From: Laetmonice hystrix
Taxonomy: Eukaryota
Direction: 5' to 3'
Assembly (NCBI GenBank): GCA_965235115.1
Contig: OZ249438.1
Location: forward strand, 8,246,001-8,310,000
Length of the DNA stretch: 64,000 bases
Below the pieces are notes generated by a model. The model was given only the letters and a program-made list of their open reading frames with translations, was not told the origin of the DNA and did not search any database. Position numbers and translations under genes: made by a program. Position 1 is the first letter of the stretch, and each line of letters starts with the position of its first letter. Positions 1 through 64,000 of this stretch are shown here, in pieces.

Positions 1-384
1 GTCGCACCCAGATCTGTTAATAGATTACCAGACTAAACTTGTCACTGCCAGATGGCTTTGCACATCGTTCTAATTGGTTTACACGGTAAAAGTCCCCGGA
101 TCTGCCTTTCTTGGAAAATAATGTTGGACCTCCCTTAGAATGTAGGATCAAAGGTAATCGCATCAATGACGGAGTCACTAAAACAAGATGGCGTATAAAC
201 CAATCCGTAATTTCTGAGTTGGTTGGGAGGGGCGGGCCATTAATTTGGCAATTCCATCATCAAATCAGACCTTCGGCTTCATAAGGTTAATTATCAGATA
301 AGTGAATCTACCCATGCAGAATTAAGGTGCCATTCGCAGTAAAAATGTCGCTTCAGCCGTCCTGGATCTCATTCAATATCAATC

Positions 385-458
385 TGACCTTGGAGATGAC
401 CTTGATAACATACCCCACTTCACTCAGGGCCGCGGACTCCGTGCCTGGTTTGACGTCA
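385..458. promoter_or_regulatory. Candidate promoter motifs upstream of the orphan ORF: two extended nuclear-receptor half sites and a full CRE
   Basis: TGACCTTGG at 385-393, TGACCTTGA (reverse complement TCAAGGTCA, ERR/SF-1 type) at 397-405, TGACGTCA at 451-458. Motif matches only. Confidence 0.3.
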
Positions 459-1549
459 GTATAATTTTACGACATACCTGCGCGCAGATGTCAGCGCCGT
501 CGCTTTGTCCCGTCTCTCCAGGTCAGCTGCGATGATATCGTCGATTTATTATACCTTCAGCGGCCTTTCTTCCTCGTCGTCACCCACTCGCAGACGATAA
601 AAGTTCGCGCCACAGGTGTGTCCATGACGGGCGATCCTGATTGGTGGATTTATGTGGGTCAGGTCTCGCAAAGTCCGCCTGCCATCTGGCCGTGTCTGAG
701 CGCAGACGATCAGTCCGGGTGCCGCGTGAGTTCGAGATCACGCGATCTCTGAGTGTGCTGTCACTCGTCTGTTTACTTTTATATCAGCACCACCCTGAAT
801 CACAGAACGACGGTGGATATAAGACGACGTCTGGAGACAAAGTAGCGGGCAGTGGCGTCTTGGAAAACGTCGAGGATTGGTTGTAGGCCTACGAACGGAC
901 GCCGTGTCCGGAATTTAGGCGGAACGTGCCAGAGGACACTCGTGTGGTCGGCTGCTATTTACTCAGGAATTGGCTCATTTGAACAGCTGCTGTTGCAAAG
1001 AAGACTAAAGTACAGCCACGAATATCTACGTGGGGATTGTGCGGACAGCTAACTGCATGTGGTAAGAAACTCACTGCAGAGTCTGAAATCGATAGAGTTA
1101 TCATTACTTATTAAACTCACATGGTATCGAGTCAACGCCTATAGGGGCCGACAAAGCATCACGCTTTCAACACTTTCCAGCTGGGCAACGCCGCCCTAGT
1201 GACGTCAGTACAGTTGCCAACATAACACTCGTCAGTTACTGCGATACATGGTGTTGTCTGGTTGAAATTGAATGGGCCCGCTGCCGCCAGCGCGGTGGTG
1301 TGTTGTATTTACACAGTTGGACGACGTGATCTAGGGCTGTGGTGACATGACTGTGAACACGCCGGGTCTGGAGACGGATACGACGACCCCGGCCCAACAT
1401 CCGCGTTTTCTGACCGAAATCCGCCTCTCATTCTAACAGACGGATTAGAATCTCAATAAGCTTTTGATGTGATTGGTCTGACTCTTCGGTATTGATATAA
1501 TTATAAACATTTATGGTAAAGACGATCGGGACGGAAAACTGAAACAGCA

Positions 1550-2428
1550 ATGTCGTCTGCCGAATACGATCTTCATTTGTATGGTGCAGTACCGGTTGAC
1601 GGTATGTCGACTCACGTTCTGGGCTGGAGCCCTCCCCCAGGAACTAACCAGGAACTTTGGAAGGGCACCCTGTACACCTCCAAGTGTGACGGAGTGGAAG
1701 GTGTGACCGACGGTCACCAAGGTTACTGCAGCCACGCGCGGGAACCCGGTGCGGGACATCGGTTCTTAGCGGTCGTTATGCGCTTCTTCAATAAAAACTA
1801 CCACATCGGTCATGCCCACCCTGTCGTGTTGAAAAAGGAAGAAGAGGAAGGGTGTTCCGATGTCTTTGAAAACCCGGACATTGTCACTTTGAAATGCACT
1901 CTTCTTGATAGAAAGGACGAGGAAGTCACGATTTCAAAGGATGTCAGCGGCCTAGATTCAAACAGTGACGTTGATGAGTCTGGGCCCCCGCCACCAAACC
2001 AACCCTGCCCTGACCTCGAGGGAAAAAACCACTCCGAGTCAAGCAGTGAAATGGAAGAGTGCCCAGAAACTGAAATGAACGAAAGTCGTCGCGTCATCTC
2101 CTTCGCAGACGACGCGGGGCTGCCCCTCGTTCACGTCAACGTCTATGACGCACCGTCAGACGAAGAGGAAGGAGAAAATGGAGAAGTTTGCTTTGAAAGG
2201 ACTGTCGAGGATATCATCAAATGTGCTCGTTTCCGAGGCTTCCACTCGCCAGCTAGGGCTAAGAGGTGTCGGAGAAAACAAAACGGTGCCAAAACGCACG
2301 CTCTGTCTTCGCCCAGACTGGACTGCCCTGAGGCCCCCAGCTACACGCGCTATTATAAACCGTACATAGAGGACTACGAAACACGAAACCTGCACAACAC
2401 CGGAGCATTCTCTATGATCGGGTTCTAA
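1550..2428 (+). CDS. Intronless 292-aa orphan protein with a PP1-docking RVxF motif of the glycogen-targeting (PPP1R3) type
   Basis: 879-nt ORF with an in-frame TAA at 1517-1519 upstream of the ATG. RRVISFADDAGLPLVHVNVY (2087-2146) resembles the PPP1R3 pattern RVxF-AD-x-x-G-x-x-L-x-x-V. Acidic central linker; no CBM21 seen after the motif. Possible 5' UTR intron from donor TG|GTAAGA near 1061 to acceptor TTCTAACAG| at 1439. Confidence 0.7.
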   Translation: MSSAEYDLHLYGAVPVDGMSTHVLGWSPPPGTNQELWKGTLYTSKCDGVEGVTDGHQGYCSHAREPGAGHRFLAVVMRFFNKNYHIGHAHPVVLKKEEEEGCSDVFENPDIVTLKCTLLDRKDEEVTISKDVSGLDSNSDVDESGPPPPNQPCPDLEGKNHSESSSEMEECPETEMNESRRVISFADDAGLPLVHVNVYDAPSDEEEGENGEVCFERTVEDIIKCARFRGFHSPARAKRCRRKQNGAKTHALSSPRLDCPEAPSYTRYYKPYIEDYETRNLHNTGAFSMIGF

Positions 2429-3912
2429 TCCATACAGAGATATTATAAGTACCAGCAGATACTGCTATCCTTAAAACACTGAACCAATCTGAACTGAAGG
2501 ATGAAGTATAATATGTCATTGTATCATAATTTTAAGTTAATTTATGTATGTTTATAATGTATCTGCATCCTTGATCGCAGGACGGTCTTGGATACAGACA
2601 TAGAAACACCAAACATGATAATGCTTGGCAGGAGACTGTCCATGAATTTGAAGTAGGGTACTACTATGTAGCATCAGATGTATATAAAGTTGTACCTAAC
2701 CAGCACAGTGATAGACACCTTTTCGTTGACAGATTTCTACGCCAGGTTGGGCCTATACTTGCAGAACCAAAGAAAGGATGTAATTATGATTACATTGTAA
2801 ATATGTTGTTTGTGATGTTGATATAAGATATACTTTTTTGGGCATCAGTGCATTTTGAATACGTTATGTTCGTTGGAACCTTAGAAATTGAGATTCTTGT
2901 GTGTATTATACATGATGAGGCCAAGTGAAAATATTAGTTGCGGTTGAGCGTCCCATCTTCCAAAGTTTCATGGTTAAGCATGCTGTTTTGTTTTGTTAGT
3001 TTGTTCACTTGTTCCTGAATTAGATGGTGTAGTCACCGGAGCGGTTTCAGATACATTTTTGTACTTTACATGGAAAAGGCCAAGCATATTTCTGCAGGCA
3101 CATTCACAATGACCATTAGAATCATGATCGGAGGCATTTTTGAAAGTCGGGCGGGGACGTTAACCAACTTTTATTTTAGATGATCTTATGGGAATTCCTG
3201 AACAAGGGCCCTCATGTGATTAATAATGTTGTTATCTGGCAATACTGCTCTTTCAATCTGTGTACCGTGTACTGATAACCCACCGACCCTCCATCCCTTG
3301 TCCAGATAATCACACGGTGGACGGGTCTGATAACGGTTGGCTCAATGCCACCTGTTGAGGGCCCACGCAGTCGCCTTAACACTTATGAATAAACTTATTT
3401 ATTATTAACAGGATAGGGGATATTTAACGGTTACACGTTATTTGCCATGACATCGTTCTAAGCTGTGCCCCAGTGCATGGAAAAGGACGTGCATAATTTG
3501 ACGCTTGTATAAATATCACATATTATGTACACCATAAAAATGTGAGATAAAGTTTGCTGAGTTGGAAAGTCAATTGAGAGTAGTCTCTCTCTCAAAGTCT
3601 TGGGTCACAGTCCAAGGTCAAAGTTAAAACGGGTCCTGTTTGCCAAAACTTCTTCCTTTAAAGCGAGTATGAAATGAAAATACCCTAAACTATGTTTATT
3701 TGGAAGCGAGTAATCGTAATTCACCGATATGGTGAGTAGATGGGAAGGATAATAAGTTTTACGGTTTTCAGTCCACCAAATACGATTTATTACACGATAA
3801 ACGAAGATCCTATACAGGGTTTTCTCCAGGCCCTTTTTGGCCTCCCATTATTCAGCTACCCCCCCCCCCCCTACCCACCCAAAAAAAATCCAGGGGGAAA
3901 TATTTCCCATTA

Positions 3913-4102
3913 AGCCGCTTTCACATGCATACGGCGTACGGCATGCGGCGTGCGTTTTTGTTAATAATGTAGCCAATTTAAATCGCCGCTCGCCGCAAAC
4001 CGGAGACATGTGAACGGTTATATCTATTTTCAGTTGTTCCATTTTTGCAAAAACGCACGCCGCACACCGCACACCGCAAACCGTGTGCATGTGAAAGCGG
4101 CT
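3913..4102. mobile_element. 190-bp PIF/Harbinger-like MITE
   Basis: Perfect 17-bp TIR AGCCGCTTTCACATGCA, 3-bp direct flanks TTA (3910-3912 and 4103-4105), and an internal 16-bp inverted pair GCGGCGTGCGTTTTTG / CAAAAACGCACGCCGC. Confidence 0.8.
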
Positions 4103-4196
4103 TTACTCTTCCCCCCCCCCCCAAAGTCGAAAATCTCCAGGAAAGCCTGCTATAATACCGCGAGGGAATTGTCTGCATATTGGTCTCGTTACGATA

Positions 4197-4308
4197 CCAG
4201 AACGTATCCAGGATTTAATAAGGGGAGGGGGTGTGAATGTGGCCCCTCTTGTCAGATTCCCCATTCACCCCCCCCCCCCCCCGCTTCTAAATCCTGGATC
4301 CGCTCCGG
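4197..4308. mobile_element. 112-bp MITE with TA flanks
   Basis: Left end CCAGAACGTATCCAGGATTTA pairs with right end TAAATCCTGGATCCGCTCCGG (few mismatches). TA on both sides (4195-4196, 4309-4310). Internal G-rich and poly-C tracts. Confidence 0.6.
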
Positions 4309-7197
4309 TAGTGTATAAAGAGACCTATGCAGGCAATTGACAAAATGCGTAACTATAAATACAAGGTGCGGTCGGGGATCCCCACAAGCCTGGAGTAGAG
4401 GATCGCAAAGTTGATATGGTGGGTCTGGTCTATTTAAAGAAGTTCACAACCTGTTCAAATGCGGTTTACTTTCTGGACCGCTTAAAAGATATGTACATGT
4501 GTTAGCTGTATACCCCTGCCCCTACCAGAAGGTTATCCAAGGGAGTTTTGGAGTTGCCCGAAATCCCGTGGAAATTTCATCTATACTCTGAAACTATGCA
4601 CTTTCATTTGCAACTTTTGGAAAGTCCCCCCTCCCCGACCAGTCATAACTACCTGCATGGCAAATCTCAAAAGCCAGAAAGTTTACACATCATTTCCTAC
4701 TATACATCTGTACCCTACTCTACCCATGATACCACCTAGATTAAAGAGTCATGGCTTGTGTTACTGGTCATGTGAGCAAAAGGAAAACTTTCGAAATTGT
4801 ATAAATAGTACTTAGCTCACGTTTTCGGCCGAGATGACAGACTTTCAGAACAAAGAAAAACGTGCCTGAATTAGACCATTCTCTGATTCACGTGGCAGAA
4901 AATGATTGGAGATAACCCGTGAGGTCATGGTCCGTGAAGGTATTGATTTGCCAACCGCAGTCTACAATATTTGTCTACGTTAAAATTGTGTTTGAAATGG
5001 GTTGCTTTGTTTCGGTTTCATGTTATTGGGAGTTACTTTTAGGCCGAGATTTCTATACTGAGGAGGGCATACACTGACAACCCGCGCCCAAACAGTGGGG
5101 TAACTTGTGACAATTAGACTTCCATATTGTTGAATTTCCGTCGCAATAAATTCGACAGATTCTAAGCCAGGATATCATGCCGTTAAGAAAAAAGCGCTGA
5201 CTTGAAACTGTGGGAAAGGATTAGAGTAGCTTATTTTAAGTATCAATTCCGTAAGAAGATTGTAAAAGATAGGCCTAACGGTCAGGAAAGTCCCGCGCAA
5301 ACAGATAAAATGAGTCCGATATCAGGGAGATAACACTGCTTTTTTATGTTTCTCTTAAAGTGAAAGTAAAATAAGTAAAACAATAATAATGCCCCTCCCT
5401 GTAAAATGACTACCTCACTGCGGGCCGAATAGTCCGGGGGTAGGGACTTACCTTTATAACGCTATGGACTGGACCTGATCACATCCGAGCAATAATATAT
5501 TTTTTTCTTACGCGTGACGTCACGGTCAGTCCCTGGCATGAGCCGAATAGCCTCATACATATAGTGCTGCCACCTGTCGATATACAACTACTAATCAAAA
5601 GTTGATGGTAAAAAGGCTCTAGCTCATAATGATGTTTCTTGTCGGACCCTCGAAGGACTTTGTGAGATTCCCTGTAAATATTCCACTGCGAATTGAAATA
5701 TTATGCTCGTCATTTGATCTCGTAAAGCATGAGGCCTACCATTATCATTATCCATTTCCCAAACTCAAGGTGATGATCTTTAATCATGTCTGCTGATCCC
5801 TCGCGCAAAATGCACAAAATGTGTGCCCCATTCATAAGTTCCCGCGATCTTGTTGGCCTATATGCCTTTGAACTACGCAGCAGGGCGGTAGAACATGAGC
5901 GGTGATGTGGTCGAGCCTCCTCATGCAGTTCGACCTTTTACGTCTGTATCATAGAGCCTTATGTACATCCGAAGTTATTTCTGAACCGGAAATTGACTCG
6001 GAAGTTCCGATTGCTCACTCTCCGCGCGTTCTCTGAAACTGACACTTTCACTCACGAATGTTCTGTCAACATGACTCCGGCTGGCAGTCGACGTGGACAC
6101 CTCGAGCTGCCTCCACCCGCTGGGTGAGGGACAGGGGGAGGGGGAGATGTTGCTCCCAGTAAATCTGAAAAAATCGCGTTTTTTGACGAGCAAGTACCCA
6201 AGTGACAGAAATATGCCATTCATGCCAAGTGACCTTCAGAAACTCGACCTGCCTCTTCCCTCGGTCATTTCTTATTCATTTGAAAGTGTCTGATTTGTCC
6301 TTGACTTTATTATCATTCTTTGTCAAAGTTTATGACTGTCGTAACTCATAGCCTACCTGCTTTCCCGCCAAAGATCGATGAAGGAAGGTCTATAGGCATA
6401 TATCGAGTAAGCCTATAGTAACTGAGTGCACTGAGACCCTAAAATAGCAGGTCCCGTGACTGAACAAGCGAGACAAATTTTAGTGCCATCCGGAATATCT
6501 CTGAAACACTGTCCAAGGGGAGCTACCCCCCCCCCCCCTTATACTAATTTTTCAAAAGTCCGGACTGTGAGAACCGGCCGGACTGGTCAGTGCCCCCCCC
6601 CCCCTTCCATCTTCACACCTTGTGTGGCCAAAAGGTGGCGCCACGATCACGATCGTTGTTTACTGTTTACTGCAGCCAGAGATGTCAACCCCGCCCTGGC
6701 CGTTCTGAGCCACGCGGGGGTCTATTGTGGCAGGACAAGTTATGGGATTACCCGTTGTTATACAAACAAAGCTCCGGCACACGTTCTGCCATCGTTCATT
6801 ACGTGCCCTTGTAGGACGTTTGAAAAAGGTGTTAATTTGACATGTTAATCGGAGAAACTGTCCACTCGTTGCCGTGGATTCCGAACAAACGTCGCCACAC
6901 AGGCCAGATCTGTTGTAACTTTTGGTTATCAGTGTAACAATTAGGAGAGAGTGAAATCACTGGTGGTCGGCCAGAACGACATATTATCATCAGAGTCACT
7001 AGAAAATTCATATTCCTCTTCATTGTCTCAATTGTATCCATGATTTATCTAGTTTAGCATGTCCTCATCCAGTCTTACTCAAAGGTTGCACAATTATTGT
7101 AGACTTCGTATTGTAGTTATTATATATCACTGTATATTCAGTTTGGGCTTAGACGTGCCACCATTTGAATAGTCCAAGCTCACAGTCGCACCCTGTA

Positions 7198-7208
7198 GTC
7201 TTCTTCTT

Positions 7209-7238
<30 letters not shown>
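7198..7238. repeat. (TTC)n microsatellite, about 13 units
   Basis: Direct reading. Confidence 0.95.
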
Positions 7239-7240
<2 letters not shown>

Positions 7241-8444
7241 GTGGGTGTCAGCATAGCTGCATCAATAGCCCCATTTACCCACTTTACCTTGTTCCTTTTT
7301 CATTTTCTTTCCTCCACTTCCAACTTCAGAAATGGTCATTGGACAAGTCGTAATTTTAAAAAGTGACTAGATGACGTCTTCTTAACTTATTAATATCTTA
7401 ATCTGCTTTCGAGTTTATACAATCTTTTTCTCAGACTAAAGGCCTGTCTCTACTTATAATAGCAAAGATAGTCTATGTCTACAAATATATGCATGGTCTA
7501 TTTCTCCGTGAGGCTTACTTGTAGACTTGCTGTCCTGTTGGCTCCATGTTCTTCTGCCTCCTCTCTGTCCAATTGGAAACAAGAAATCATAAAATGAGAA
7601 ACACGAATTAAAACACAGAATCGTAAGGTGAGGATTTGATTGAATCCGATTCCATGCCACATGTTGTAATACTAATGACCAATGAGTGTATTTCATTGCA
7701 TTGAACTCATTAACGTCTTATCCTAAATAGTGTATTCATGTAATGAGCTAATTGCCCTCTGTTTGGGCGACCAAAACAGCCGTTCTAATAATGATTATTT
7801 GATAGGGATCAGCTAATCCCTGTCAATTAGTTCACGGTTCACTGACCTGGCCCATGGGTACAGCTCCATGATGGCAGTTCTGTGTAGTGACGTCAAGTAT
7901 CGTTCACCTGAACAACTGAACAAGCTTGCTACCCCACCCCAGCCCACCCGGACCCCCCAACCCACCCGGACCCCCGCGGACATAACAATAGTATTCTTTT
8001 GTTTTATTCTGTTAAGGCCCGCCGTGCCTTTGGCCTTTCCTCTACCCCCGCCCCTTCCTTCCCATCACTGCCAAAACGTCCACTGTGGCACCTGCAGCAC
8101 TGTTTTAAGACCCCTGCCCCCACAAGACCTTCGAGTCATTCATGGGAGGAAGGCCATGGCTAACAATTACCACTGAAAACAATGGAAGGCGGATTAACTC
8201 AGACTTGGCTTTGTCACCTCTGGCCGTCCAGCGGCGTTGTTGACCAACAGTTAGCCCGGCAAAGCTCGCGCCTGTGACTTCAGCCTTCCACTGCTAGAAG
8301 CAAGGTGACAACGCCTTCCTTTGCCAGGCCCTTGCACCGCTGACCGCTGAAACAACATCCGTGCATGTCTACGTGCATAACTCCCAGTATCAGGGTCGGA
8401 ACCACACCAGTTAGAGTTCAGACTCCAAGCCACATACACGGACA

Positions 8445-8452
8445 TTTATATA
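8445..8452 (+). promoter_or_regulatory. Candidate TATA box of the homeobox gene
   Basis: TTTATATA about 120 nt upstream of the predicted ATG at 8569. Confidence 0.35.
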
Positions 8453-8568
8453 CGCCATTCGCATGATTGCAATTAGTGGTTCTCCCGATGATCCAGAGGT
8501 GCTCTCTTGAATTGCAATTCCGTAAAAATCCCAGAAGTGAGAAGTGATCCCAAAACGTCGCGACTACC

Positions 8569-8602
8569 ATGCTAGGGGTGGACGGTCACGAGGCCTATCG
8601 AG
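8569..8602 (+). CDS. Homeobox gene coding exon 1 (MLGVDGHEAYR, phase-1 end)
   Basis: ACCATGC start and strong donor GAG|GTAAGC at 8603. G+CC joins in frame to exon 2 (Ala, then MSESMY). Confidence 0.7.
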
Positions 8603-9266
8603 GTAAGCCGAATGAAATTACTTTAATCCAGATTGGAGTTTAACAAAGTGGAGAGGCACGACCGCATCCGATCTTGTCCTGCCATATCATTGCATAGCTG
8701 GCCGCAATTGAAATGTTCTGAAAGACTAAACTAACACCGAGTGCTTGCATTTTGCTTACTGTATCTTTTGAACGGAATTGTCTCTTCCAAGTTTTGTGTC
8801 TGAATGGAGTTTCAGTAGAGAACAATCGGTGATAAGCAATGAGACTTATGGGTATAACCATGTTGAACTCCCCATGTTATAACATTAATAATACGAACCC
8901 TCGCGTTCATTGGTAGAGCATCATTATTGGCAACCGACAAGGAACTCTTATAATTCTGTCAATGTATCCCGTGAAATGCAGGCCCGTAGTGGAAGAGGGG
9001 GCTAGGGGACGTCCAGTTTTGGTCATTCTTCATTGAAGGGCCAAAATCATGTAGGCCTACGTCATCTTGAAAAGGGTCTACGGGGGCTACTCTGCCTTAC
9101 ATAATTATACCTTATAGCACTCTCTTTGGAATGCCAATTATTATGGCTTTCCTTACGTAATTAACCTTTACCTGTAACATATAAAACCACCTAAACAAAT
9201 TGATTGACTGACCAAGATGACTGCCAAATAATATTTTACCCTGTTTTTATTTCGGCCCTGTTTCAG

Positions 9267-9563
9267 CCATGAGCGAATCAATGTACCCTGGCGGCCTAGG
9301 GCTTCACCATAGCAACCACCTCACATCTCACCTCGACACCCAACACCCGGGCCCTTTCCACGGTCACCCGGGGTCACTGGGTGCTAACCCCCACCCCTCG
9401 GTCTACCCCCACCAAGACTACCACCACCAGTATAAGTTAGCTGTCAACCCCATGCAGATGCCACCCGTACATGGCGGCGGTAACCTGCAGCACCAGGAGG
9501 GGCCTCTTGCTCCGCCAGACAACAGACTACAGCAGACAGAGCCCAGCTACACTCAGGACGAAT
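9267..9563 (+). CDS. Homeobox gene coding exon 2 (His/Pro/Gly/Gln-rich N-terminal region)
   Basis: Acceptor CCCTGTTTCAG| at 9266 and donor AAT|GTAAGA at 9564. 297 nt, phase 1 to phase 1; matches ORF 9269+. Confidence 0.85.
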
Positions 9564-9574
9564 GTAAGATATTT

Positions 9575-10660
9575 TCTCATGTCTGGATATAATGACCCAT
9601 GGTAATGACCCACGGAGAGTAACATGAAGTCTCTCTCTCATGTCTGGATGTAATGACCCATGGTAATGACCCACGGAGAGTAATATGAAGTCTCTCTCTC
9701 ATGTCTGGATGTAATTACCCATGGTAATGACCCACGGAGAGTAATATGAAGTCTCTCTCTCTCATGTCTGGATGTAATGACCCACGGAGAGCAATATGAA
9801 GTCTCTCTCTCATGTCTGGATATAAGGACCCATGGTAATGACCCACGGAGAGTAACATGAAGTCTCTCTCTCATGTCTGGATGTAATGACCCATGGTAAT
9901 GACCCACGGAGAGTAATATGAAGTCTCTCTCTCATGTCTGGATGTAATTACCCATGGTAATGACCCACGGAGAGTAATATGAAGTCTCTCTCTCTCATGT
10001 CTGGATGTAATGACCCACGGAGAGCAATATGAAGTCTCTCTCTCATGTCCGGATGTAATGACCCATGGTAATGACCCACGGAGAGCAATATGAAGTCTCT
10101 CTCTCTCATGTCCGGATGTAATGACCCATGGTAATGACCCACGGAGAGCAATATGAAGTCTCTCTCTCATGTCCGGATGTAATGACCCATGGTAATGACC
10201 CACGGAGAGCAATATGAAGTCTCTCTCTGTCATGTCCGGATGTAATGACCCATGGTAATGACCCACGGAGAGCAATATGAAGTCTCTCTCCCATGTCCGG
10301 ATGTAATGACCCATGGTAATGACCCACGGAGAGCAATATGAAGTCTCTCTCTCATGTCTGGATGTATTGACCCATGGTAATGACCCACGGAGAGTAATAT
10401 GAAGTCTCTCTCTCATGTCTGGATGTAATGACCCATGGTAATGACCCACGGAGAGCAATATGAAGTCTCTCTCTCATGTCTGGATGTAATCATCCATGGT
10501 AATGACCCACGGAGAGCAATATGAAGTCTCTCTCTTATGTCTGGATGTAATCATCCATGGTAATGACCCACGGAGGGTAATATGAAGTCTCTCTCTCATG
10601 TCTGGATGTAATGACCCATGGTAACGACCCACGGAGTAATAATTATGAAGTCTCTCTCTC
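9575..10660. repeat. Minisatellite, about 61-bp unit x about 18, at the start of homeobox intron 2
   Basis: Unit GTAATGACCCACGGAGAGTAATATGAAGTCTCTCTCTCATGTCTGGATGTAATGACCCATG with a variable (CT)n tract. Confidence 0.95.
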
Positions 10661-11795
10661 TATCTATATCAGAGGTCTTCGTATTTAAGGGACACACATT
10701 CGTCAGAACATATCCAAAGTTTCATAAGGGGTCATAAAACAGATCCGTTGTCAGCAGTACATAAACCTTTTTAGAAAAAAAGAGAGAACAATTGGTGCTA
10801 ATTGCGGCTCTCAGCGTCCCGGATCCACCACTGATGTTTATTTGGTCCCAACTACAGAATTCTGGTTTCATTTCCTGACCTAAGCGCACGTGTGCCCTCT
10901 GCTCACGTGATTCCGAGCCTGCGGGCCCTTAACATGTGTATAGGAATTGCAATTAACGTTTCCATCCAAGTATTTACCCGGAGCTGGTCTCGATTGACGG
11001 TGAAGATTATCGTGGACTGATCTCCTTACTCGAGTCTTTCATCTCACCATGCCTCTATACCTAACTGTCACAACTCCAGATAAGATTTCACAAAGACAGA
11101 ATGTTCAAAGTGTGTCGGTGTTCAGTGTGAAGTGTTTCACCAACATTTAGCCTTTGAAGATGGATTATTTAGGTGTGAATATTGACTGCTATGATAATAA
11201 TGTCGCACAACGGTTGTTTGTTGGTGGGCAATCAATTGACTTCCCTCCCACATCAACAACATCAGAGTGTATATACAGACACAGTTAGGACAGGGTTTGT
11301 GAAAAAAAGGCTAGGTCAACATCCGTATCAGTAGGGCCATTTTAAGCTTGATAGGTTTTCATTGTAGCACCAGTGTGACCAATTTGGTCATGATTATCGA
11401 ATGAGGGTAGATGTATATAGTCTGAATAATTGCGATGGTGTGACATTTACAGCAATAGGCCTTCACACATATTCATACACTTATACATGTGTATAGGCCT
11501 TCACAACGTATATCAGATGTCTTTGCGACACGTGTGGGGCTGCCAAATTCTGTCTTAAGTCTGGGCAGGGGCAGAAAAATATGTTTTCTAGTTTAGAACC
11601 ACCATTTATGCCAAAGTATTCATTAACAAAATGGCCACAACTGAAGTATACTGCTTTATTTTTCGCTTAGGTGGATATATAATTTGTACATTCCTTAAAC
11701 TGTGAAGCTATATGTCGATAGGACTCTATCCTGAGTGTCATGATGGCAACATTTCTCTGAGACAGATGTTAACCTTCTTGTTCTGTCCCATGCAG

Positions 11796-11962
11796 TACCA
11801 CCTCCCCCTCCCATCACCCCACCTCCGGCCAAGGAACGTTTCTCTTATACACGCTACCAACTTCACCTTCTCAACGGAATCTACACGGCAGTTCGTTATC
11901 CTAACTCAATCCAGAAACAACTCATCGCCAAGAGGGTGGGCATCACTCGCGACCAGGTCAAG
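11796..11962 (+). CDS. Homeobox gene coding exon 3 (poly-Pro plus homeodomain residues 1-46)
   Basis: Acceptor TTCTGTCCCATGCAG| and donor AAG|GTGAGA. Encodes LPPPPPITPPPAKERFSYTRYQLHLLNGIYTAVRYPNSIQKQLIAKRVGITRDQVK. Confidence 0.92.
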
Positions 11963-12196
11963 GTGAGAATTCTAACACGTCACGCCTCTCATGACACCAT
12001 GCAGTATTTTAATACATAGGCCAAAATGTATAGACGACAAGATAAAACACAACCGTCTTATATCTAGCAATCCGACCATACTAGGACATTGATTAGTTGG
12101 TTCTGTACGCTGTTTCCCAATATGAATGTTTTTGGACATCAAGCCCATTGAACCGCCTGTGAATATTAAAAATAATATTATAATGGTCTGTTTCAG

Positions 12197-13660
12197 ATTT
12201 GGTTTCAAAACAGACGCCGTAAAGACGTGATAGGACCCAAGGCAGGGCAGAAATCCAAGTCGCCACCTAGCGGCGAAGAGAATGGTGTTTGCATGGTGCC
12301 AGAAACCATCATGAAGGGCGTCTTGACCGAGCTCGAGCGGTATGGCGAGGATATGAAACAAAACAATAAAAAGAACAAAGGCAAAATCACCACCCAGCCC
12401 TCAAGAGAACGACCCAAGCCTTACGATGTAAGCCGAAAACGAGACAGATCTGTGAGTGAGGGCCGGAACGACTCGCCTGTCCAACAACAGCTGTTTTCCC
12501 TCTCCGCTCACGTGGACAACTCTAAACGAAATCAATTCGAAGATACCGAATCAATTGCTTCTTTAGAACCTTGTGAAACTATGTCGCCTCCAGCTTATAA
12601 CGCTAGTCCCGTAAGCAGCGTGTCAAGTTCTTCCAATATTAGTATCGTGTCGTCTCCACCCAGTAACAATAACACAGTGCCGACTTCGGCTCAGCTCGAC
12701 ATGGTGGCGCCACCTAATGCCATAGCACCAGGAGCGCAATTCAACGTGTTCCCGCCAGATGGCGTGCCTCCCATGTCGGAGTCCCCGTGCATCGCTCAGT
12801 CCCCACCAGCGGAGAGTTCCTTGGAGGCCAGAAGAAGGCACCAGGTGTCGCCACCTTTTTCATCCGGGGAACAACAACAGCCTACGTCACATTCGCGCCA
12901 AAGTTCCCCGGCGTCTGATCGGCAATTAACACATCAGCCGCCAGACAACACCAACCATCATCGTCAGGAATCAAACTCAGGTCACAACGTCAGTGGTTCG
13001 TCGGGGAGCCAAGGTTCTATTCGAGAGTATAGCGGTCATCCGGGAATCTTTGCGCCAATTCCATCTTACGCACATGGGGCTGCACCACACCCAAACTGGC
13101 CTCCTCCTCCTCCCCATCCCACACTGGACAAACATGCTGTAAACGCACACGCACACGCACACGCACATGCAATGCAGGCAGGTGTGCATGCTCCAAATTC
13201 TCACATGGCCACCGGTGATTTCCCCTTGTATGGCAAAGACAACACAAACGATGCACACCACTCAGCCGGGTTTGGTCAGATGAATTCCGGCCTAGGACAA
13301 CACCCACTATACCCATCATCGTATTCCCATCACCATGGTGCAATCCACACTGACCTTAGTGAACCTAGTCACCCTCATTGTGCCCCAACTGACGGCCAGT
13401 CGTTTGGCCTCAATCGAGTTTTCCCGTTTCCGATCGTGGCCGACTCTCCTCGATTGCTGTCGACGATGCCCGCCGCTTACAGCGACCCCTACAGTTCGGC
13501 GTACAAGTCGTCTGCTGTTCCCAGTTCCATGCACCCCGCCCTCTACCGGGACGCGTACCAACCGCTCCTGATTTCGACGTTCAACAACCCTTATTACGGA
13601 ATGGACAGTGCAAGCTGGCAAACTACAGCAGCCGATCGCAAAACGTTTACCAGCTTATGA
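12197..13660 (+). CDS. Homeobox gene coding exon 4 (helix 3 IWFQNRRRKDV plus long S/P/H/Q-rich C-terminus)
   Basis: Acceptor TCTGTTTCAG| at 12196, phase 0, in frame with ORF 12227-13660. The spliced CDS is 34+297+167+1464 = 1962 nt (653 aa plus stop). Confidence 0.92.
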   Translation: MWFQNRRRKDVIGPKAGQKSKSPPSGEENGVCMVPETIMKGVLTELERYGEDMKQNNKKNKGKITTQPSRERPKPYDVSRKRDRSVSEGRNDSPVQQQLFSLSAHVDNSKRNQFEDTESIASLEPCETMSPPAYNASPVSSVSSSSNISIVSSPPSNNNTVPTSAQLDMVAPPNAIAPGAQFNVFPPDGVPPMSESPCIAQSPPAESSLEARRRHQVSPPFSSGEQQQPTSHSRQSSPASDRQLTHQPPDNTNHHRQESNSGHNVSGSSGSQGSIREYSGHPGIFAPIPSYAHGAAPHPNWPPPPPHPTLDKHAVNAHAHAHAHAMQAGVHAPNSHMATGDFPLYGKDNTNDAHHSAGFGQMNSGLGQHPLYPSSYSHHHGAIHTDLSEPSHPHCAPTDGQSFGLNRVFPFPIVADSPRLLSTMPAAYSDPYSSAYKSSAVPSSMHPALYRDAYQPLLISTFNNPYYGMDSASWQTTAADRKTFTSL

Positions 13661-13909
13661 CAACAGGAATAGGCATATGTCTAAATATGGGTCGATGTGC
13701 TTTCCAAGGTATCTGTCCTTAGACTTTGCTAAATCTTATAGGCCCGTTGTGCTATAATAGGGCCTTCAGCTAGACATTGGAGGGGGCCTTTGATGTTACC
13801 TCAGATCCACTGGCATACATGCACCGTCCATGATACACACATTAAAATTACACAAAATTGTTGAATACTATTATTTTTTGCTTGTTTTGTTGTTGTTGTA
13901 TATAAAACC

Positions 13910-14192
13910 TAAAACCGCCTACAGACAGAAACACACGTTTTTACCTGTCCCCTCTGATCTAAAACCGCCTACAGACAGAAACACACGTTTTTACCTGTCC
14001 CCTCTGATCTAAAACCGCCTACATACAGAAACACACGTTTTTACCTGTCCCCTCTGACCTAAAACCGCCTATACAGACAGAAACATACGTTTTTACCTGT
14101 CCCCTCTGATCTAAAACCGCCTACAGACCGAAACACACGTTTTTACCTGTCCCCTCTGATCTAAAACCGCCTACAGACAGAAACACACGTTT
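13910..14192. repeat. Minisatellite, 50-bp unit x about 5.6, 250 nt after the homeobox stop codon
   Basis: Unit TAAAACCGCCTACAGACAGAAACACACGTTTTTACCTGTCCCCTCTGATC. Confidence 0.95.
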
Positions 14193-15673
14193 GCACACAT
14201 TTCGTCATCTCAGCACACACCATACCACGCTCCAATTGGCTCATTATAGGCGCCATTCCAAGTTTTCTCTGGAAGCTGTCTATTATAGAAATGGTGCCTT
14301 CTAAATAATGTGAGGCATTGTCAATGTGTTCTGTTCAAACGATTTGAAAAAAGAAATTGAGTTCGTGACCTTTCTTACTTATAACCTACTTTACGCATGT
14401 TACAAAGTTCTAAGCTAGGATTTGGAACCTTGCCCCCTTTAATCCGTCACGTCCTTGCATACCGGCCCTATAGTTTACTGTCAGCTCTATTTTTCTCCAT
14501 GCCTGCTGGATTCAATTGTTACCCTATCCTTACAGTGGTCGGGGTGAGACACAGTAAGCTGTCCACTAAGTGGACACAGCATGGCAGCTGTTTCCCTGGT
14601 TGTCAACACTGTGACATTCTATAGCGTACAGAAGGGTAACTAACACTCGCGGGCCTTTACTCACACTGAGGGCGTGCCTGCATGAGTTAACTTACAACCT
14701 ATACTTCAAAAAAAAACCCACAGGATATGCCCTTTATACAGGGCGCGACGGATCCAGTATTATTCAACAAATTTGCACTTTCCCCAAAATTCCCATGGAG
14801 CAAGCCATTAGGAATGCGTCCATTCACAGTCGCTGGCGTCAAGAGACAAACATGCAGTCAAAAAACATTTTCAACACGTTTTCATAACTTAGGCCTAGAT
14901 TATGAACTTCGATCCAATGATGCGGTCTAGGCCAACTCTTGAGTATAAATAAGGATATAGCCTATTTCTCATCCCAACGAATTCGTGATATTGGAGGGAT
15001 TTAGGTGTGAATTTGAGTTATTTGTCACCTTTCGATAACTTCACATCGTGACAGAGCTCGTTCAACTCAGAATGCCCTGACTGAGTCACCCATAATACGG
15101 CCTACGGTAGCTGTCAGGTGATGGCGAATAATCAATTCGTGTAGCGCCACCCACTGCGGGCAATCCACCTTTACAGCTGACGTCAATGTGACTAAGAGTT
15201 GGGCCTACTCGTCGGTAGAAATCATTGCCGCCAGCCCGCCAGGTATATTATATATGGTCCCTCTATGGGGGCGGTGTTTGGGATATATGTGGTTTATTAG
15301 TCAGCCAGTAATTAGGCCTATAGGGGAATAGTGGGACTTTGACCACACTCACGCGTCTAGCCGCCTGCACGAGCCGGAATGAATGAAGGAGGAAGTAGGT
15401 CATAGAATGGTTTAGTTCCCACCACCACCAGTGCGAGAGGAAATACCCAGCAACTACTAACTGTGGCTCCCTGGGATTCTGCCTCACGGAGTCCCACTCG
15501 GCGTCAGTGCTTGACGTCTTTATGTTGTCCTCACTGTGGGCCTATGTTTCTACCTCATGACAGAACATAATCAAGAGTAGGCCTGTACTTAGGACATACA
15601 GTATAGGCCTAGGCCTGGTGCGAAGGTTCTACCAATGATAACAGGTGGTTGTGAAACATTTTTTCATTGTTTA

Positions 15674-15937
15674 GATTGCCAACAACAAGGCAACGTGTGC
15701 AGACGATCGGGACTCACTTTGACGAGTCTCGTGATTGTGTGGATTACCAACAACAAGGCAGCGTGTGCAGACGATCGGGACTCACTTTGACGAGTCTCGT
15801 GATTGTGTGGATTACCAACAACAAGGCAACGTGTGCAGACGATCGGGACTCACTTTGACGAGTCTCGTGATTGTGTGGATTACCAACAACAAGGCAGCGT
15901 GTGCAGACGATAGGGACTCACTTTCACGAGTCTCGTG
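15674..15937. repeat. Minisatellite, 68-bp hairpin-forming unit x about 4, just upstream of the reductase ATG
   Basis: Units start at 15674, 15742, 15810 and 15878. Core CGGGACTC-ACTTTGAC-GAGTCTCG. Confidence 0.95.
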
Positions 15938-16019
15938 AATCGATACCACATCACCGACAGTAGCCTATAGGCCTAGGACGATAGTGAGGGAGAAGATCGA
16001 GAGATAAGCTGATCACACC

Positions 16020-17000
16020 ATGGCCGAGTTGAAGGAGCGAGGTTGGAGTCCATCTTCCCCAGCCTTCCCCATCAACAATAACACCACAAAGGACGAGGTA
16101 CAACTGGACATGTCGGGGGCCGCCACCGGGGATGAGGGTTACCGGAACGGCCAACCTTACGGCACCACCACGGCCACCGATACGGCCGTGGGCTGGGGAC
16201 CGGCTGGGACCGGCGGACCCAGAGCTAGCACCGCCACCAGGGCCGGTAGAGCCAAGGGGTGTACCTGTAACCGCCACGGCTGTGGGCCAATACTGGCCAG
16301 CGGCCTGGCATACTTCGGAGCGGCCCTGATGTTTCTATTCAGCGTCAACTTTGCATCGCTGCCAAAAGCGCCGTTTCCAGTAATCGGGAATGCGTTACCC
16401 CAGACATACTGGCTTGTGTCGGATGAAGCGATCTTGATTCCGATGATAGCTTGGGGCGTGCATTATCTGCGCAGGTTTGGGGAGGTGCTTTTTGTTCATG
16501 ACTACCGAAGATCCATGCCGTGTGGGGAGTCGATCGGAGCGTCCGTTTATTACTGGGGGTTTGGATTCTGGATTGGCTACTCGGTGAACTTCAAGCTTGG
16601 GTACTTGACCCCCACCTGGCCTTTCCTGGCGCCTGGCCTTATCCTGTTTGTCGTGGGAGAAGTAGGCAACTGTGCGGTCCACCTGGCCCAGCGTCAACTG
16701 CGAAGAAGGCCAGGAAGCGAGTCTGTGATGTCACCTTCAGGAAACCAGCATGTTATCCCGACTGGTTTCCTGTTTAAATACGTGTCCTGCCCAAACTACA
16801 CGTTTGAGATCATTACCTGGATCGGGTTCGGCCTGATCGCGTTTACATTACCCGCCGCACTGTTTCTTATAGCCTCAATAACAACTTTGGTCATCTACGC
16901 TCACAAAAAACACAAAGGCTACAAGGCAGAATTCGACGGGGAGGATGGAAGGCCGCTTTATCCACCCAAACGGAAAGCCCTAATTCCATTCATATTCTAA
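16020..17000 (+). CDS. TECR-like / steroid 5-alpha-reductase family (3-oxo-5-alpha-steroid 4-dehydrogenase domain) membrane enzyme, intronless, 326 aa
   Basis: ACCATGG Kozak with an in-frame stop at 16005. TECR/Tsc13-type motifs HYLRRFGEVLFVH, YYWGFGFWIGY, GNCAVHLAQRQLR, FKYVSCPNYTFEI and KKHKGY...YPPKRKALIPFIF; several hydrophobic helices. Confidence 0.9.
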   Translation: MAELKERGWSPSSPAFPINNNTTKDEVQLDMSGAATGDEGYRNGQPYGTTTATDTAVGWGPAGTGGPRASTATRAGRAKGCTCNRHGCGPILASGLAYFGAALMFLFSVNFASLPKAPFPVIGNALPQTYWLVSDEAILIPMIAWGVHYLRRFGEVLFVHDYRRSMPCGESIGASVYYWGFGFWIGYSVNFKLGYLTPTWPFLAPGLILFVVGEVGNCAVHLAQRQLRRRPGSESVMSPSGNQHVIPTGFLFKYVSCPNYTFEIITWIGFGLIAFTLPAALFLIASITTLVIYAHKKHKGYKAEFDGEDGRPLYPPKRKALIPFIF

Positions 17001-18503
17001 AGCGGTACAAAAAGGGAGCAAAGAAACAAAGAATTCATTGTACATAACCATTATAGCAATCGTTGATATAGTCCCCAACAGACCGGACCTAGTGGATGTA
17101 AACTAATACAGGATGTGTCGTACTTGTGCCTTGGCAGGGACAAGGTGTGGTTAACCAGGTCCGCATTGTCTGCCGTCTCTTCTCTACATAATGTTCTCTC
17201 TGACGAACACACGTAAACGACACAATGGGAGGGGACATATGGAAATGGCCAGTATACATTCTTAGTGTCGTACGTCAGACCGCATTTCTATGGTCATTTT
17301 CCCACGAGGGGTCGTGGATATAGGACCTTGACGTGTGACTGTTATTGTTCTTTCCTTGCGGTTGGATTAAAACAATAGAAGTGGTGCTTGCACCAGTCAC
17401 ACAAATCCAGCTGGGGAATATTATGGCGTGCCCGGACTCGCACACAAAAAGTGAGCACGCGTACTTGTAAGGTTGAAATGTGACTCTGGCATTTATATCC
17501 TGTGGTCCCGGATTGCCTGAGGACACGGGGCAGTGTTTCAGATATCTTGGTGAGATAAATATAGCGGGATATTTTGTGTAATGTAGTAAAGGAAAGACAC
17601 TCTGGGAATGCTCTCAGTTGCTGTGAAGGACCGATGAACTTACAAAGTCTGAGAATTGAGAACCCAGCCCAGTACAGGGTGTTGAACAGCATTATAATTC
17701 ACGTCATTTTTTAGATGTCCTTGTATTTGACAGTATCAAATTAAACTGATGTATCATTTAAAGTGGTACGTTGTGAAAACCAATGGACGTTTATCCCTAC
17801 CGGTACTTTATAGTGTAAAGGCCTACAAATATGAAGTTTTACCCATGAACCAATGCCGATTGTTGCCTTGTACGTAACTAAAGTTGGCATTCTCTTTGAA
17901 AGGGGTGTGTGTGACTCACCGTTTTAACTTAAAGGGAAGATTTTCTTATTTCTCGGCTCTTCATGCTTCTACGAAGGACTTCAGGCCATGCACAGTTCAT
18001 GTGTAAAACTCGCCAATTTGGTTACCTCTGGCTATAAAGTAAATATAGTCAGCCACGGTGTGAAAACATAGCGTCACCTTATGTATAAATGATGGTTGGT
18101 TTATTACCATAACTTATTGTGGTGCCTTAGATTCGCATGAGCTCTGTAACTCTTCTGTTACATAAAAAAGTATTGTATATACACAGTAGAATAAGTTGTC
18201 AATACATGTACAATGTTCATACCAAAATATTACATTTTCAGGTCATGTGAGATGAAGACTGGAGTGATAGGTCAATACATCGTTCACATGATACTAAAGG
18301 GAGCAGACGTTCCACTTTTTGTCTGTAGATAATGTAGATATCAGTGTGTTGATAGAGACTATATGCCTACTAGTTTAGGGTACACTGTTATCAGCATATC
18401 CCAAGTACTGCCAATGATATGGCACAACTCAGGTTGGTATGTTAAAGGATCCATGGATCTGTCGTGCAATATCGACTTGGCGTTTAAATAGTTTTAAGAG
18501 AAG

Positions 18504-18916
18504 TCATTGCGATCAAACACCAAAACTTCCGTATCCGTCATTGTGATCAAACAGGAAAACTTTTGTATCCTTCATTGTGATCAAACAGGAAAACTTCTGT
18601 ATCCTTCATTGTGATCAAACAGGAAAACTTCTGTATCATTCATTGTGATTAAACACCAAAACTTCTGTATCCTTCATTGTGATCAAGCAGGAAAACCTCT
18701 GTATCCTTCATTGTGATAAAACAGGAAAACTTCTGTATCATTCATTGTGATTAAACACAAAAACTTCTGTATCCTTCATTGTGATTAAACACAAAAACTT
18801 CTGTATCCTTCATTGTGATTAAACACAAAAACTTCTGTATCCTTCATTGTGATCAAACAGGAAAACTTCTGTATCCTTCATTGCGATCAAACACCGAAAC
18901 TTGTGTATCCTTCATT
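18504..18916. repeat. Minisatellite, 34-bp unit x about 12
   Basis: Unit TTGTGATCAAACAGGAAAACTTCTGTATCCTTCA. Confidence 0.95.
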
Positions 18917-20339
18917 CTGTAACCTTCTTTGTCTCTCGCAATCTTTGGCAAGGAGGAGTGCCAATCAAGTTCACGAGACGTAAATGTATTGAACAGTCGT
19001 AAATTATTAAAGATAAGATAGAAAAAGAGGCCCGGACCAGGTCATGCTTCGGTAGTTTTCCTACACTTGGCGGCAAGCCGTTATAGACTTTTGCATAATG
19101 TAAAGTAAAGACCTCTACTACAGGGTGGTCGAAATAAATGAGCGACCATATTTGATAACTTTTAATGTTTGTGTCTGTTGGTTTTGATTGGTTGATTCAT
19201 TCATGAATAAGATATAATAAGGCCACTGAATGGCTCTGGTAGGCAGGCGACGTTCATGATATTTCACACCAGAGGGCGTGTTTAGACACAGGATGGGAGA
19301 TAGTGACCGCGCTTATTATCGGGTCGGAATTGGCCTGTTGATTGTCTCGTGCTCGGGTTCGTTAATTGGATGGTTGGTATGGCTTGGTGCATGGGTTCTG
19401 TATAACATGTATAGATTCACGTGGTGCCGATCTTATGACAAACATTAAGGCTTAGATTCTAGTGGTCTAAGATTCTGTCTGGGCTAGGTTGGGATGGGGG
19501 AGGGGGTGACATTCACACCTCTGTGGCTTCATTGAATCACCCCCATCGTTCCTCCGTACGTGAGACAGTCAGTTACTTACTGAAAGGTCGGGACCGGCCA
19601 TACCATGAGGGTATATGCATGATGTATGCCTGGGGTCAGTCCGCATCCGTACGCCACAGTCTGGTGTAGGCCTACACGGTGGATACACATTAGGCCCCCA
19701 TGCTGCCGGCCAAAGTCCAGACATCCCCCACCCTCCCGGTTGGTTGTTATGAAGGAAATCGTTCTAGTCTGTTGTCCTGCCATGGTTATTATACTGGCCT
19801 AGGCAAATAGCATCCCTGCACCCATATAGACATAGACCTAATGGAAAAATCGAAACGCAACATTGTAGTAGGCCATAGGCCCAATTTTTGTTGAACTGTT
19901 ACAACAATCAAATGAAAACGGTAGGGGGCCTATATCGAACATGAAATAAAACCAAGACCAAAATGTAGGCTTAAACATTAGATCTAACCCCCATCGCTTG
20001 TAGCCTACTCACGACAGTTCATTAAACTTCCTTTTATTAGGCCTAGGGTATAGCAATCCTATAGGCCTAGACCGAGGCCTAAAGGTTAAAAATAAACAAA
20101 TCTCATTTCTCTCATGAATATAATAGGCCTAACATGCAGAACCGATAGACCCGTTAGGCCTAGGCCCATTCCCTGCCTGCTCGATTTTTTGTTATATTCA
20201 TTGGGAAATAACATTAACTTGCAATATTTCATATTTTAGCCTGAACAATGTCATGCTTCATGACGTATGAATCGGTGCTGCCATCTAGCGATAAACATTG
20301 CATGTTTCATACATACATGTAGGCCTATTATAGGGCCTC

Positions 20340-20720
20340 TTCCGGCCGGTACCTGACCTTCCTCCAGTGCAACACGCACGGCTCGGACCAGCATCAGTGA
20401 GCCAATCACAACGCCCGTTACAACGCCCCTGAATTCAAGATGGCGGCGGATCATAATGCGACTGCTAGGCCTATGTTACCATCGACTTAGGCCTACAAGT
20501 CCGTTTCGGCCGGGTTTATTCACAACACTGGACCACGTGACTGCGGTCAATGCACGTGGTAAGCTATGCTCCGAAGGAAACGGGTCAACTCCGAGGGGTA
20601 AGTGTAGCCTACATGTATTTGAAGTCGGGTTTAGGCCGACATGTCGATGGTTTCGCGACCGGGAGCAGGCCACACACGTGGCTTCGAAGGCGCCATGGAA
20701 AAAAAACTTGGATCTCATGA
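20340..20720. promoter_or_regulatory. GC/CpG-rich promoter-like block with CCAAT box and YY1-type motif, possibly bidirectional
   Basis: GCCAATCA at 20401-20408 and CAAGATGGCGGC at 20436-20447. Donor-like sites on both strands (plus GTG|GTAAGC near 20558; minus CAG|GTACCG at 20352). Confidence 0.5.
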
Positions 20721-21487
20721 GGCGGGGCTGATAGGTTGAAGATTTAATGGTCCAGGTGGCGACGCCTAGAGTTTTGTTTGAATACTAACCTACGGTATAT
20801 CTCTCACTGTATTATGTCTATCACTGTAGGCCTATACTGGTAGGCTACGGTAGATTGGAGGCGCTGCCACTGGGCTATTCCTAGGCCTATAGTCTGACAT
20901 TTAACTGATTGTGCCGCCTCTCCCTGCCAAAAATCAAAAATCTTCTTCAACAGTCCTTGATGAGAGTTCCCCACAACAATGGCGATCTAGGCCTACCGAT
21001 AGAGGCCTACCGATATAGGCCTAGGCCTACCATGTTTTCCATCGGGCTAGAAGTGCAGTATAAAAGAATTAGGATGTCGCTATAAAGTCTACTGAAAGAC
21101 AAAATATAGGCCCCTAACCATGCGATCATACTTTGAAATTGACATAGCCTGACAGGCCACTGACACTGGTAACAGTGTTTCTCAGCGTCCGTGAAAGCCC
21201 AATTAGCGTGTGTCGAGCAGCTGTTTACAGTAGTACACACAGGTGCCACCAAATAATTACCATATAGCCTACAAAAGCATTTCCGGAAGCTAGACCCGAG
21301 TCAAAATACAGTATTGCACTTATAAATAGGGCCTACATTAGGTCTAAATTATTTGTATCTGTGTCAACATGCATGGCCCTATAGTATGATCCGAAAATGA
21401 TACCCCACCCGTGATAATGCATACTGATATATGGTTTATAGTCGGTGCATACAAGTTAACAGGTGCAGGTTACCTTGGACTATAATA

Positions 21488-21672
21488 GATTGTACTATAA
21501 TAGTCCAAGCATAGACAAAGTCATCCGGTAACCCGGTTCTAGCTGTACGCAAACGTTACGCACTGGTCCCAGCATGAGACAAAGCATGTGTTAGACATAC
21601 AGAGCCCATCATATTGTACTATAATAGTCCAAGCATAGACAAAGCATGTGTTAGACATACTGAGCCCATCAT
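21488..21672. repeat. Local imperfect tandem duplication
   Basis: TTGTACTATAATAGTCCAAGCATAGACAAAG occurs twice; AGACAAAGCATGTGTTAGACATAC(A/T)GAGCCCATCATA occurs twice. Confidence 0.8.
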
Positions 21673-22379
21673 AATTAGGTATATATCCAAGAGTCATAAC
21701 GGACTTGCCTGTCCTGACATTGTACATAGGCCTAATGTCTTGGGTCGGAAGCCCTCGGCAATAACCTGCATGCGCGAGGCCTTTATAAGCTCCAGGAAAG
21801 TAGTAAGTCTACTTTTTAATGGAAAGTATTGGAGACCCCAGCAACATACATACATAAATATATAATCATAGGCGTTGGCATAGATCCGTGTCCGGGATCA
21901 TGGGTAGTCTTACCTTTTTTTTTATTCTGATATTTGTTTAAGGGCCGTATCCGTGTTGAACCCTTTACTCCTTGGACTATAGGCGGCCTCTTTTACGGAC
22001 TATAGTGCGTTTCTTGGGAATCAGAAATCAGTAAAATATTTATTTCGTGACACTGTGGTTTTAATCATGCGGTGGTAGGCCTACATCCTTACCAGTTGAT
22101 TTGTTTTTATCAACCTTTTTGGCAAAGATTGAATATAAAATTAATAGTTCGTGTTTAAACCCCATTCTCGTGGATGTTGTGAATAAACGGTGGTTTTGTG
22201 AACGAGTAAAATGATTAGAAATTTTAGTCGTCTGAGTTCATGGGTCGGGGCATTTTCCAACAATTATATAAATAGAAAAGTGTTTCTTCATTGCCTCCCG
22301 TTCGATGCATCATCAGTTCTGTAATAAAGAGAAGTTTAAAGTTGAACAGTGAATTGAAATTGTTACACCGGTAGGCCTA

Positions 22380-22545
22380 CAGTGAATGCGGTTGGCCAAA
22401 GTTACCTCAGCCTGCTACACATGAGTTACCCGCTAGGTGCCGCCTCGTACATGTTACCCGGTGGCGCCGCGTGGCGTGCGGGCAGGTGGACAGCTGGTCG
22501 CGGTTGGTGAGAGACCACGCCCCCCAATACAGCTGCCCTGAGTGG

Positions 22546-22576
<31 letters not shown>

Positions 22577-24251
22577 GCCAGTGAGTCCCGTACAGAGCGC
22601 ACCCCCCCCCCCTCTCCACCGTCACCCGGGGCAGACCGACAGCCAGCCCGACCGTCCAACATCCAGCAAACGCTAAGCCAGCGGCCCGTCCAACCCAAAC
22701 CTCGCACACTCTCACTCAGCTCGGGAGCGGTCGGCGGCCCGATCGAGATGCTGCTCTGGCAGTACGGCTAGCAGTTGGTCGGCGTACACTACACCAAGTC
22801 CCCGGCTCCAGCGTAACTCAATCACCCATCGACGGGACCATGCCACCACCGTCCACCTCGGAATCTAAACGATCGTGACGTCTGCAGGGCAAACCTTGCC
22901 CCAACCGTCGGACCCCCAAAGCTTGCTATAATACGGACATAATTATACTGTTATTACTACTACATCAAGGTATTACTTAAGCTGCTGGATTACTAGCCGA
23001 CCCGAAGTTTTCACCACGCTGGTAGGCCTGCTACGACCAAGCATTGGCCCTGACTTTGACCGGCAGGCACCGTGGGGGCCGAAGTATATATCTCTTGGTT
23101 GCAAGGCGGGTCCGTACATTCTAACGGATATTCAGAGCTCTGCTGAACTTGCTGGCGGCCCACAAGTTGAGCTTAGGAGCCGAGGAGCTAAGGATAGGAT
23201 GTGGCGGACGGCCTATTGATAGGCGAGTGCATGGTTTTGCAGCGTGGCGCGGCTAGTGGAATATTGGCATCGGGAGGATATTGCCAAGGAGTCGTAGCAT
23301 CAGTAGGCCAAGGAGCGAGCAGTGGTGTTGGGAGAGTCGGGAAAGGTGGGCGAAGCAGGGGAGGGAAGGCTGCTTGCTGGTCGAATCTAGCTACGTACCG
23401 ACTGCAGCAACAGCAGCAGCAGCAACTGCCAGCGAGCGAGGCAACCAGAGAATCCAACCCGCCCTGAGGATTTCCAACCCGGACTCCGTGGTGGATGTAC
23501 TTGGCACCGTATAGATTTCTCGGCATCGGACTATCTGGGTAGGCTTGACAGATCGTCGTGTGTGTGTGTATGCATGTGCTGAGCGACACGGACAGACCGT
23601 GTGTGCCAAACTGGCGCGTGTGAGTCGCGTGCCTTGTGTCCTGGTGATGGTTCAACATGTCCTATTGTAACTCCTCCCGCCAATTATTGGCATATGTTGC
23701 TTGCACATAGACAGCCACAATCATTTCTACTAATGTTGGGGTTTCACAAATTGGCATCATACTCTTAATTTAACATGGATCTGTAGCGATTATGGCTCTG
23801 TGAGTGTGAGGGTTGCCTGGCGTCACATTGGAGCGCGTGGTCGGAAGTGTCGAAGCTTGCTGGCGGCAACACGCGCTCAGGTCCAATATTGCAAAATGGC
23901 TAACGACCTTACCGTATGGGTGGGGCTTTCACAACCAACACTTGACGGCTTTCTCCACAGTCAATATCTAAGGTACAATACACGTTGGTTTGATATGTAT
24001 CTGAATGATATAGCCGTACCATTTATATCAGCCTATATTAATTATACATAGTGCATATTTAGGGCGGTTTCAGTTTACGGGTTGACTGCGCAAGAAGTGA
24101 GTGCATTATGGTTTGCTATCGTACATAATATTATTGCATTCATGTGCAGACACTAGCGTTCGACGTCATTTGGGTATTTATTTAGGACATCTAGGAGGAC
24201 TAGCCCAGTGAAAGGCAAGTCATTCGCTCAGATCTTCTATGTATACGTAGT

Positions 24252-24292
<41 letters not shown>

Positions 24293-24360
24293 CCAGCAGC
24301 AGCAGCCGCCGCCGCCTCGTGGGGCCTGTATAGCTGTGCAGCTTACACCCGTCCCATTAG
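22380..24360 (+). promoter_or_regulatory. GC/CpG-rich upstream region of NCX with probable non-coding first exon(s) and three CAG tracts
   Basis: CAG tracts at 22548-22577, 23405-23425 and 24255-24305. Donor-like AAG|GTATTA near 22970, TGG|GTAGGC near 23540 and TAG|GTATGA at 24361. The next strong acceptor is at 25321. Confidence 0.45.
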
Positions 24361-25370
24361 GTATGAGCATGTATCGCCTCTGTGCCATTGACATGGACAG
24401 AACTCACCCCAGCGTATAGAGAATATAGCACGACTAACGAAGTGTAGAAAACGAGTTTTTGCTATCTGACCTTCAAACCTCATGAGTCAGAGCATTCGTC
24501 AAACCAATGTTTGAGTACTGTTATTGCTCCACTCATTCCATTTTAATGCTTCCGTGCTATTTCCAAATGGACGCAAGGTACCCCTAGACCGGTCGGACTG
24601 GTGGGCTGCTATTTTCGGCTCCCCAAGGCCGTCCCCATCCGGCTGAGCTGCACTCAAAGCACAGATTGTCCCAGGTTGCGGATCTAGTAGGGGGTAGGGG
24701 TGGAAGCCAAGGGTGCACAAATCCACCCCTAGACCCTGATAATCTAGGCGCCCCAGACTGAACATGAATGACTACACCTTCTAACCCGTTAGCCTAATGC
24801 CGTGGGTGTTATGTGAATGTGCTACCATGAGTCTGGTTTTGCATTTCGTTGTTTTACGGACGGTCCCCTGCCTAACTTCGGCAAAACGAAACAGATAACC
24901 AAACCATAATGAGTACATAGAAAAACGTTTGCTACTTTTGTTTCCAGACCATAGCAGGCATAGCAAACATTTGCTAATTTGGTTTGCAGAGCAGGCTAGT
25001 TGTGTGGGGCCTATTTTGGCTGATGGAAAAGGTGTTACCCATGCTACGTTATCCAATGCTGGGAACTTTGAAACGTTGGACAAGTGTGGCTGAGCAACTT
25101 AATTTTCTCGGGTATTGTCACATACTTCCTCCTTTCAATTGGTCCGTCAGTGTTAGCGTCATTTATAAGAGATTTAAGCCTAACACTGCCAACCCTGCCT
25201 GTACAACGTTAGGCCCTTTAACTTAAAGTTATCCGGTAGTAATGCCATCCTTTTGGATAGTCATGCCTTTATTGACCTGTTCTCTCTAATCACTTTCTCA
25301 TTTTCATATTTCATCTTGCAGTGCCTAGCTTGGGATCGTGGTTTGATGACCAGATAGCAGAGCCAGCAGT

Positions 25371-27166
25371 ATGGCAGCGGGATCCATGAGGTGTCAGTTA
25401 GGCCGGCCTGGATCAGTCAGTTTGCTGACCGGCCTCTTGTTGATAGCGCTGCTCCAGGCCTACAATGGGTTGGCGAGGGCGGAAGAAGCGGCGGCTCCGG
25501 CCGAGGTGGCCAAGGAGGAGGACGAGGAAGTGCTAGTGGGCGATAAGAACTGTACAGCGTTAGCGTCACAATGCAAATCGGGATACATGCTACCAATGTG
25601 GACCCCTCAGGGCAACCTGAGTGTTGGCGACAAAGCAGCGCGTGCCACTGTCTATTTTGCTGCGATGGTGTTCATGTTTTTAGGTGTTTCCATCATTGCG
25701 GATCGTTTCATGGCAGCTATAGAAGTGATCACATCCAAAGAACGAGAAGTGACTATTAAAAAACCGAATGGTGAAACGGCCGTTGTGAGTGTCAGAATAT
25801 GGAATGAAACAGTGTCCAACTTAACCCTCATGGCTCTGGGTTCGTCGGCTCCAGAAATCTTGTTGTCTGTTATTGAGATCATTGGTAATAAATTCGAGGC
25901 GGGAGACTTGGGGCCCAGTACGATCGTAGGTAGTGCAGCCTTCAACCTTTTCATCATCATTGGTTTATGCATCTACGTCATCCCCGATGGCGAAGTGCGA
26001 AGAATTAAACATCTGCGAGTGTTCTTCATCACCGCAAGTTGGAGTATATTCGCCTACCTATGGATGTACTTGATTATCTCCGTCTTCTCACCCGGAGAGG
26101 TCGAGGTTTGGGAAGGTATTCTAACCTTCTTCTTCTTCCCTGCCACAGTCATCACGGCATACATCGCTGATCGCAAGATCTTCTTCGGCAACTTTCTGTC
26201 TAAGCGCTATAGAGCAAGCAAGCACAAATCTGTCGTGATCACAGAGGGCGATATGGAACTCGGGGAGAAAAATCACGTCGGCGATGATGTCATCTTCAAG
26301 GGACTCGACTCAGAGGACGTAGAAATCCGAGAGTTTGAGCGTCACCGGAAAGACTTCATCGAGATCTTGCGTGACTTGAGAAAGAAACACCCGAACGTCG
26401 ACATGCGCACTCTGGAAGAAATGGCGGAGTTGGAAGCGATGAATCGTGGTCCCAAAAGTCGTGCTTTCTATCGCATTCAGGCAACGAGAAAGTTAACCGG
26501 AGGGGGGGCAGTCATCAAGAAGTCTAAAATCGAACGGAAATCAAGCCTGCAGGATGTTAAGGTCGACCTGCCAGAGGACGATAGCATTACGCGGATCTTC
26601 TTCGAACCTGGACACTACACGGTCATGGAGAACGTGGGAACCTTTGCCCTGACCGTCTCAAGGGTCGGCGGAAACTTAGAGAACACAGTTTACGTAGACT
26701 ACAGGACCGAGGATGGCACCGCGAATGCCGGCTCTGACTACGAATATGCGGAAGGAACCTTGGTATTCCACCCGTCGGAGCAACACAAACAATTCTCGAT
26801 CACCATCATCGACGACGACATCTTCGAGGAAGATGAGCACTTCTACGTGCGCCTCTCAAACATCAGGGTCGGTGACGCCGACGGCATGTTCACCAGCAGC
26901 TCACAGGAGTCGAAGGCGCAGCTCGCCAACCCTTCCATGGCCACCGTCATGATTCTGGATGATGATCACGCCGGTATTTTCCACTTTGAGCAGACGGAGC
27001 TGTCGCTATCCGAATCTGTGGGAGAGGCAGCTGTCAAAGTTTGCCGTTCATCGGGAGCTCGTGGCCAGGTGAAGCTACCCTATCGCACAGTGGAAGGCTC
27101 AGCTAAAGGGGGCAAGGATTACGAGGACTCCGTCGGGGAACTGGTCTTCGAGAACGACCAAACTGA
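25371..27166 (+). CDS. SLC8A: Na+/Ca2+ exchanger (NCX, SLC8 family), giant first coding exon; gene incomplete in this window
   Basis: Signal peptide; alpha-1 repeat [16 protein letters not shown] and [14 protein letters not shown]; XIP-like basic segment; Calx-beta CBD1 ([21 protein letters not shown]) and the start of CBD2. Exon 25322-27166 is bounded by TTTCATCTTGCAG| and GA|GTGAGT (phase 2); the ORF-track stop at 27170 is intronic. Confidence 0.97.
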
Positions 27167-29144
27167 GTGAGTACAACCTGTTTCACATTCCGGGTTTCTC
27201 AGGATTCAAGTACCAGAGTATATACATCGACACTGGAATAGAAACTTTAGCCTCACTGAGTAAAATAGTTGCAAAGACTCATAGTTTTATAGTGAGCAAA
27301 GTTTGAAAAGGGTCAAATCATCAAAGTAGTTTTGATGCTGGAACAGTGCTAAAGAGCAGGCTTCGTATGGGTGGCTGAGGTCATGAAAAGTCGTGGCATT
27401 TCACGTCGACGAAATGCCAGCCTGGAAATAATGAAAAACAAATACTTGGAAATAGGCTTGGCCATCTTGAAGCTGATTTGAAACATATTTATGACCATTC
27501 TAACTCATGACAACATATCGACTCCACAACGTCTTGATGACCTTACTGGTAGTTCACGGGAAAGGTTCTTTTACATGACTCAGCAGTATACTTACCCTAT
27601 AGTACGGTGTCGTCAACCATCTGGAAAGAAAAAGTTGAGTCTTTGGTTTCAGAGTTAGCTAAAAATTTGGCTTTGTCAGCGTATATATTGGGTCATAAAA
27701 AGCTTAGCTCATTAACAGACACAGAGCAAGATCAGGCGTAAAGAAGGCCAGACATACAGTAACTGTTTACATTCTAAACCTATCACGTGTACGTAGTGGG
27801 TACAAGTTGTATGACCGCTTTCCTAGAAAGCTAAAAAACCGAGTCAAATTTTTCCTGTGGCATATTTTCTCAATCAGCTAGTTTCGTCTGCGAAAGTGGA
27901 GGTTGTTAGTATCAGTTCATCCCGTTACATTGATAGGGATCTACCAAAATACAAAATACATGCGCTTTACTTAATCAGTTAGCTCAGATAATACAGCAGT
28001 CATAAATTGTTTGTTTCTCTGGTTTACAGTCAAAGTGCTCATTATGACAAGAAAACTAATATTAGCGTGACAAGTCAGTGTAGGTGACGCAACGGAATGT
28101 TGCCGTAATTTCTCTGGTTGGTTCATTGCTATGAAGTTTTCGGAATGTTCGACCAGTGCGCACTGCCAAACTTTGCTGTTGTGAGTTTTAGAAAAAATGC
28201 GAATTACACTAATTGCTGTGAACATGGTCCTCCCCGTGTTCTCAGTCCCTCTGAATGACTCCATGAACCATGCCACAGTGGTACCAACCACACAAGTTTC
28301 CTTTGATCCATAACTTGACCCAAGCAAAGTTTTCAATCACAACATTCGTATTTGTACCCATATATCACATAATGATGAGGGAGCAGTCGTTATTATCCTT
28401 TTCATGTTGACAGTTTTAGAGTTAATGGAGCATGTATTGATTTCCTTATTGATTCCATTTACAATATTGTCCTTCCCTAACCCCTGTCCTGACGCTCAGA
28501 TCTATACTGTCAGTCGACCTCTATTGACCTTTGCTAGACAGATGATTTACAAGTTTCTTGAGTGCTACCCACATGTAGAAGTTGTAGGTGGGAGGTGGGA
28601 GGGGGTCAACCCCCTGTCAGTAAGGAACCAAGTGTTCTCAATCGATCCGAACTAGTAAATATAAACAATCACTGCTGTGGGTGGTATTCTCTCCTGTTTG
28701 ACAGGTTTGTAAACTAACCTCCTGTAGAAATATGATTGTCCAAGGAAGTTTCAAAAACATTGGAGCTGGGATTGCATGACACGTAGATCTTTTTGGGGAG
28801 GTTAGTTGATTGATGCAATGTTCTACTATCTTTAAGGTCATACCATTTCATGTGCTAGTTGATAACCGAACGGTGGGACGGTTACTTACTGTACGTGGGT
28901 ACTCTCTTCATCTTCCACGGATGAGGTCTCAAATAGAGAACTACACATGGCTGGTCATGCTCGGAACTTGTCAGTGGGGATATGTCGGGGTAAAACTTTT
29001 ACATGGCGATGGGCAGTGTTTGTCCTGATGACTACACGTGTGCTGACCAGCTGTCGAGCAGATGGCATACATGTATATTAGTGGGGGTCTATTCATATAG
29101 CCCTGATAGCCGATCCTAACCAAACAGGAGAAATGGATGTCCAG

Positions 29145-29494
29145 CTGGCGACCAACTCGCCTGGTTTGGTGTGGTGGTGGTGGTGTGGTGGAAACTGGCG
29201 ACCAACTCGCCTGGTTTGGTGTGGTGGTGGTGGTGTGGTGGAAACTGGCGACCAACTCGCCTGGTTTGGTGTGGTGGTGGTGGTGTGGTGGAAACTGGCG
29301 ACCAACTCGCCTGGTTTGGTGTGGTGGTGGTGGTGTGGTGAAAACTGGCGACCAACTCGCCTGGTTTGGTGTGGTGGTGGTGGTGTGGTGTAAACTGGCG
29401 ACCAACTCGCCTGGTTTGGTGTGGTGGTGGTGGTGTGGTGAAAACTGGCGACCAACTCGCCTGGTTTGGTGTGGTGGTGGTGGTATGGTGGAAA
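29145..29494. repeat. Minisatellite, 50-bp GT-rich unit x 7
   Basis: Unit GGCGACCAACTCGCCTGGTTTGGTGTGGTGGTGGTGGTGTGGTGGAAACT; starts at 29147 and every 50 nt after. Confidence 0.97.
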
Positions 29495-32400
29495 CGAAAA
29501 AAAACCCCACCCCTCTGATCCCCGGATCATGCGTTTTGTCATGATTACTGGATATAAAGTTAAAGGAATAAAAAACGGAGTTTAAGGGAGTTAAGGGAGT
29601 CCTTCTTTGGGGTTGAGCTTTACGGAAAGGTTTACAGAGCCGTCCATTCAAGTGTACAGTGTGATGAAGATAGGTTTATTTAGGACCTCCATTGAGTACT
29701 TCTAGTTCTCTCATGTTAAACGATGCATGGCATGATTCGTACGGTTAGGGTAGGACTATAATGTGATGGGTGGTAGATCTGTTAATTACTTAATGCGTTT
29801 CAGGTATCGACCTGCCCAAGGAAGGGATTCATGCGTGAACTTGTAAGCGGCCACCTTTTGACAAAAAGGTCAATCAAATTATGTTGGCTAGGATTCATGT
29901 TTACACAGCATGCTGTCAGGGTTGGCAGCTTGAACGTGTTTCAGTGCTGGATGGGACATAACATGGGGCGAGGTCTTGATGTAATGGTTTAGAAATTACC
30001 TTTCTGTGTGATCATATATTTACATCCGAGTTTGGGGGAGGTGATCCTTGCAAACAAAATACATGTATCACACAACAGGCACGTGTCCAACATTTTCAGC
30101 AGGGGAGGGGTCAGAAAATCTTTAAAAATTATGAGGCGCGATTTCCCGCCATTTAGGGGGCATTTTAGGGCATTATATTTTTGTGGATTCATCGCTCAAC
30201 GGGTTCAAAACGGCGGGAATGCTTCGAACGTGCTATCTATGCTCTGGGGGGAGTGAGGGGGTCTGGACTCTCTGGACCCCCCCCCCCCCACGACACAAGA
30301 AACAACAAAAAAAACTGGGGAAAAGTTAGAGACGGTGCATACAGGAAACGGATTGGCCTATATTGGTATCTCTGCATGACATCCGTTATGGCCTGTCTTG
30401 TTTTCCATTCGTTCATCAAATGGTCTGTCTGTTTCCCGTAACATGCTGGAGTGTGGTCACACTATTAATTTTCGTACATTGCATTAAATGGTCTGCCTTG
30501 ATTACCGTCCATTACAACAAGCTGGCTTTATTTTCTGTAAATGAAATGGATGCCCATTTCGCATGTGTGCATCGAATGGCTTATCGTCTTTTGCAGCACA
30601 ATAATAGTTCAGTTAAAGTAGTGTTTGGTACCCCCAGTTCCATCTTGTAATGGTTCCTCTAGCCGCTACGATTATACATGTACTTTCTGTCGGTCTATTC
30701 TGGCAACCTTCGGCGGTTTCTCTTCGGCAATGTTCGGCGGTTTCCGGCGATTGAGAAACACCTCTGGTACATTAGCTTCACCCCCTAATCAGGGAAAAAC
30801 GAAGGGGCGCGGATTCTGCAGGCAGTGAACAGTCTACAATATAGTCCACTAGGGAATTTAAAATTTTCGCCAACGAATTCCTATGTTACATCGATTATGA
30901 ATTGTGGTTCTTATGTACAGCATCTACCAGCAAGATTTGATAATGTTCAGGTATTGGAATGGCATTAATACGCTCTATTATGTTTGAAGCCATCTGGCAA
31001 TCTTCGGCAGGTGCTCGTTGGCAATTTCCGTCACCAGAATTTCCGACAGCGGTCGCCAAACTGCAATAGACAGTGACTGGTCTCTTGCCTAACAGACGCG
31101 TCCCCTATGTTAGGACAGGCATTGGGTAATTTCACTTGTCAGAAATCCGACAAGCGGAAGGAAGTTGCTCAAACTTCCACAGCAGAAAACTTCCGCTTCC
31201 ATTGCGTTGGTCAGCGTCACCTGGGAGTGATCGATCTCTGGTCGGAGAGTGGGCAACATGGCCATGCGTGATGCAGGCCGTATAGCCTGGTGTAAGGGCC
31301 CATGACACTATATCTACACCTAGAAACGCGAGAACATGTAACATTTGTATTGTAAAAAGACTGACGAAAATATCTGTATCTTCTTGGAGAAATCCGGAGG
31401 ATATGGATCTACCATCGACGTTTGTGTCCATGTTTTTGATGAGCCAATCACAGCGCGCACTTCGATTAGTCTTCGCCAGTCTCTACATCAATAGAGCTGG
31501 GGACCAGTCTACAAACTAAAAAGAAAGACTAGTGAGCCACAATCCACCAGAGGTAATTTTATCGCCGCTTGGGGGCCAGAGTGGTCTATCTCTTCAGATG
31601 TTGCATCTTTATGGTCCTTCTATTTCAGCTGCCCCAAACCTTTGTAAAGTTTATGAGACCTTTAAAGACTGCACTCTGTGTCCTAGTGATATTTCTGGTG
31701 TGCTCTCATTTTCAGTTACCCCAAGTTGTTTTCCCAGATAGAGTTGTGGTCTAAAGTTACTCGTTCTCTTGATTCATTTTCCGCTATCCGCTGTTTTTGC
31801 AAACATCGACCTGCCACGAATACCGTGTTGGGTTCCTGGTAGTTGACCGGTCTGCCGATAGAGGTCACTGTTTAAGCTGGTCCTCAAGGTGAGTCGGCCG
31901 AGGAGTGGCAGATATTGCTCATCCGATCCGGGGAGCAAGGTGGACATGATAAATAAATGCCACCTCGGTCTTGGTTTGGTCTATGTGGTGGCTTGTTGTT
32001 GGAGGGTACGTGTTGACTGGGCGGTCGGTCGCCCCTGGGTACTTTCTTCATGTTAAGATATCCACGAAATCATCAAGGTAAGCGGTTAGCAGTGGAACTA
32101 CGTGGACATGGATACATTTTATATGGGGGAGGTCTAGGGACCGGGTTTCACGGGTTAGTGTTAACTTCAGGGCTAGGACTATTGAAAGATTTCGACTTAA
32201 TCTCCCCAAGGTTTGGTGGAGAAGTTTCCATAGGTGATGTATCCACTGGGCTGCCTGTAGCCGCCCAGCTCGCCGCCCGTGCCCCTCCAGCCTCGCCCTA
32301 TTTTAAGAAAGCGTCATCTTACCTTGGCCCCAGGAAGAGGATGCACTGGTACCCAGATCCAGCGGCAGCTCCCTTGACCATGTGTATGCCGACTGGAATC

Positions 32401-35116
32401 CTCAGTGGTAAGCTCGACGTTGATCTAGGGAAGCTCCACCGGGAATTTGGGCTCTCTAAGATTAACTGAACATGAGCACGTGCTGGACGGCCTTTATGGG
32501 TTCCATTAAGGAGTAATGATATAGCATCCACTGATGAAAAAGAAAACCAAAGTTTTTTCGCAGCTTCTTTCAGTTTTACCCCCGACCTTCTTTATTATTA
32601 CATAGGTATCGTAAGTCACCTTTTGTTTTTGGACGCATTCCTCTTCAAAGGTCACAAACTGTCAGTGATTGTGTATTAAATATTAACAGATGTGTTGGCC
32701 AGTGCTGATGCTATCTTCATGAGTGCTTTATTAGAACGATTCAGGTGCACAGTTTTCTGCAGTGAGTTTCTTATTGAGGTGGGGCGGATGTGGGGGTGGT
32801 TCTGAAGGAAGATGTTTGTTATTTTTGAAGTCGGGCAGAGTTTACTGGTGTACATGGCACCTGGCTCACGACTCTTGAGTCTGAAGTCGAATTCAGGAGA
32901 AGCTTTGGTTGAGAAGGCCCAGCCACAGGTTCTATTCATAATAACCTTCAATACAAGTTCATGCCCCCACCCCCATTCCCAACCCCACTTTAAAACGAAT
33001 TCACACCTAAATATACCCCATACCTTTTATTCTCATGCAATCGGTTTTAGGGCCAGAACAATTAGACCAACCGGTTGGAAACGCTGTCCTAAATATAAAA
33101 TATACGAGTGGATGATTATCGAGTCAGCCAGGCCAGGCGTTCCACCACCACCACCACCACCACCACTTAGTCCGTTTAGTTAGGGCACGGACGTCCTAAC
33201 AGTATTCGTCCAGTTATACTCCAGAGCTGGAGAGGGACCTATTTTTAACCCGGGAGTGCGCGGCCTGGGGTCCGCCAAGTCTGGCCCACATCAGCGCCGT
33301 CCCTCACCCGAGCCAGCGGCTCTGACGGCCCCAGGCTATTTGTCGTGGTGACAGTGTCCGAATCGACTGAGTACTTCCAGCGTCATTTGTTGTACTGTTA
33401 CTTACTAATGTGTAGAAATAACCCGTTTCAAACCCAAGTGGGTGTAGTGAAGTGTTTTGATGAACTGGATAAGGAGCCACTAGTCTCTATCTTATAAGAG
33501 TTTTCAACTCTTTGCTGGTTGCCCTTCCCTGTTCCTGGAGATGTCATGTCATGCTTCAATCGCCAAATCATAATGAAATAAAGCAGTGACAACAAAATCG
33601 CAAAGTCCCAAGAAAAATCGCCCTGGTGTATTCGCCTCCTTTTTGTGATAATTTCAGTAGTGGAAATCGTGTATTAGAATGTACTGATTTAGTGCAACAA
33701 GTGTAGTGAGTGACCTAATAATGCTAATAAATTTACTGACTTCATAATGATTTATGATAAAGAATTAGTTAGTGGTTTACAAATTCATGCTAGTACAATG
33801 GCGGGGATGTGAGTTGACTCTGAATAGCTTCATGGCCAACCAGTAATTTATGGAAAAAAATATTGAGCTAAACATCGAGGCCGAATGATTAGATCAGTCA
33901 GATGTGCTTATAATTTTAAATTCTTGCCTCATTTATATTCTATACTGACTGATACAATGAACGGGTGACTTGATTGTAGCGATAAACTCGTACTGTTTTA
34001 CTCTGGGGGTGCTGAACACCTGCTGGAGTAACATAATATATTCGCTGATGTCGTTTTGAAAGGTCGTATAATCGTAGGCTAGCCTACAGTGTGTCACAGG
34101 TTATTGGCTAGGTTCAGGCTCATACAGAGGATGACGGTTTCCCTCTAATTAGCAGAGACAGTCCGAATGCGTTGTCTATGAAAGACCATCATCGACACTT
34201 GTGAACACAACCTGTTAAAGAGGCACCGTATCGACGTTCCTCAACCGTTAACTTTTCCCAAAAGTCGAGGTGGCGCCCTCTAGTGACTACGAACATGTAT
34301 CGTTTTCATCGATTTCTGTGTATTGTTGAATATAGACCTTGCCTTGAAGTAGACCTTGACTGTGGTGAAAGTTACTAAAACTACAATGCTGGGGTGTTTC
34401 CTGCGGCAACATCCGTATAATATTTATAGTTCTCCAAGTATCCACTATGTGGTTCATGACGTTGGAAAGTCTATACATAGTCCCTTAAGGGCGACTTCTT
34501 AAAACAGCGATCCCATTCAGGACAAGGCTGGAGATGTTTCCCCCTCCAGGCGATACCTGATCCAATGAGAAGATAAGAGGATCCCTTGCCATCTCAGATC
34601 AGCTTTGTATAGATATTGTGGTAAACCGCTTTTGTGCAACGAACTACAAAAAAAGTTGCAGTTGTAGGCCTAGTACCTTAGATATCTGCATCTAAATGTA
34701 CCCTCAAGCCCAAAGTCTTTCTAAAAGGACAGCGGTTAAATATGAGGGGGAGGGGGTGGAGCGTTTATTGAACGTCACCGAGTAACAAGCAAGGCTCCAA
34801 CCAAAGATAAAGAGAGAAGAGAGAAATATTAACGATTATGGAGGCATGACAACTATTGATTCCAAGGCACCCCGTGTGGATTGAAATCTCATTGTTTATT
34901 AGAAAGTATGCACTTTGACTTTGTTCGACCCTTCTGAAAACCAACCAATCAGACAGTTTCCTGGGGAGGAAATGCCGAGACCATGAGCATGTATGTTACC
35001 ATGACGACGTGTCGATTTGTAATGGAAGCTTCTGTCTGTAAGTAGGTGCATCATTGTAATGGCACAGGAAATCAATCTGTTGTGCTTCGGGGAAAAATGC
35101 AGTCAGGTAGTAGAGA

Positions 35117-35715
35117 ATGCCGAGGTCTTGGCCAGCTCTCTGGGACTGCGATTAAAACTGGTCAGATACTAGTGGAGTATGCCGAGGTCTTGGCCAGGTC
35201 TCTAGGACTGCGATTAAAACTGGTCAGATACTAGTGGAGTATGCCGAGGTCTTGGCCAGGTCTCTGGGACTGCGATTAAAACTGGTCAGATACTAGTGGA
35301 GTATGCCGAGGAGTTGGCCAGGTCTCTGGGACTGCGATTAAAACTGGTCAGATACTAGTGGAGTATGCCGAGGTCTTGGCCAGCTCTCTGGGACTGCGAT
35401 TAAAACTGGTCAGATACTAGTGGAGTATGCCGAGGTCTTGGCCGGCTCTCTGGGACTGTGATTAAAACTGTCAGATCCTAGTGGAGTATGCCGAGGTCTT
35501 GGCCAGGTCTCTAGGACTGCGATTAAAACTGGTCAGATACTAGTGGAGTATGCCGAGGTCTTGGCCAGGTCTCTGGGACTGCGATTAAAACTGTCAGATC
35601 CTAGTGGAGTATGCCGAGGACTTGGCCAGAACTCTCTGGGACTGCGATTAAAACTGTCCGATCCTAGTGGAGTATGCGGAGTGGCCATTGCTATCTGGGA
35701 CTGCGATTAAAACTG
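35117..35715. repeat. Minisatellite, 62-bp unit x about 9.5
   Basis: Unit ATGCCGAGGTCTTGGCCAGGTCTCTGGGACTGCGATTAAAACTGGTCAGATACTAGTGGAGT. Confidence 0.97.
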
Positions 35716-38700
35716 CAGCCAGAAAGTAGGGTATGCAGAGGGCTTTTGCAAAATGATATCTGAGACTGTGATAAATAATTAAGGTCAACACCATTCATCC
35801 CAATAGCAAACATTGATTTGTTTGAAATGTGCCCAAGACTTTTTAAAATTGTGGTGTCCCCATCAAACAACAGCAACAGCTGAAAGTCGTTTTCTTGTAC
35901 TGCCATTAGTCATAATTCGGGTTGTCCTGAACCCTCAGTGTGGTATGACAGTACGTACGTGCGTGTGTGGCCATTCACCATTACCTTCTGTCCAGTGTAC
36001 CCCACACCTGTGTTTTCGTACCCCAGGTGTTGCAGCCACCATTATGACAACTCTCAGAAGGTGGTGAAGGGGACCGGGTGGGTGGGAGGTGGGGGCAGGG
36101 GTGGACCCCAACCAGGCATTCTGCCACATTAACCCCTGGCCCGGGGAGAGATCCTCACCTAACCACCATGTAGCCTGCCATGTCATCCTATATATGGACT
36201 GCTGACAATAGGTACTTTTGATATACGATCCAGTTTAAGATATATAAAGGGCATGGTCACGTCAGGAATAGAACCAGTTATAACGTGATCCGGCTCATAT
36301 AATATTTTGACAGGTGTCGACGTATTGACGTGTAAGTTGACCTTTGAGGTGTGCGATTTGACAGTTTCAGGCCGAGCTTACGTATTAGCCACAGACTTAC
36401 TACCGCTTAAAGCGGCTTACAATGGCTTACAGTGTACCTCAGCTACAGGCAGGTCTATTATTGAAAGCATTTAAGCAGTGCCTCGTAAACCGTACACCAA
36501 AGGTGGACTTATAACTAGCTTCAGCTTAATTGTTTCATGGCCATTCGACCTATACAAAATATATGGCAGTCTTAAAGCAAGCACTGACTATCTCTTATTT
36601 CAATGACTCCATAATGCAGACATGAGTTACATTAGACCTGGTTGTTTACCTGGCATTGACATTAACAACCAATGAATTTCATTGGTTGTTCAAGTCAACA
36701 ACCAGCCATGAGACGATCGCTTCATAGGCACAACAAGCAGCTGGAATGTAGAATTTCATTAGATTTCTCCATTTCTGTAAATATACATTTATTAATTTAT
36801 GTAGTCTAAGCCCTTATCTAACCTTACAGCCCATGTCTGCATTTTAGAATCATTGAAATAGGTCAAGAGATAGTCGCTGTTTGCTTTAATGTTTTACCGA
36901 GAAACCTAAAGTCTGAAAAAGACACGGAAAAAGAAACGGAAAGAAAGCGAGTGTCTTTTTTACACCCAATCTAGTAAAGTGGTGAAAACAGAAGCCTTTT
37001 ATTATTTGCAGAACACGAAATGTTAAATTTAAAGTCTTTCTAAAGGTGCCCCGTCGCTTTGTCGCTAGTCACCGTGGATTAGGATAAGTCCAGGAAAGTC
37101 TTTTAATCCACCTTTTCAATAATCAGCGATATATGTACTGCCACTCGGAGGGTTGTGTGTAATTACATACTAGTATGTGGAATAGCTAGAAAAATGTAGC
37201 ATCAGGAATTAATGGCAACCTGTTTAACATTTCACATAGATATATAGAGTCAGAATTTGTTTGTCTAAACACCGTTGCCCCATTAAAATGTCTTCAGATT
37301 ATGAAACATATATAGATTACTGATTAGAGAATGGGACAAGGTTACGAGAGTGTATGTTCGGACTGTGGGGAATAGAAACATAAGCAAATGATACAGCAAA
37401 CGAGGTAGAAACACGGACCAGTGAGCTCTTTCTGCACTTACAACTATTGTTTCATTCACCCACATTTATTTATTTTATTCACAGGCCACAACAGTCTGTT
37501 TTGACACGAATCGGGAAAATGATTTTGACAGATAGGTATGAAAATCAATGCTGTGGGGTGGGCGTGATTGGACGTCATTGATCTATAATAAATAAAAGCA
37601 GAATCGATACATTCTGCTGAGCGCGGTTCTGGTGACGGAAGTAGCGGTTCAGTAGTGTAGTTCCAACATCAAGAACATTAAAAGGAACTCCAGGGACGGC
37701 CTGATTCAAACAAGAATTGGTCGGTAATCTCGGGACAAAAGAACTCACAACGGGCATTGAATTGAAGCATGTACCCTTGTGCTTCCTTCAATACTGTATT
37801 TAAAACATTTTTCTCTTCATGTATAACCGATTTCGATAATTGTTTTCATTTGATACCCAAGAGCAACACCCGTATTACTCGAAACTGAATGTTAGCACTG
37901 TTGGCTGATCCGATATAAGATAGTTGTCGTATAGCACAGTAATATAGATATCTAAAGTACAGAGTAGAAGTCTAAATCTCTTAAAGGAGTTAGTTGGATC
38001 GGCATCAAGTAAATCAAAACATTAAAAGAAAATCTTGACAATTACTTAACCAAAGTGATCCTATATCAGCCGCACCCTGTCTAATGGTTTCCAAGAACGC
38101 AAGGAGGGGGGGGGGGTTTACAAGCGATGGCCGTTATCGCCTGTTATCGAAAGGGATCGTATTAGAAAAGAACACCGGCCCTTCAGCGTAAGAACAGCTA
38201 TAGAACATGGTTTTCATCAGCGTCTGTCGATTTAGCTAATAGAGCAAATAACGTAAGGTAAGGAGGCAGACGTCATGATAGAAGTCGCTTTCATTTTCTT
38301 TGTGCAGTGAGCCCAAGGGTGTTTATATGAAGAAAGAAACACGTATGTAACAATTTTAGGATATGTCTGGGCTTCGCGAAGCTGTATGTGTCTGGTGGTG
38401 GGGGGGGGGGGGTGGGGGTGGGGGAGGGGCTTATGGTAAAAATACCCTATCCACCCAACCCACATCTCAGCCTGTCTGGACGTGTAGCAACACGAACATA
38501 GCACCAACCATGAAGCTACCAACACATTCTGGTTTGTAGTGTTTAAAAAACGTTAGGCCTACGTATATTTATGACAACAAGCAAAGGTGAGATTAAACAA
38601 AAGTCGTTTTAGTTGCAATGGAACACTATCATGTGGCATTACACGTCTTTAACGCATAAAGCAACACATAAATCTAATGTTGAGGTTGACTTTTACAACT

Positions 38701-38845
38701 GAGCCTGATTCAAGAAAGCATGTTGAGCTTGTGGTTTTTTCTCTGTAGTAGCTGTTATCCTATTTGTGCGTGTTGCGAACCCCAGCCTGGAGGAGGCGGG
38801 GAGGGTGGGGGGCGTCTGTGCTGTGTGATGGTTGGAAGATAGGAA

Positions 38846-39390
38846 ACATGTCCCTTAGCAGGTCTTGGTGCATAGCAACCATGTACCTTAGCAGGTCCTG
38901 GTGGGAACCATGTACCTTAGCAGGTCCTGGTGGGAACCATGTACCTTAGCAGGTCCTGGTGGGAACCATGTACCTTAGCAGGTCCTGGTGGGAACCATGT
39001 ACCTTAGCAGCTCCTGGTGGGAACCATGTACCTTAGCAGGTCCTGGTGGGAACCATGTACCTTAGCAGGTCCTGGTGGGAACCATGTACCTTAGCAGGTC
39101 CTGGTGGGAACCATGTACCTTAGCAGCTCCTGGTGGGAACCATGTACCTTAGCAGGTCCTGTGGGAACCATGTACCTTAGCAGGTCCTGTGGGAACCATG
39201 TACCTTAGCAGGTCCTGGTGGGAACCATGTACCTTAGCAGCTCCTGGTGGAAACCATGTACCTTAGCAGGTCCTGGTGGGAACCATGTACCTTAGCAGGT
39301 CCTGGTGGGAACCATGTACCTTAGCAGGTCCTGGTGGGAACCATGTACCTTAGCAGGTCCTGGTGGGAACCATGTACCTTAGCAGGTCCT
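38846..39390. repeat. Minisatellite, 29-bp unit x about 18
   Basis: Unit GTACCTTAGCAGGTCCTGGTGGGAACCAT. Confidence 0.97.
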
Positions 39391-42300
39391 AGTGCAGTGA
39401 GTGGCTCAGCTTGGCCCGTCCTCCCAGTGGGCAGACAGCTTAAGGATTTTTGTTCATGAGTCTAAAACAATTCAAATTGATTTAAAATCAATTAACACCC
39501 AAATGGTTCAAACTGATTTGAGCAATGTTTTTGGTATAGGGTCACCATTGGTTAATACCTGGAGCCTATGAACTCTGGTATATGAAAGGATATATATTAA
39601 TATACAGGAAACAAGGTAGACTTTACAGCCCATGCACATCTCAGGGCCGGCAGGTACCGCGGTAGACTTGTACCTTGGTTTCCGCCGGCAGTAGACCTGT
39701 ACTTACACAGAGACCGACTAGACTTGACTGTATACCTTAGTCTCTTAGTCTCTGCAGGGCGGGTGTTCCCCGGGAATAAGGTAAACCTGGCCGGCAGATG
39801 TAGAGAGCCCCTACTCTTCCCATCCCCCAGGCCTCGCCACCCAGAATAGTTTCTGCCGGTGGACAGCTGGCAGAGATAGATGATTTATTGTGCGGATGTT
39901 CACTGCAAACACCACACTCAGTGCCGGGGGCCGAGCAACCTCATTTTCCCTCAATCAAAGTCATCTTTCTACTTGGGAGTTCGGTTATATAACACTGGAG
40001 AAAAGCCGTATTGCTCTACCAATACCTAGCTGTCTGACTATTTCGATCAGGTCTGTTTGCCTATTGTACCTGTTCCGTTTTGTTCACGAGAATCCTCCCA
40101 ATCTTTCTTCTGGTTCATGTCCTTCCGGTGTGGCATCGCCGACTTCCGGGCAACGGGAGGGGGGCACTTCCGGCATTATAACATCTTGGACGGGGTCTGT
40201 GTCCATCTGGAGGCTGTCAGGGGTGAGCTGACCAGTTAGGACAGGGGGGGGGGGGGGTTATCACAATGCCTGTAAGATTTTAAAAGGCTTTGCTCTAAAT
40301 TAACATGTGGGGGTCAATATATGTTGTTCTCTGCCTTAAGCCTCCGTCAACATTGATTGTTTGCTGCTGTGAACTTCGGAGCTCTTCACTTCCCAGACCA
40401 TTCTTCACCTCCACGTGTCTGAGCGCGGAAGCTCAGGTGAATGGACGTTCGCACTGTCCACGCGTCAGTCCTTTGTGACAGCACCCCCAATATCAGATTC
40501 CGTTTCAGGATATTAGGTGTCGTTTAGTTTCCATTGGCATATTGTTCCTGCTTCACTGGTAGATCGTACGATCTATTTATGAATTGGCGCTGTGTTACAT
40601 TAATAAAATGACAATTACTCGAGTTACACTCCGTCATATTGCAGTCGGTGCGTTGATGCCGATGTTTAGGATTTTGTCAGAAATATATTAAATAACTGTA
40701 CGTACTGATGGGGTGTAAAAACATGGTTGCTAAGGTAATGGGTTACCCGAGAGGGGGTATAATTATCAACATCCTAATTAATGAAGCACACCTTTCCCGC
40801 AGCTGTCCAGACAGCAGCTGTATGGAGACACAACAACAGCACACACCTGAACCTGATCTCGTCCCAAATTTGTTTACCGCCTGCTATGTAATAGGATCAT
40901 TACAAAGCAGTTACATAAGTTAAGTTACCACCCTGCCTTATGGTCTGGGAGTCAGTTTCCATTATGAAACGTTACATGAAGTTTATGTATTACGTTATGT
41001 TGATTTTACCTGAAGCACACAATAACACTTAGTGAAGGACTGGATATTACAATTAGTTATATAGTAAGCTTTCCGCTGGATGTTCAGGTCTGCAGGGGTC
41101 AGTCAGTAAAGGTCAGCTTGTAATATTATTTGATGCTAGACAGCACCAGGAATATAAACGAGTTTGGCGGCAGCAGCATCAAGTTTTTAACAATTGGATG
41201 TGTCAGCGCTGATAGATGCGCCGGTCTCATGTCAATATTCTGATCAGTGACGTTAGTTTGTCTACGAACTGATTGGGTCTGGTTTGGCGTGGAACAACGC
41301 ACTGTGCATACGTATGCGTGTGGGGTGTGCGTGGTATAAATATGCACGCGCCCCCTTCGCACTCACTCCCGCAGGATCGCCCGTTTCAGGTTCCAAATGA
41401 AAACCTATGACTAGTATTAGCCACCGGCAAAGGTCCTGTCTGTATGATTTTAGTGGTGACATGTGTTACAATGATTTTGTTTTATATTCGGTACTCCGCG
41501 TTCCACTAGAAATCAATTGGGACAGCATCACGGGATTGCCTTCTATCTTGCAGATCTATAATAGTGTCACGTTCAACTTCTGAATGTAGCATCTAATAAT
41601 ATGTTGTTATGAAATTATGATGATAAAGTGTTTTGCCGGTTTCAAGGGGATAGGTTTGAAACTGATTTAATGCAGACCCACCCCTTACCCAGGAAACTCC
41701 GAGGTAATAAAGAAAATCCTTATATCATTCAGCTCAGGGAGGGATTAGGGTTGTGGTTGGGGGAGAATTATCAGCCTGTCTAGTCACTCCAGCATGTCAA
41801 GTCATAGTTTAGTCTGTACATGATGTCTGAACAGTCGGCCGCCAGTCAGGCCATTTATCACTTCATGGCTTAGTGGGCCCCAGCAATACTGCTGTACTAC
41901 TCATGTAATACTGTTACAAAGCCACAGAGCTAGGCGTCGGAAACTATTTTAGATTGAGAGGAACGTTAGTTCTTTTTGGCCATCTAAGACGTCTGCTATT
42001 CTGTCTGAACTGATATCTTAATCATTTAGACTTTCCCTGGAAGGGTTGACGTTTTGTGTGAAGTTGGATGAAATTTATGAGGGGTCGGTACCCCCTGTAC
42101 CCCTTGATGGTCCTGGCGTTTTGTTGACGTCGGTGGGACTGGGTGCTAATCAAACTATTAGTAAAACCTCACAGTAAATCTCTCTCTAAATAACGACCAA
42201 CATTTAGAAACTAGCATGGATCGGTGCTCATTATTGACCCTAACTACCTAGATTTATAAATGTAATACCTCAACACAACGTAGATTTAATGTTGTAATCT

Positions 42301-42843
42301 GAGACCTTAACTACATGTTGGCGAGGATTGAGACGTAGGCCTACGTTTAAAGTATCAGAAGAAAAGTACAACGTTATATATAGGTCTACGTGTACTCAAT
42401 TATGGGATAGCCTTTGCCTGATAAACCTTTCGCACTTCACTCAGATTTGACCAGGAAACCCCGCTTTCCCCATGTTTGCATGGGTCGATCATACTGTTGG
42501 CGGCTCGGCCCCCCTTGGGGCAGACCTGCATTTCGTAACGAGCGATAATTCACGCGATATGTCTGGTAATGTTGTTGTACCCGCTGTCCTGTTGTATACC
42601 TTGAGGTAGACAGAGCATGGGTGCTGTGGCAGGTCTTTGTTGTAGGGGGTTTTATCATCCTGGGGTCGTACCCAAAGCCATGCACCTACCAGGCAATTTA
42701 CTAAGTTACCCGGCAGAACGCCCGGGGACCAGTTGCATGACTTATCTGTTAGATTTCCCGGGCAGTTTCAATGGGGATTTTATTGAAGGGACGATCATGC
42801 AAGTGGCCCTATTTGGAAAATCATAACGCTTCCCTTGTGAGAG

Positions 42844-42900
42844 GAAGAAGAAGAAGAAGAAGAAGAAGAAATGAGGAAGAAGAAGAAGAAGAAGAAGAAG
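42844..42900. repeat. Interrupted (GAA)n microsatellite
   Basis: Direct reading. Confidence 0.95.
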
Positions 42901-42949
42901 AATTCATAATGGTTGTCTAGCAGGTTGATTATTTTGGAGAAACATCACG

Positions 42950-43558
42950 TGTAAAAAGATAGTTTCGACATTTTATCTTGTTAAGTAAAGCCAACGGCAG
43001 TAGATGACAAACACCAGAATTTAATTTTAACAGTTTAATGAATCCTCACAGTTACACGCTGATGACAAAATAAAGTTTGCTTTACAGTCACAAAACTGTT
43101 TTTAACCTTCTGGAAGGTTCTTACCGTCTATTGTGGTCTATTGTCCTGTCTGCGATTCCAGAACGTTCCTAATCCACACGTAAATCCAAATGAGAGTTCA
43201 ATTAATGTTCCAGTTGGTTTCCTCCGTTGATTTCACAATCACAATGTCCACAGCACACGTTCAGATACTCCCGGAATAGTCCTTCACTGATGTCACCAAC
43301 ACTTCACCAGCAACGAATTGAAGACTTGTACCATATACGGCTTAACGCCCAAATATGACAGCTTTCGTAAGCCACAGCGATAATCCACAGTTTCACAAAC
43401 TTCAACCAGGTTTTTCTCTAGTCACTAAAGAACACTCTCTTTTAGATCTCAACTTTCAAGTCTCCTCTTATCACCAGTTCTACCGGGCTTATATACCTTC
43501 AGTTGTTTGAGAACCTTCACAGAGGAACACAGAGCAATTCTACCTCACACATATCACA
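42950..43558 (-). mobile_element. Probable solo LTR (about 609 bp)
   Basis: The minus strand starts TGTGATA and ends TTTTACA, with TATATAAG about 65 nt in and two ATTAAA near the 3' end, the usual LTR layout. No matching TSD found. Confidence 0.45.
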
Positions 43559-44618
43559 ATCTGAAGACCACGTACTCATTTATACCTACAGTCATTTAAA
43601 ATATGAAGAGGAGGTATAGCAGAGAGGACGTTGCCCTAATGCCCCCGCCTTTCAGATACGCCTGTGTAACCGAGAGCTTCTTCCTAGACACCCGACCTTA
43701 CTGATTGCGCTGGCAATGGACCTCGGCGGAGAAGCTCGGATGACTTTGGCTCAGCCTCGGTGATTGAATTGACGGGAATGAAGGAGCTAATTACACTATA
43801 AAACACGGATGGGTTCCTTCCGTTAGCCATGAAAATGAAGCTTCTACATTGTTACGGGAATACCCACGGCAGAACGCTGAAAGGGACCTTTGATGAGCTA
43901 ACGGGAACGTTGCCACATTAATTGGCAGGGGTATAGGAGCGGATCTAGAATCAAGGTCGCGCTAAGGGGAAGAAGATTCTGGAAAAAGGGGCCCTTTAGA
44001 ATAACGAGTGCCCTTTTGAATTGATAGAAATTGTTGCTACTGTCAAGGCAAGTGCCCCTTGCAATTGATTTTACCCCCATAGCGCTATGCTTTGACTCCA
44101 AGCACTTCGCTTTTTTTTCACTACCCATTGACTGTCTGAAACGGTTAAGTGATCACCAGATCCAGATTTTGAAACCAGGAAAGTGTTCTAAGTACATTGT
44201 ACTAATTCTTTTTTCCGTCTTTTTTTTATGAACACCGCACAGGGAGTATAAGCCAATTCTGATTTCGGTATGGATCAAAAGGGCACTGATGTTGTTTGAC
44301 TTTCTGACAAACTTTATCATGACACGACGACCCGGAGGAGCGAAAAAAAGAAGAAAGCACGGAGCTAAACCTGATGCGCGACTGGTGTTAGGGTGGGTTT
44401 TTTGGTGTCGAACAGTACAGATGTGGGCATTGCCTGACTGACTTTTGGTCTCCCTACCGCTCGCTATCATAGATAATATTATTGTTCTTTAGTATTGTTA
44501 TTTCTTACGTTAAAAAGTAACTAAAGTAAAATGAATCCGAGGGTAATCGCTGACCTTTCTGAGTACAAGTTGAGTACAGTTGAATATCTCGCAGCCGGCA
44601 CTTTTTGTATCAACAGGC

Positions 44619-44707
44619 GGCCGATTCAGCCGTGGTGCTTCGTGAATTAAGGTGTCCCGCCCATAATCCGAAGGTTGTGGGTTCTAAACTCGATTTGGCC
44701 AGTTTTT
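44619..44707 (+). pseudogene. Degenerate tRNA-Met-like sequence (tRNA pseudogene or SINE head)
   Basis: CATAATCCGAAGGTTGTGGGTTC resembles the elongator tRNA-Met anticodon/variable/T region. Terminal pairing GGCCGA...TTGGCC-A is followed by TTTTT. Anticodon stem and B box are decayed. Confidence 0.5.
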
Positions 44708-44910
44708 GTTTGTTGTTTTCTCACCCTTCATTTTTTTTCAACTTGGGTTAGAGTTAGGGATGGGGATAAGGATAGTTATATATAGTTAGGGATAGTGATA
44801 GTTAACGGTCGGGCGGCAGGTGGCGGGCGTCCCACAGGACACAGTTGACAACAGCAATCTGCCGCGTGCGCTACGTTCTCGCTTCGTCGCCTCCATGCCC
44901 GTCAACCATG

Positions 44911-45244
44911 CAATCACAGGTTTTACGATAAATAAAGGGTGCCATTCTACTTACGGAGTGGTTAACTCAGTCAACCTACAATCACAGGTTTTACGATAAA
45001 TAAAGGGTGCCATTCTACTTACGGAGTGGTTAACTCAGTCAACTTACAATCACAGGTTTTACGATAAATAAAGGGTGCCATTCTACTTACGGAGTGGTTA
45101 ACTCAATCAACTTACAATCATAGGTTTTACGATAAATAAAGGGTACCATTCTACTTACGGAGTGGTTAACTCAATCAACTTACAATCACAAGTTTTACGA
45201 TAAATAAAGGGTGCCATTCTACTTACAGAGTGGTTAACTCAGTC
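44911..45244. repeat. Minisatellite, 68-bp unit x about 5
   Basis: Unit CAATCACAGGTTTTACGATAAATAAAGGGTGCCATTCTACTTACGGAGTGGTTAACTCAGTCAACCTA; starts at 44911, 44979, 45047, 45115 and 45183. Confidence 0.95.
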
Positions 45245-46472
45245 GGTACGTACAAGTAGAAAATTAAAGTGTATACCACTTTGATGTCAAGAACATATTA
45301 ACCGTGGCATCAGCTGGGAGAGCCACTGAGCTATCAGACTGACATAGGCTGGGCACTCGATGGCAGATGTTTCTTGTAGAGAGAGAGAGACATGGGGGAT
45401 AGAACAAGTCAAAGAAAGGGCAGCTTGGCAAAGGGCTGAGGCTGGGGGCGGTGGCTCCAATGTATTGATTGGCCGGCTGTTACAAGTTTTAACTGACCAG
45501 TAGTAGTCCCTTGGATAACCCCCCCCCCCATCCCCGTCCCCGCCCCTTGGATTCCCACACCCCCTACCACCGCCAACCCCTCATGTCACTCAATCAGACA
45601 CTGCCGATGGACGCTCCTAAACTCACAATCCGACACTGAGTGCCCTTTAATGGAGATTCCTAGTTCGGGATTGTTTCATTAGCCAGCCACCGAGGACCCT
45701 TTGCCCCCATGCTGGGCCAACTGGCAGGTTTCCCGCCGCCAGGTGGCAGCAATGTCGAGTCTAACAAGACTGGGTGTAGATCTTACTTAGACCATATAAT
45801 GGTATGAATGGGCCGAATCTTCTCTTGTGTCAGTCTCTATCACAGTTCTACTGCTGTTTCCATTGAACCACTAAATTGCATGCAAATTATAAACCTAGGC
45901 TAGTGTCCCGGTATGTTGAAGGTTGACTTGTAGCTTTTGTGCGGATCTATAATGCTCCAACTACTTGGGACTTGTACAAGTTTATTATGAAATATTGATG
46001 GCATGTGTGTGTACCCAGTAGAGAAGCACTAACAGTGAAATGGCCTGTGTGGTTCAACGCCAAACTTGGCGACTTGCTCCGCCTATACTGGCTGCTCTGA
46101 ATAAAAGATACGCTTTACTACGAATGGCCATAGCAGCAGGCACATTGTAAGCGAGAGACTTACCCCAATGGGATTGTACAATCTAGTATAGGACCCAAAG
46201 ATCACAAAGGTTTTGATAACAAGTTCAGGCGCACTCGTTCGGAATCGTTTGACGCAATGTTCATCTCCTTCATCATGCATTATGGATTAGTGTACCTTTT
46301 CTTTGGGCCCGCAGCCGTTGAGGTCCCAGCGAGGTGTCAGTTGTAAAGCATTGTGAGGACTAGCACTGCAACATTGTAACACTGCAACATGAACAACATG
46401 TGGTCTTGAATGTGCATCAGGGGGGTATAATAATAATAGGGGCGTGGGCGTATATTGACCGATTAAGGAAAC

Positions 46473-46575
46473 AACACTAAATACCAATGAAACGGGGAAT
46501 GAACATGTATAAACACTAAATACCAATGAAACGGGGAATGAACATTTATAAACACTAAATACCAATGAAACGGTG
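46473..46575. repeat. Short tandem repeat, about 40-bp unit x about 2.6
   Basis: AACACTAAATACCAATGAAACGG occurs three times. Confidence 0.9.
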
Positions 46576-47795
46576 AACCATAGGAAAGGTACAATTTGCG
46601 ATGAATAACATCCCCACCGCTTATCCTTTTGGCGAGGTTTACTGGTGAGTGTGAAAGTGTTCGCCAGCCAAGACACAGCTGAGCCAGCGAGACGTTTAAA
46701 GATATCTTCTAAGATAAGCGAAACGTACCACGAGATTAACACTGTTTTTGTAGTCATTCCGGCCTATAGTCGATGACGCATTAGTTAGAAGTTGGTGGAG
46801 TGGCCCTCTACCGACACTACACTACAAAACCCCCACTTATTAGCCATCCATTCGGTCATTTTTGTTTTATTTTGCAGACAGCCAGATAGATAGATTTAAG
46901 AACTCGTTACAGGGTCTGGCATGTGAGCCGGGGGTTCTCGTTCATCAATCTGCCGGTAGAGGGCCGCCGAGGAGTTTTGACGGAGATAAAAGTTTTTGCG
47001 TTGAGTCACTTGTAGCGGAGCCTGTCTAGCCAACGCATGCGTGTGCAGTCATCGTGCTGCAGTTCCAGTCATACAAACGGGGTATATTTCTATACATGTA
47101 TCACCGGAATCAAAGCATACGGTTTAGCCAGACGTACATGCATGCATGAAGATGCACGGGAAATAACGTGCACGTTTGATCCTAGTGTACAGTGCCCTCA
47201 TGACTGCAGCGTACATTGTGATCTGTCTGGGTGGGGAGTGGTGCTGGTGGCGGCGATTGGATCCACCGCCATGACATAGTCTCGACAATAAATGTAATAT
47301 GCCTTATCAAGCATCAGAGACTTACGAAATAGAAATGGCTGTTTGAAGTGCTCAGTGAGAACCGACCTTGATGGTTCGTGATATGGGGGTCAGCTGATAT
47401 AGACAGCATTAACTTTGCAAAGGTGCGTTTCGTCATGTATAACAGAAGGAATGTATGACGTTTCAGGCATTGGGAGGGGCTGATACTGTAGTGTGTGCTG
47501 GTATTACGAAATGCCAGCGTTGATGAGAGTTCAACAAAGAATATTCAGCCTTTAGGACCACGTATTGTATAGATTATTTTTCTCCATTGTTGAAAAAAAG
47601 ACATCTGATGCATCTTTTTCTCTGAGAAAAATGAGCCCGCTTGTGAAAGCACTTTAAAAATGAACGTACATGTATACCGTGCAGACACGTACTTAGCGGC
47701 GGTGTGGGCCACTTAAATGCAAGGTTTAACTTTGGAATATATAATTGAAATTCTCCCAGATGTTGGTTTTGCAAAGTATTTCAAGATGCCCTGCC

Positions 47796-47906
47796 AGGGG
47801 TGCGTTTCTCATCGTGTCGTTAGCTTGTCGTATCGTTAACTCCAATGTATTTCCAATGGGGATTTTAACGCACGACAGGATAACGATAGATGAGAAACGC
47901 ACCCCT
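47796..47906. mobile_element. 111-bp fold-back MITE
   Basis: Perfect 18-bp TIR AGGGGTGCGTTTCTCATC with imperfect pairing continuing about 25 nt inward. GCC directly repeated on both flanks (47793-47795, 47907-47909). Confidence 0.75.
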
Positions 47907-48961
47907 GCCTCGTTCAGGCATGGTGAGGCGGTCGAACGTTCTCCCATGGTGTCTGTAAGAGGTGACGAGTGGATCGAAGGATGGCGTGCCGTGGGAAAGT
48001 GGTTGAACGTCGGATATTATACGCTCCTCGCCAGTACTGGTTCATCAAAGAGGTTAATCGGTCCAACCTTCTCTGCCCAACTATGAGGAGCCCTTGCCAT
48101 TTTCTCCGGGAAGAGCAGTGGATTGTCCACTTGTGGCAGGTTTCTTAATCAATTCATCTTCATCGTCACGCCGCGGACAGAGCGTTACATTGCGTTATCG
48201 CTTTGAATATGGGTGAAAAACTGCGGACAGGGCGTCAAACCAACCACCCTACTCACTCACCCAGTCACCCGGAGACACCTTGGCATGCCGTCTACCTCTT
48301 AAACTCCCCATCAAATTGGAATCCATGCTCTATCTTTCAGTTCTGATAAGATACAAGAACGCGACCATTGATATGGCAGGCTCTTTGTCTTAGTATCCGA
48401 TTTAACTCCTAGATGTCTCCACCGACTGGAGTTCCAGTAGGAGGACATTTGGTAACCAAGGCTAGTCTTCCTTGATTTTCAAAGATTAGCCTCCAGCCTA
48501 TATTATCGGCGTGAATCCGTATAATGACTAATCTAGAAGCCGGTTGATTATCCTGGGATCCACATTAACCAGGCTAGCACGAGTGGCAATCTCCGGATCA
48601 GAGATACCGCTGCCGGATTATATGAACCAGGTCTGTGCTGATATCCAAGATGAAGTATCGATTCCTGCCTCAATGGGTTCGGACTTGAATAGCCTTTTGG
48701 CACTGACGCTTGGCCCGAGTATTTGTAGCAAGGTCCGGCGTGTATTATGAGTATGAGATGGATGACGAACGACCAGTGGAGTATACACCAGGGTCGCTCT
48801 GAGGACCGGGTCTTCCAAGGGTGCTCTAACCTCTGAGGGAATAATAGGAACGTTATAGAAGACCTCACTGGAGGTTTAAACTCTGATTCCCCAAGGAGCA
48901 TCGACCGTGTAAAAACCACCGTTCGCTGATATCAATCATTCATACTTCATACTGCTGTATT

Positions 48962-48995
48962 TGGGCAATCTGGGCAATCTGGGCAATCTGGGCAA
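48962..48995. repeat. 9-bp tandem repeat (TGGGCAATC) x about 4
   Basis: Direct reading. Confidence 0.9.
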
Positions 48996-49689
48996 GAGAA
49001 ACCATGATGTGTGGTAAGGGAAGGCACACATCATAATATTGAGTGCAACTGTTGAATTCCGTTGTAATTTAGCACGAAGGAGCCGCTAAAAACACCCACG
49101 AGGATGCTGTTTCGCAGAAGTGGATCTGTTATGTTTGGACGGGTCCCGATGTTTAGGAGATGTGCGGCAATCGCATTTGAAGAGTTTCCACGAAGCATTG
49201 TACCTCGCGAGGGTCGTCATCAGGGCTCGTTCTGATGTAGCTACAGGCTCTGCCAATTGATAACGTTAGTAAATGTCGATATTGGCTGGCTCCGTGATGT
49301 CTGTTGGCGGTTGTATCAGAACTGAGGATTGTTTGGGGATTTAGATGGGACTGTGAGGGGTTGGGCCTCCGGGCCTTGGTGGCTTCAGTCATGGTAGGAG
49401 GAGATATAGGCTGGAGCTTATCGTGAGCAGACGGAGAGTTGTGCTGAGTACAGGGGTTGCTAATGTCGGCCAACTGCCCTCATCGCCACATTGCTTTCTG
49501 TTAGCCAGGCTGGCCAGCCAACACGGCGAGGTAAAAATAAACTAAGGAGGGCACCCCCCCGGTTTCTTGGTTTCTCTTTTTTTCTCTCCTCCCCCGTGAG
49601 GTGGCTCGCTTTGGGGGGGGGGGGCGTGTTTGCAGGCCCGCAGGTCAGCAAACAAATCTGTCACAGTGGCTCGGTTTGCTCAGAGGTGC

Positions 49690-49940
49690 TGTAACTGTCC
49701 TCCTCTGCTGTTGTAAGACAGCTAGCGCAGTCAGTATGGTCTGACTGGTGGCCCACAAGTGAGAATCTGTAACTGTCCGAGTCCTCCTCTGCTGTTGTAA
49801 GACTGCTAGCGCAGTCAGTATGGTCTGACTGGTGGCCCACAAGTGAGAATCTGTAACTGTCCGAGTCCTCCTCTGCTGTTGTAAGACTGCTAGCGCAGTC
49901 AGTATGGTCTGACTGGTGGCCCACAAGGGAGAATTTGTAA
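49690..49940. repeat. Minisatellite, 84-bp unit x 3 with an internal 7-bp hairpin
   Basis: Starts at about 49690, 49768 and 49852. Core CAGTCAG-TATGGT-CTGACTG. Confidence 0.95.
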
Positions 49941-50991
49941 CACGGCTATTTCTATCCGTCTCTGTTGTAACACAAATATCACGGCCCAGCTCTGGTTGTA
50001 ACACCACTATCTCAGTGCATCACTGGTCTGACGTTTGGCCCACACGTCAAGATCTGTTGCACAACTATCACAGCCCGTCTCTGAACTGGGGTCTACAGGT
50101 CAGGAACTGTAACACACCCCAGGCTGTGTTACAACCAGAGGCAGTAACACAGCTATCACGGTCCCTCTCTTGGACCCGCAGGCCAGGAACTATAACACAG
50201 CTATCGTAGTCTATCTCTGCTTGGTCACACATTTACTTTGAAGAAGAAAGCGGGAAGAGAAACGGGATGATTGCTTACAGGTTGCGTTGTAATGCAACCT
50301 CTTTACCCTCATCAAATATCGTTCGGCTCTTATCCAATCGCGCTCCTGGAACATTGACACAAACCCACGTCTCGGGGAACTACTGCTGCCGTCTAGTGTC
50401 AGCCTAAATTTGACGTGGTTTGATGTTTTATTTGGTTATCTGATGATCTGCCACATCCACTATGAGAACTTCAAAGTTTCGTTTCGTTTTAACGTTGGCA
50501 GGACTGTTCACAAACCCGGGTGAGCAAGGAAGCCACGACTGGGAAGTTCACATACCAGGATATTCTAAGTAGACTCTCCCGTTGAGAGTGGTGCGTGTTT
50601 TATGTTTCAAGCTTGCTGAGTTAGCATTCACGCACTGACCCCGAATGTCCTCCCTCTGATATGACAGATGAGGCGATGTTATATACTCTTGACCCGGTAT
50701 ATATTCCCACGGGGGGTAGAGCAAGAATGGAAACGTTATTACACCCCCCCCCCCCTAAAAAAGATTTTTCAGATAACGTTTTCTGCTTTACGTTCCCCCG
50801 CGGAACAGAAGCATTGGTTGACACATTTATCTTAGGCTCTCCTTGGGTGGTAGATATACCTGTCTATACGTGTGTATTGGAGTCGGGCGGTATATATTGG
50901 AGTACGGTGCAAGGTGTACATATGTAGGGCGTTGTTTGGATGCGGGAAACCTGCACTGGCCAGTCGGGCTGGGCAGTGAGATGGGCGCGAG

Positions 50992-51233
50992 TATAAATAG
51001 GTGGCTCAGGTTCGAGCGAGCCCGCTCAGCGGCGCCCGCCAGGGGCAAGTTTGGCGCTGTGAGAGAGCATCATGGCGGAAACTTCTCTGGCCTTCTCACA
51101 TGGGTACGAACCGCCACGAGGTGCGATTTTCTGTTCTGCCTGAATTGAAAAACTTAAGAGTCGTAACGAAAAAGTGTCCCAGAAAAAGGTTCCTGATGAG
51201 AACCGGCCTATGAGAGCATCTTAAACTGTTCAG
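50992..51233 (+). promoter_or_regulatory. Candidate TATA-type promoter and short first exon inside the NCX intron
   Basis: TATAAATA at 50992-50999 in a GC/CpG-rich patch, followed by CATCATGGCG at 51068-51077 and donor-like CAG|GTATAG at 51234. Confidence 0.3.
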
Positions 51234-52049
51234 GTATAGGTTGTAGCATGGCTGGATGAAATTTTCCCGCCACGATGTTTGCACGGGTATGTGACCTCGC
51301 CAGGCAGCCTGACCCGGAAGATAATATATATCATTGCATGAATGTTAAACCCAGTGACGGCACATATGCCAATAACCTGACGTTCCCTTTCGGCATGCCT
51401 CATTTGAGAAATGCTTCCATGGAAACGAAATGGCATACAGCATTAAAACTGTTAACAGCATTCATGGACTTGCTAGAAGGTTAATTGTTCGGCTCTTCTC
51501 CAACCTCTCTACCGGGTTCCAACCTCTCTCCTGAAATCCACTTTCTCTCCTGATTGTGTAACGTAGAAAGCGGTAGCGTATAATGTATATATCCCAATGC
51601 AAAAAGCTGCCACAACGAGCACTGATGAATCCGGTATGTGGAGGGTGGAGGTATAGAAAGAATAGATTTATCTAACCGACAGGTGTTTGTGAGGGACCCG
51701 CTCAGGTCCTGCTCAGGTCCTAAGCTAGGTTGTATCCTTGTAATGGCCTTTTGTCGGCGAAGGATAAGTCGATTCTTCCAATCTCGCCTTACCACTGATG
51801 TGACGAAACGTCGCCAGGGAGAAGAGTTATAAAACACAGTTGACGCTGAAGAGGTACATAATGGGAGAAGATGGACTGAAGGACAGACACTAATGGAAGG
51901 TGATCAGCATCCATCGTCGCAGATTGCTCACTGCCTGCTTCTGGCTCAAGTGCCGCGCCGAGCCCCTCTATGAAGTTGGCAATTCGTAATCTTGCCGTAA
52001 GGCCATTGGGGCATTTTTCTTCTTCCTTTTTTTTTACCTTTTTTTACGG

Positions 52050-52791
52050 GTATGATGGGTATGAGTTGTTCCAGCGTAGAGGTGGAGGAGTTTGACAAGG
52101 TCAGCTCAGTGCTGTTTGGTGCGGAGACCAGAGTATGATGGGTATGAGTTGTTCCAGCCTAGAGGTGGAGGAGTTTGACAAGGTCAGCTCAGTGCTGTTT
52201 GGTGCGGAGACCAGAGTATGATGGGTATGAGTTGTTCCAGCCTAGAAGTGGAGGAGTTTGACAAGGTCAGCTCAGTGCTGTTTGGTGCGGAGACCAGAGT
52301 ATGATGGGTCTGAGTTGTTCCAGCCTAGAGGTGGAGGAGTTTGACAAGGTCAGCTCAGTGCTGTTTGGTGCGGAGACCAGAGTATGATGGGTCTGAGTTG
52401 TTCCAGCCTAGAGGTGGAGGAGTTTGACAAGGTCAGCTCAGTGCTGTTTGGTGCGGAGACCAGAGTATGATGGGTCTGAGTTGTTCCAGCCTAGAGGTGG
52501 AGGAGTTTGACAAGGTCAGCTCAGTGCTGTTTGGTGCGGAGACCAGAGTATGATGGGTCTGAGTTGTTCCAGCCTAGAGGTGGAGGAGTTTGACAAGGTC
52601 AGCTCAGTGCTGTTTGGTGCGGAGACCAGAGTATGATGGGTCTGAGTTGTTCCAGCCTAGAGGTGGAGGAGTTTGACAAGGTCAGCTCAGTGCTGTTTGG
52701 TGCGGAGACCAGAGTATGATGGGTCTGAGTTGTTCCAGCCTAGAGGTGGAGGAGTTTGACAAGGTCAGCTCAGTGCTGTTTGGTGCGGAGA
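52050..52791. repeat. Minisatellite, 83-bp unit x 9
   Basis: Unit GTATGATGGGT(A/C)TGAGTTGTTCCAGCCTAGAGGTGGAGGAGTTTGACAAGGTCAGCTCAGTGCTGTTTGGTGCGGAGACCAGA. Confidence 0.97.
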
Positions 52792-53758
52792 CTCATGGCT
52801 GGAGATCTGAGGTAACGCCTGTCAAGCTGGAGAAAGGGGAAGAAGGAAACAAAATTAGGAAATGTTAATTCTGCGATGGTGTCTGGCACCTGGTGTCGAC
52901 CAGCGCTGGCCGACGGCGTGGTCTTGGAGGATATTGAGATAGCGTCAATCAAGGGACAATAACTTGGCCTGATTTTGTAAACCTCCGCCATGCCTTGGAG
53001 CAAACCTCATGGACAAGATTTGTCATGGGACAATGACGCGGTAGATTTGGTAGCCTCTGCCACCCCTCGGGACAAGAACTTGTACTGATTGGTGTTCTCT
53101 GCCATACATAGATTTCCAAATAGTACAAATACTATACAGAGAGAATAAAATCGATCGATCTTGCTTTAACAGTTCTTGGTACAAATTCTGTCAGGTATAA
53201 ATGCACTTGTTCTACCTTCATCTTAAGTAGGATGAGTCTCTCGTGTCAAGATTCAGGCCTTTTGAAGTACGTCGCGCTATTTATCTTGCGTACAGACAGG
53301 TTAAGTAAGTCCCAACTTACATATCTGCTGTGTAGTAACAATACAAGTGTTGGTTTGGAGAAGTGTTAACTCCGATTGCTAACCCCTGTCGGGGTGCCAT
53401 GGCTGTGCATCAGTTATTTTTAGAGGCAATGATTGGTTGAGGTGTGGAGGGCCCAAGCAGGTACAGGGCAAGGATGGCGGCGCAGCGTCGATACCCCACC
53501 CCCTACCCTGTCCCTACTCCCAGGGGGTGAGTGCAGCTATAGGATGGACGGCAGGCACAACCAGTCAGAGTTATGGTACTGTAGTTACGTGAAATGGGGC
53601 TATAAGGTCGTCCAGATGGAAATGGTACTTGGAAAATAATATTGGCTTCTTGAACAATCTCACAACGGATGATCAATGGAGGTTTTTCCACTGGTGGACA
53701 CACTCTCCATAATGTCACCTCCGAAATTGTGAGGGATAGTAATAGAATTGTGCTTCAA

Positions 53759-54117
53759 TCCTTACGGGTTTTGAGTATTAAACCTTATGGGTTTTGAGTA
53801 TTAAACCTTATGGGTTTTGAGTATTAAACCTTATGGGTTTTGAGTATTAAACCTTATGGGGTTTGAGTTCCAGACTGATTTGTTTTCTATTTTATACCAA
53901 TTCTAATGCAAATTCACCGGCCAAATTTGGCCGGTCCGTCTGGAAAGGGTTAAACCTTATGGGTTTTGAGTATTAAACCTCATGGGTTTTGAGTATTAAA
54001 CCTCATGGGTTTTGAGTATTAAACCTCATGGGTTTTGAGTATTAAACCTCATGGGTTTTGAGTATTAAACCTTATGGGTTTTGGGTATTAAACCTTATGG
54101 GTTTTGAGTATTAAACC
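53759..54117. repeat. 23-bp minisatellite in two blocks split by an 80-bp non-repeat insert
   Basis: Unit AAACCT(T/C)ATGGGTTTTGAGTATT; insert at 53868-53953. Confidence 0.95.
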
Positions 54118-54726
54118 ACCATTAAGGTTCACTCCTGGTGGGGTTTTATCTGACTGTAGTGGGTCAGAAGCAGGTTTCTGGTACGGGTAGGACCACCGTT
54201 GTGAGAGGTCCCACAGGTGCCAACTCTTGTCTTATTTACCCACCGTCGTAGGTTACTTAGACCCGCGGACATGATTCTCAGGTCGAGTCCCGTGACATCC
54301 CCCACCTCCACTGACCGCCTGTATAATCACCCGGTTTGTTTCCACTGCCCTCCGAGAAAACTGCTTTGTTTGTGAATGGGAGGAGTGCGAGCGACCTGGC
54401 AGTACATGCAATTACAGTGGAGTCAGTGGAGAACATAGTAGGCGCGGTTGGAGATAGGTGGGACAGTCCACAGTATTGATTGGGATTGGATTTGAGAGTT
54501 TGCTCCGCAGCACCAGACATTGTAATATTGAGGAGGTCAGTTTAACCTCATGGTGGCAGGAACCGGAGTCGCTGGTAAAAACCACCGACTCTGAAACAAG
54601 TCGCTGAACATCGAGACGAAACAAAGGGCCGATGGGGGTTGCGTCAAGCCATATCGTTCTCAGCTGCTGTTTGATAAGGGTGGCGATAACTTCACACCTA
54701 CATTGAAGTGTTGCCACGGCTTTCGT

Positions 54727-55508
54727 CTCACTGTCCAGCTGGCATCCATTTATACTGTCATCCTTTGCTCTCACTGTCCAGCTGGCATCCATTTATACTG
54801 TGATCCTTTGCTCTCACTGTCCAGCTGGCATCCAATTATACTGTCATCCTTTGCTCTCACTGTCCAGCTGGCATCCATTTATACTGTCATCCTTTGCTCT
54901 CACTGTCCAGCTGGCATCCAATTATACTGTCATCCTTTGCTCTCACTGTCCAGCTGGCATCCATTTATACTGTGATCCTTTGCTCTCACTCTCCAGCTGG
55001 CATCCATTTATACTGTCATCCTTTGCTCTCACTGTCCAGCTGGCATCCATTTATACTGTGATCCTTTGCTCTCACTGTCCAGCTGGCATCCATTTATACT
55101 GTGATCCTTTGCTCTCACTGTCCAGCTGGCATCCATTTATCCTGTCATCCTTTGCTCTCACTGTCCAGCTGGCATCCATTTATCCTGTCATCCTTTGCTC
55201 TCACTGTCCAGCTGGCATCCATTTATACTGTCATCCTTTGCTCTCACTGTCCAGCTGGCATCCATTTATACTGTGATCCGTTGCTCTCACTGTCCAGCTG
55301 GCATCCATTTATACTGTCATCCTTTGCTCTCACTGTCCAGCTGGCATCCATTTATACTGTGATCCTTTGCTCTCACTGTCCAGCTGGCATCCATTTATAC
55401 TGTCATCCTTTGCTCTCACTGTCCAGCTGGCATCCATTTATACTGTGATCCTTTGCTCTCACTGTCCAGCTGGCATCCATTTATACTGTCATCCTTTGCT
55501 CTCACTGT
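54727..55508. repeat. Minisatellite, 43-bp unit x about 18
   Basis: Unit CTCACTGTCCAGCTGGCATCCATTTATACTGT(C/G)ATCCTTTGCT. Confidence 0.97.
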
Positions 55509-58500
55509 AAACTGCTCACAAAAAGTCCCAGATAATCGGAAGATGTGGCCCGTGCAAGTGAACCTGGCTTGAAGAGGACACGTTCTGGAGTTATTTAATG
55601 TTCATGTGTCTTTGTTAAGCAGGCTGTGGTAGGACGAGTAGAAATATTTGTCGGGAGTCAATATGGAGTATGGCAGCCTTGAGGGAAATGGCTCCCATGA
55701 TATGCAATCCTAAGACATTTAGAAGGAGACGCTCGAACAATATTTCAAGGGCCTGAGCAGCAAGACGCTATTTTCCCACCATGATATAATTACTACTCGT
55801 CGGGCAAAAACTTGGAACCTTATGTCCGAAGGGATAATGGCAGGGGCGGACAAATTCTTCAATTTATACCGATCACGCGTCGTGTCAAAAGACGTCTGGA
55901 TTTTCATTGTTAAGACAAGACAAGACAGCCATGCATTCTAGGAAACAGTGGATTCTTTTTTTTTAAGCTAAGACATTCGAGCCAAAATAGAAGCCATTTA
56001 TGATACGCTGGAACACTACTCGATCGCTGTGAAAACACTCAACTTACAGATAGCTTTCCAGGAACCGTAGAGAAATCTTTCCTATTTATGATATAAATGT
56101 GAAATAGGAGCGGCCTTCCATTGGGTGTTCTGAATGGGGCGTGCCGTTCCTGAAATATTTGTCTATGTGTATGAAGGCGGGCGTGTATACAAGTACACAA
56201 TACAGGGACGATAAATAGGATATATTTTAGATTATCTCGAGGGAGATGTGACGAATGTTATTTTTGTTGGCGGTTTCAATGACAGTTATCATGGGGGGTT
56301 AAGTCGTGTCCTTTGTTCATCAGCTGACAAAAGATCATCGATTCCTGTGGAAGACTGCCTGGTAGTACTTTATTCTTTTCTTGCGGTTGATACGTGTCCC
56401 CTCCTTTTTATATTCACACAGTTTGCAGAAAAAAGATAGCTTACATTGATTTCGACGTGTCTCAGCGACTGATAAATCATATAATAGGAAGTATTATGTG
56501 TTTTTGCTCGATTCCACATGTCGTATTTATACATAGTAGGTTATATGTATGTCCCAAATATATGGATTTGCAGTGAGTACACGTTTTTAGTTGATGTTTT
56601 TGTCTTACTTGGATGATTTTCCCCATACATATTATTGAATATATACAAATCTCTAACATAAAAAAGAGGTAGCAGGGACTGGGTACCATGGAAACAAACA
56701 GTTCCCTAATCATTTTTTCTGATGAAAACACCGGCAGTCAATCTAGCTCAAGTTTGCAGACTGTGATATCAGATGTAGACTCATCTCGCTGCTTTGTCTG
56801 GACTGTACGAGGACGTTAAAAAAAATAATAATGGTGTTCAGTTCCACTAAAGCCTTCACAGGAAATATTGTATCGTTGCCCTACATTGGTCTTCTGAGCT
56901 GAGCTGAGCTTTCCGTTTCACACTTAGTGAAAACTATTTGCTTTGCCATTTGTTCATTAACATCTCACGTTACGCCTGCCACATCTCCGCCATCTTTGGT
57001 TTTTGTTTACATCCGGGGCCGCGTGCCAAGGATTTATCAGCAACCATGCATGCATGAAGGCCCTTATAAGGCATCGACGGTGAGGCCCTCTACAGTTAGA
57101 GTATCTGTTGACAGTGTTAAAGATCTGAACTGTTTCAACGGGTACCGTACGCTAGTGACGATGATGATTCAGGGGATTTTCAAATGAAAAGTTTCGCGGA
57201 GATTTGTTTCGGAAATGACGGTGCTTTGTAACATTCCAACGCAACGTCAAGAGACCAAACGCAATCCCCATACCACAAGAGGAGCCCACTCAGCTAAGTC
57301 GGGCAATTGGTCAGCCAAAAGCAGATAATACGGATAATCCAATACTATGGGGTCGCCGGGATAAAGAAGGGCTCGGCACCCAAGTGCGTGATCCAGCTGA
57401 GGCTAATTATGCCAGCAATAGAGGCGCCGCCTCTCAGGTGTGCTAGTGGACGGTAGTAGCCTTTCACTCTGTTGTTCACCAAACACTGATGCAGGTTGAC
57501 ATGCAAGACACGTAGGCCTACACACTTTAGCGATCAATTCAGAGGCTCAGGGGTGCATATATTGCGGAAGAGCGGGTTAGTAATGGCGAATTTACGTTAG
57601 GTCGGCAGCTAGGAATATTGGCAGGGTTAGAACAAGGTTAAAGGTTACAACCTTGGGGTAAGGGATCTATTGTCTCCAAGGGAGGGGCAATGAAAAGTAT
57701 AAAAGGAGTGGGTAAGGGTCTATAGTGTTGTCAGTCTGCGAGAGAAAGAAAAACATAATGAATTGCAACAACAGCTGAAGGTTCCATGTATAACCGAGTA
57801 TTACCTAAATAAATGTCAGATTACACCAATGACATCACGTGTCACATTGCATTTCAACCAAGGAAAACTAAATTATTAATAGCAATGTATTTGACGTGTA
57901 ATCCAGTTACATGGGTGGGTTATCGGAAACTGATACTCATGTGCGTATAGTAGTTACGAAAGGAACGCCACCGTCTTATTGTTGTACAAATCTACAAATC
58001 TTTACCATGCATGATTCTCCAATATTAACGCAAAGAAAATACGACGCCACCCCGATTGCAGCAATGTATTGACGCCATCGCAAAAGAGATTGTCTTCAGA
58101 CGGCCTAAACCAACAGAATCCCTCGGCCGCTGGAAAGCAGGCGTGATAGGGGCCGCCCCCTTGAAGCTATTTACTCCATCGAACACTAACAGCAAGCAAG
58201 CAAGCCACGCTGGATTGTCCGGCCTGGTCGTCTGTAAGAAGTATATCGGAAAGTGGGTCACGGACGACGTGAGATGCGCGGTTATCGGTCAGTGTGCCGC
58301 CCTGCGTCTCATGGCGTAATCAATGAGCAGACGATACTGTCCGCATGACATCGTACGACACATGCACAAACTCGGAAGTCGCACTCTCCTGTAGCCAGTT
58401 TCTTGTTATGATTTTTACTGTTAGCTGTTATGAACACACACATATATAGCCCATGGCCTGAGCTTACAGTCATAGGCATTCAATGGGGTCGCATAGAGGT

Positions 58501-61500
58501 TTTATTGATTTTTCATCTGAAGTGCAGCATTGATGACGAATCCAAGTGCAGCGCATTTATACACTTATGTATGATTGGTGCACCGTCTGCTGCGCTAGTT
58601 CACCGATTGTATTGACCAGTGTGGCAAGGCCAGCCCCATCCGTTCTTTGCTATGTACCGATACGGAACAGAAACGGCCGAAGTATGCACTGCCATTCATT
58701 GCCATTGATCTCTTCGTTGAGAAAATCAGGTCAGTGCACAGAATGGGGGAAGAAACCGCCAATTTAAGGCAACTCGCGTAATTAGAGCTACATCTTGGAA
58801 ATTAAAGAGTCCCTATCTTATCTGTTTCAAAATTATGATATAGGACCCATATAACTACAGCAAAATATATGGTTCGTTTAGGAAAAATACACCAGCTTCT
58901 GTAGCAGAGGAACTCTAACTTGATATGTATAGGCTCCATAATGTTTTCTTATATACTACACTGTAGCTACAGGCAATACAATATACACATGTAGAACGCA
59001 TTACGCCCAGAATCTGTTGCCTTGGTTCTGCTGATTTTCGAAGAGAAAAAACATCCACCTCAATGCGGAAGGGACGGGTCCTGGACATATTGATTCAGAG
59101 CAGTGGCCATGAACAAATATCTATTGCTAACAAAAGTGTGCTTATTCTGCATTGACTTGATTGTCTCTCAGTCTGCGTCAAATCATGTTAATTCATTTTA
59201 GACTCATTTTTTACTTCCTTAATGCTAACAGTAAAATCCTGATTACGACATTCATTTAACATTTTAAGTTTTGGCAAACATTCGTATTTTAAACGAATTC
59301 ATACCTCCGTAAATCCTTTACATAATTTTTAAACCATATTTTTGACTTGTAGGCAGATGTATTGAAATAGATCAATACAAATTTGCGTTTTTACCACTGG
59401 ATTGGGGGGTGGGGGGGGGGGGTGGTGGAGGTCCAACTGACTGTATCCTGAGTGAGGAATAGACAGACTGTGACGTCTGACAGCGCTGCGGAAAGTGGAT
59501 GATGAGTTTATTATTGTCTGACCAAAACACGAACAGCTTCGGTTGGAAGCATGAGGGACCATTGAATTCCTGTCATTGCATCGTTTGGTGATAAACATAT
59601 TTTTTATGAGGGTATACAATGGGGAAATAGGCTATGAATGTCATGTATTGTAATCCAGTTATGTTAAGTAATAATGTGCGGTATGCTTTGCTTTCAAACA
59701 TGGCCAGTCTACATGCAGTATGACCAGGGTTGTTGATTGTTGTTGAATTAGACTAATTTATGAGTTTACTTAACCCTAACCCTACAGCAAGTTGTTCTAC
59801 CTAGGCTCAGCTCCAGGAAATCAAAATATGATGGGTTTACGAACTTCCCCGAGGGCTTCCGATGTAGAAATCGGGTATTTCCGGTGTCATCTATACGGCC
59901 TTGACGTCACAAGGGGAATAACACCCTGGTGTGACACATAATGAGATATAGCTGCAGGACCAGTATTAACACATGACGTATGCCACCTGCTAATTATGTG
60001 ACAGGTGGGGCGAGAGAAACTAAACTCAGATCATGAACTGGTGTGGGTTATTTCTGTATCGGAGGTTGGCAATCCTGCCCAAGATCAATTTGTATCGACT
60101 CGAACTTCGTCCTCAGTGCCCTGGGCAGTTTGCCGGCCAGCTAGCGTTAGCTCATACATGAATTAAAGGATGCTGGCCAGACCTGGTGTCGTGCCCGCAA
60201 GGGTGTGGGTGTGTGAGTGTACATGGTGTTTGTACACAGGCACGTGAGCATCTGTTTTTGTAATGTAAAGGAAAAACATCTAGTACCAGCAAGTGGATTA
60301 TAACGCCATATTAGAATATATTAATGGAAATATATTTTATTTTAACCGATATTAAGTTGATTCTAACCGCTTTAAACAGGACTACTGGAGACAACATGCT
60401 GAGGGAAATATGATAATGTAGAAGCAGTTCTGGTGGATTTATACATGCAAGTAAATCTTGTATGCAGTGAGTTTCTTTAGTGAGCCTATCTTCAAGTAGA
60501 ATAGAAGATGCTAGATATTCCATGGAATAATAAAGACCAGAAAGATAAAGAAAATATCCCAGTATGGATCCGTAATATAAGAATCCGGTATGTATATGGC
60601 TGTTGAGCGTGTTAATCTACCCAGAGAATGTGTAAATTGTTTGGTGATACACCAATCCGAGTTCAGTTTTATCAGAATAAGTGCCAGGACAAACCTAATA
60701 TGGCCCTGAGATGGCGTTATCAGGCCGAGCTGAGCGCCTCAACCCTCGCAAAGCTGCAACGATTGCTTGTCAATCAGGCGTGAAATGATGTCAGCGAAGT
60801 GGCGTGGGTCTCATCGCATGCCACCCCCACCCGCCATCTCTACCATACACCCCAGGGGGCGGGGGGGGGGGGGGGAGGGGGTAAGATCACATAAGGGATG
60901 TATCTTGTCTCGTGATGTGTAGGGAGAATTTTGTATGGTTTACTGCCTTCAGCACTAAATATGATCAGGGAGGCTGTGCTAGTAAATTAGCTAAATAAGG
61001 TAAAGTCATGAACGGAATTAAGTTTTCAAAGGTCAAATATAAAACTAAAGTAACGTCAGATTTACAGCCTGAAAAGATATATCACCTGGGTAATTGTTTA
61101 TTAGGATTTGGTTCACATTTAGAATATTCTTAAAACCTTATTTTGTATACAGTGAAATTTGAGGCATGGAGACATTAACGTGGGGTATATGAAGTATACA
61201 GAACTGCGCAGATCGAACATCAGTTTGGCAGCAAAAGTTCCCTCCCGCGGGCTGTAGGCGTACAAAAAGAGTTGCGTAATGGTGGCGTGACATCAATTCA
61301 GCTTAGGGGCCGGAGGTGAAAACGTTTGACTTCCGTTACGTCAAATTGTTCATTGTGACCAGACTCGCGACCTGTATCGTCAGATGGTGGTGTCTGTCGG
61401 TTCTAATGATATAAACGACAGTATATATTAACAGCATGTACGACACATCCTTTCAAAAACTCTTTCCGAAAAGATTTCCTCCACGCCAACATTCGATGGT

Positions 61501-62726
61501 AACAAATGGTGAAGACTGATAATAGAAGCATGCCGCCCTGTATAATCTAGCCTAGAGCTAGAATTCATTATGGAGGGTAAAAGCTTCTGCTAAGTGTAGC
61601 CTATATGTTATCCCTAAATCCCGGCCGATAATCTGGCGGCTAGACATGCCTCCTGAACCTTAAACAGCTTCTATGGCGATCCTCAACATCGTTTGAGATT
61701 TTCAACCAATTAAATCAAGTGTGTTATCGTTCGCCATCAAATGCAGCGACCGCTCCTGAAAAGGCAATGCCCTTATGTCATGCATTCCCAGGCCATGGTG
61801 TTGTCCTTGCTACTTCATAATTCGTGTTTAGCATTAAAGGCATGGATCAGTGCGGGTGATCACACAGCATTAACTTGGATACATCATCTTCAGACGATGT
61901 AAGGACGTTTGTGGCCTGGTTATGGCAGGGAAACATGCAGCCATATTTAAGCCAGAATTGCCGCTTGAGTCGAGACTTATAACGGTCTTCCACGCCAGAC
62001 CTTTTGGCTCCTAGTCGGTACAGGGTATGGTTCAGCGAGGCGTTTTTTGTTTGTTTGAATGTGGTTTTATTTCTCCTGGAAGGGGCAGACCTTAATGGTT
62101 GCAGGATTCGAGTCAACTACTTATGCGATCTCCCTCTCTCCCATCGTATTTAAGTGTGATGCTCATAGGATGCAATATTGTCCATTTGAGACCAGAGCAT
62201 CTGTTGGGGGGGGGGGGGGGAGGGGGGACATTTATTGCGTCTTAGAAATAAAAAGTTGAACATGTTGTACATGAAGCGGAGGACCGGTTGCAGGGTGTGG
62301 TGCTTGTTTTGCCAGTCCTTTCATAATCAACACGGTTCTTATGTTTATTAGTAGCCTACAGTTTCACATATACGGCAGGAAGAAGGAAAAAACAGGAACC
62401 CTAATTACCAGTGTGTTCGATCTGTCAGCCGATCCGTTCGTAACGATTGTGTTTAACAGATCATGATTTTGTTCGCCAGCGGAAAGAGTCCATTATGTGT
62501 ACAGTTTCTTCCAGGCTATAAATACGCCGGAAAACCTCAGGATAAACCGCAGAGTGGTTTGCCTAATTCACCTCGCTTAACTTCTAATTACATCATGAAG
62601 CTAATTCCATTCATCACAACCTTAATTGCAGTGCACGTAACTAGTCGTGTAATTACACCAATTTCATGGTCATTTCATGACGGTTTACAAGTATGCCTTT
62701 TAATCTTTTCTAAATAATTCGGTTTA

Positions 62727-62825
62727 TCTGACTGTTCTTTCCTTTTGTTTCAGGTAAGTATCATGATACGTTGTCTGGTTGCCGTTCAAGGCTGCTTGCA
62801 GACCAACCAGATGGTTAAGGTATGT
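62727..62825 (+). other. Candidate recursive splice site (ratchet point) with a downstream 66-nt RS-exon
   Basis: Branch-like CTGAC at 62728-62732, pyrimidine tract TGTTCTTTCCTTTTGTTT, CAG|GTAAGT at 62753/62754, and a second donor AAG|GTATGT at 62819/62820. Confidence 0.65.
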
Positions 62826-64000
62826 AGTTGACCTCTGTTGATCCGACAAGTAGCAAGCCGAAGGGATAAAAGAGATGCTAAACCCACTTCCAATAGTCAT
62901 GCCATACCTGCCCAACCATACCTGTATAAGAAAAGTTTCCTTTGACCAAAGAATCAAAGACTCATTCCTGTCTTGTCTTGTTGTAACACTATGCTTTATG
63001 AGTCAGTAACATATGGACCATTGGACCATCAGTCCAGTCAGAGGTCTTATCATGGATAACATTTGTTAAGTCGCAAGATACAAATCCTGAAGGGATACAG
63101 ATTTCAATGCTTGGGGTGGTCTGATTGCTAGAATGTTGTAATGTATGAAATCTGCAGAGTGGGTGCCCCAGAACCGTATCTTATTCTCACAACAGTAAAA
63201 ACGACATTTGAAGAACAATAGAAGTTCTGACTGCCTCCCTTCCTCCCTCCTCCCCCACCCATTTACAGGTGTAAAAACGCAAATCATTTTCACCTTCTAT
63301 TGAACCCTTGTCCTATGTGGCTCAGTGACCGACTACAATAAATACATCCCATGTACAGACATACCCATCGGATCAGCATCCTATGGTTTTTACACGTAGA
63401 GCACGATCTTACCGTTTCATGGATACACACAGAGCATACAAACGACTCTCTCGGTGGTCAGGTTACAGTGGCTTCGGATCTAACGGATTATCCTCTGTAC
63501 GTCGGGTCAGTTTTGTCAGACGGTGGCTCATTCATGCCTGATGTCTGATATACAGTTACCTACAGATGGCGGTTCTAAGCGTCTGCAGGATGAGTCACGA
63601 CAAACGTAAGCTACACCACCGCCAACACCCTCCCAACCACAGGTGTTTCCATATTGTCGTCATCACCGCAGCAACCATTATTCTTGTTCAACTTAAATAT
63701 TTTCAATCAGTTTTTACCTGGTGGTCACAGGTAAAAAGGAAGAAACGCAAGCGTATTTCAAACCCAGGAACACAAACGATTACAATGAAAGTGGAAAGGT
63801 GGAATGCTCTGATCGATCAAATGCAATTTTAAGCAAAAAAGACTGAGTCTTTTTCTCCATCTTCCTCCTCCATTCGCACACTGAGGGTATAAGTTTTATG
63901 GGTGTAATACCAACAACGACTCACTTGACATGCCATCTAAAAGATGACGGTTAAAAACTAGTGAGATTTACGCCTGCCAATGGTTTGTTCCCTTGCCGCA

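What the first reader, a model, noticed from the sequence alone, without database searches (positions are those of the whole stretch)
8569..13660. Hidden, highly divergent homeobox gene not assignable by eye to a standard family
Seen: splicing four exons with canonical sites and consistent phases gives 653 aa. The homeodomain is PAKERFSYTRYQLHLLNGIYTAVRYPNSIQKQLIAKRVGITRDQVK|IWFQNRRRKDVIGP. It keeps R5, Q12, L13, L16, Y25, P26, W48, F49, Q50, N51 and R53. It has atypical Y8, N17, G18, Y20, K31 and I40, and lacks the basic residues 2-3 stretch and the usual basic tail after position 55. Established: an intron between codons 46 and 47 is typical of the PRD class, whereas a KIWFQN helix 3 looks ANTP-like. 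Inference: a lineage-restricted or unclassified PRD-like family. The lophotrochozoan Lopx family is the first candidate to test, from memory only and unverified.
Basis: partly seen in the sequence, partly recalled or inferred. Interest (0 to 1): 0.8.

Follow-up and report, generated by a model that had tools for sequence, protein, structure and literature searches.

The report
Ordinary Lopx homeobox gene orthologue
The four-exon homeobox gene is real, but it is this (probably annelid) genome's single copy of Lopx, a homeobox family found only in lophotrochozoans and named in 2018, so it is an expected gene and not a new family.

Summary
Exons 8569-8602, 9267-9563, 11796-11962 and 12197-13660 (+) splice through GT-AG sites into an open 653-aa frame. 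Exon 3 scores as a Pfam Homeodomain.

The homeodomain is 47-51/60 identical to published annelid and mollusc Lopx homeodomains and 49/60 to Lottia 169764, a published Lopx. It is at most 34% identical to 63 other homeodomains of the same genome. A tree gives the Lopx clade 99/99 support.

A profile of the region after the homeodomain found only 54 cluster representatives among 1.84 billion. Every one that carries a homeodomain is Lopx-type, and two are accessions the 2018 paper lists as Lopx.

No RNA run holds the locus, so the junctions rest on comparison:
- A syntenic relative (L001) has the same four exons, the same intron phases 1/1/0 and the same MLGV start.
- Annotated Lineus and Haliotis genes also have four coding exons, with the intron at homeodomain position 46/47.
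- dN/dS across the homeodomain is 0.04.

A neighbouring gene places the organism among annelids.

What this adds is minor: the 46/47 intron is conserved across Lopx, and there are several conserved motifs in disordered sequence. The class (PRD or other) stays unresolved and the function is untested.

The parts
8569..8602 (+). Coding exon 1: ATG plus 11 codons and 1 nt (MLGVDGHEAYR), donor GAG|GTAAGC, phase 1
   Evidence: It is the only match to the N-terminal pattern M-[ILM]-x-[VIL]-[DE] in the 9.27 kb upstream of exon 2. The syntenic relative L001 has MLGVE with a phase-1 GTAAGT donor about 890 nt upstream of its exon 2. Mollusc Lopx proteins start MIQLD, MIQID, MLEVD, MIEVD or MMQLD. Annotated Lineus and Haliotis genes have a 15-19 aa first coding exon; Lineus intron 1 reads as phase 1 (GAT split G|AT), and Haliotis intron 1 reads the same way but its splice frame was not worked through. 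There is no nucleotide-level conservation and no RNA evidence.
9267..9563 (+). Coding exon 2: His/Pro/Gln-rich low-complexity N-terminal region; holds an in-frame ATG at 9269
   Evidence: Acceptor Y-tract-AG|CCATG and donor GAAT|GTAAG are the same in window and L001. The L001 four-exon model stays open through the equivalent exon. No Pfam domain.
9575..10660 (.). 61-nt minisatellite (about 18 copies) inside intron 2; not part of the gene product
   Evidence: Tandem Repeats Finder. It shows no significant similarity to the exon 2 end plus donor: 174 of 500 shuffles reach the score.
11796..11962 (+). Coding exon 3: proline-rich linker plus homeodomain positions 1-46 (11825-11962); donor AAG|GTGAGA, phase 0
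   Evidence: Pfam Homeodomain E 7.4e-7. 76% nucleotide identity to L001 9357-9541. dN/dS 0.04 against L001.
12197..12238 (+). Homeodomain positions 47-60 (IWFQNRRRKDVIGP): recognition helix with I47, Q50, N51, R53
   Evidence: Direct reading. The stretch IWFQNRRRKD is found in seven of the eight first hits; P0003 starts downstream of it. Later hits vary slightly (VWFQNRRRKD in P0180, P0203, P0211; IWFQNRRRKE in P0196).
12197..13660 (+). Coding exon 4 (487 aa plus TGA): end of the homeodomain and a long disordered tail with conserved Lopx motifs
   Evidence: Open frame. Eight homologues found with this exon alone. The profile of this region finds only Lopx proteins.
12293..12385 (+). Motif 1, MVPxxxMxxVxxELxRY, followed by a basic cluster KKNKGK (possible nuclear localisation signal; inference)
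   Evidence: Conserved in all nine aligned sequences; P, V, E and L are invariant.
12692..12718 (+). Motif 2, QLDMVAPPN
   Evidence: D-M-x-x-P-P-N is invariant in nine sequences.
13412..13462 (+). Motif 3, NRVFPFPxVAD..LLS
   Evidence: P-F is invariant and R, V, P are at least 90% conserved in 22 sequences.
13544..13657 (+). Motif 4, YRDxYQPLLISxxNNPYYG, and the C-terminal end [YF]-T-x-L
   Evidence: Conserved in 22 sequences. AlphaFold2 gives no secondary structure for the last 89 residues, mean pLDDT 59.5, so these look like short linear motifs and not a fold.

Best explanation
This is the single-copy orthologue of Lopx ('lophotrochozoan only homeobox', Barton-Owen et al. 2018; the oyster gene was first listed as Cgi_Hbx_2 by Paps et al. 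2015) in a lophotrochozoan genome, most probably an annelid. It has four coding exons and encodes a 653-aa nuclear transcription factor. Shown here: a 60-aa homeodomain split by a phase-0 intron at 46/47, family membership, strong purifying selection, and conserved motifs before and after the homeodomain. Inferred from general homeodomain knowledge: helix 3 (I47, Q50, N51, R53) and the N-terminal arm (K3, R5) bind a TAAT-core site. Also inferred: the conserved short motifs in the otherwise disordered tail (MVP..EL.RY, DMxxPPN, RVFPFP, YQPLLISS..NPYY, terminal YTxL) are docking sites for partner proteins, and the KKNKGK cluster is a nuclear localisation signal. Its biological role is untested. 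The only published functional hint is that it is expressed in Spirobranchus operculum-regeneration transcriptomes.
For: Gene model: open 653-aa frame with GT-AG introns and a Pfam Homeodomain hit.

Family:
- The homeodomain is 51/60 identical to Platynereis Lopx, 49/60 to Crassostrea and Lottia, 47/60 to Spirobranchus and 44/60 to Capitella A. These were counted by hand against supplement file 9 of PMC6118893.
- By script it is 52/60 to L001, 49/60 to Lottia and Haliotis and 48/60 to Pomacea.
- The best of 63 other homeodomains of the same genome reaches 15/44, or 34%.
- P0006 is LOTGIDRAFT_169764, which is the paper's Lottia Lopx.
- Tree: the Lopx clade has 99/99 support on a stem of 2.0 changes per column and lies outside the ANTP-type clade, itself 99/99.
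- The post-homeodomain profile A1 finds 54 of 1.84e9 representatives. Every hit that reaches back to a homeodomain has a Lopx-type one.
- Named hits include Biomphalaria XP_013064818 and Mizuhopecten XP_021359506, both on the paper's Lopx list, plus Lineus, Aplysia, Elysia, Nucella, Mya and Potamilus.

Copy number: one in the genome.

Architecture: the same four exons, phases and MLGV start in L001, and four coding exons with the 46/47 intron in Lineus and Haliotis.

Selection: dN/dS 0.04 over the homeodomain.

Taxon: the neighbouring NCX gene's best named hits are all lophotrochozoans, and it groups with the four named annelids at SH-aLRT 95.
Against: - No RNA evidence for any junction; no RNA run holds the locus.
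- Exon 1 rests on a 5-residue motif plus conserved architecture.
- The published annelid Lopx sequences were compared by hand from the supplement text, not placed in my tree. The tree's outgroups are this genome's own unlabelled homeodomains, many cut at position 46.
- DNA-binding specificity, nuclear localisation and motif function are inferences.
- The annelid assignment rests on one gene tree.
Confidence: 0.93

Rival explanations
1. The same Lopx gene, but translation starts at the ATG at 9269 in exon 2. The reader's exon 1 would then be wrong or non-coding, giving a 641-aa protein from three coding exons plus an unknown 5' UTR exon.
For: ATG 9269 is in frame and lies 2 nt after the acceptor, in the context AG|CCATGA. 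L001 has AG|CCATGG at the same place. Exon 1 shows no nucleotide conservation with L001. There is no RNA data.
Against: The pattern M-[ILM]-x-[VIL]-[DE] occurs once in the 9.27 kb upstream, exactly at 8569, with a good phase-1 donor. L001 has MLGVE with a phase-1 GTAAGT donor. Mollusc orthologues start with the same pattern, and annotated Lineus and Haliotis genes have a short coding first exon.
Confidence: 0.12
2. A very divergent member of a canonical PRD family (Otx/ceh-37, Unc4, Nobox, Esx), as the automatic names of its relatives suggest.
For: Relatives are named ocelliless-like, NOBOX-like, OTX1-like, ESX1, OTX5-like and unc-4 homolog. One automatic name is non-PRD (proboscipedia-like). 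The closest solved homeodomains are PRD class: DUX4, aristaless, OTX2, CRX, ceh-37, at 33-42 bits. The gene shares the 46/47 intron.
Against: It has Q50, not the K50 of Otx. It is at most 34% identical to any sampled homeodomain of its own genome, which has its own Otx-, Unc4-, Rax- and Alx-like genes. It forms a separate 99/99 clade. The tail motifs are found in no other family among 1.84e9 representatives. Barton-Owen et al. reached the same conclusion.
Confidence: 0.03
3. A new homeobox family distinct from Lopx, or a decaying gene copy.
Against: 78-87% homeodomain identity to most published Lopx members (73% to Capitella A; the divergent Lingula sequence only 25/60, or 42%). Intact frame, single copy. 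dN/dS 0.04.
Confidence: 0.02

Closest known systems
Lopx (LOPhotrochozoan only homeobox), Barton-Owen, Szabo, Somorjai & Ferrier 2018, PMC6118893; oyster member first listed as Cgi_Hbx_2 / CGI_10016179 by Paps et al. 2015, PMC5322547
   Same: The homeodomain signature ER[FL]SYTRYQL.LLNGIY..[VI]RYPN..QKQLIAKRVGITR[DE]QVKIWFQNRRRKD. The conserved C-terminal motifs. The lophotrochozoan host. One copy per genome. Direct retrieval of published members (Lottia 169764, Biomphalaria XP_013064818, Mizuhopecten XP_021359506).
   Different: Nothing that affects membership. Local substitutions are A2, K3, H14, T21, A22 and I29. The N-terminal region is His/Pro-rich and lacks the acidic run (DDDDE) that precedes the mollusc homeodomains. 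The paper does not discuss intron positions; here the 46/47 intron and the four-exon 1/1/0 structure are seen across annelid-type, nemertean and gastropod members.
PRD-class homeobox genes (for example Otx/ceh-37, aristaless/Alx, Unc4)
   Same: Phase-0 intron between homeodomain codons 46 and 47. Y25-P26. They are the best-scoring solved homeodomains. Lopx falls outside the ANTP-type clade.
   Different: Helix 3 reads QVKIWFQNRRRK, which is ANTP-like, and not RVQVWFQNRRAK. N27 replaces D27. There is no basic tail after position 55. No paired domain, OAR or octapeptide was found by Pfam. There is no supported grouping with any PRD family. The 46/47 intron also occurs in two ANTP-type genes of this genome (L055, L059).
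Hopx
   Same: According to PMC6118893, Hopx is the only PRD-class family from which the Lopx clade was not separated in the published tree.
   Different: Not compared here, because no Hopx sequence was fetched. The paper calls Hopx 'highly divergent'. Any link could be long-branch attraction.

Membership tests
Lopx | Homeodomain groups with the published Lopx sequences and apart from the PRD and ANTP families | tested here: met
   47-51/60 identity to Platynereis, Crassostrea, Lottia and Spirobranchus Lopx, and 44/60 to Capitella A, by hand from the supplement. 48-52/60 to P0006-8 and L001 by script. At most 34% to 63 paralogues. Clade support 99/99. Caveat: the published annelid sequences are not in my tree.
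Lopx | [quoted passage not shown] 6b of PMC6118893) | tested here: met
   RVFPFP..A[DE]PP.MLSS and YQPLLISS..NPYY plus the terminal YTxL are present in the window protein and in 21 relatives. The profile of the tail hits only Lopx-type proteins. The figure is not held, so which of these blocks the paper shows could not be checked.
Lopx | Searches from this gene retrieve named published members | tested here: met
   Lottia LOTGIDRAFT_169764 and Biomphalaria XP_013064818 and Mizuhopecten XP_021359506/OWF47443 are all on the paper's Lopx list.
Lopx | Host is a lophotrochozoan | tested here: met
   The best named hits of the neighbouring NCX gene are all lophotrochozoans. It groups with the four named annelids at SH-aLRT 95. 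Every named Lopx-tail hit is a mollusc or a nemertean.
PRD class | Intron between homeodomain codons 46 and 47 | tested here: met
   Present in the window, L001, Lineus and Haliotis. Implied in P0001, P0002, P0004, P0005, P0181, P0192, P0197 and P0201, whose open frames run in from a CAG acceptor directly before IWFQ. It is not exclusive: the ANTP-type L055 and L059 break at the same site.
PRD class | Supported phylogenetic grouping with PRD families | tested here: inconclusive
   Lopx sits in an unresolved polytomy with the PRD-type, LIM-type and other homeodomains and is excluded only from the ANTP-type clade. The published analysis left it unclassified.
Otx / ceh-37 | Lysine at homeodomain position 50 and the Otx-type homeodomain | tested here: not met
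   The window has Q50. About 30% identity to Otx homeodomains by hand. The genome's own K50 Otx-like genes (L018, L024-31) are distant in the tree.
ANTP class | Grouping with Hox/NK-type homeodomains | tested here: not met
   A 99/99 branch separates 29 ANTP-type homeodomains of this genome from Lopx, despite the ANTP-like KIWFQN helix 3.

The most novel reading that the evidence does not exclude
Lopx descends from a PRD-class ancestor, with the phase-0 46/47 intron retained in annelid-type, nemertean and mollusc members. Its five conserved short motifs, set in a disordered protein, would form a docking platform for partner proteins specific to lophotrochozoans. That would make it a clade-specific regulatory module and not just an orphan homeodomain. 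Neither point is in the 2018 description, and neither is excluded here.
Probability: 0.3. Interest if true: 0.3.

Novelty: already known. Interest (0 to 1): 0.15.

Why it matters
It matters little beyond annotation. The gene should be labelled Lopx. The misleading automatic names its orthologues carry (ocelliless-like, NOBOX-like, OTX1-like, ESX1, proboscipedia-like, unc-4 homolog) should not be copied to it.

There are two modest additions to the published description:
- A conserved four-exon structure with intron phases 1/1/0 (phases read for the window, L001 and Lineus) and the homeodomain intron at 46/47. This is a character in favour of a PRD-class origin, though not a decisive one.
- A set of conserved motifs: the N-terminal M-L-x-V-D and four blocks plus the C-terminal end after the homeodomain. 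These give concrete targets for testing how this functionally unstudied, clade-restricted transcription factor works.

Tried and rejected
- RNA support. The look-up of sequencing runs (kind rna) returned three runs of one study, none on record as RNA. Their sizes (518-600 million letters, close to the 627-Mb genome) suggest DNA contig sets. Read laying was therefore not used, and the junctions remain untested by RNA.
- Nucleotide conservation of exon 1. blastn of window 5000-16000 against L001 aligns only exon 3 and parts of exon 4. Exon 1 was supported only later, by the peptide-pattern scan.
- tblastn of the model against L001 did not find exon 2, which is low-complexity and diverged. It was located through open frames and conserved splice sites.
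- Fold of the C-terminal module. AlphaFold2 with 22 sequences gave mean pLDDT 59.5, pTM 0.19 and no secondary structure. No fold search was run, and the region is read as disordered motifs.
- Tight Lopx-NCX linkage as a family trait. It is present in the window and in L001, but NCX is not within 10 kb in Lineus or Haliotis. Only same-chromosome linkage is suggested, by equal contig lengths.
- Minisatellite in intron 2 seeded by the exon 2 donor: no significant similarity, with 174 of 500 shuffles reaching the score.
- Intronless ORF 16020-16997 as a taxon marker: its hits were mostly unnamed. NCX was used instead.
- A full tree with the published PRD and Lopx alignment was not built, because that would have meant pasting many sequences from the supplement into a script. 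Identities to those sequences were counted by hand.


Full report
**Observation.** I read the region and spliced the four proposed exons by script. Exons 8569-8602, 9267-9563, 11796-11962 and 12197-13660 give 1962 nt, 653 codons and a TGA stop. All introns are GT-AG, with phases 1, 1 and 0. The quoted homeodomain is encoded exactly as written, with positions 1-46 at 11825-11962 and positions 47-60 at 12197-12238. Exon 3 alone passes Pfam's Homeodomain threshold at E 7.4e-7, 29.3 bits against 22.9. Exon 2 and exon 4 have no Pfam domain.

**What it is.** A database search with exon 4 alone found eight relatives. Three are full-length annotated mollusc proteins: Lottia LOTGIDRAFT_169764, Pomacea 'ocelliless-like' and Haliotis 'NOBOX-like'. 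They have nearly the same homeodomain and share several blocks after it.

Barton-Owen et al. 2018 (PMC6118893) define Lopx as a strongly supported clade of genes that pipelines mislabel as ceh-37/Otx. It has a family-specific C-terminal motif and was left 'unclassified'. Their supplement lists Lotgi1|169764 as Lottia Lopx and gives the homeodomains.

Counted by hand against those sequences, the window homeodomain is:
- 51/60 identical to Platynereis Lopx
- 49/60 to Crassostrea and Lottia
- 47/60 to Spirobranchus
- 44/60 to Capitella A
- 25/60 to the aberrant Lingula sequence
- about 30% identical to Otx

By script it is 52/60 identical to the syntenic relative L001 and 48-49/60 to the three mollusc proteins. 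The best of 63 other homeodomains sampled from the same genome reaches 15/44, or 34%. In a maximum-likelihood tree the five Lopx sequences form a 99/99 clade on a long stem, outside a 99/99 clade of ANTP-type homeodomains.

A profile of the region after the homeodomain only (alignment A1) was run against 1.84 billion cluster representatives. It returned just 54 proteins, and every one that reaches back to a homeodomain has the Lopx type. Named members include Biomphalaria XP_013064818 and Mizuhopecten XP_021359506, both on the paper's Lopx list. Others are Lineus ('unc-4 homolog'), Aplysia, Elysia, Nucella, Mya and Potamilus. All are lophotrochozoans. The gene is single-copy in its 627-Mb genome.

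**Host.** The neighbouring Na/Ca-exchanger gene (25371-27170) has only lophotrochozoan best hits with names: Lineus 76%, Capitella 75%, Paralvinella and Ridgeia 74%, molluscs 65-72%, Lingula 67%. In a one-gene tree it falls in a group with all four named annelids at SH-aLRT 95. So the organism is a lophotrochozoan, most probably an annelid. Lopx is already described in annelids.

**Gene model without RNA.** No RNA run holds the locus, so I tested the model by comparison.

L001 is an unnamed ENA assembly whose NCX is about 90% identical. It carries Lopx followed by NCX, as the window does. It has:
- an exon 3 homologue with the same acceptor and an AAG|GTAAAG donor after K46, and exon 4 beginning at IWFQ
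- an exon 2 candidate with the same AG|CCATG acceptor and GAAT|GTAAG donor
- a first exon MLGVEDVFTPIS with a phase-1 GTAAGT donor

Together these give an open 716-aa frame with phases 1/1/0, 46% identical overall to the window protein.

The pattern M-[ILM]-x-[VIL]-[DE] is shared with the mollusc N-termini. It occurs exactly once in the 9.27 kb upstream of the window's exon 2, at 8569. Annotated Lineus and Haliotis genes also have four coding exons: a 15-19 aa first exon and the homeodomain intron after position 46.

Four further database ORFs (P0001, P0002, P0004, P0005) and four representatives (P0181, P0192, P0197, P0201) run from intron sequence through a CAG acceptor straight into IWFQ. 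This implies the same intron in those species.

Between the window and L001, nucleotide similarity is confined to coding exons. dN/dS over the homeodomain is 0.04, with dS saturated near 2. The gene is therefore functional and the four-exon model is well supported. Exon 1 is its weakest part.

**How it probably works.** Shown: a canonical three-helix homeodomain by sequence. Its closest solved relatives are PRD-class domains (DUX4, aristaless, OTX2, CRX, ceh-37) at 33-42 bits per domain, with engrailed and Dlx close behind.

Inferred from general homeodomain knowledge: R5 (with K3) contacts the minor groove, and I47, Q50 and N51 in the major groove read a TAAT-core site.

After the homeodomain come five conserved blocks:
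- MVPxxxMxxVxxELxRY with a basic KKNKGK cluster
- QLDMVAPPN
- NRVFPFPxVAD..LLS
- YRDxYQPLLISxxNPYYG
- a terminal [YF]TxL

They sit in otherwise fast-evolving Ser/Pro/His-rich sequence. AlphaFold2 predicts no structure for the last 89 residues, with mean pLDDT 59.5. I therefore read them as short linear motifs for partner binding and nuclear import. This is inference only. No function has been published beyond presence in Spirobranchus regeneration transcriptomes.

**Class.** In this genome some forty homeodomain matches stop at profile position 46, and those fetched are PRD-type by sequence. Two ANTP-type homeodomains, L055 and L059, break at the same point and lie inside the ANTP-type clade. 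The intron therefore favours a PRD origin but does not prove one. My tree leaves Lopx in the unresolved non-ANTP part, which agrees with the published 'unclassified' status.

**Verdict.** The gene is an expected orthologue of a named family in a taxon where that family is known. The new points are minor: intron and exon architecture conserved across phyla, several motifs where the paper shows one, and the N-terminal motif.

Noticed in passing
window 9575-10660 (intron 2 of Lopx): A 61-nt minisatellite of about 18 copies starts 12 nt after the exon 2 donor. Other notes on this genome describe minisatellites seeded by splice junctions. Here the unit shares only ATGTAA with the junction, and 174 of 500 shuffles reach that score.
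   Followed up: yes
window 16020-17000 (+): An intronless 326-aa ORF with a 3-oxo-5-alpha-steroid 4-dehydrogenase / TECR-type domain (Pfam E 4e-27) lies between Lopx and NCX. The equivalent interval of L001 has no such gene. Close copies (61-78%) are all unnamed. Named hits are patchy and distant: an octocoral at 45%, a red alga at 41%, a trypanosome at 33%. It could be a lineage-specific retrogene or an acquired gene.
   Followed up: partly
window 25371-27170 (+) and downstream: This is the large first coding exon (599 aa) of a Na/Ca exchanger (NCX/SLC8), 86-90% identical to unnamed relatives. Lopx and NCX are adjacent in the window and in L001. In Haliotis, Lineus, Mya and Nucella they are only on the same chromosome or contig, judged by equal contig lengths.
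   Followed up: partly
G000:C4:22895291-22932197 (loci L018, L024-L031): At least 13 tandem copies, about 3-4 kb apart, of a gene with an uninterrupted K50 Otx-like homeodomain inside 294-439-aa open frames. Eight of them have identical homeodomains. This looks like a recent lineage-specific expansion.
   Followed up: no
G000:C4:18747796-18823889 (loci L060, L069): At least 14 tandem copies, spaced about 3.3 kb apart, of a homeodomain exon ending at position 46. It resembles the spiralian PRD-V clade (pattern ...DPYPDIHLRERLADDIGVSEARVQ).
   Followed up: no
G000:C21:19387711-20632749: A run of about a dozen Hox-type homeodomains on one strand over about 1.25 Mb, presumably the Hox cluster. At least 141 homeodomain matches were found genome-wide, which is a lower bound.
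   Followed up: no
P0174 and P0211 (Nucella lapillus); Capitella Lopx A/B in PMC6118893: Some species carry two Lopx-type genes. One Nucella copy (P0211) has a clearly more divergent homeodomain. Lopx orthologues carry at least seven different misleading automatic names.
   Followed up: no
window 13909-14192, 15666-15938, 18504-18916, 29145-29495, 35108-35715, 38842-39394, 44911-45244, 49697-49941, 52050-52792, 53760-54117, 54726-55508: The window is unusually rich in minisatellites, with units of 23-84 nt and 3-19 copies at 91-99% identity for all but the composite 53760-54117 array (70% as a 46-nt period, 97% as its 23-nt sub-arrays).
   Followed up: no

Follow-up and report, generated by a model that had tools for sequence, protein, structure and literature searches.

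How is the 162.9-kb intron of a Na+/Ca2+ exchanger (NCX) gene removed, in a single step or in several? The question is raised by a junction at 62753/62754 (the slash marks a splice junction), deep within this intron, at which an acceptor is immediately followed by a perfect donor and which a first-pass annotation had read as a recursive splice site, or ratchet point. To our knowledge, recursive splicing has been proved experimentally only in Drosophila and vertebrates, and it has been inferred computationally in a few insects and the sea urchin. In Drosophila, ratchet points and zero-nucleotide recursive splicing are known from Ubx, kuz and luna (Burnette 2005; bioRxiv 10.1101/006163; PMC8605326). 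The fly ratchet points carry TT at -6/-5 in 99.5% of cases versus 44% of ordinary introns, they are associated with a cryptic exon that is constitutively recognised, unconserved and stop-bearing, and their donor usually wins by strength (bioRxiv 10.1101/006163; PMC8605326). A sense-strand excess of combined acceptor-donor sites was found in the large introns of insects and the sea urchin, and no sense-strand enrichment of the motif in those of vertebrates (Shepard et al. 2009, PMC2773006).

The NCX gene and its long intron

The window, i.e. the whole stretch of 64,000 nt that was analysed, corresponds to C3:8246001-8310000, and coordinates marked "ext" carry the same numbering past 64,000 nt. 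The long intron starts from the following features:

25371 to 27166, plus strand: giant coding exon of NCX (SLC8-type Na+/Ca2+ exchanger), from the ATG to the donor, phase 2, ending in ...ACT GA
27164 to 27174, plus strand: native 5' splice site of the long intron, TGA/GTGAGTAC (GA/GTGAGT), U1 duplex -7.1 kcal/mol

Translation of the giant exon is uninterrupted over its 598 codons. The protein is 74-90% identical to the NCX of annelids and other spiralians and carries the domains PF01699, PF03160 and PF16494, and the end of the exon, ...ENDQT(E), is kept in all the relatives compared. In a single-gene tree, it branched among annelids, in a clade including all four named annelids (support 94/96), with nemerteans and molluscs outside this clade. 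We thus consider the host lineage to be probably an annelid. The gene is presumably expressed in neurons and muscle.

Since the next NCX-homologous exon (AFIKVRIVDDEEYEKNETFF...) is located at C3:8436106, the intron measures 162,939 nt (27167 to ext 190105), 126 kb of which lie past the end of the window. No NCX-like exon was detected between 27167 and ext 190105 in tblastn searches with three full-length NCX proteins.

Three other features of the region were observed around this gene. About 8 kb 5' of the NCX start codon, an ORF of 326 codons (16020-17000, plus strand) encodes a 3-oxo-5-alpha-steroid 4-dehydrogenase domain (PF02544, E = 4e-27). Further downstream, two adjacent exons, ext 210248-210421 and 210944-211102 (C3:8456248-8456421 and 8456944-8457102), both match NCX residues ~734-790, and the same pair is present in the relative described below (rel 87414-87575 and 88348-88524), which suggests that two mutually exclusive exons of the second transmembrane block have been conserved. 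Finally, the 3' end of the intron is occupied by a 99-nt tandem array with 7.0 copies and 98% matches (C3:8435440-8436133; ext 189440-190133), whose unit contains a branch-like CTGACC motif, a pyrimidine tract, a CAG acceptor, the first 29 nt of the real exon and then G/GTAACT. As each unit carries an acceptor, six near-identical decoy acceptors precede the productive one. The relative is devoid of this array, which may be a chance overlap, the genome being minisatellite-rich.

The junctions in the intron and in its orthologs

The junction from which we started, designated RS1, is composed of the following elements:

27167 to 62753, plus strand: first intron segment, 35,587 nt, which would leave as the first lariat
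62728 to 62732, plus strand: branch-point-like CTGAC, a motif match only, with its A at 62731, 22 nt before the AG
62733 to 62753, plus strand: pyrimidine tract and CAG acceptor, with TT at -6/-5
62754 to 62761, plus strand: putative regenerating donor GTAAGTAT, 8 contiguous bp to the U1 5' end, -7.5 kcal/mol
62754 to 62819, plus strand: candidate cryptic RS-exon of 66 nt, which after the giant exon would read GAG TAA, an immediate stop
62817 to 62825, plus strand: donor of the RS-exon, AAG/GTATGT (62819/62820), PWM score 9.7, U1 duplex -8.4 kcal/mol

The elements that the first-pass annotation had listed, namely the CTGAC 22 nt 5' of the AG, the pyrimidine tract leading to CAG and GTAAGT at 35.6 kb past the NCX donor, and the second donor 66 nt downstream, were all recovered at these positions. 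Its statement that the segment joined to the phase-2 giant exon would give GAG TAA was also correct; given the exon phase and GTAAGT or GTGAGT, this stop is automatic and constitutes no separate feature. The tract proper (62733-62751) comprises 19 nt with two G, and 16 of the 18 positions from -20 to -3 are pyrimidines. The junction reads TTCTTTCCTTTTGTTTCAG/GTAAGTAT, which matches (Y)nNCAG/GTAAGT with a combined acceptor and donor score of 14.1, and the giant exon joined to it would give TGA/GTAAGTAT. RS1 is the sole pyrimidine-rich AG/GTRAGT junction on both strands of the 64-kb window, and its region is single-copy. The weaker AG/GT candidate that the same annotation had proposed at 29803/29804 was not retained, on account of its poor tract and its GTATCG donor; its score also falls outside the top ten.

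Three DNA runs from one sample covered the region at an even depth of 25-55x, without joints and with ~1.4% differences relative to the assembly. They differ from the assembly at 62803, 62804 and 62808, within the RS-exon, and none of the differences listed falls in 62728-62761. Two contigs of these runs break at 62738 and 62758, corresponding to divergence just before 62738 and just after 62758, as would be expected of a divergent haplotype with different flanks but with the tract and the AG/GTAAG core in common. Because of the break at 62738, the conservation of CTGAC is uncertain, and this motif may be absent in the divergent haplotype. Elsewhere in the window, at 60801-61000, the depth of the DNA-run contigs increases from ~40 to up to 8284, and several contigs break at 60861-60880, which points to a short repeat with a very high copy number.

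We scanned both strands of 224 kb for AG/GTRAG with at least 13 pyrimidines out of 18. The scan retrieved five sites on the sense strand and none on the antisense strand:

ext 62753, plus strand: RS1, the first ratchet-point candidate
ext 95150 (C3:8341150), plus strand: RS2, score 9.6, with GTGAGT
ext 119616 (C3:8365616), plus strand: RS3
ext 145806 (C3:8391806), plus strand: RS4
ext 175774 (C3:8421774), plus strand: RS5

These sites divide the intron into six segments of 35.6, 32.4, 24.5, 26.2, 30.0 and 14.3 kb. The sites are regularly spaced: under random placement, the longest segment would be at most 35.6 kb with a probability of 0.0027. Combined acceptor and donor scores, computed with generic splice-site matrices not trained on this species, were 16.1, 14.9, 14.1, 12.1 and 9.6 for the five sites, compared with 6.0 for the runner-up sense site and a maximum of 5.3 on the antisense strand of the NCX intron. 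In first-order Markov resamples (5-kb blocks, n = 400), 0.14 sites scoring at least 9.6 were expected and the maximum was three, versus the five observed. A real control sequence of 349 kb yielded one site scoring at least 9.6, and the top scores in the gene flanks, the short downstream introns and Capitella were at most 6.5. RS2, with its score of 9.6 and its GTGAGT, is the least secure of the five sites.

The sites also resemble each other in their surroundings. TT at -6/-5 and A at +7 were present in six out of six sites (the five sites of this intron and that of the relative). A donor scoring at least 8.5 was found between +30 and +100 in five of these six, versus a background of 0.043 of the intron positions (binomial P = 8e-7); these donors are located at +66 (RS1), +52, +36, +98 and +40 (the site of the relative). 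Four of the five sites of the present intron thus have a good donor 36-98 nt downstream, RS2 having weaker ones only, at +55 and +75. A branch-like CTGAC or CTAAT is located 20-35 nt 5' of four sites, CTAAT being the form found at RS2, RS4 and RS5. The five sites have mutually unrelated flanks and the RS1 region is single-copy; they are therefore no copies of a single repeat, and a repeat or transposon origin could be discarded on the same grounds. Downstream of RS4 there are 15 copies of a 52-nt unit with CAG/GTAGGA in each (ext 145811-146590), and downstream of RS5 two copies of a 40-nt unit with GAT/GTAAGA in each (ext 175777-175857); the cryptic-exon regions being tandem repeats in these two cases, RS4 and RS5 have several candidate donors downstream.

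For comparison, we used the closest available genome (ENA ERZ25767047, contig ctg38566; 90% protein identity), in which the contig was walked via called ORFs. The donor codon is conserved in this relative, TGA/GTAAGTGA (TGA/GTAAGT), and the orthologous NCX intron measures 59,974 nt. It contains exactly one strong sense site, TTTGTTCTTTTATCTTTCAG/GTAAGTAT (TTTCAG/GTAAGTAT), with a score of 12.1 and a donor at +40. The conservation proposed as a check in the first-pass annotation was thus recovered for the motif: this site lies 34,251 nt from the donor, versus 35,587 nt for RS1, and the two have the 14-mer TTTCAGGTAAGTAT in common, for which the chance of an identical copy in the intron of the relative is ~4e-4 by base-composition arithmetic. 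Alignment of the two introns revealed no match beyond the core motif, the flanks of RS1 and the body of its RS-exon being unaligned; it is consequently by distance only that RS1 and the site of this one relative can be equated as orthologs. The intron of the relative also contains one antisense site scoring 10.1, which gives the noise level and from which it follows that scores near 10 can arise by chance.

The orthologous intron of Capitella teleta, 11.1 kb long, contains no such site, its best score being 5.9. The counts of 0, 1 and 5 sites in introns of 11, 60 and 163 kb fit a scenario in which sites would be gained as the intron lengthens. Some 40 different minisatellite arrays (periods 20-334 nt) were counted in the 224-kb region, far more than in the 92 kb of the relative, and it is probably to them that the intron owes much of its expansion from 60 to 163 kb.

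A probable stepwise removal and its alternatives

The architecture of the sites, their strand specificity, spacing and rarity, and their recurrence in a relative are observed. The reading of RS1 as a ratchet point, as put forward in the first-pass annotation, is supported by the four additional sense sites, their spacing, the downstream donors, the TT dinucleotide and the site of the relative. We consider it quite probable that 62753/62754 is the first of five intronic recursive splice sites of the fly type in the 162.9-kb NCX intron, and the presence of five evenly spaced signals therefore makes a removal of this intron in six steps probable. From the sequence we infer the use of the sites, the order of the steps and the fate of the cryptic exons as follows.

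During transcription, the acceptor of RS1 (branch point near 62731, tract and CAG) and the donor at 62819/62820 would define a short cryptic exon. The giant exon, whose last base is 27166, would be spliced to 62754, which would release a lariat of 35.6 kb and recreate a donor, TGA/GTAAGTAT. This regenerated donor would then be spliced to the next ratchet point, and the same step would be repeated at C3:8341150, 8365616, 8391806 and 8421774. The last reaction would connect the donor with the real exon at 8436105, and in this way the intron would leave in six pieces of 14-36 kb. If the donor of the cryptic exon were used instead, the mRNA would gain an exon beginning with GAG TAA and would be directed to nonsense-mediated decay.

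This last outcome would become the main one if the segments were regulated poison cassette exons, whose stop would lower NCX via nonsense-mediated decay, the juxtaposition of AG and GT being secondary and stepwise removal not their purpose. Every cryptic exon indeed starts with GA plus GTAAGT or GA plus GTGAGT, which gives Glu followed by a stop, and for several of them the pairing of the donor with U1 equals or exceeds that of the regenerated donor. As estimated by U1 duplex energies, which are a crude proxy, the regenerated donors range from -7.0 to -7.5 kcal/mol, compared with -7.1 for the native donor. With the same crude proxy, RS1 has a regenerated donor of -7.5 versus -8.4 kcal/mol for the RS-exon donor, and the cryptic-exon donors of RS3 and RS4 reach -9.2 and -10.7 kcal/mol. 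Some inclusion of poison exons is thus plausible, since the regenerated donors are no stronger than several of those of the cryptic exons. However, a poison exon could do without a perfect donor directly adjoining its acceptor, without five copies at intervals of 24-36 kb and without TT at -6/-5, and the exon bodies are unconserved with lengths varying from 36 to 98 nt. We therefore regard regulated poison exons as an unlikely main explanation, and the two readings are compatible, the poison-exon outcome being part of the known RS-exon mechanism.

A second possibility is that the motif is fortuitous, an acceptor-like tract having come to lie beside GTAAGT in a long AT-rich intron without any function. 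RS1 by itself could be such a chance match: it was chosen by eye among many windows, and several matches would be expected by chance over hundreds of windows. The 13-mer TTYYAGGTAAGTA has 128 copies in the 627-Mb genome, versus 156 for the reversed control, corresponding to ~1 per 9.8 Mb per strand and to ~0.013 copies expected in a 64-kb window, both strands being counted. A version of the motif with ten pyrimidines occurs at ~40 loci versus 33 for the control, a 15-copy tandem array being set aside. For these two short versions of the motif, there was no clear excess over the reversed controls across the 627 Mb, which speaks for chance, as does the antisense site scoring 10.1 in the relative. 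It follows that most isolated copies of the motif are due to chance and that the case rests on the local series. This series is difficult to reconcile with a fortuitous origin. The sense strand of the NCX intron contains three copies of TTYYAGGTAAGTA versus 0.017 expected, and the probability of two further copies given one is 1.4e-4. The five sites are all on the sense strand, with 0.14 expected and never more than three in 400 resamples; they are regularly spaced (P = 0.0027) and followed by donors (P = 8e-7), and the otherwise unalignable intron of the relative has an identical 14-mer at a matching distance (~4e-4). Chance thus appears to us a very improbable explanation of the whole. Among the other motif neighbours at most 150 kb apart, nine pairs were on the same strand and one on opposite strands (counted by eye), examples being located at C6:34.76-34.83 Mb and C10:12.47-12.62 Mb; this same-strand clustering would fit the presence, in other long genes, of a minority of functional series.

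Long introns need protection from premature cleavage and polyadenylation (U1 telescripting). The sites could accordingly be imagined as non-catalytic landing pads for U1 and U2AF that would block such premature processing, or tether the ends of the intron, and never be spliced. Their extended complementarity to U1, GTAAGTA(T/C), would suit U1 recruitment. However, U1 recruitment needs neither an adjoining strong acceptor nor TT at -6/-5, nor a branch-like motif, nor a second donor, and these four features belong to the fly sites that are spliced; we rate this reading, too, as very improbable.

The hypothesis that the junctions are exon boundaries of another sense-strand transcript, coding or non-coding, nested in the NCX intron, is the most improbable of all: the 66-nt segment is open in frame 1 over 22 codons, but this occurs by chance about once in three times, and a zero-length exon flanked on either side by consensus sites and occurring five times would not be ordinary. 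No ORF with a Pfam domain was found near RS1, and no Rfam family in the window. Stepwise removal of the intron accounts for more of the evidence than does chance, factor binding without catalysis or a nested transcript.

Relation to known recursive splicing

The candidate sites of the NCX intron are very similar to the ratchet points of Drosophila. The same (Y)nNCAG/GTAAGT motif with TT at -6/-5 is found in both cases on the sense strand of very long introns, at comparable numbers (five sites in the 108 kb of luna and five in the 163 kb of the NCX intron). In both, there is a short, unconserved and stop-bearing cryptic exon, predicted in our case, with its own donor downstream, and only the motif is conserved between species. 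There are also differences. The present host is a probable annelid, and the segments (14-36 kb) average 27 kb, versus a mean of 18 kb in flies. The regenerated donor would be handicapped by the TGA end of the exon and is not clearly stronger than the donors of the cryptic exons, unlike that of the flies. Finally, two of the cryptic-exon regions are tandemly repeated here, and the present series is known from DNA sequence alone.

In vertebrates, the sites are defined via a downstream RS-exon (Sibley et al. 2015; Blazquez et al. PMC6224609), as proposed here. The inclusion of this exon likewise gives a premature stop, a choice is made between the regenerated donor and that of the RS-exon, and the host gene is long. 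However, only nine fully suppressed intronic sites have been described in vertebrates, whereas the NCX intron contains a dense, regular and fly-like series. The evidence is of the same kind as that used by Shepard et al. (2009), i.e. an excess of combined acceptor-donor sites on the sense over the antisense strand in large introns of invertebrates, derived from genomic sequence. Their analysis included no spiralian and was based on ratios at the genome level, whereas we could resolve a series in one gene and compare it between species.

In the literature that we searched, nothing connected recursive splicing in substance with annelids or molluscs, in agreement with the earlier suggestion that the phenomenon may be undocumented in this lineage. 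The mechanism is already known, and the lineage (probably annelid) would be new for it. We would tentatively suggest, with somewhat less than even confidence, that zero-nucleotide recursive splicing is an old trait of protostomes, possibly of bilaterians, that is also present in annelids, with sites gained along with intron growth and segments kept at or below ~35 kb.

The cryptic exons are predicted to be poison exons, and annotation as well as RNA-seq analyses should not call them coding. If recursive splicing is confirmed, the NCX introns would provide a natural series on what limits the length of single-step splicing, in which site number may increase with the length of the intron. A five-site series in a spiralian, together with the site of its relative and the lack of any in a short intron, indicates that the mechanism may be widespread in protostomes.
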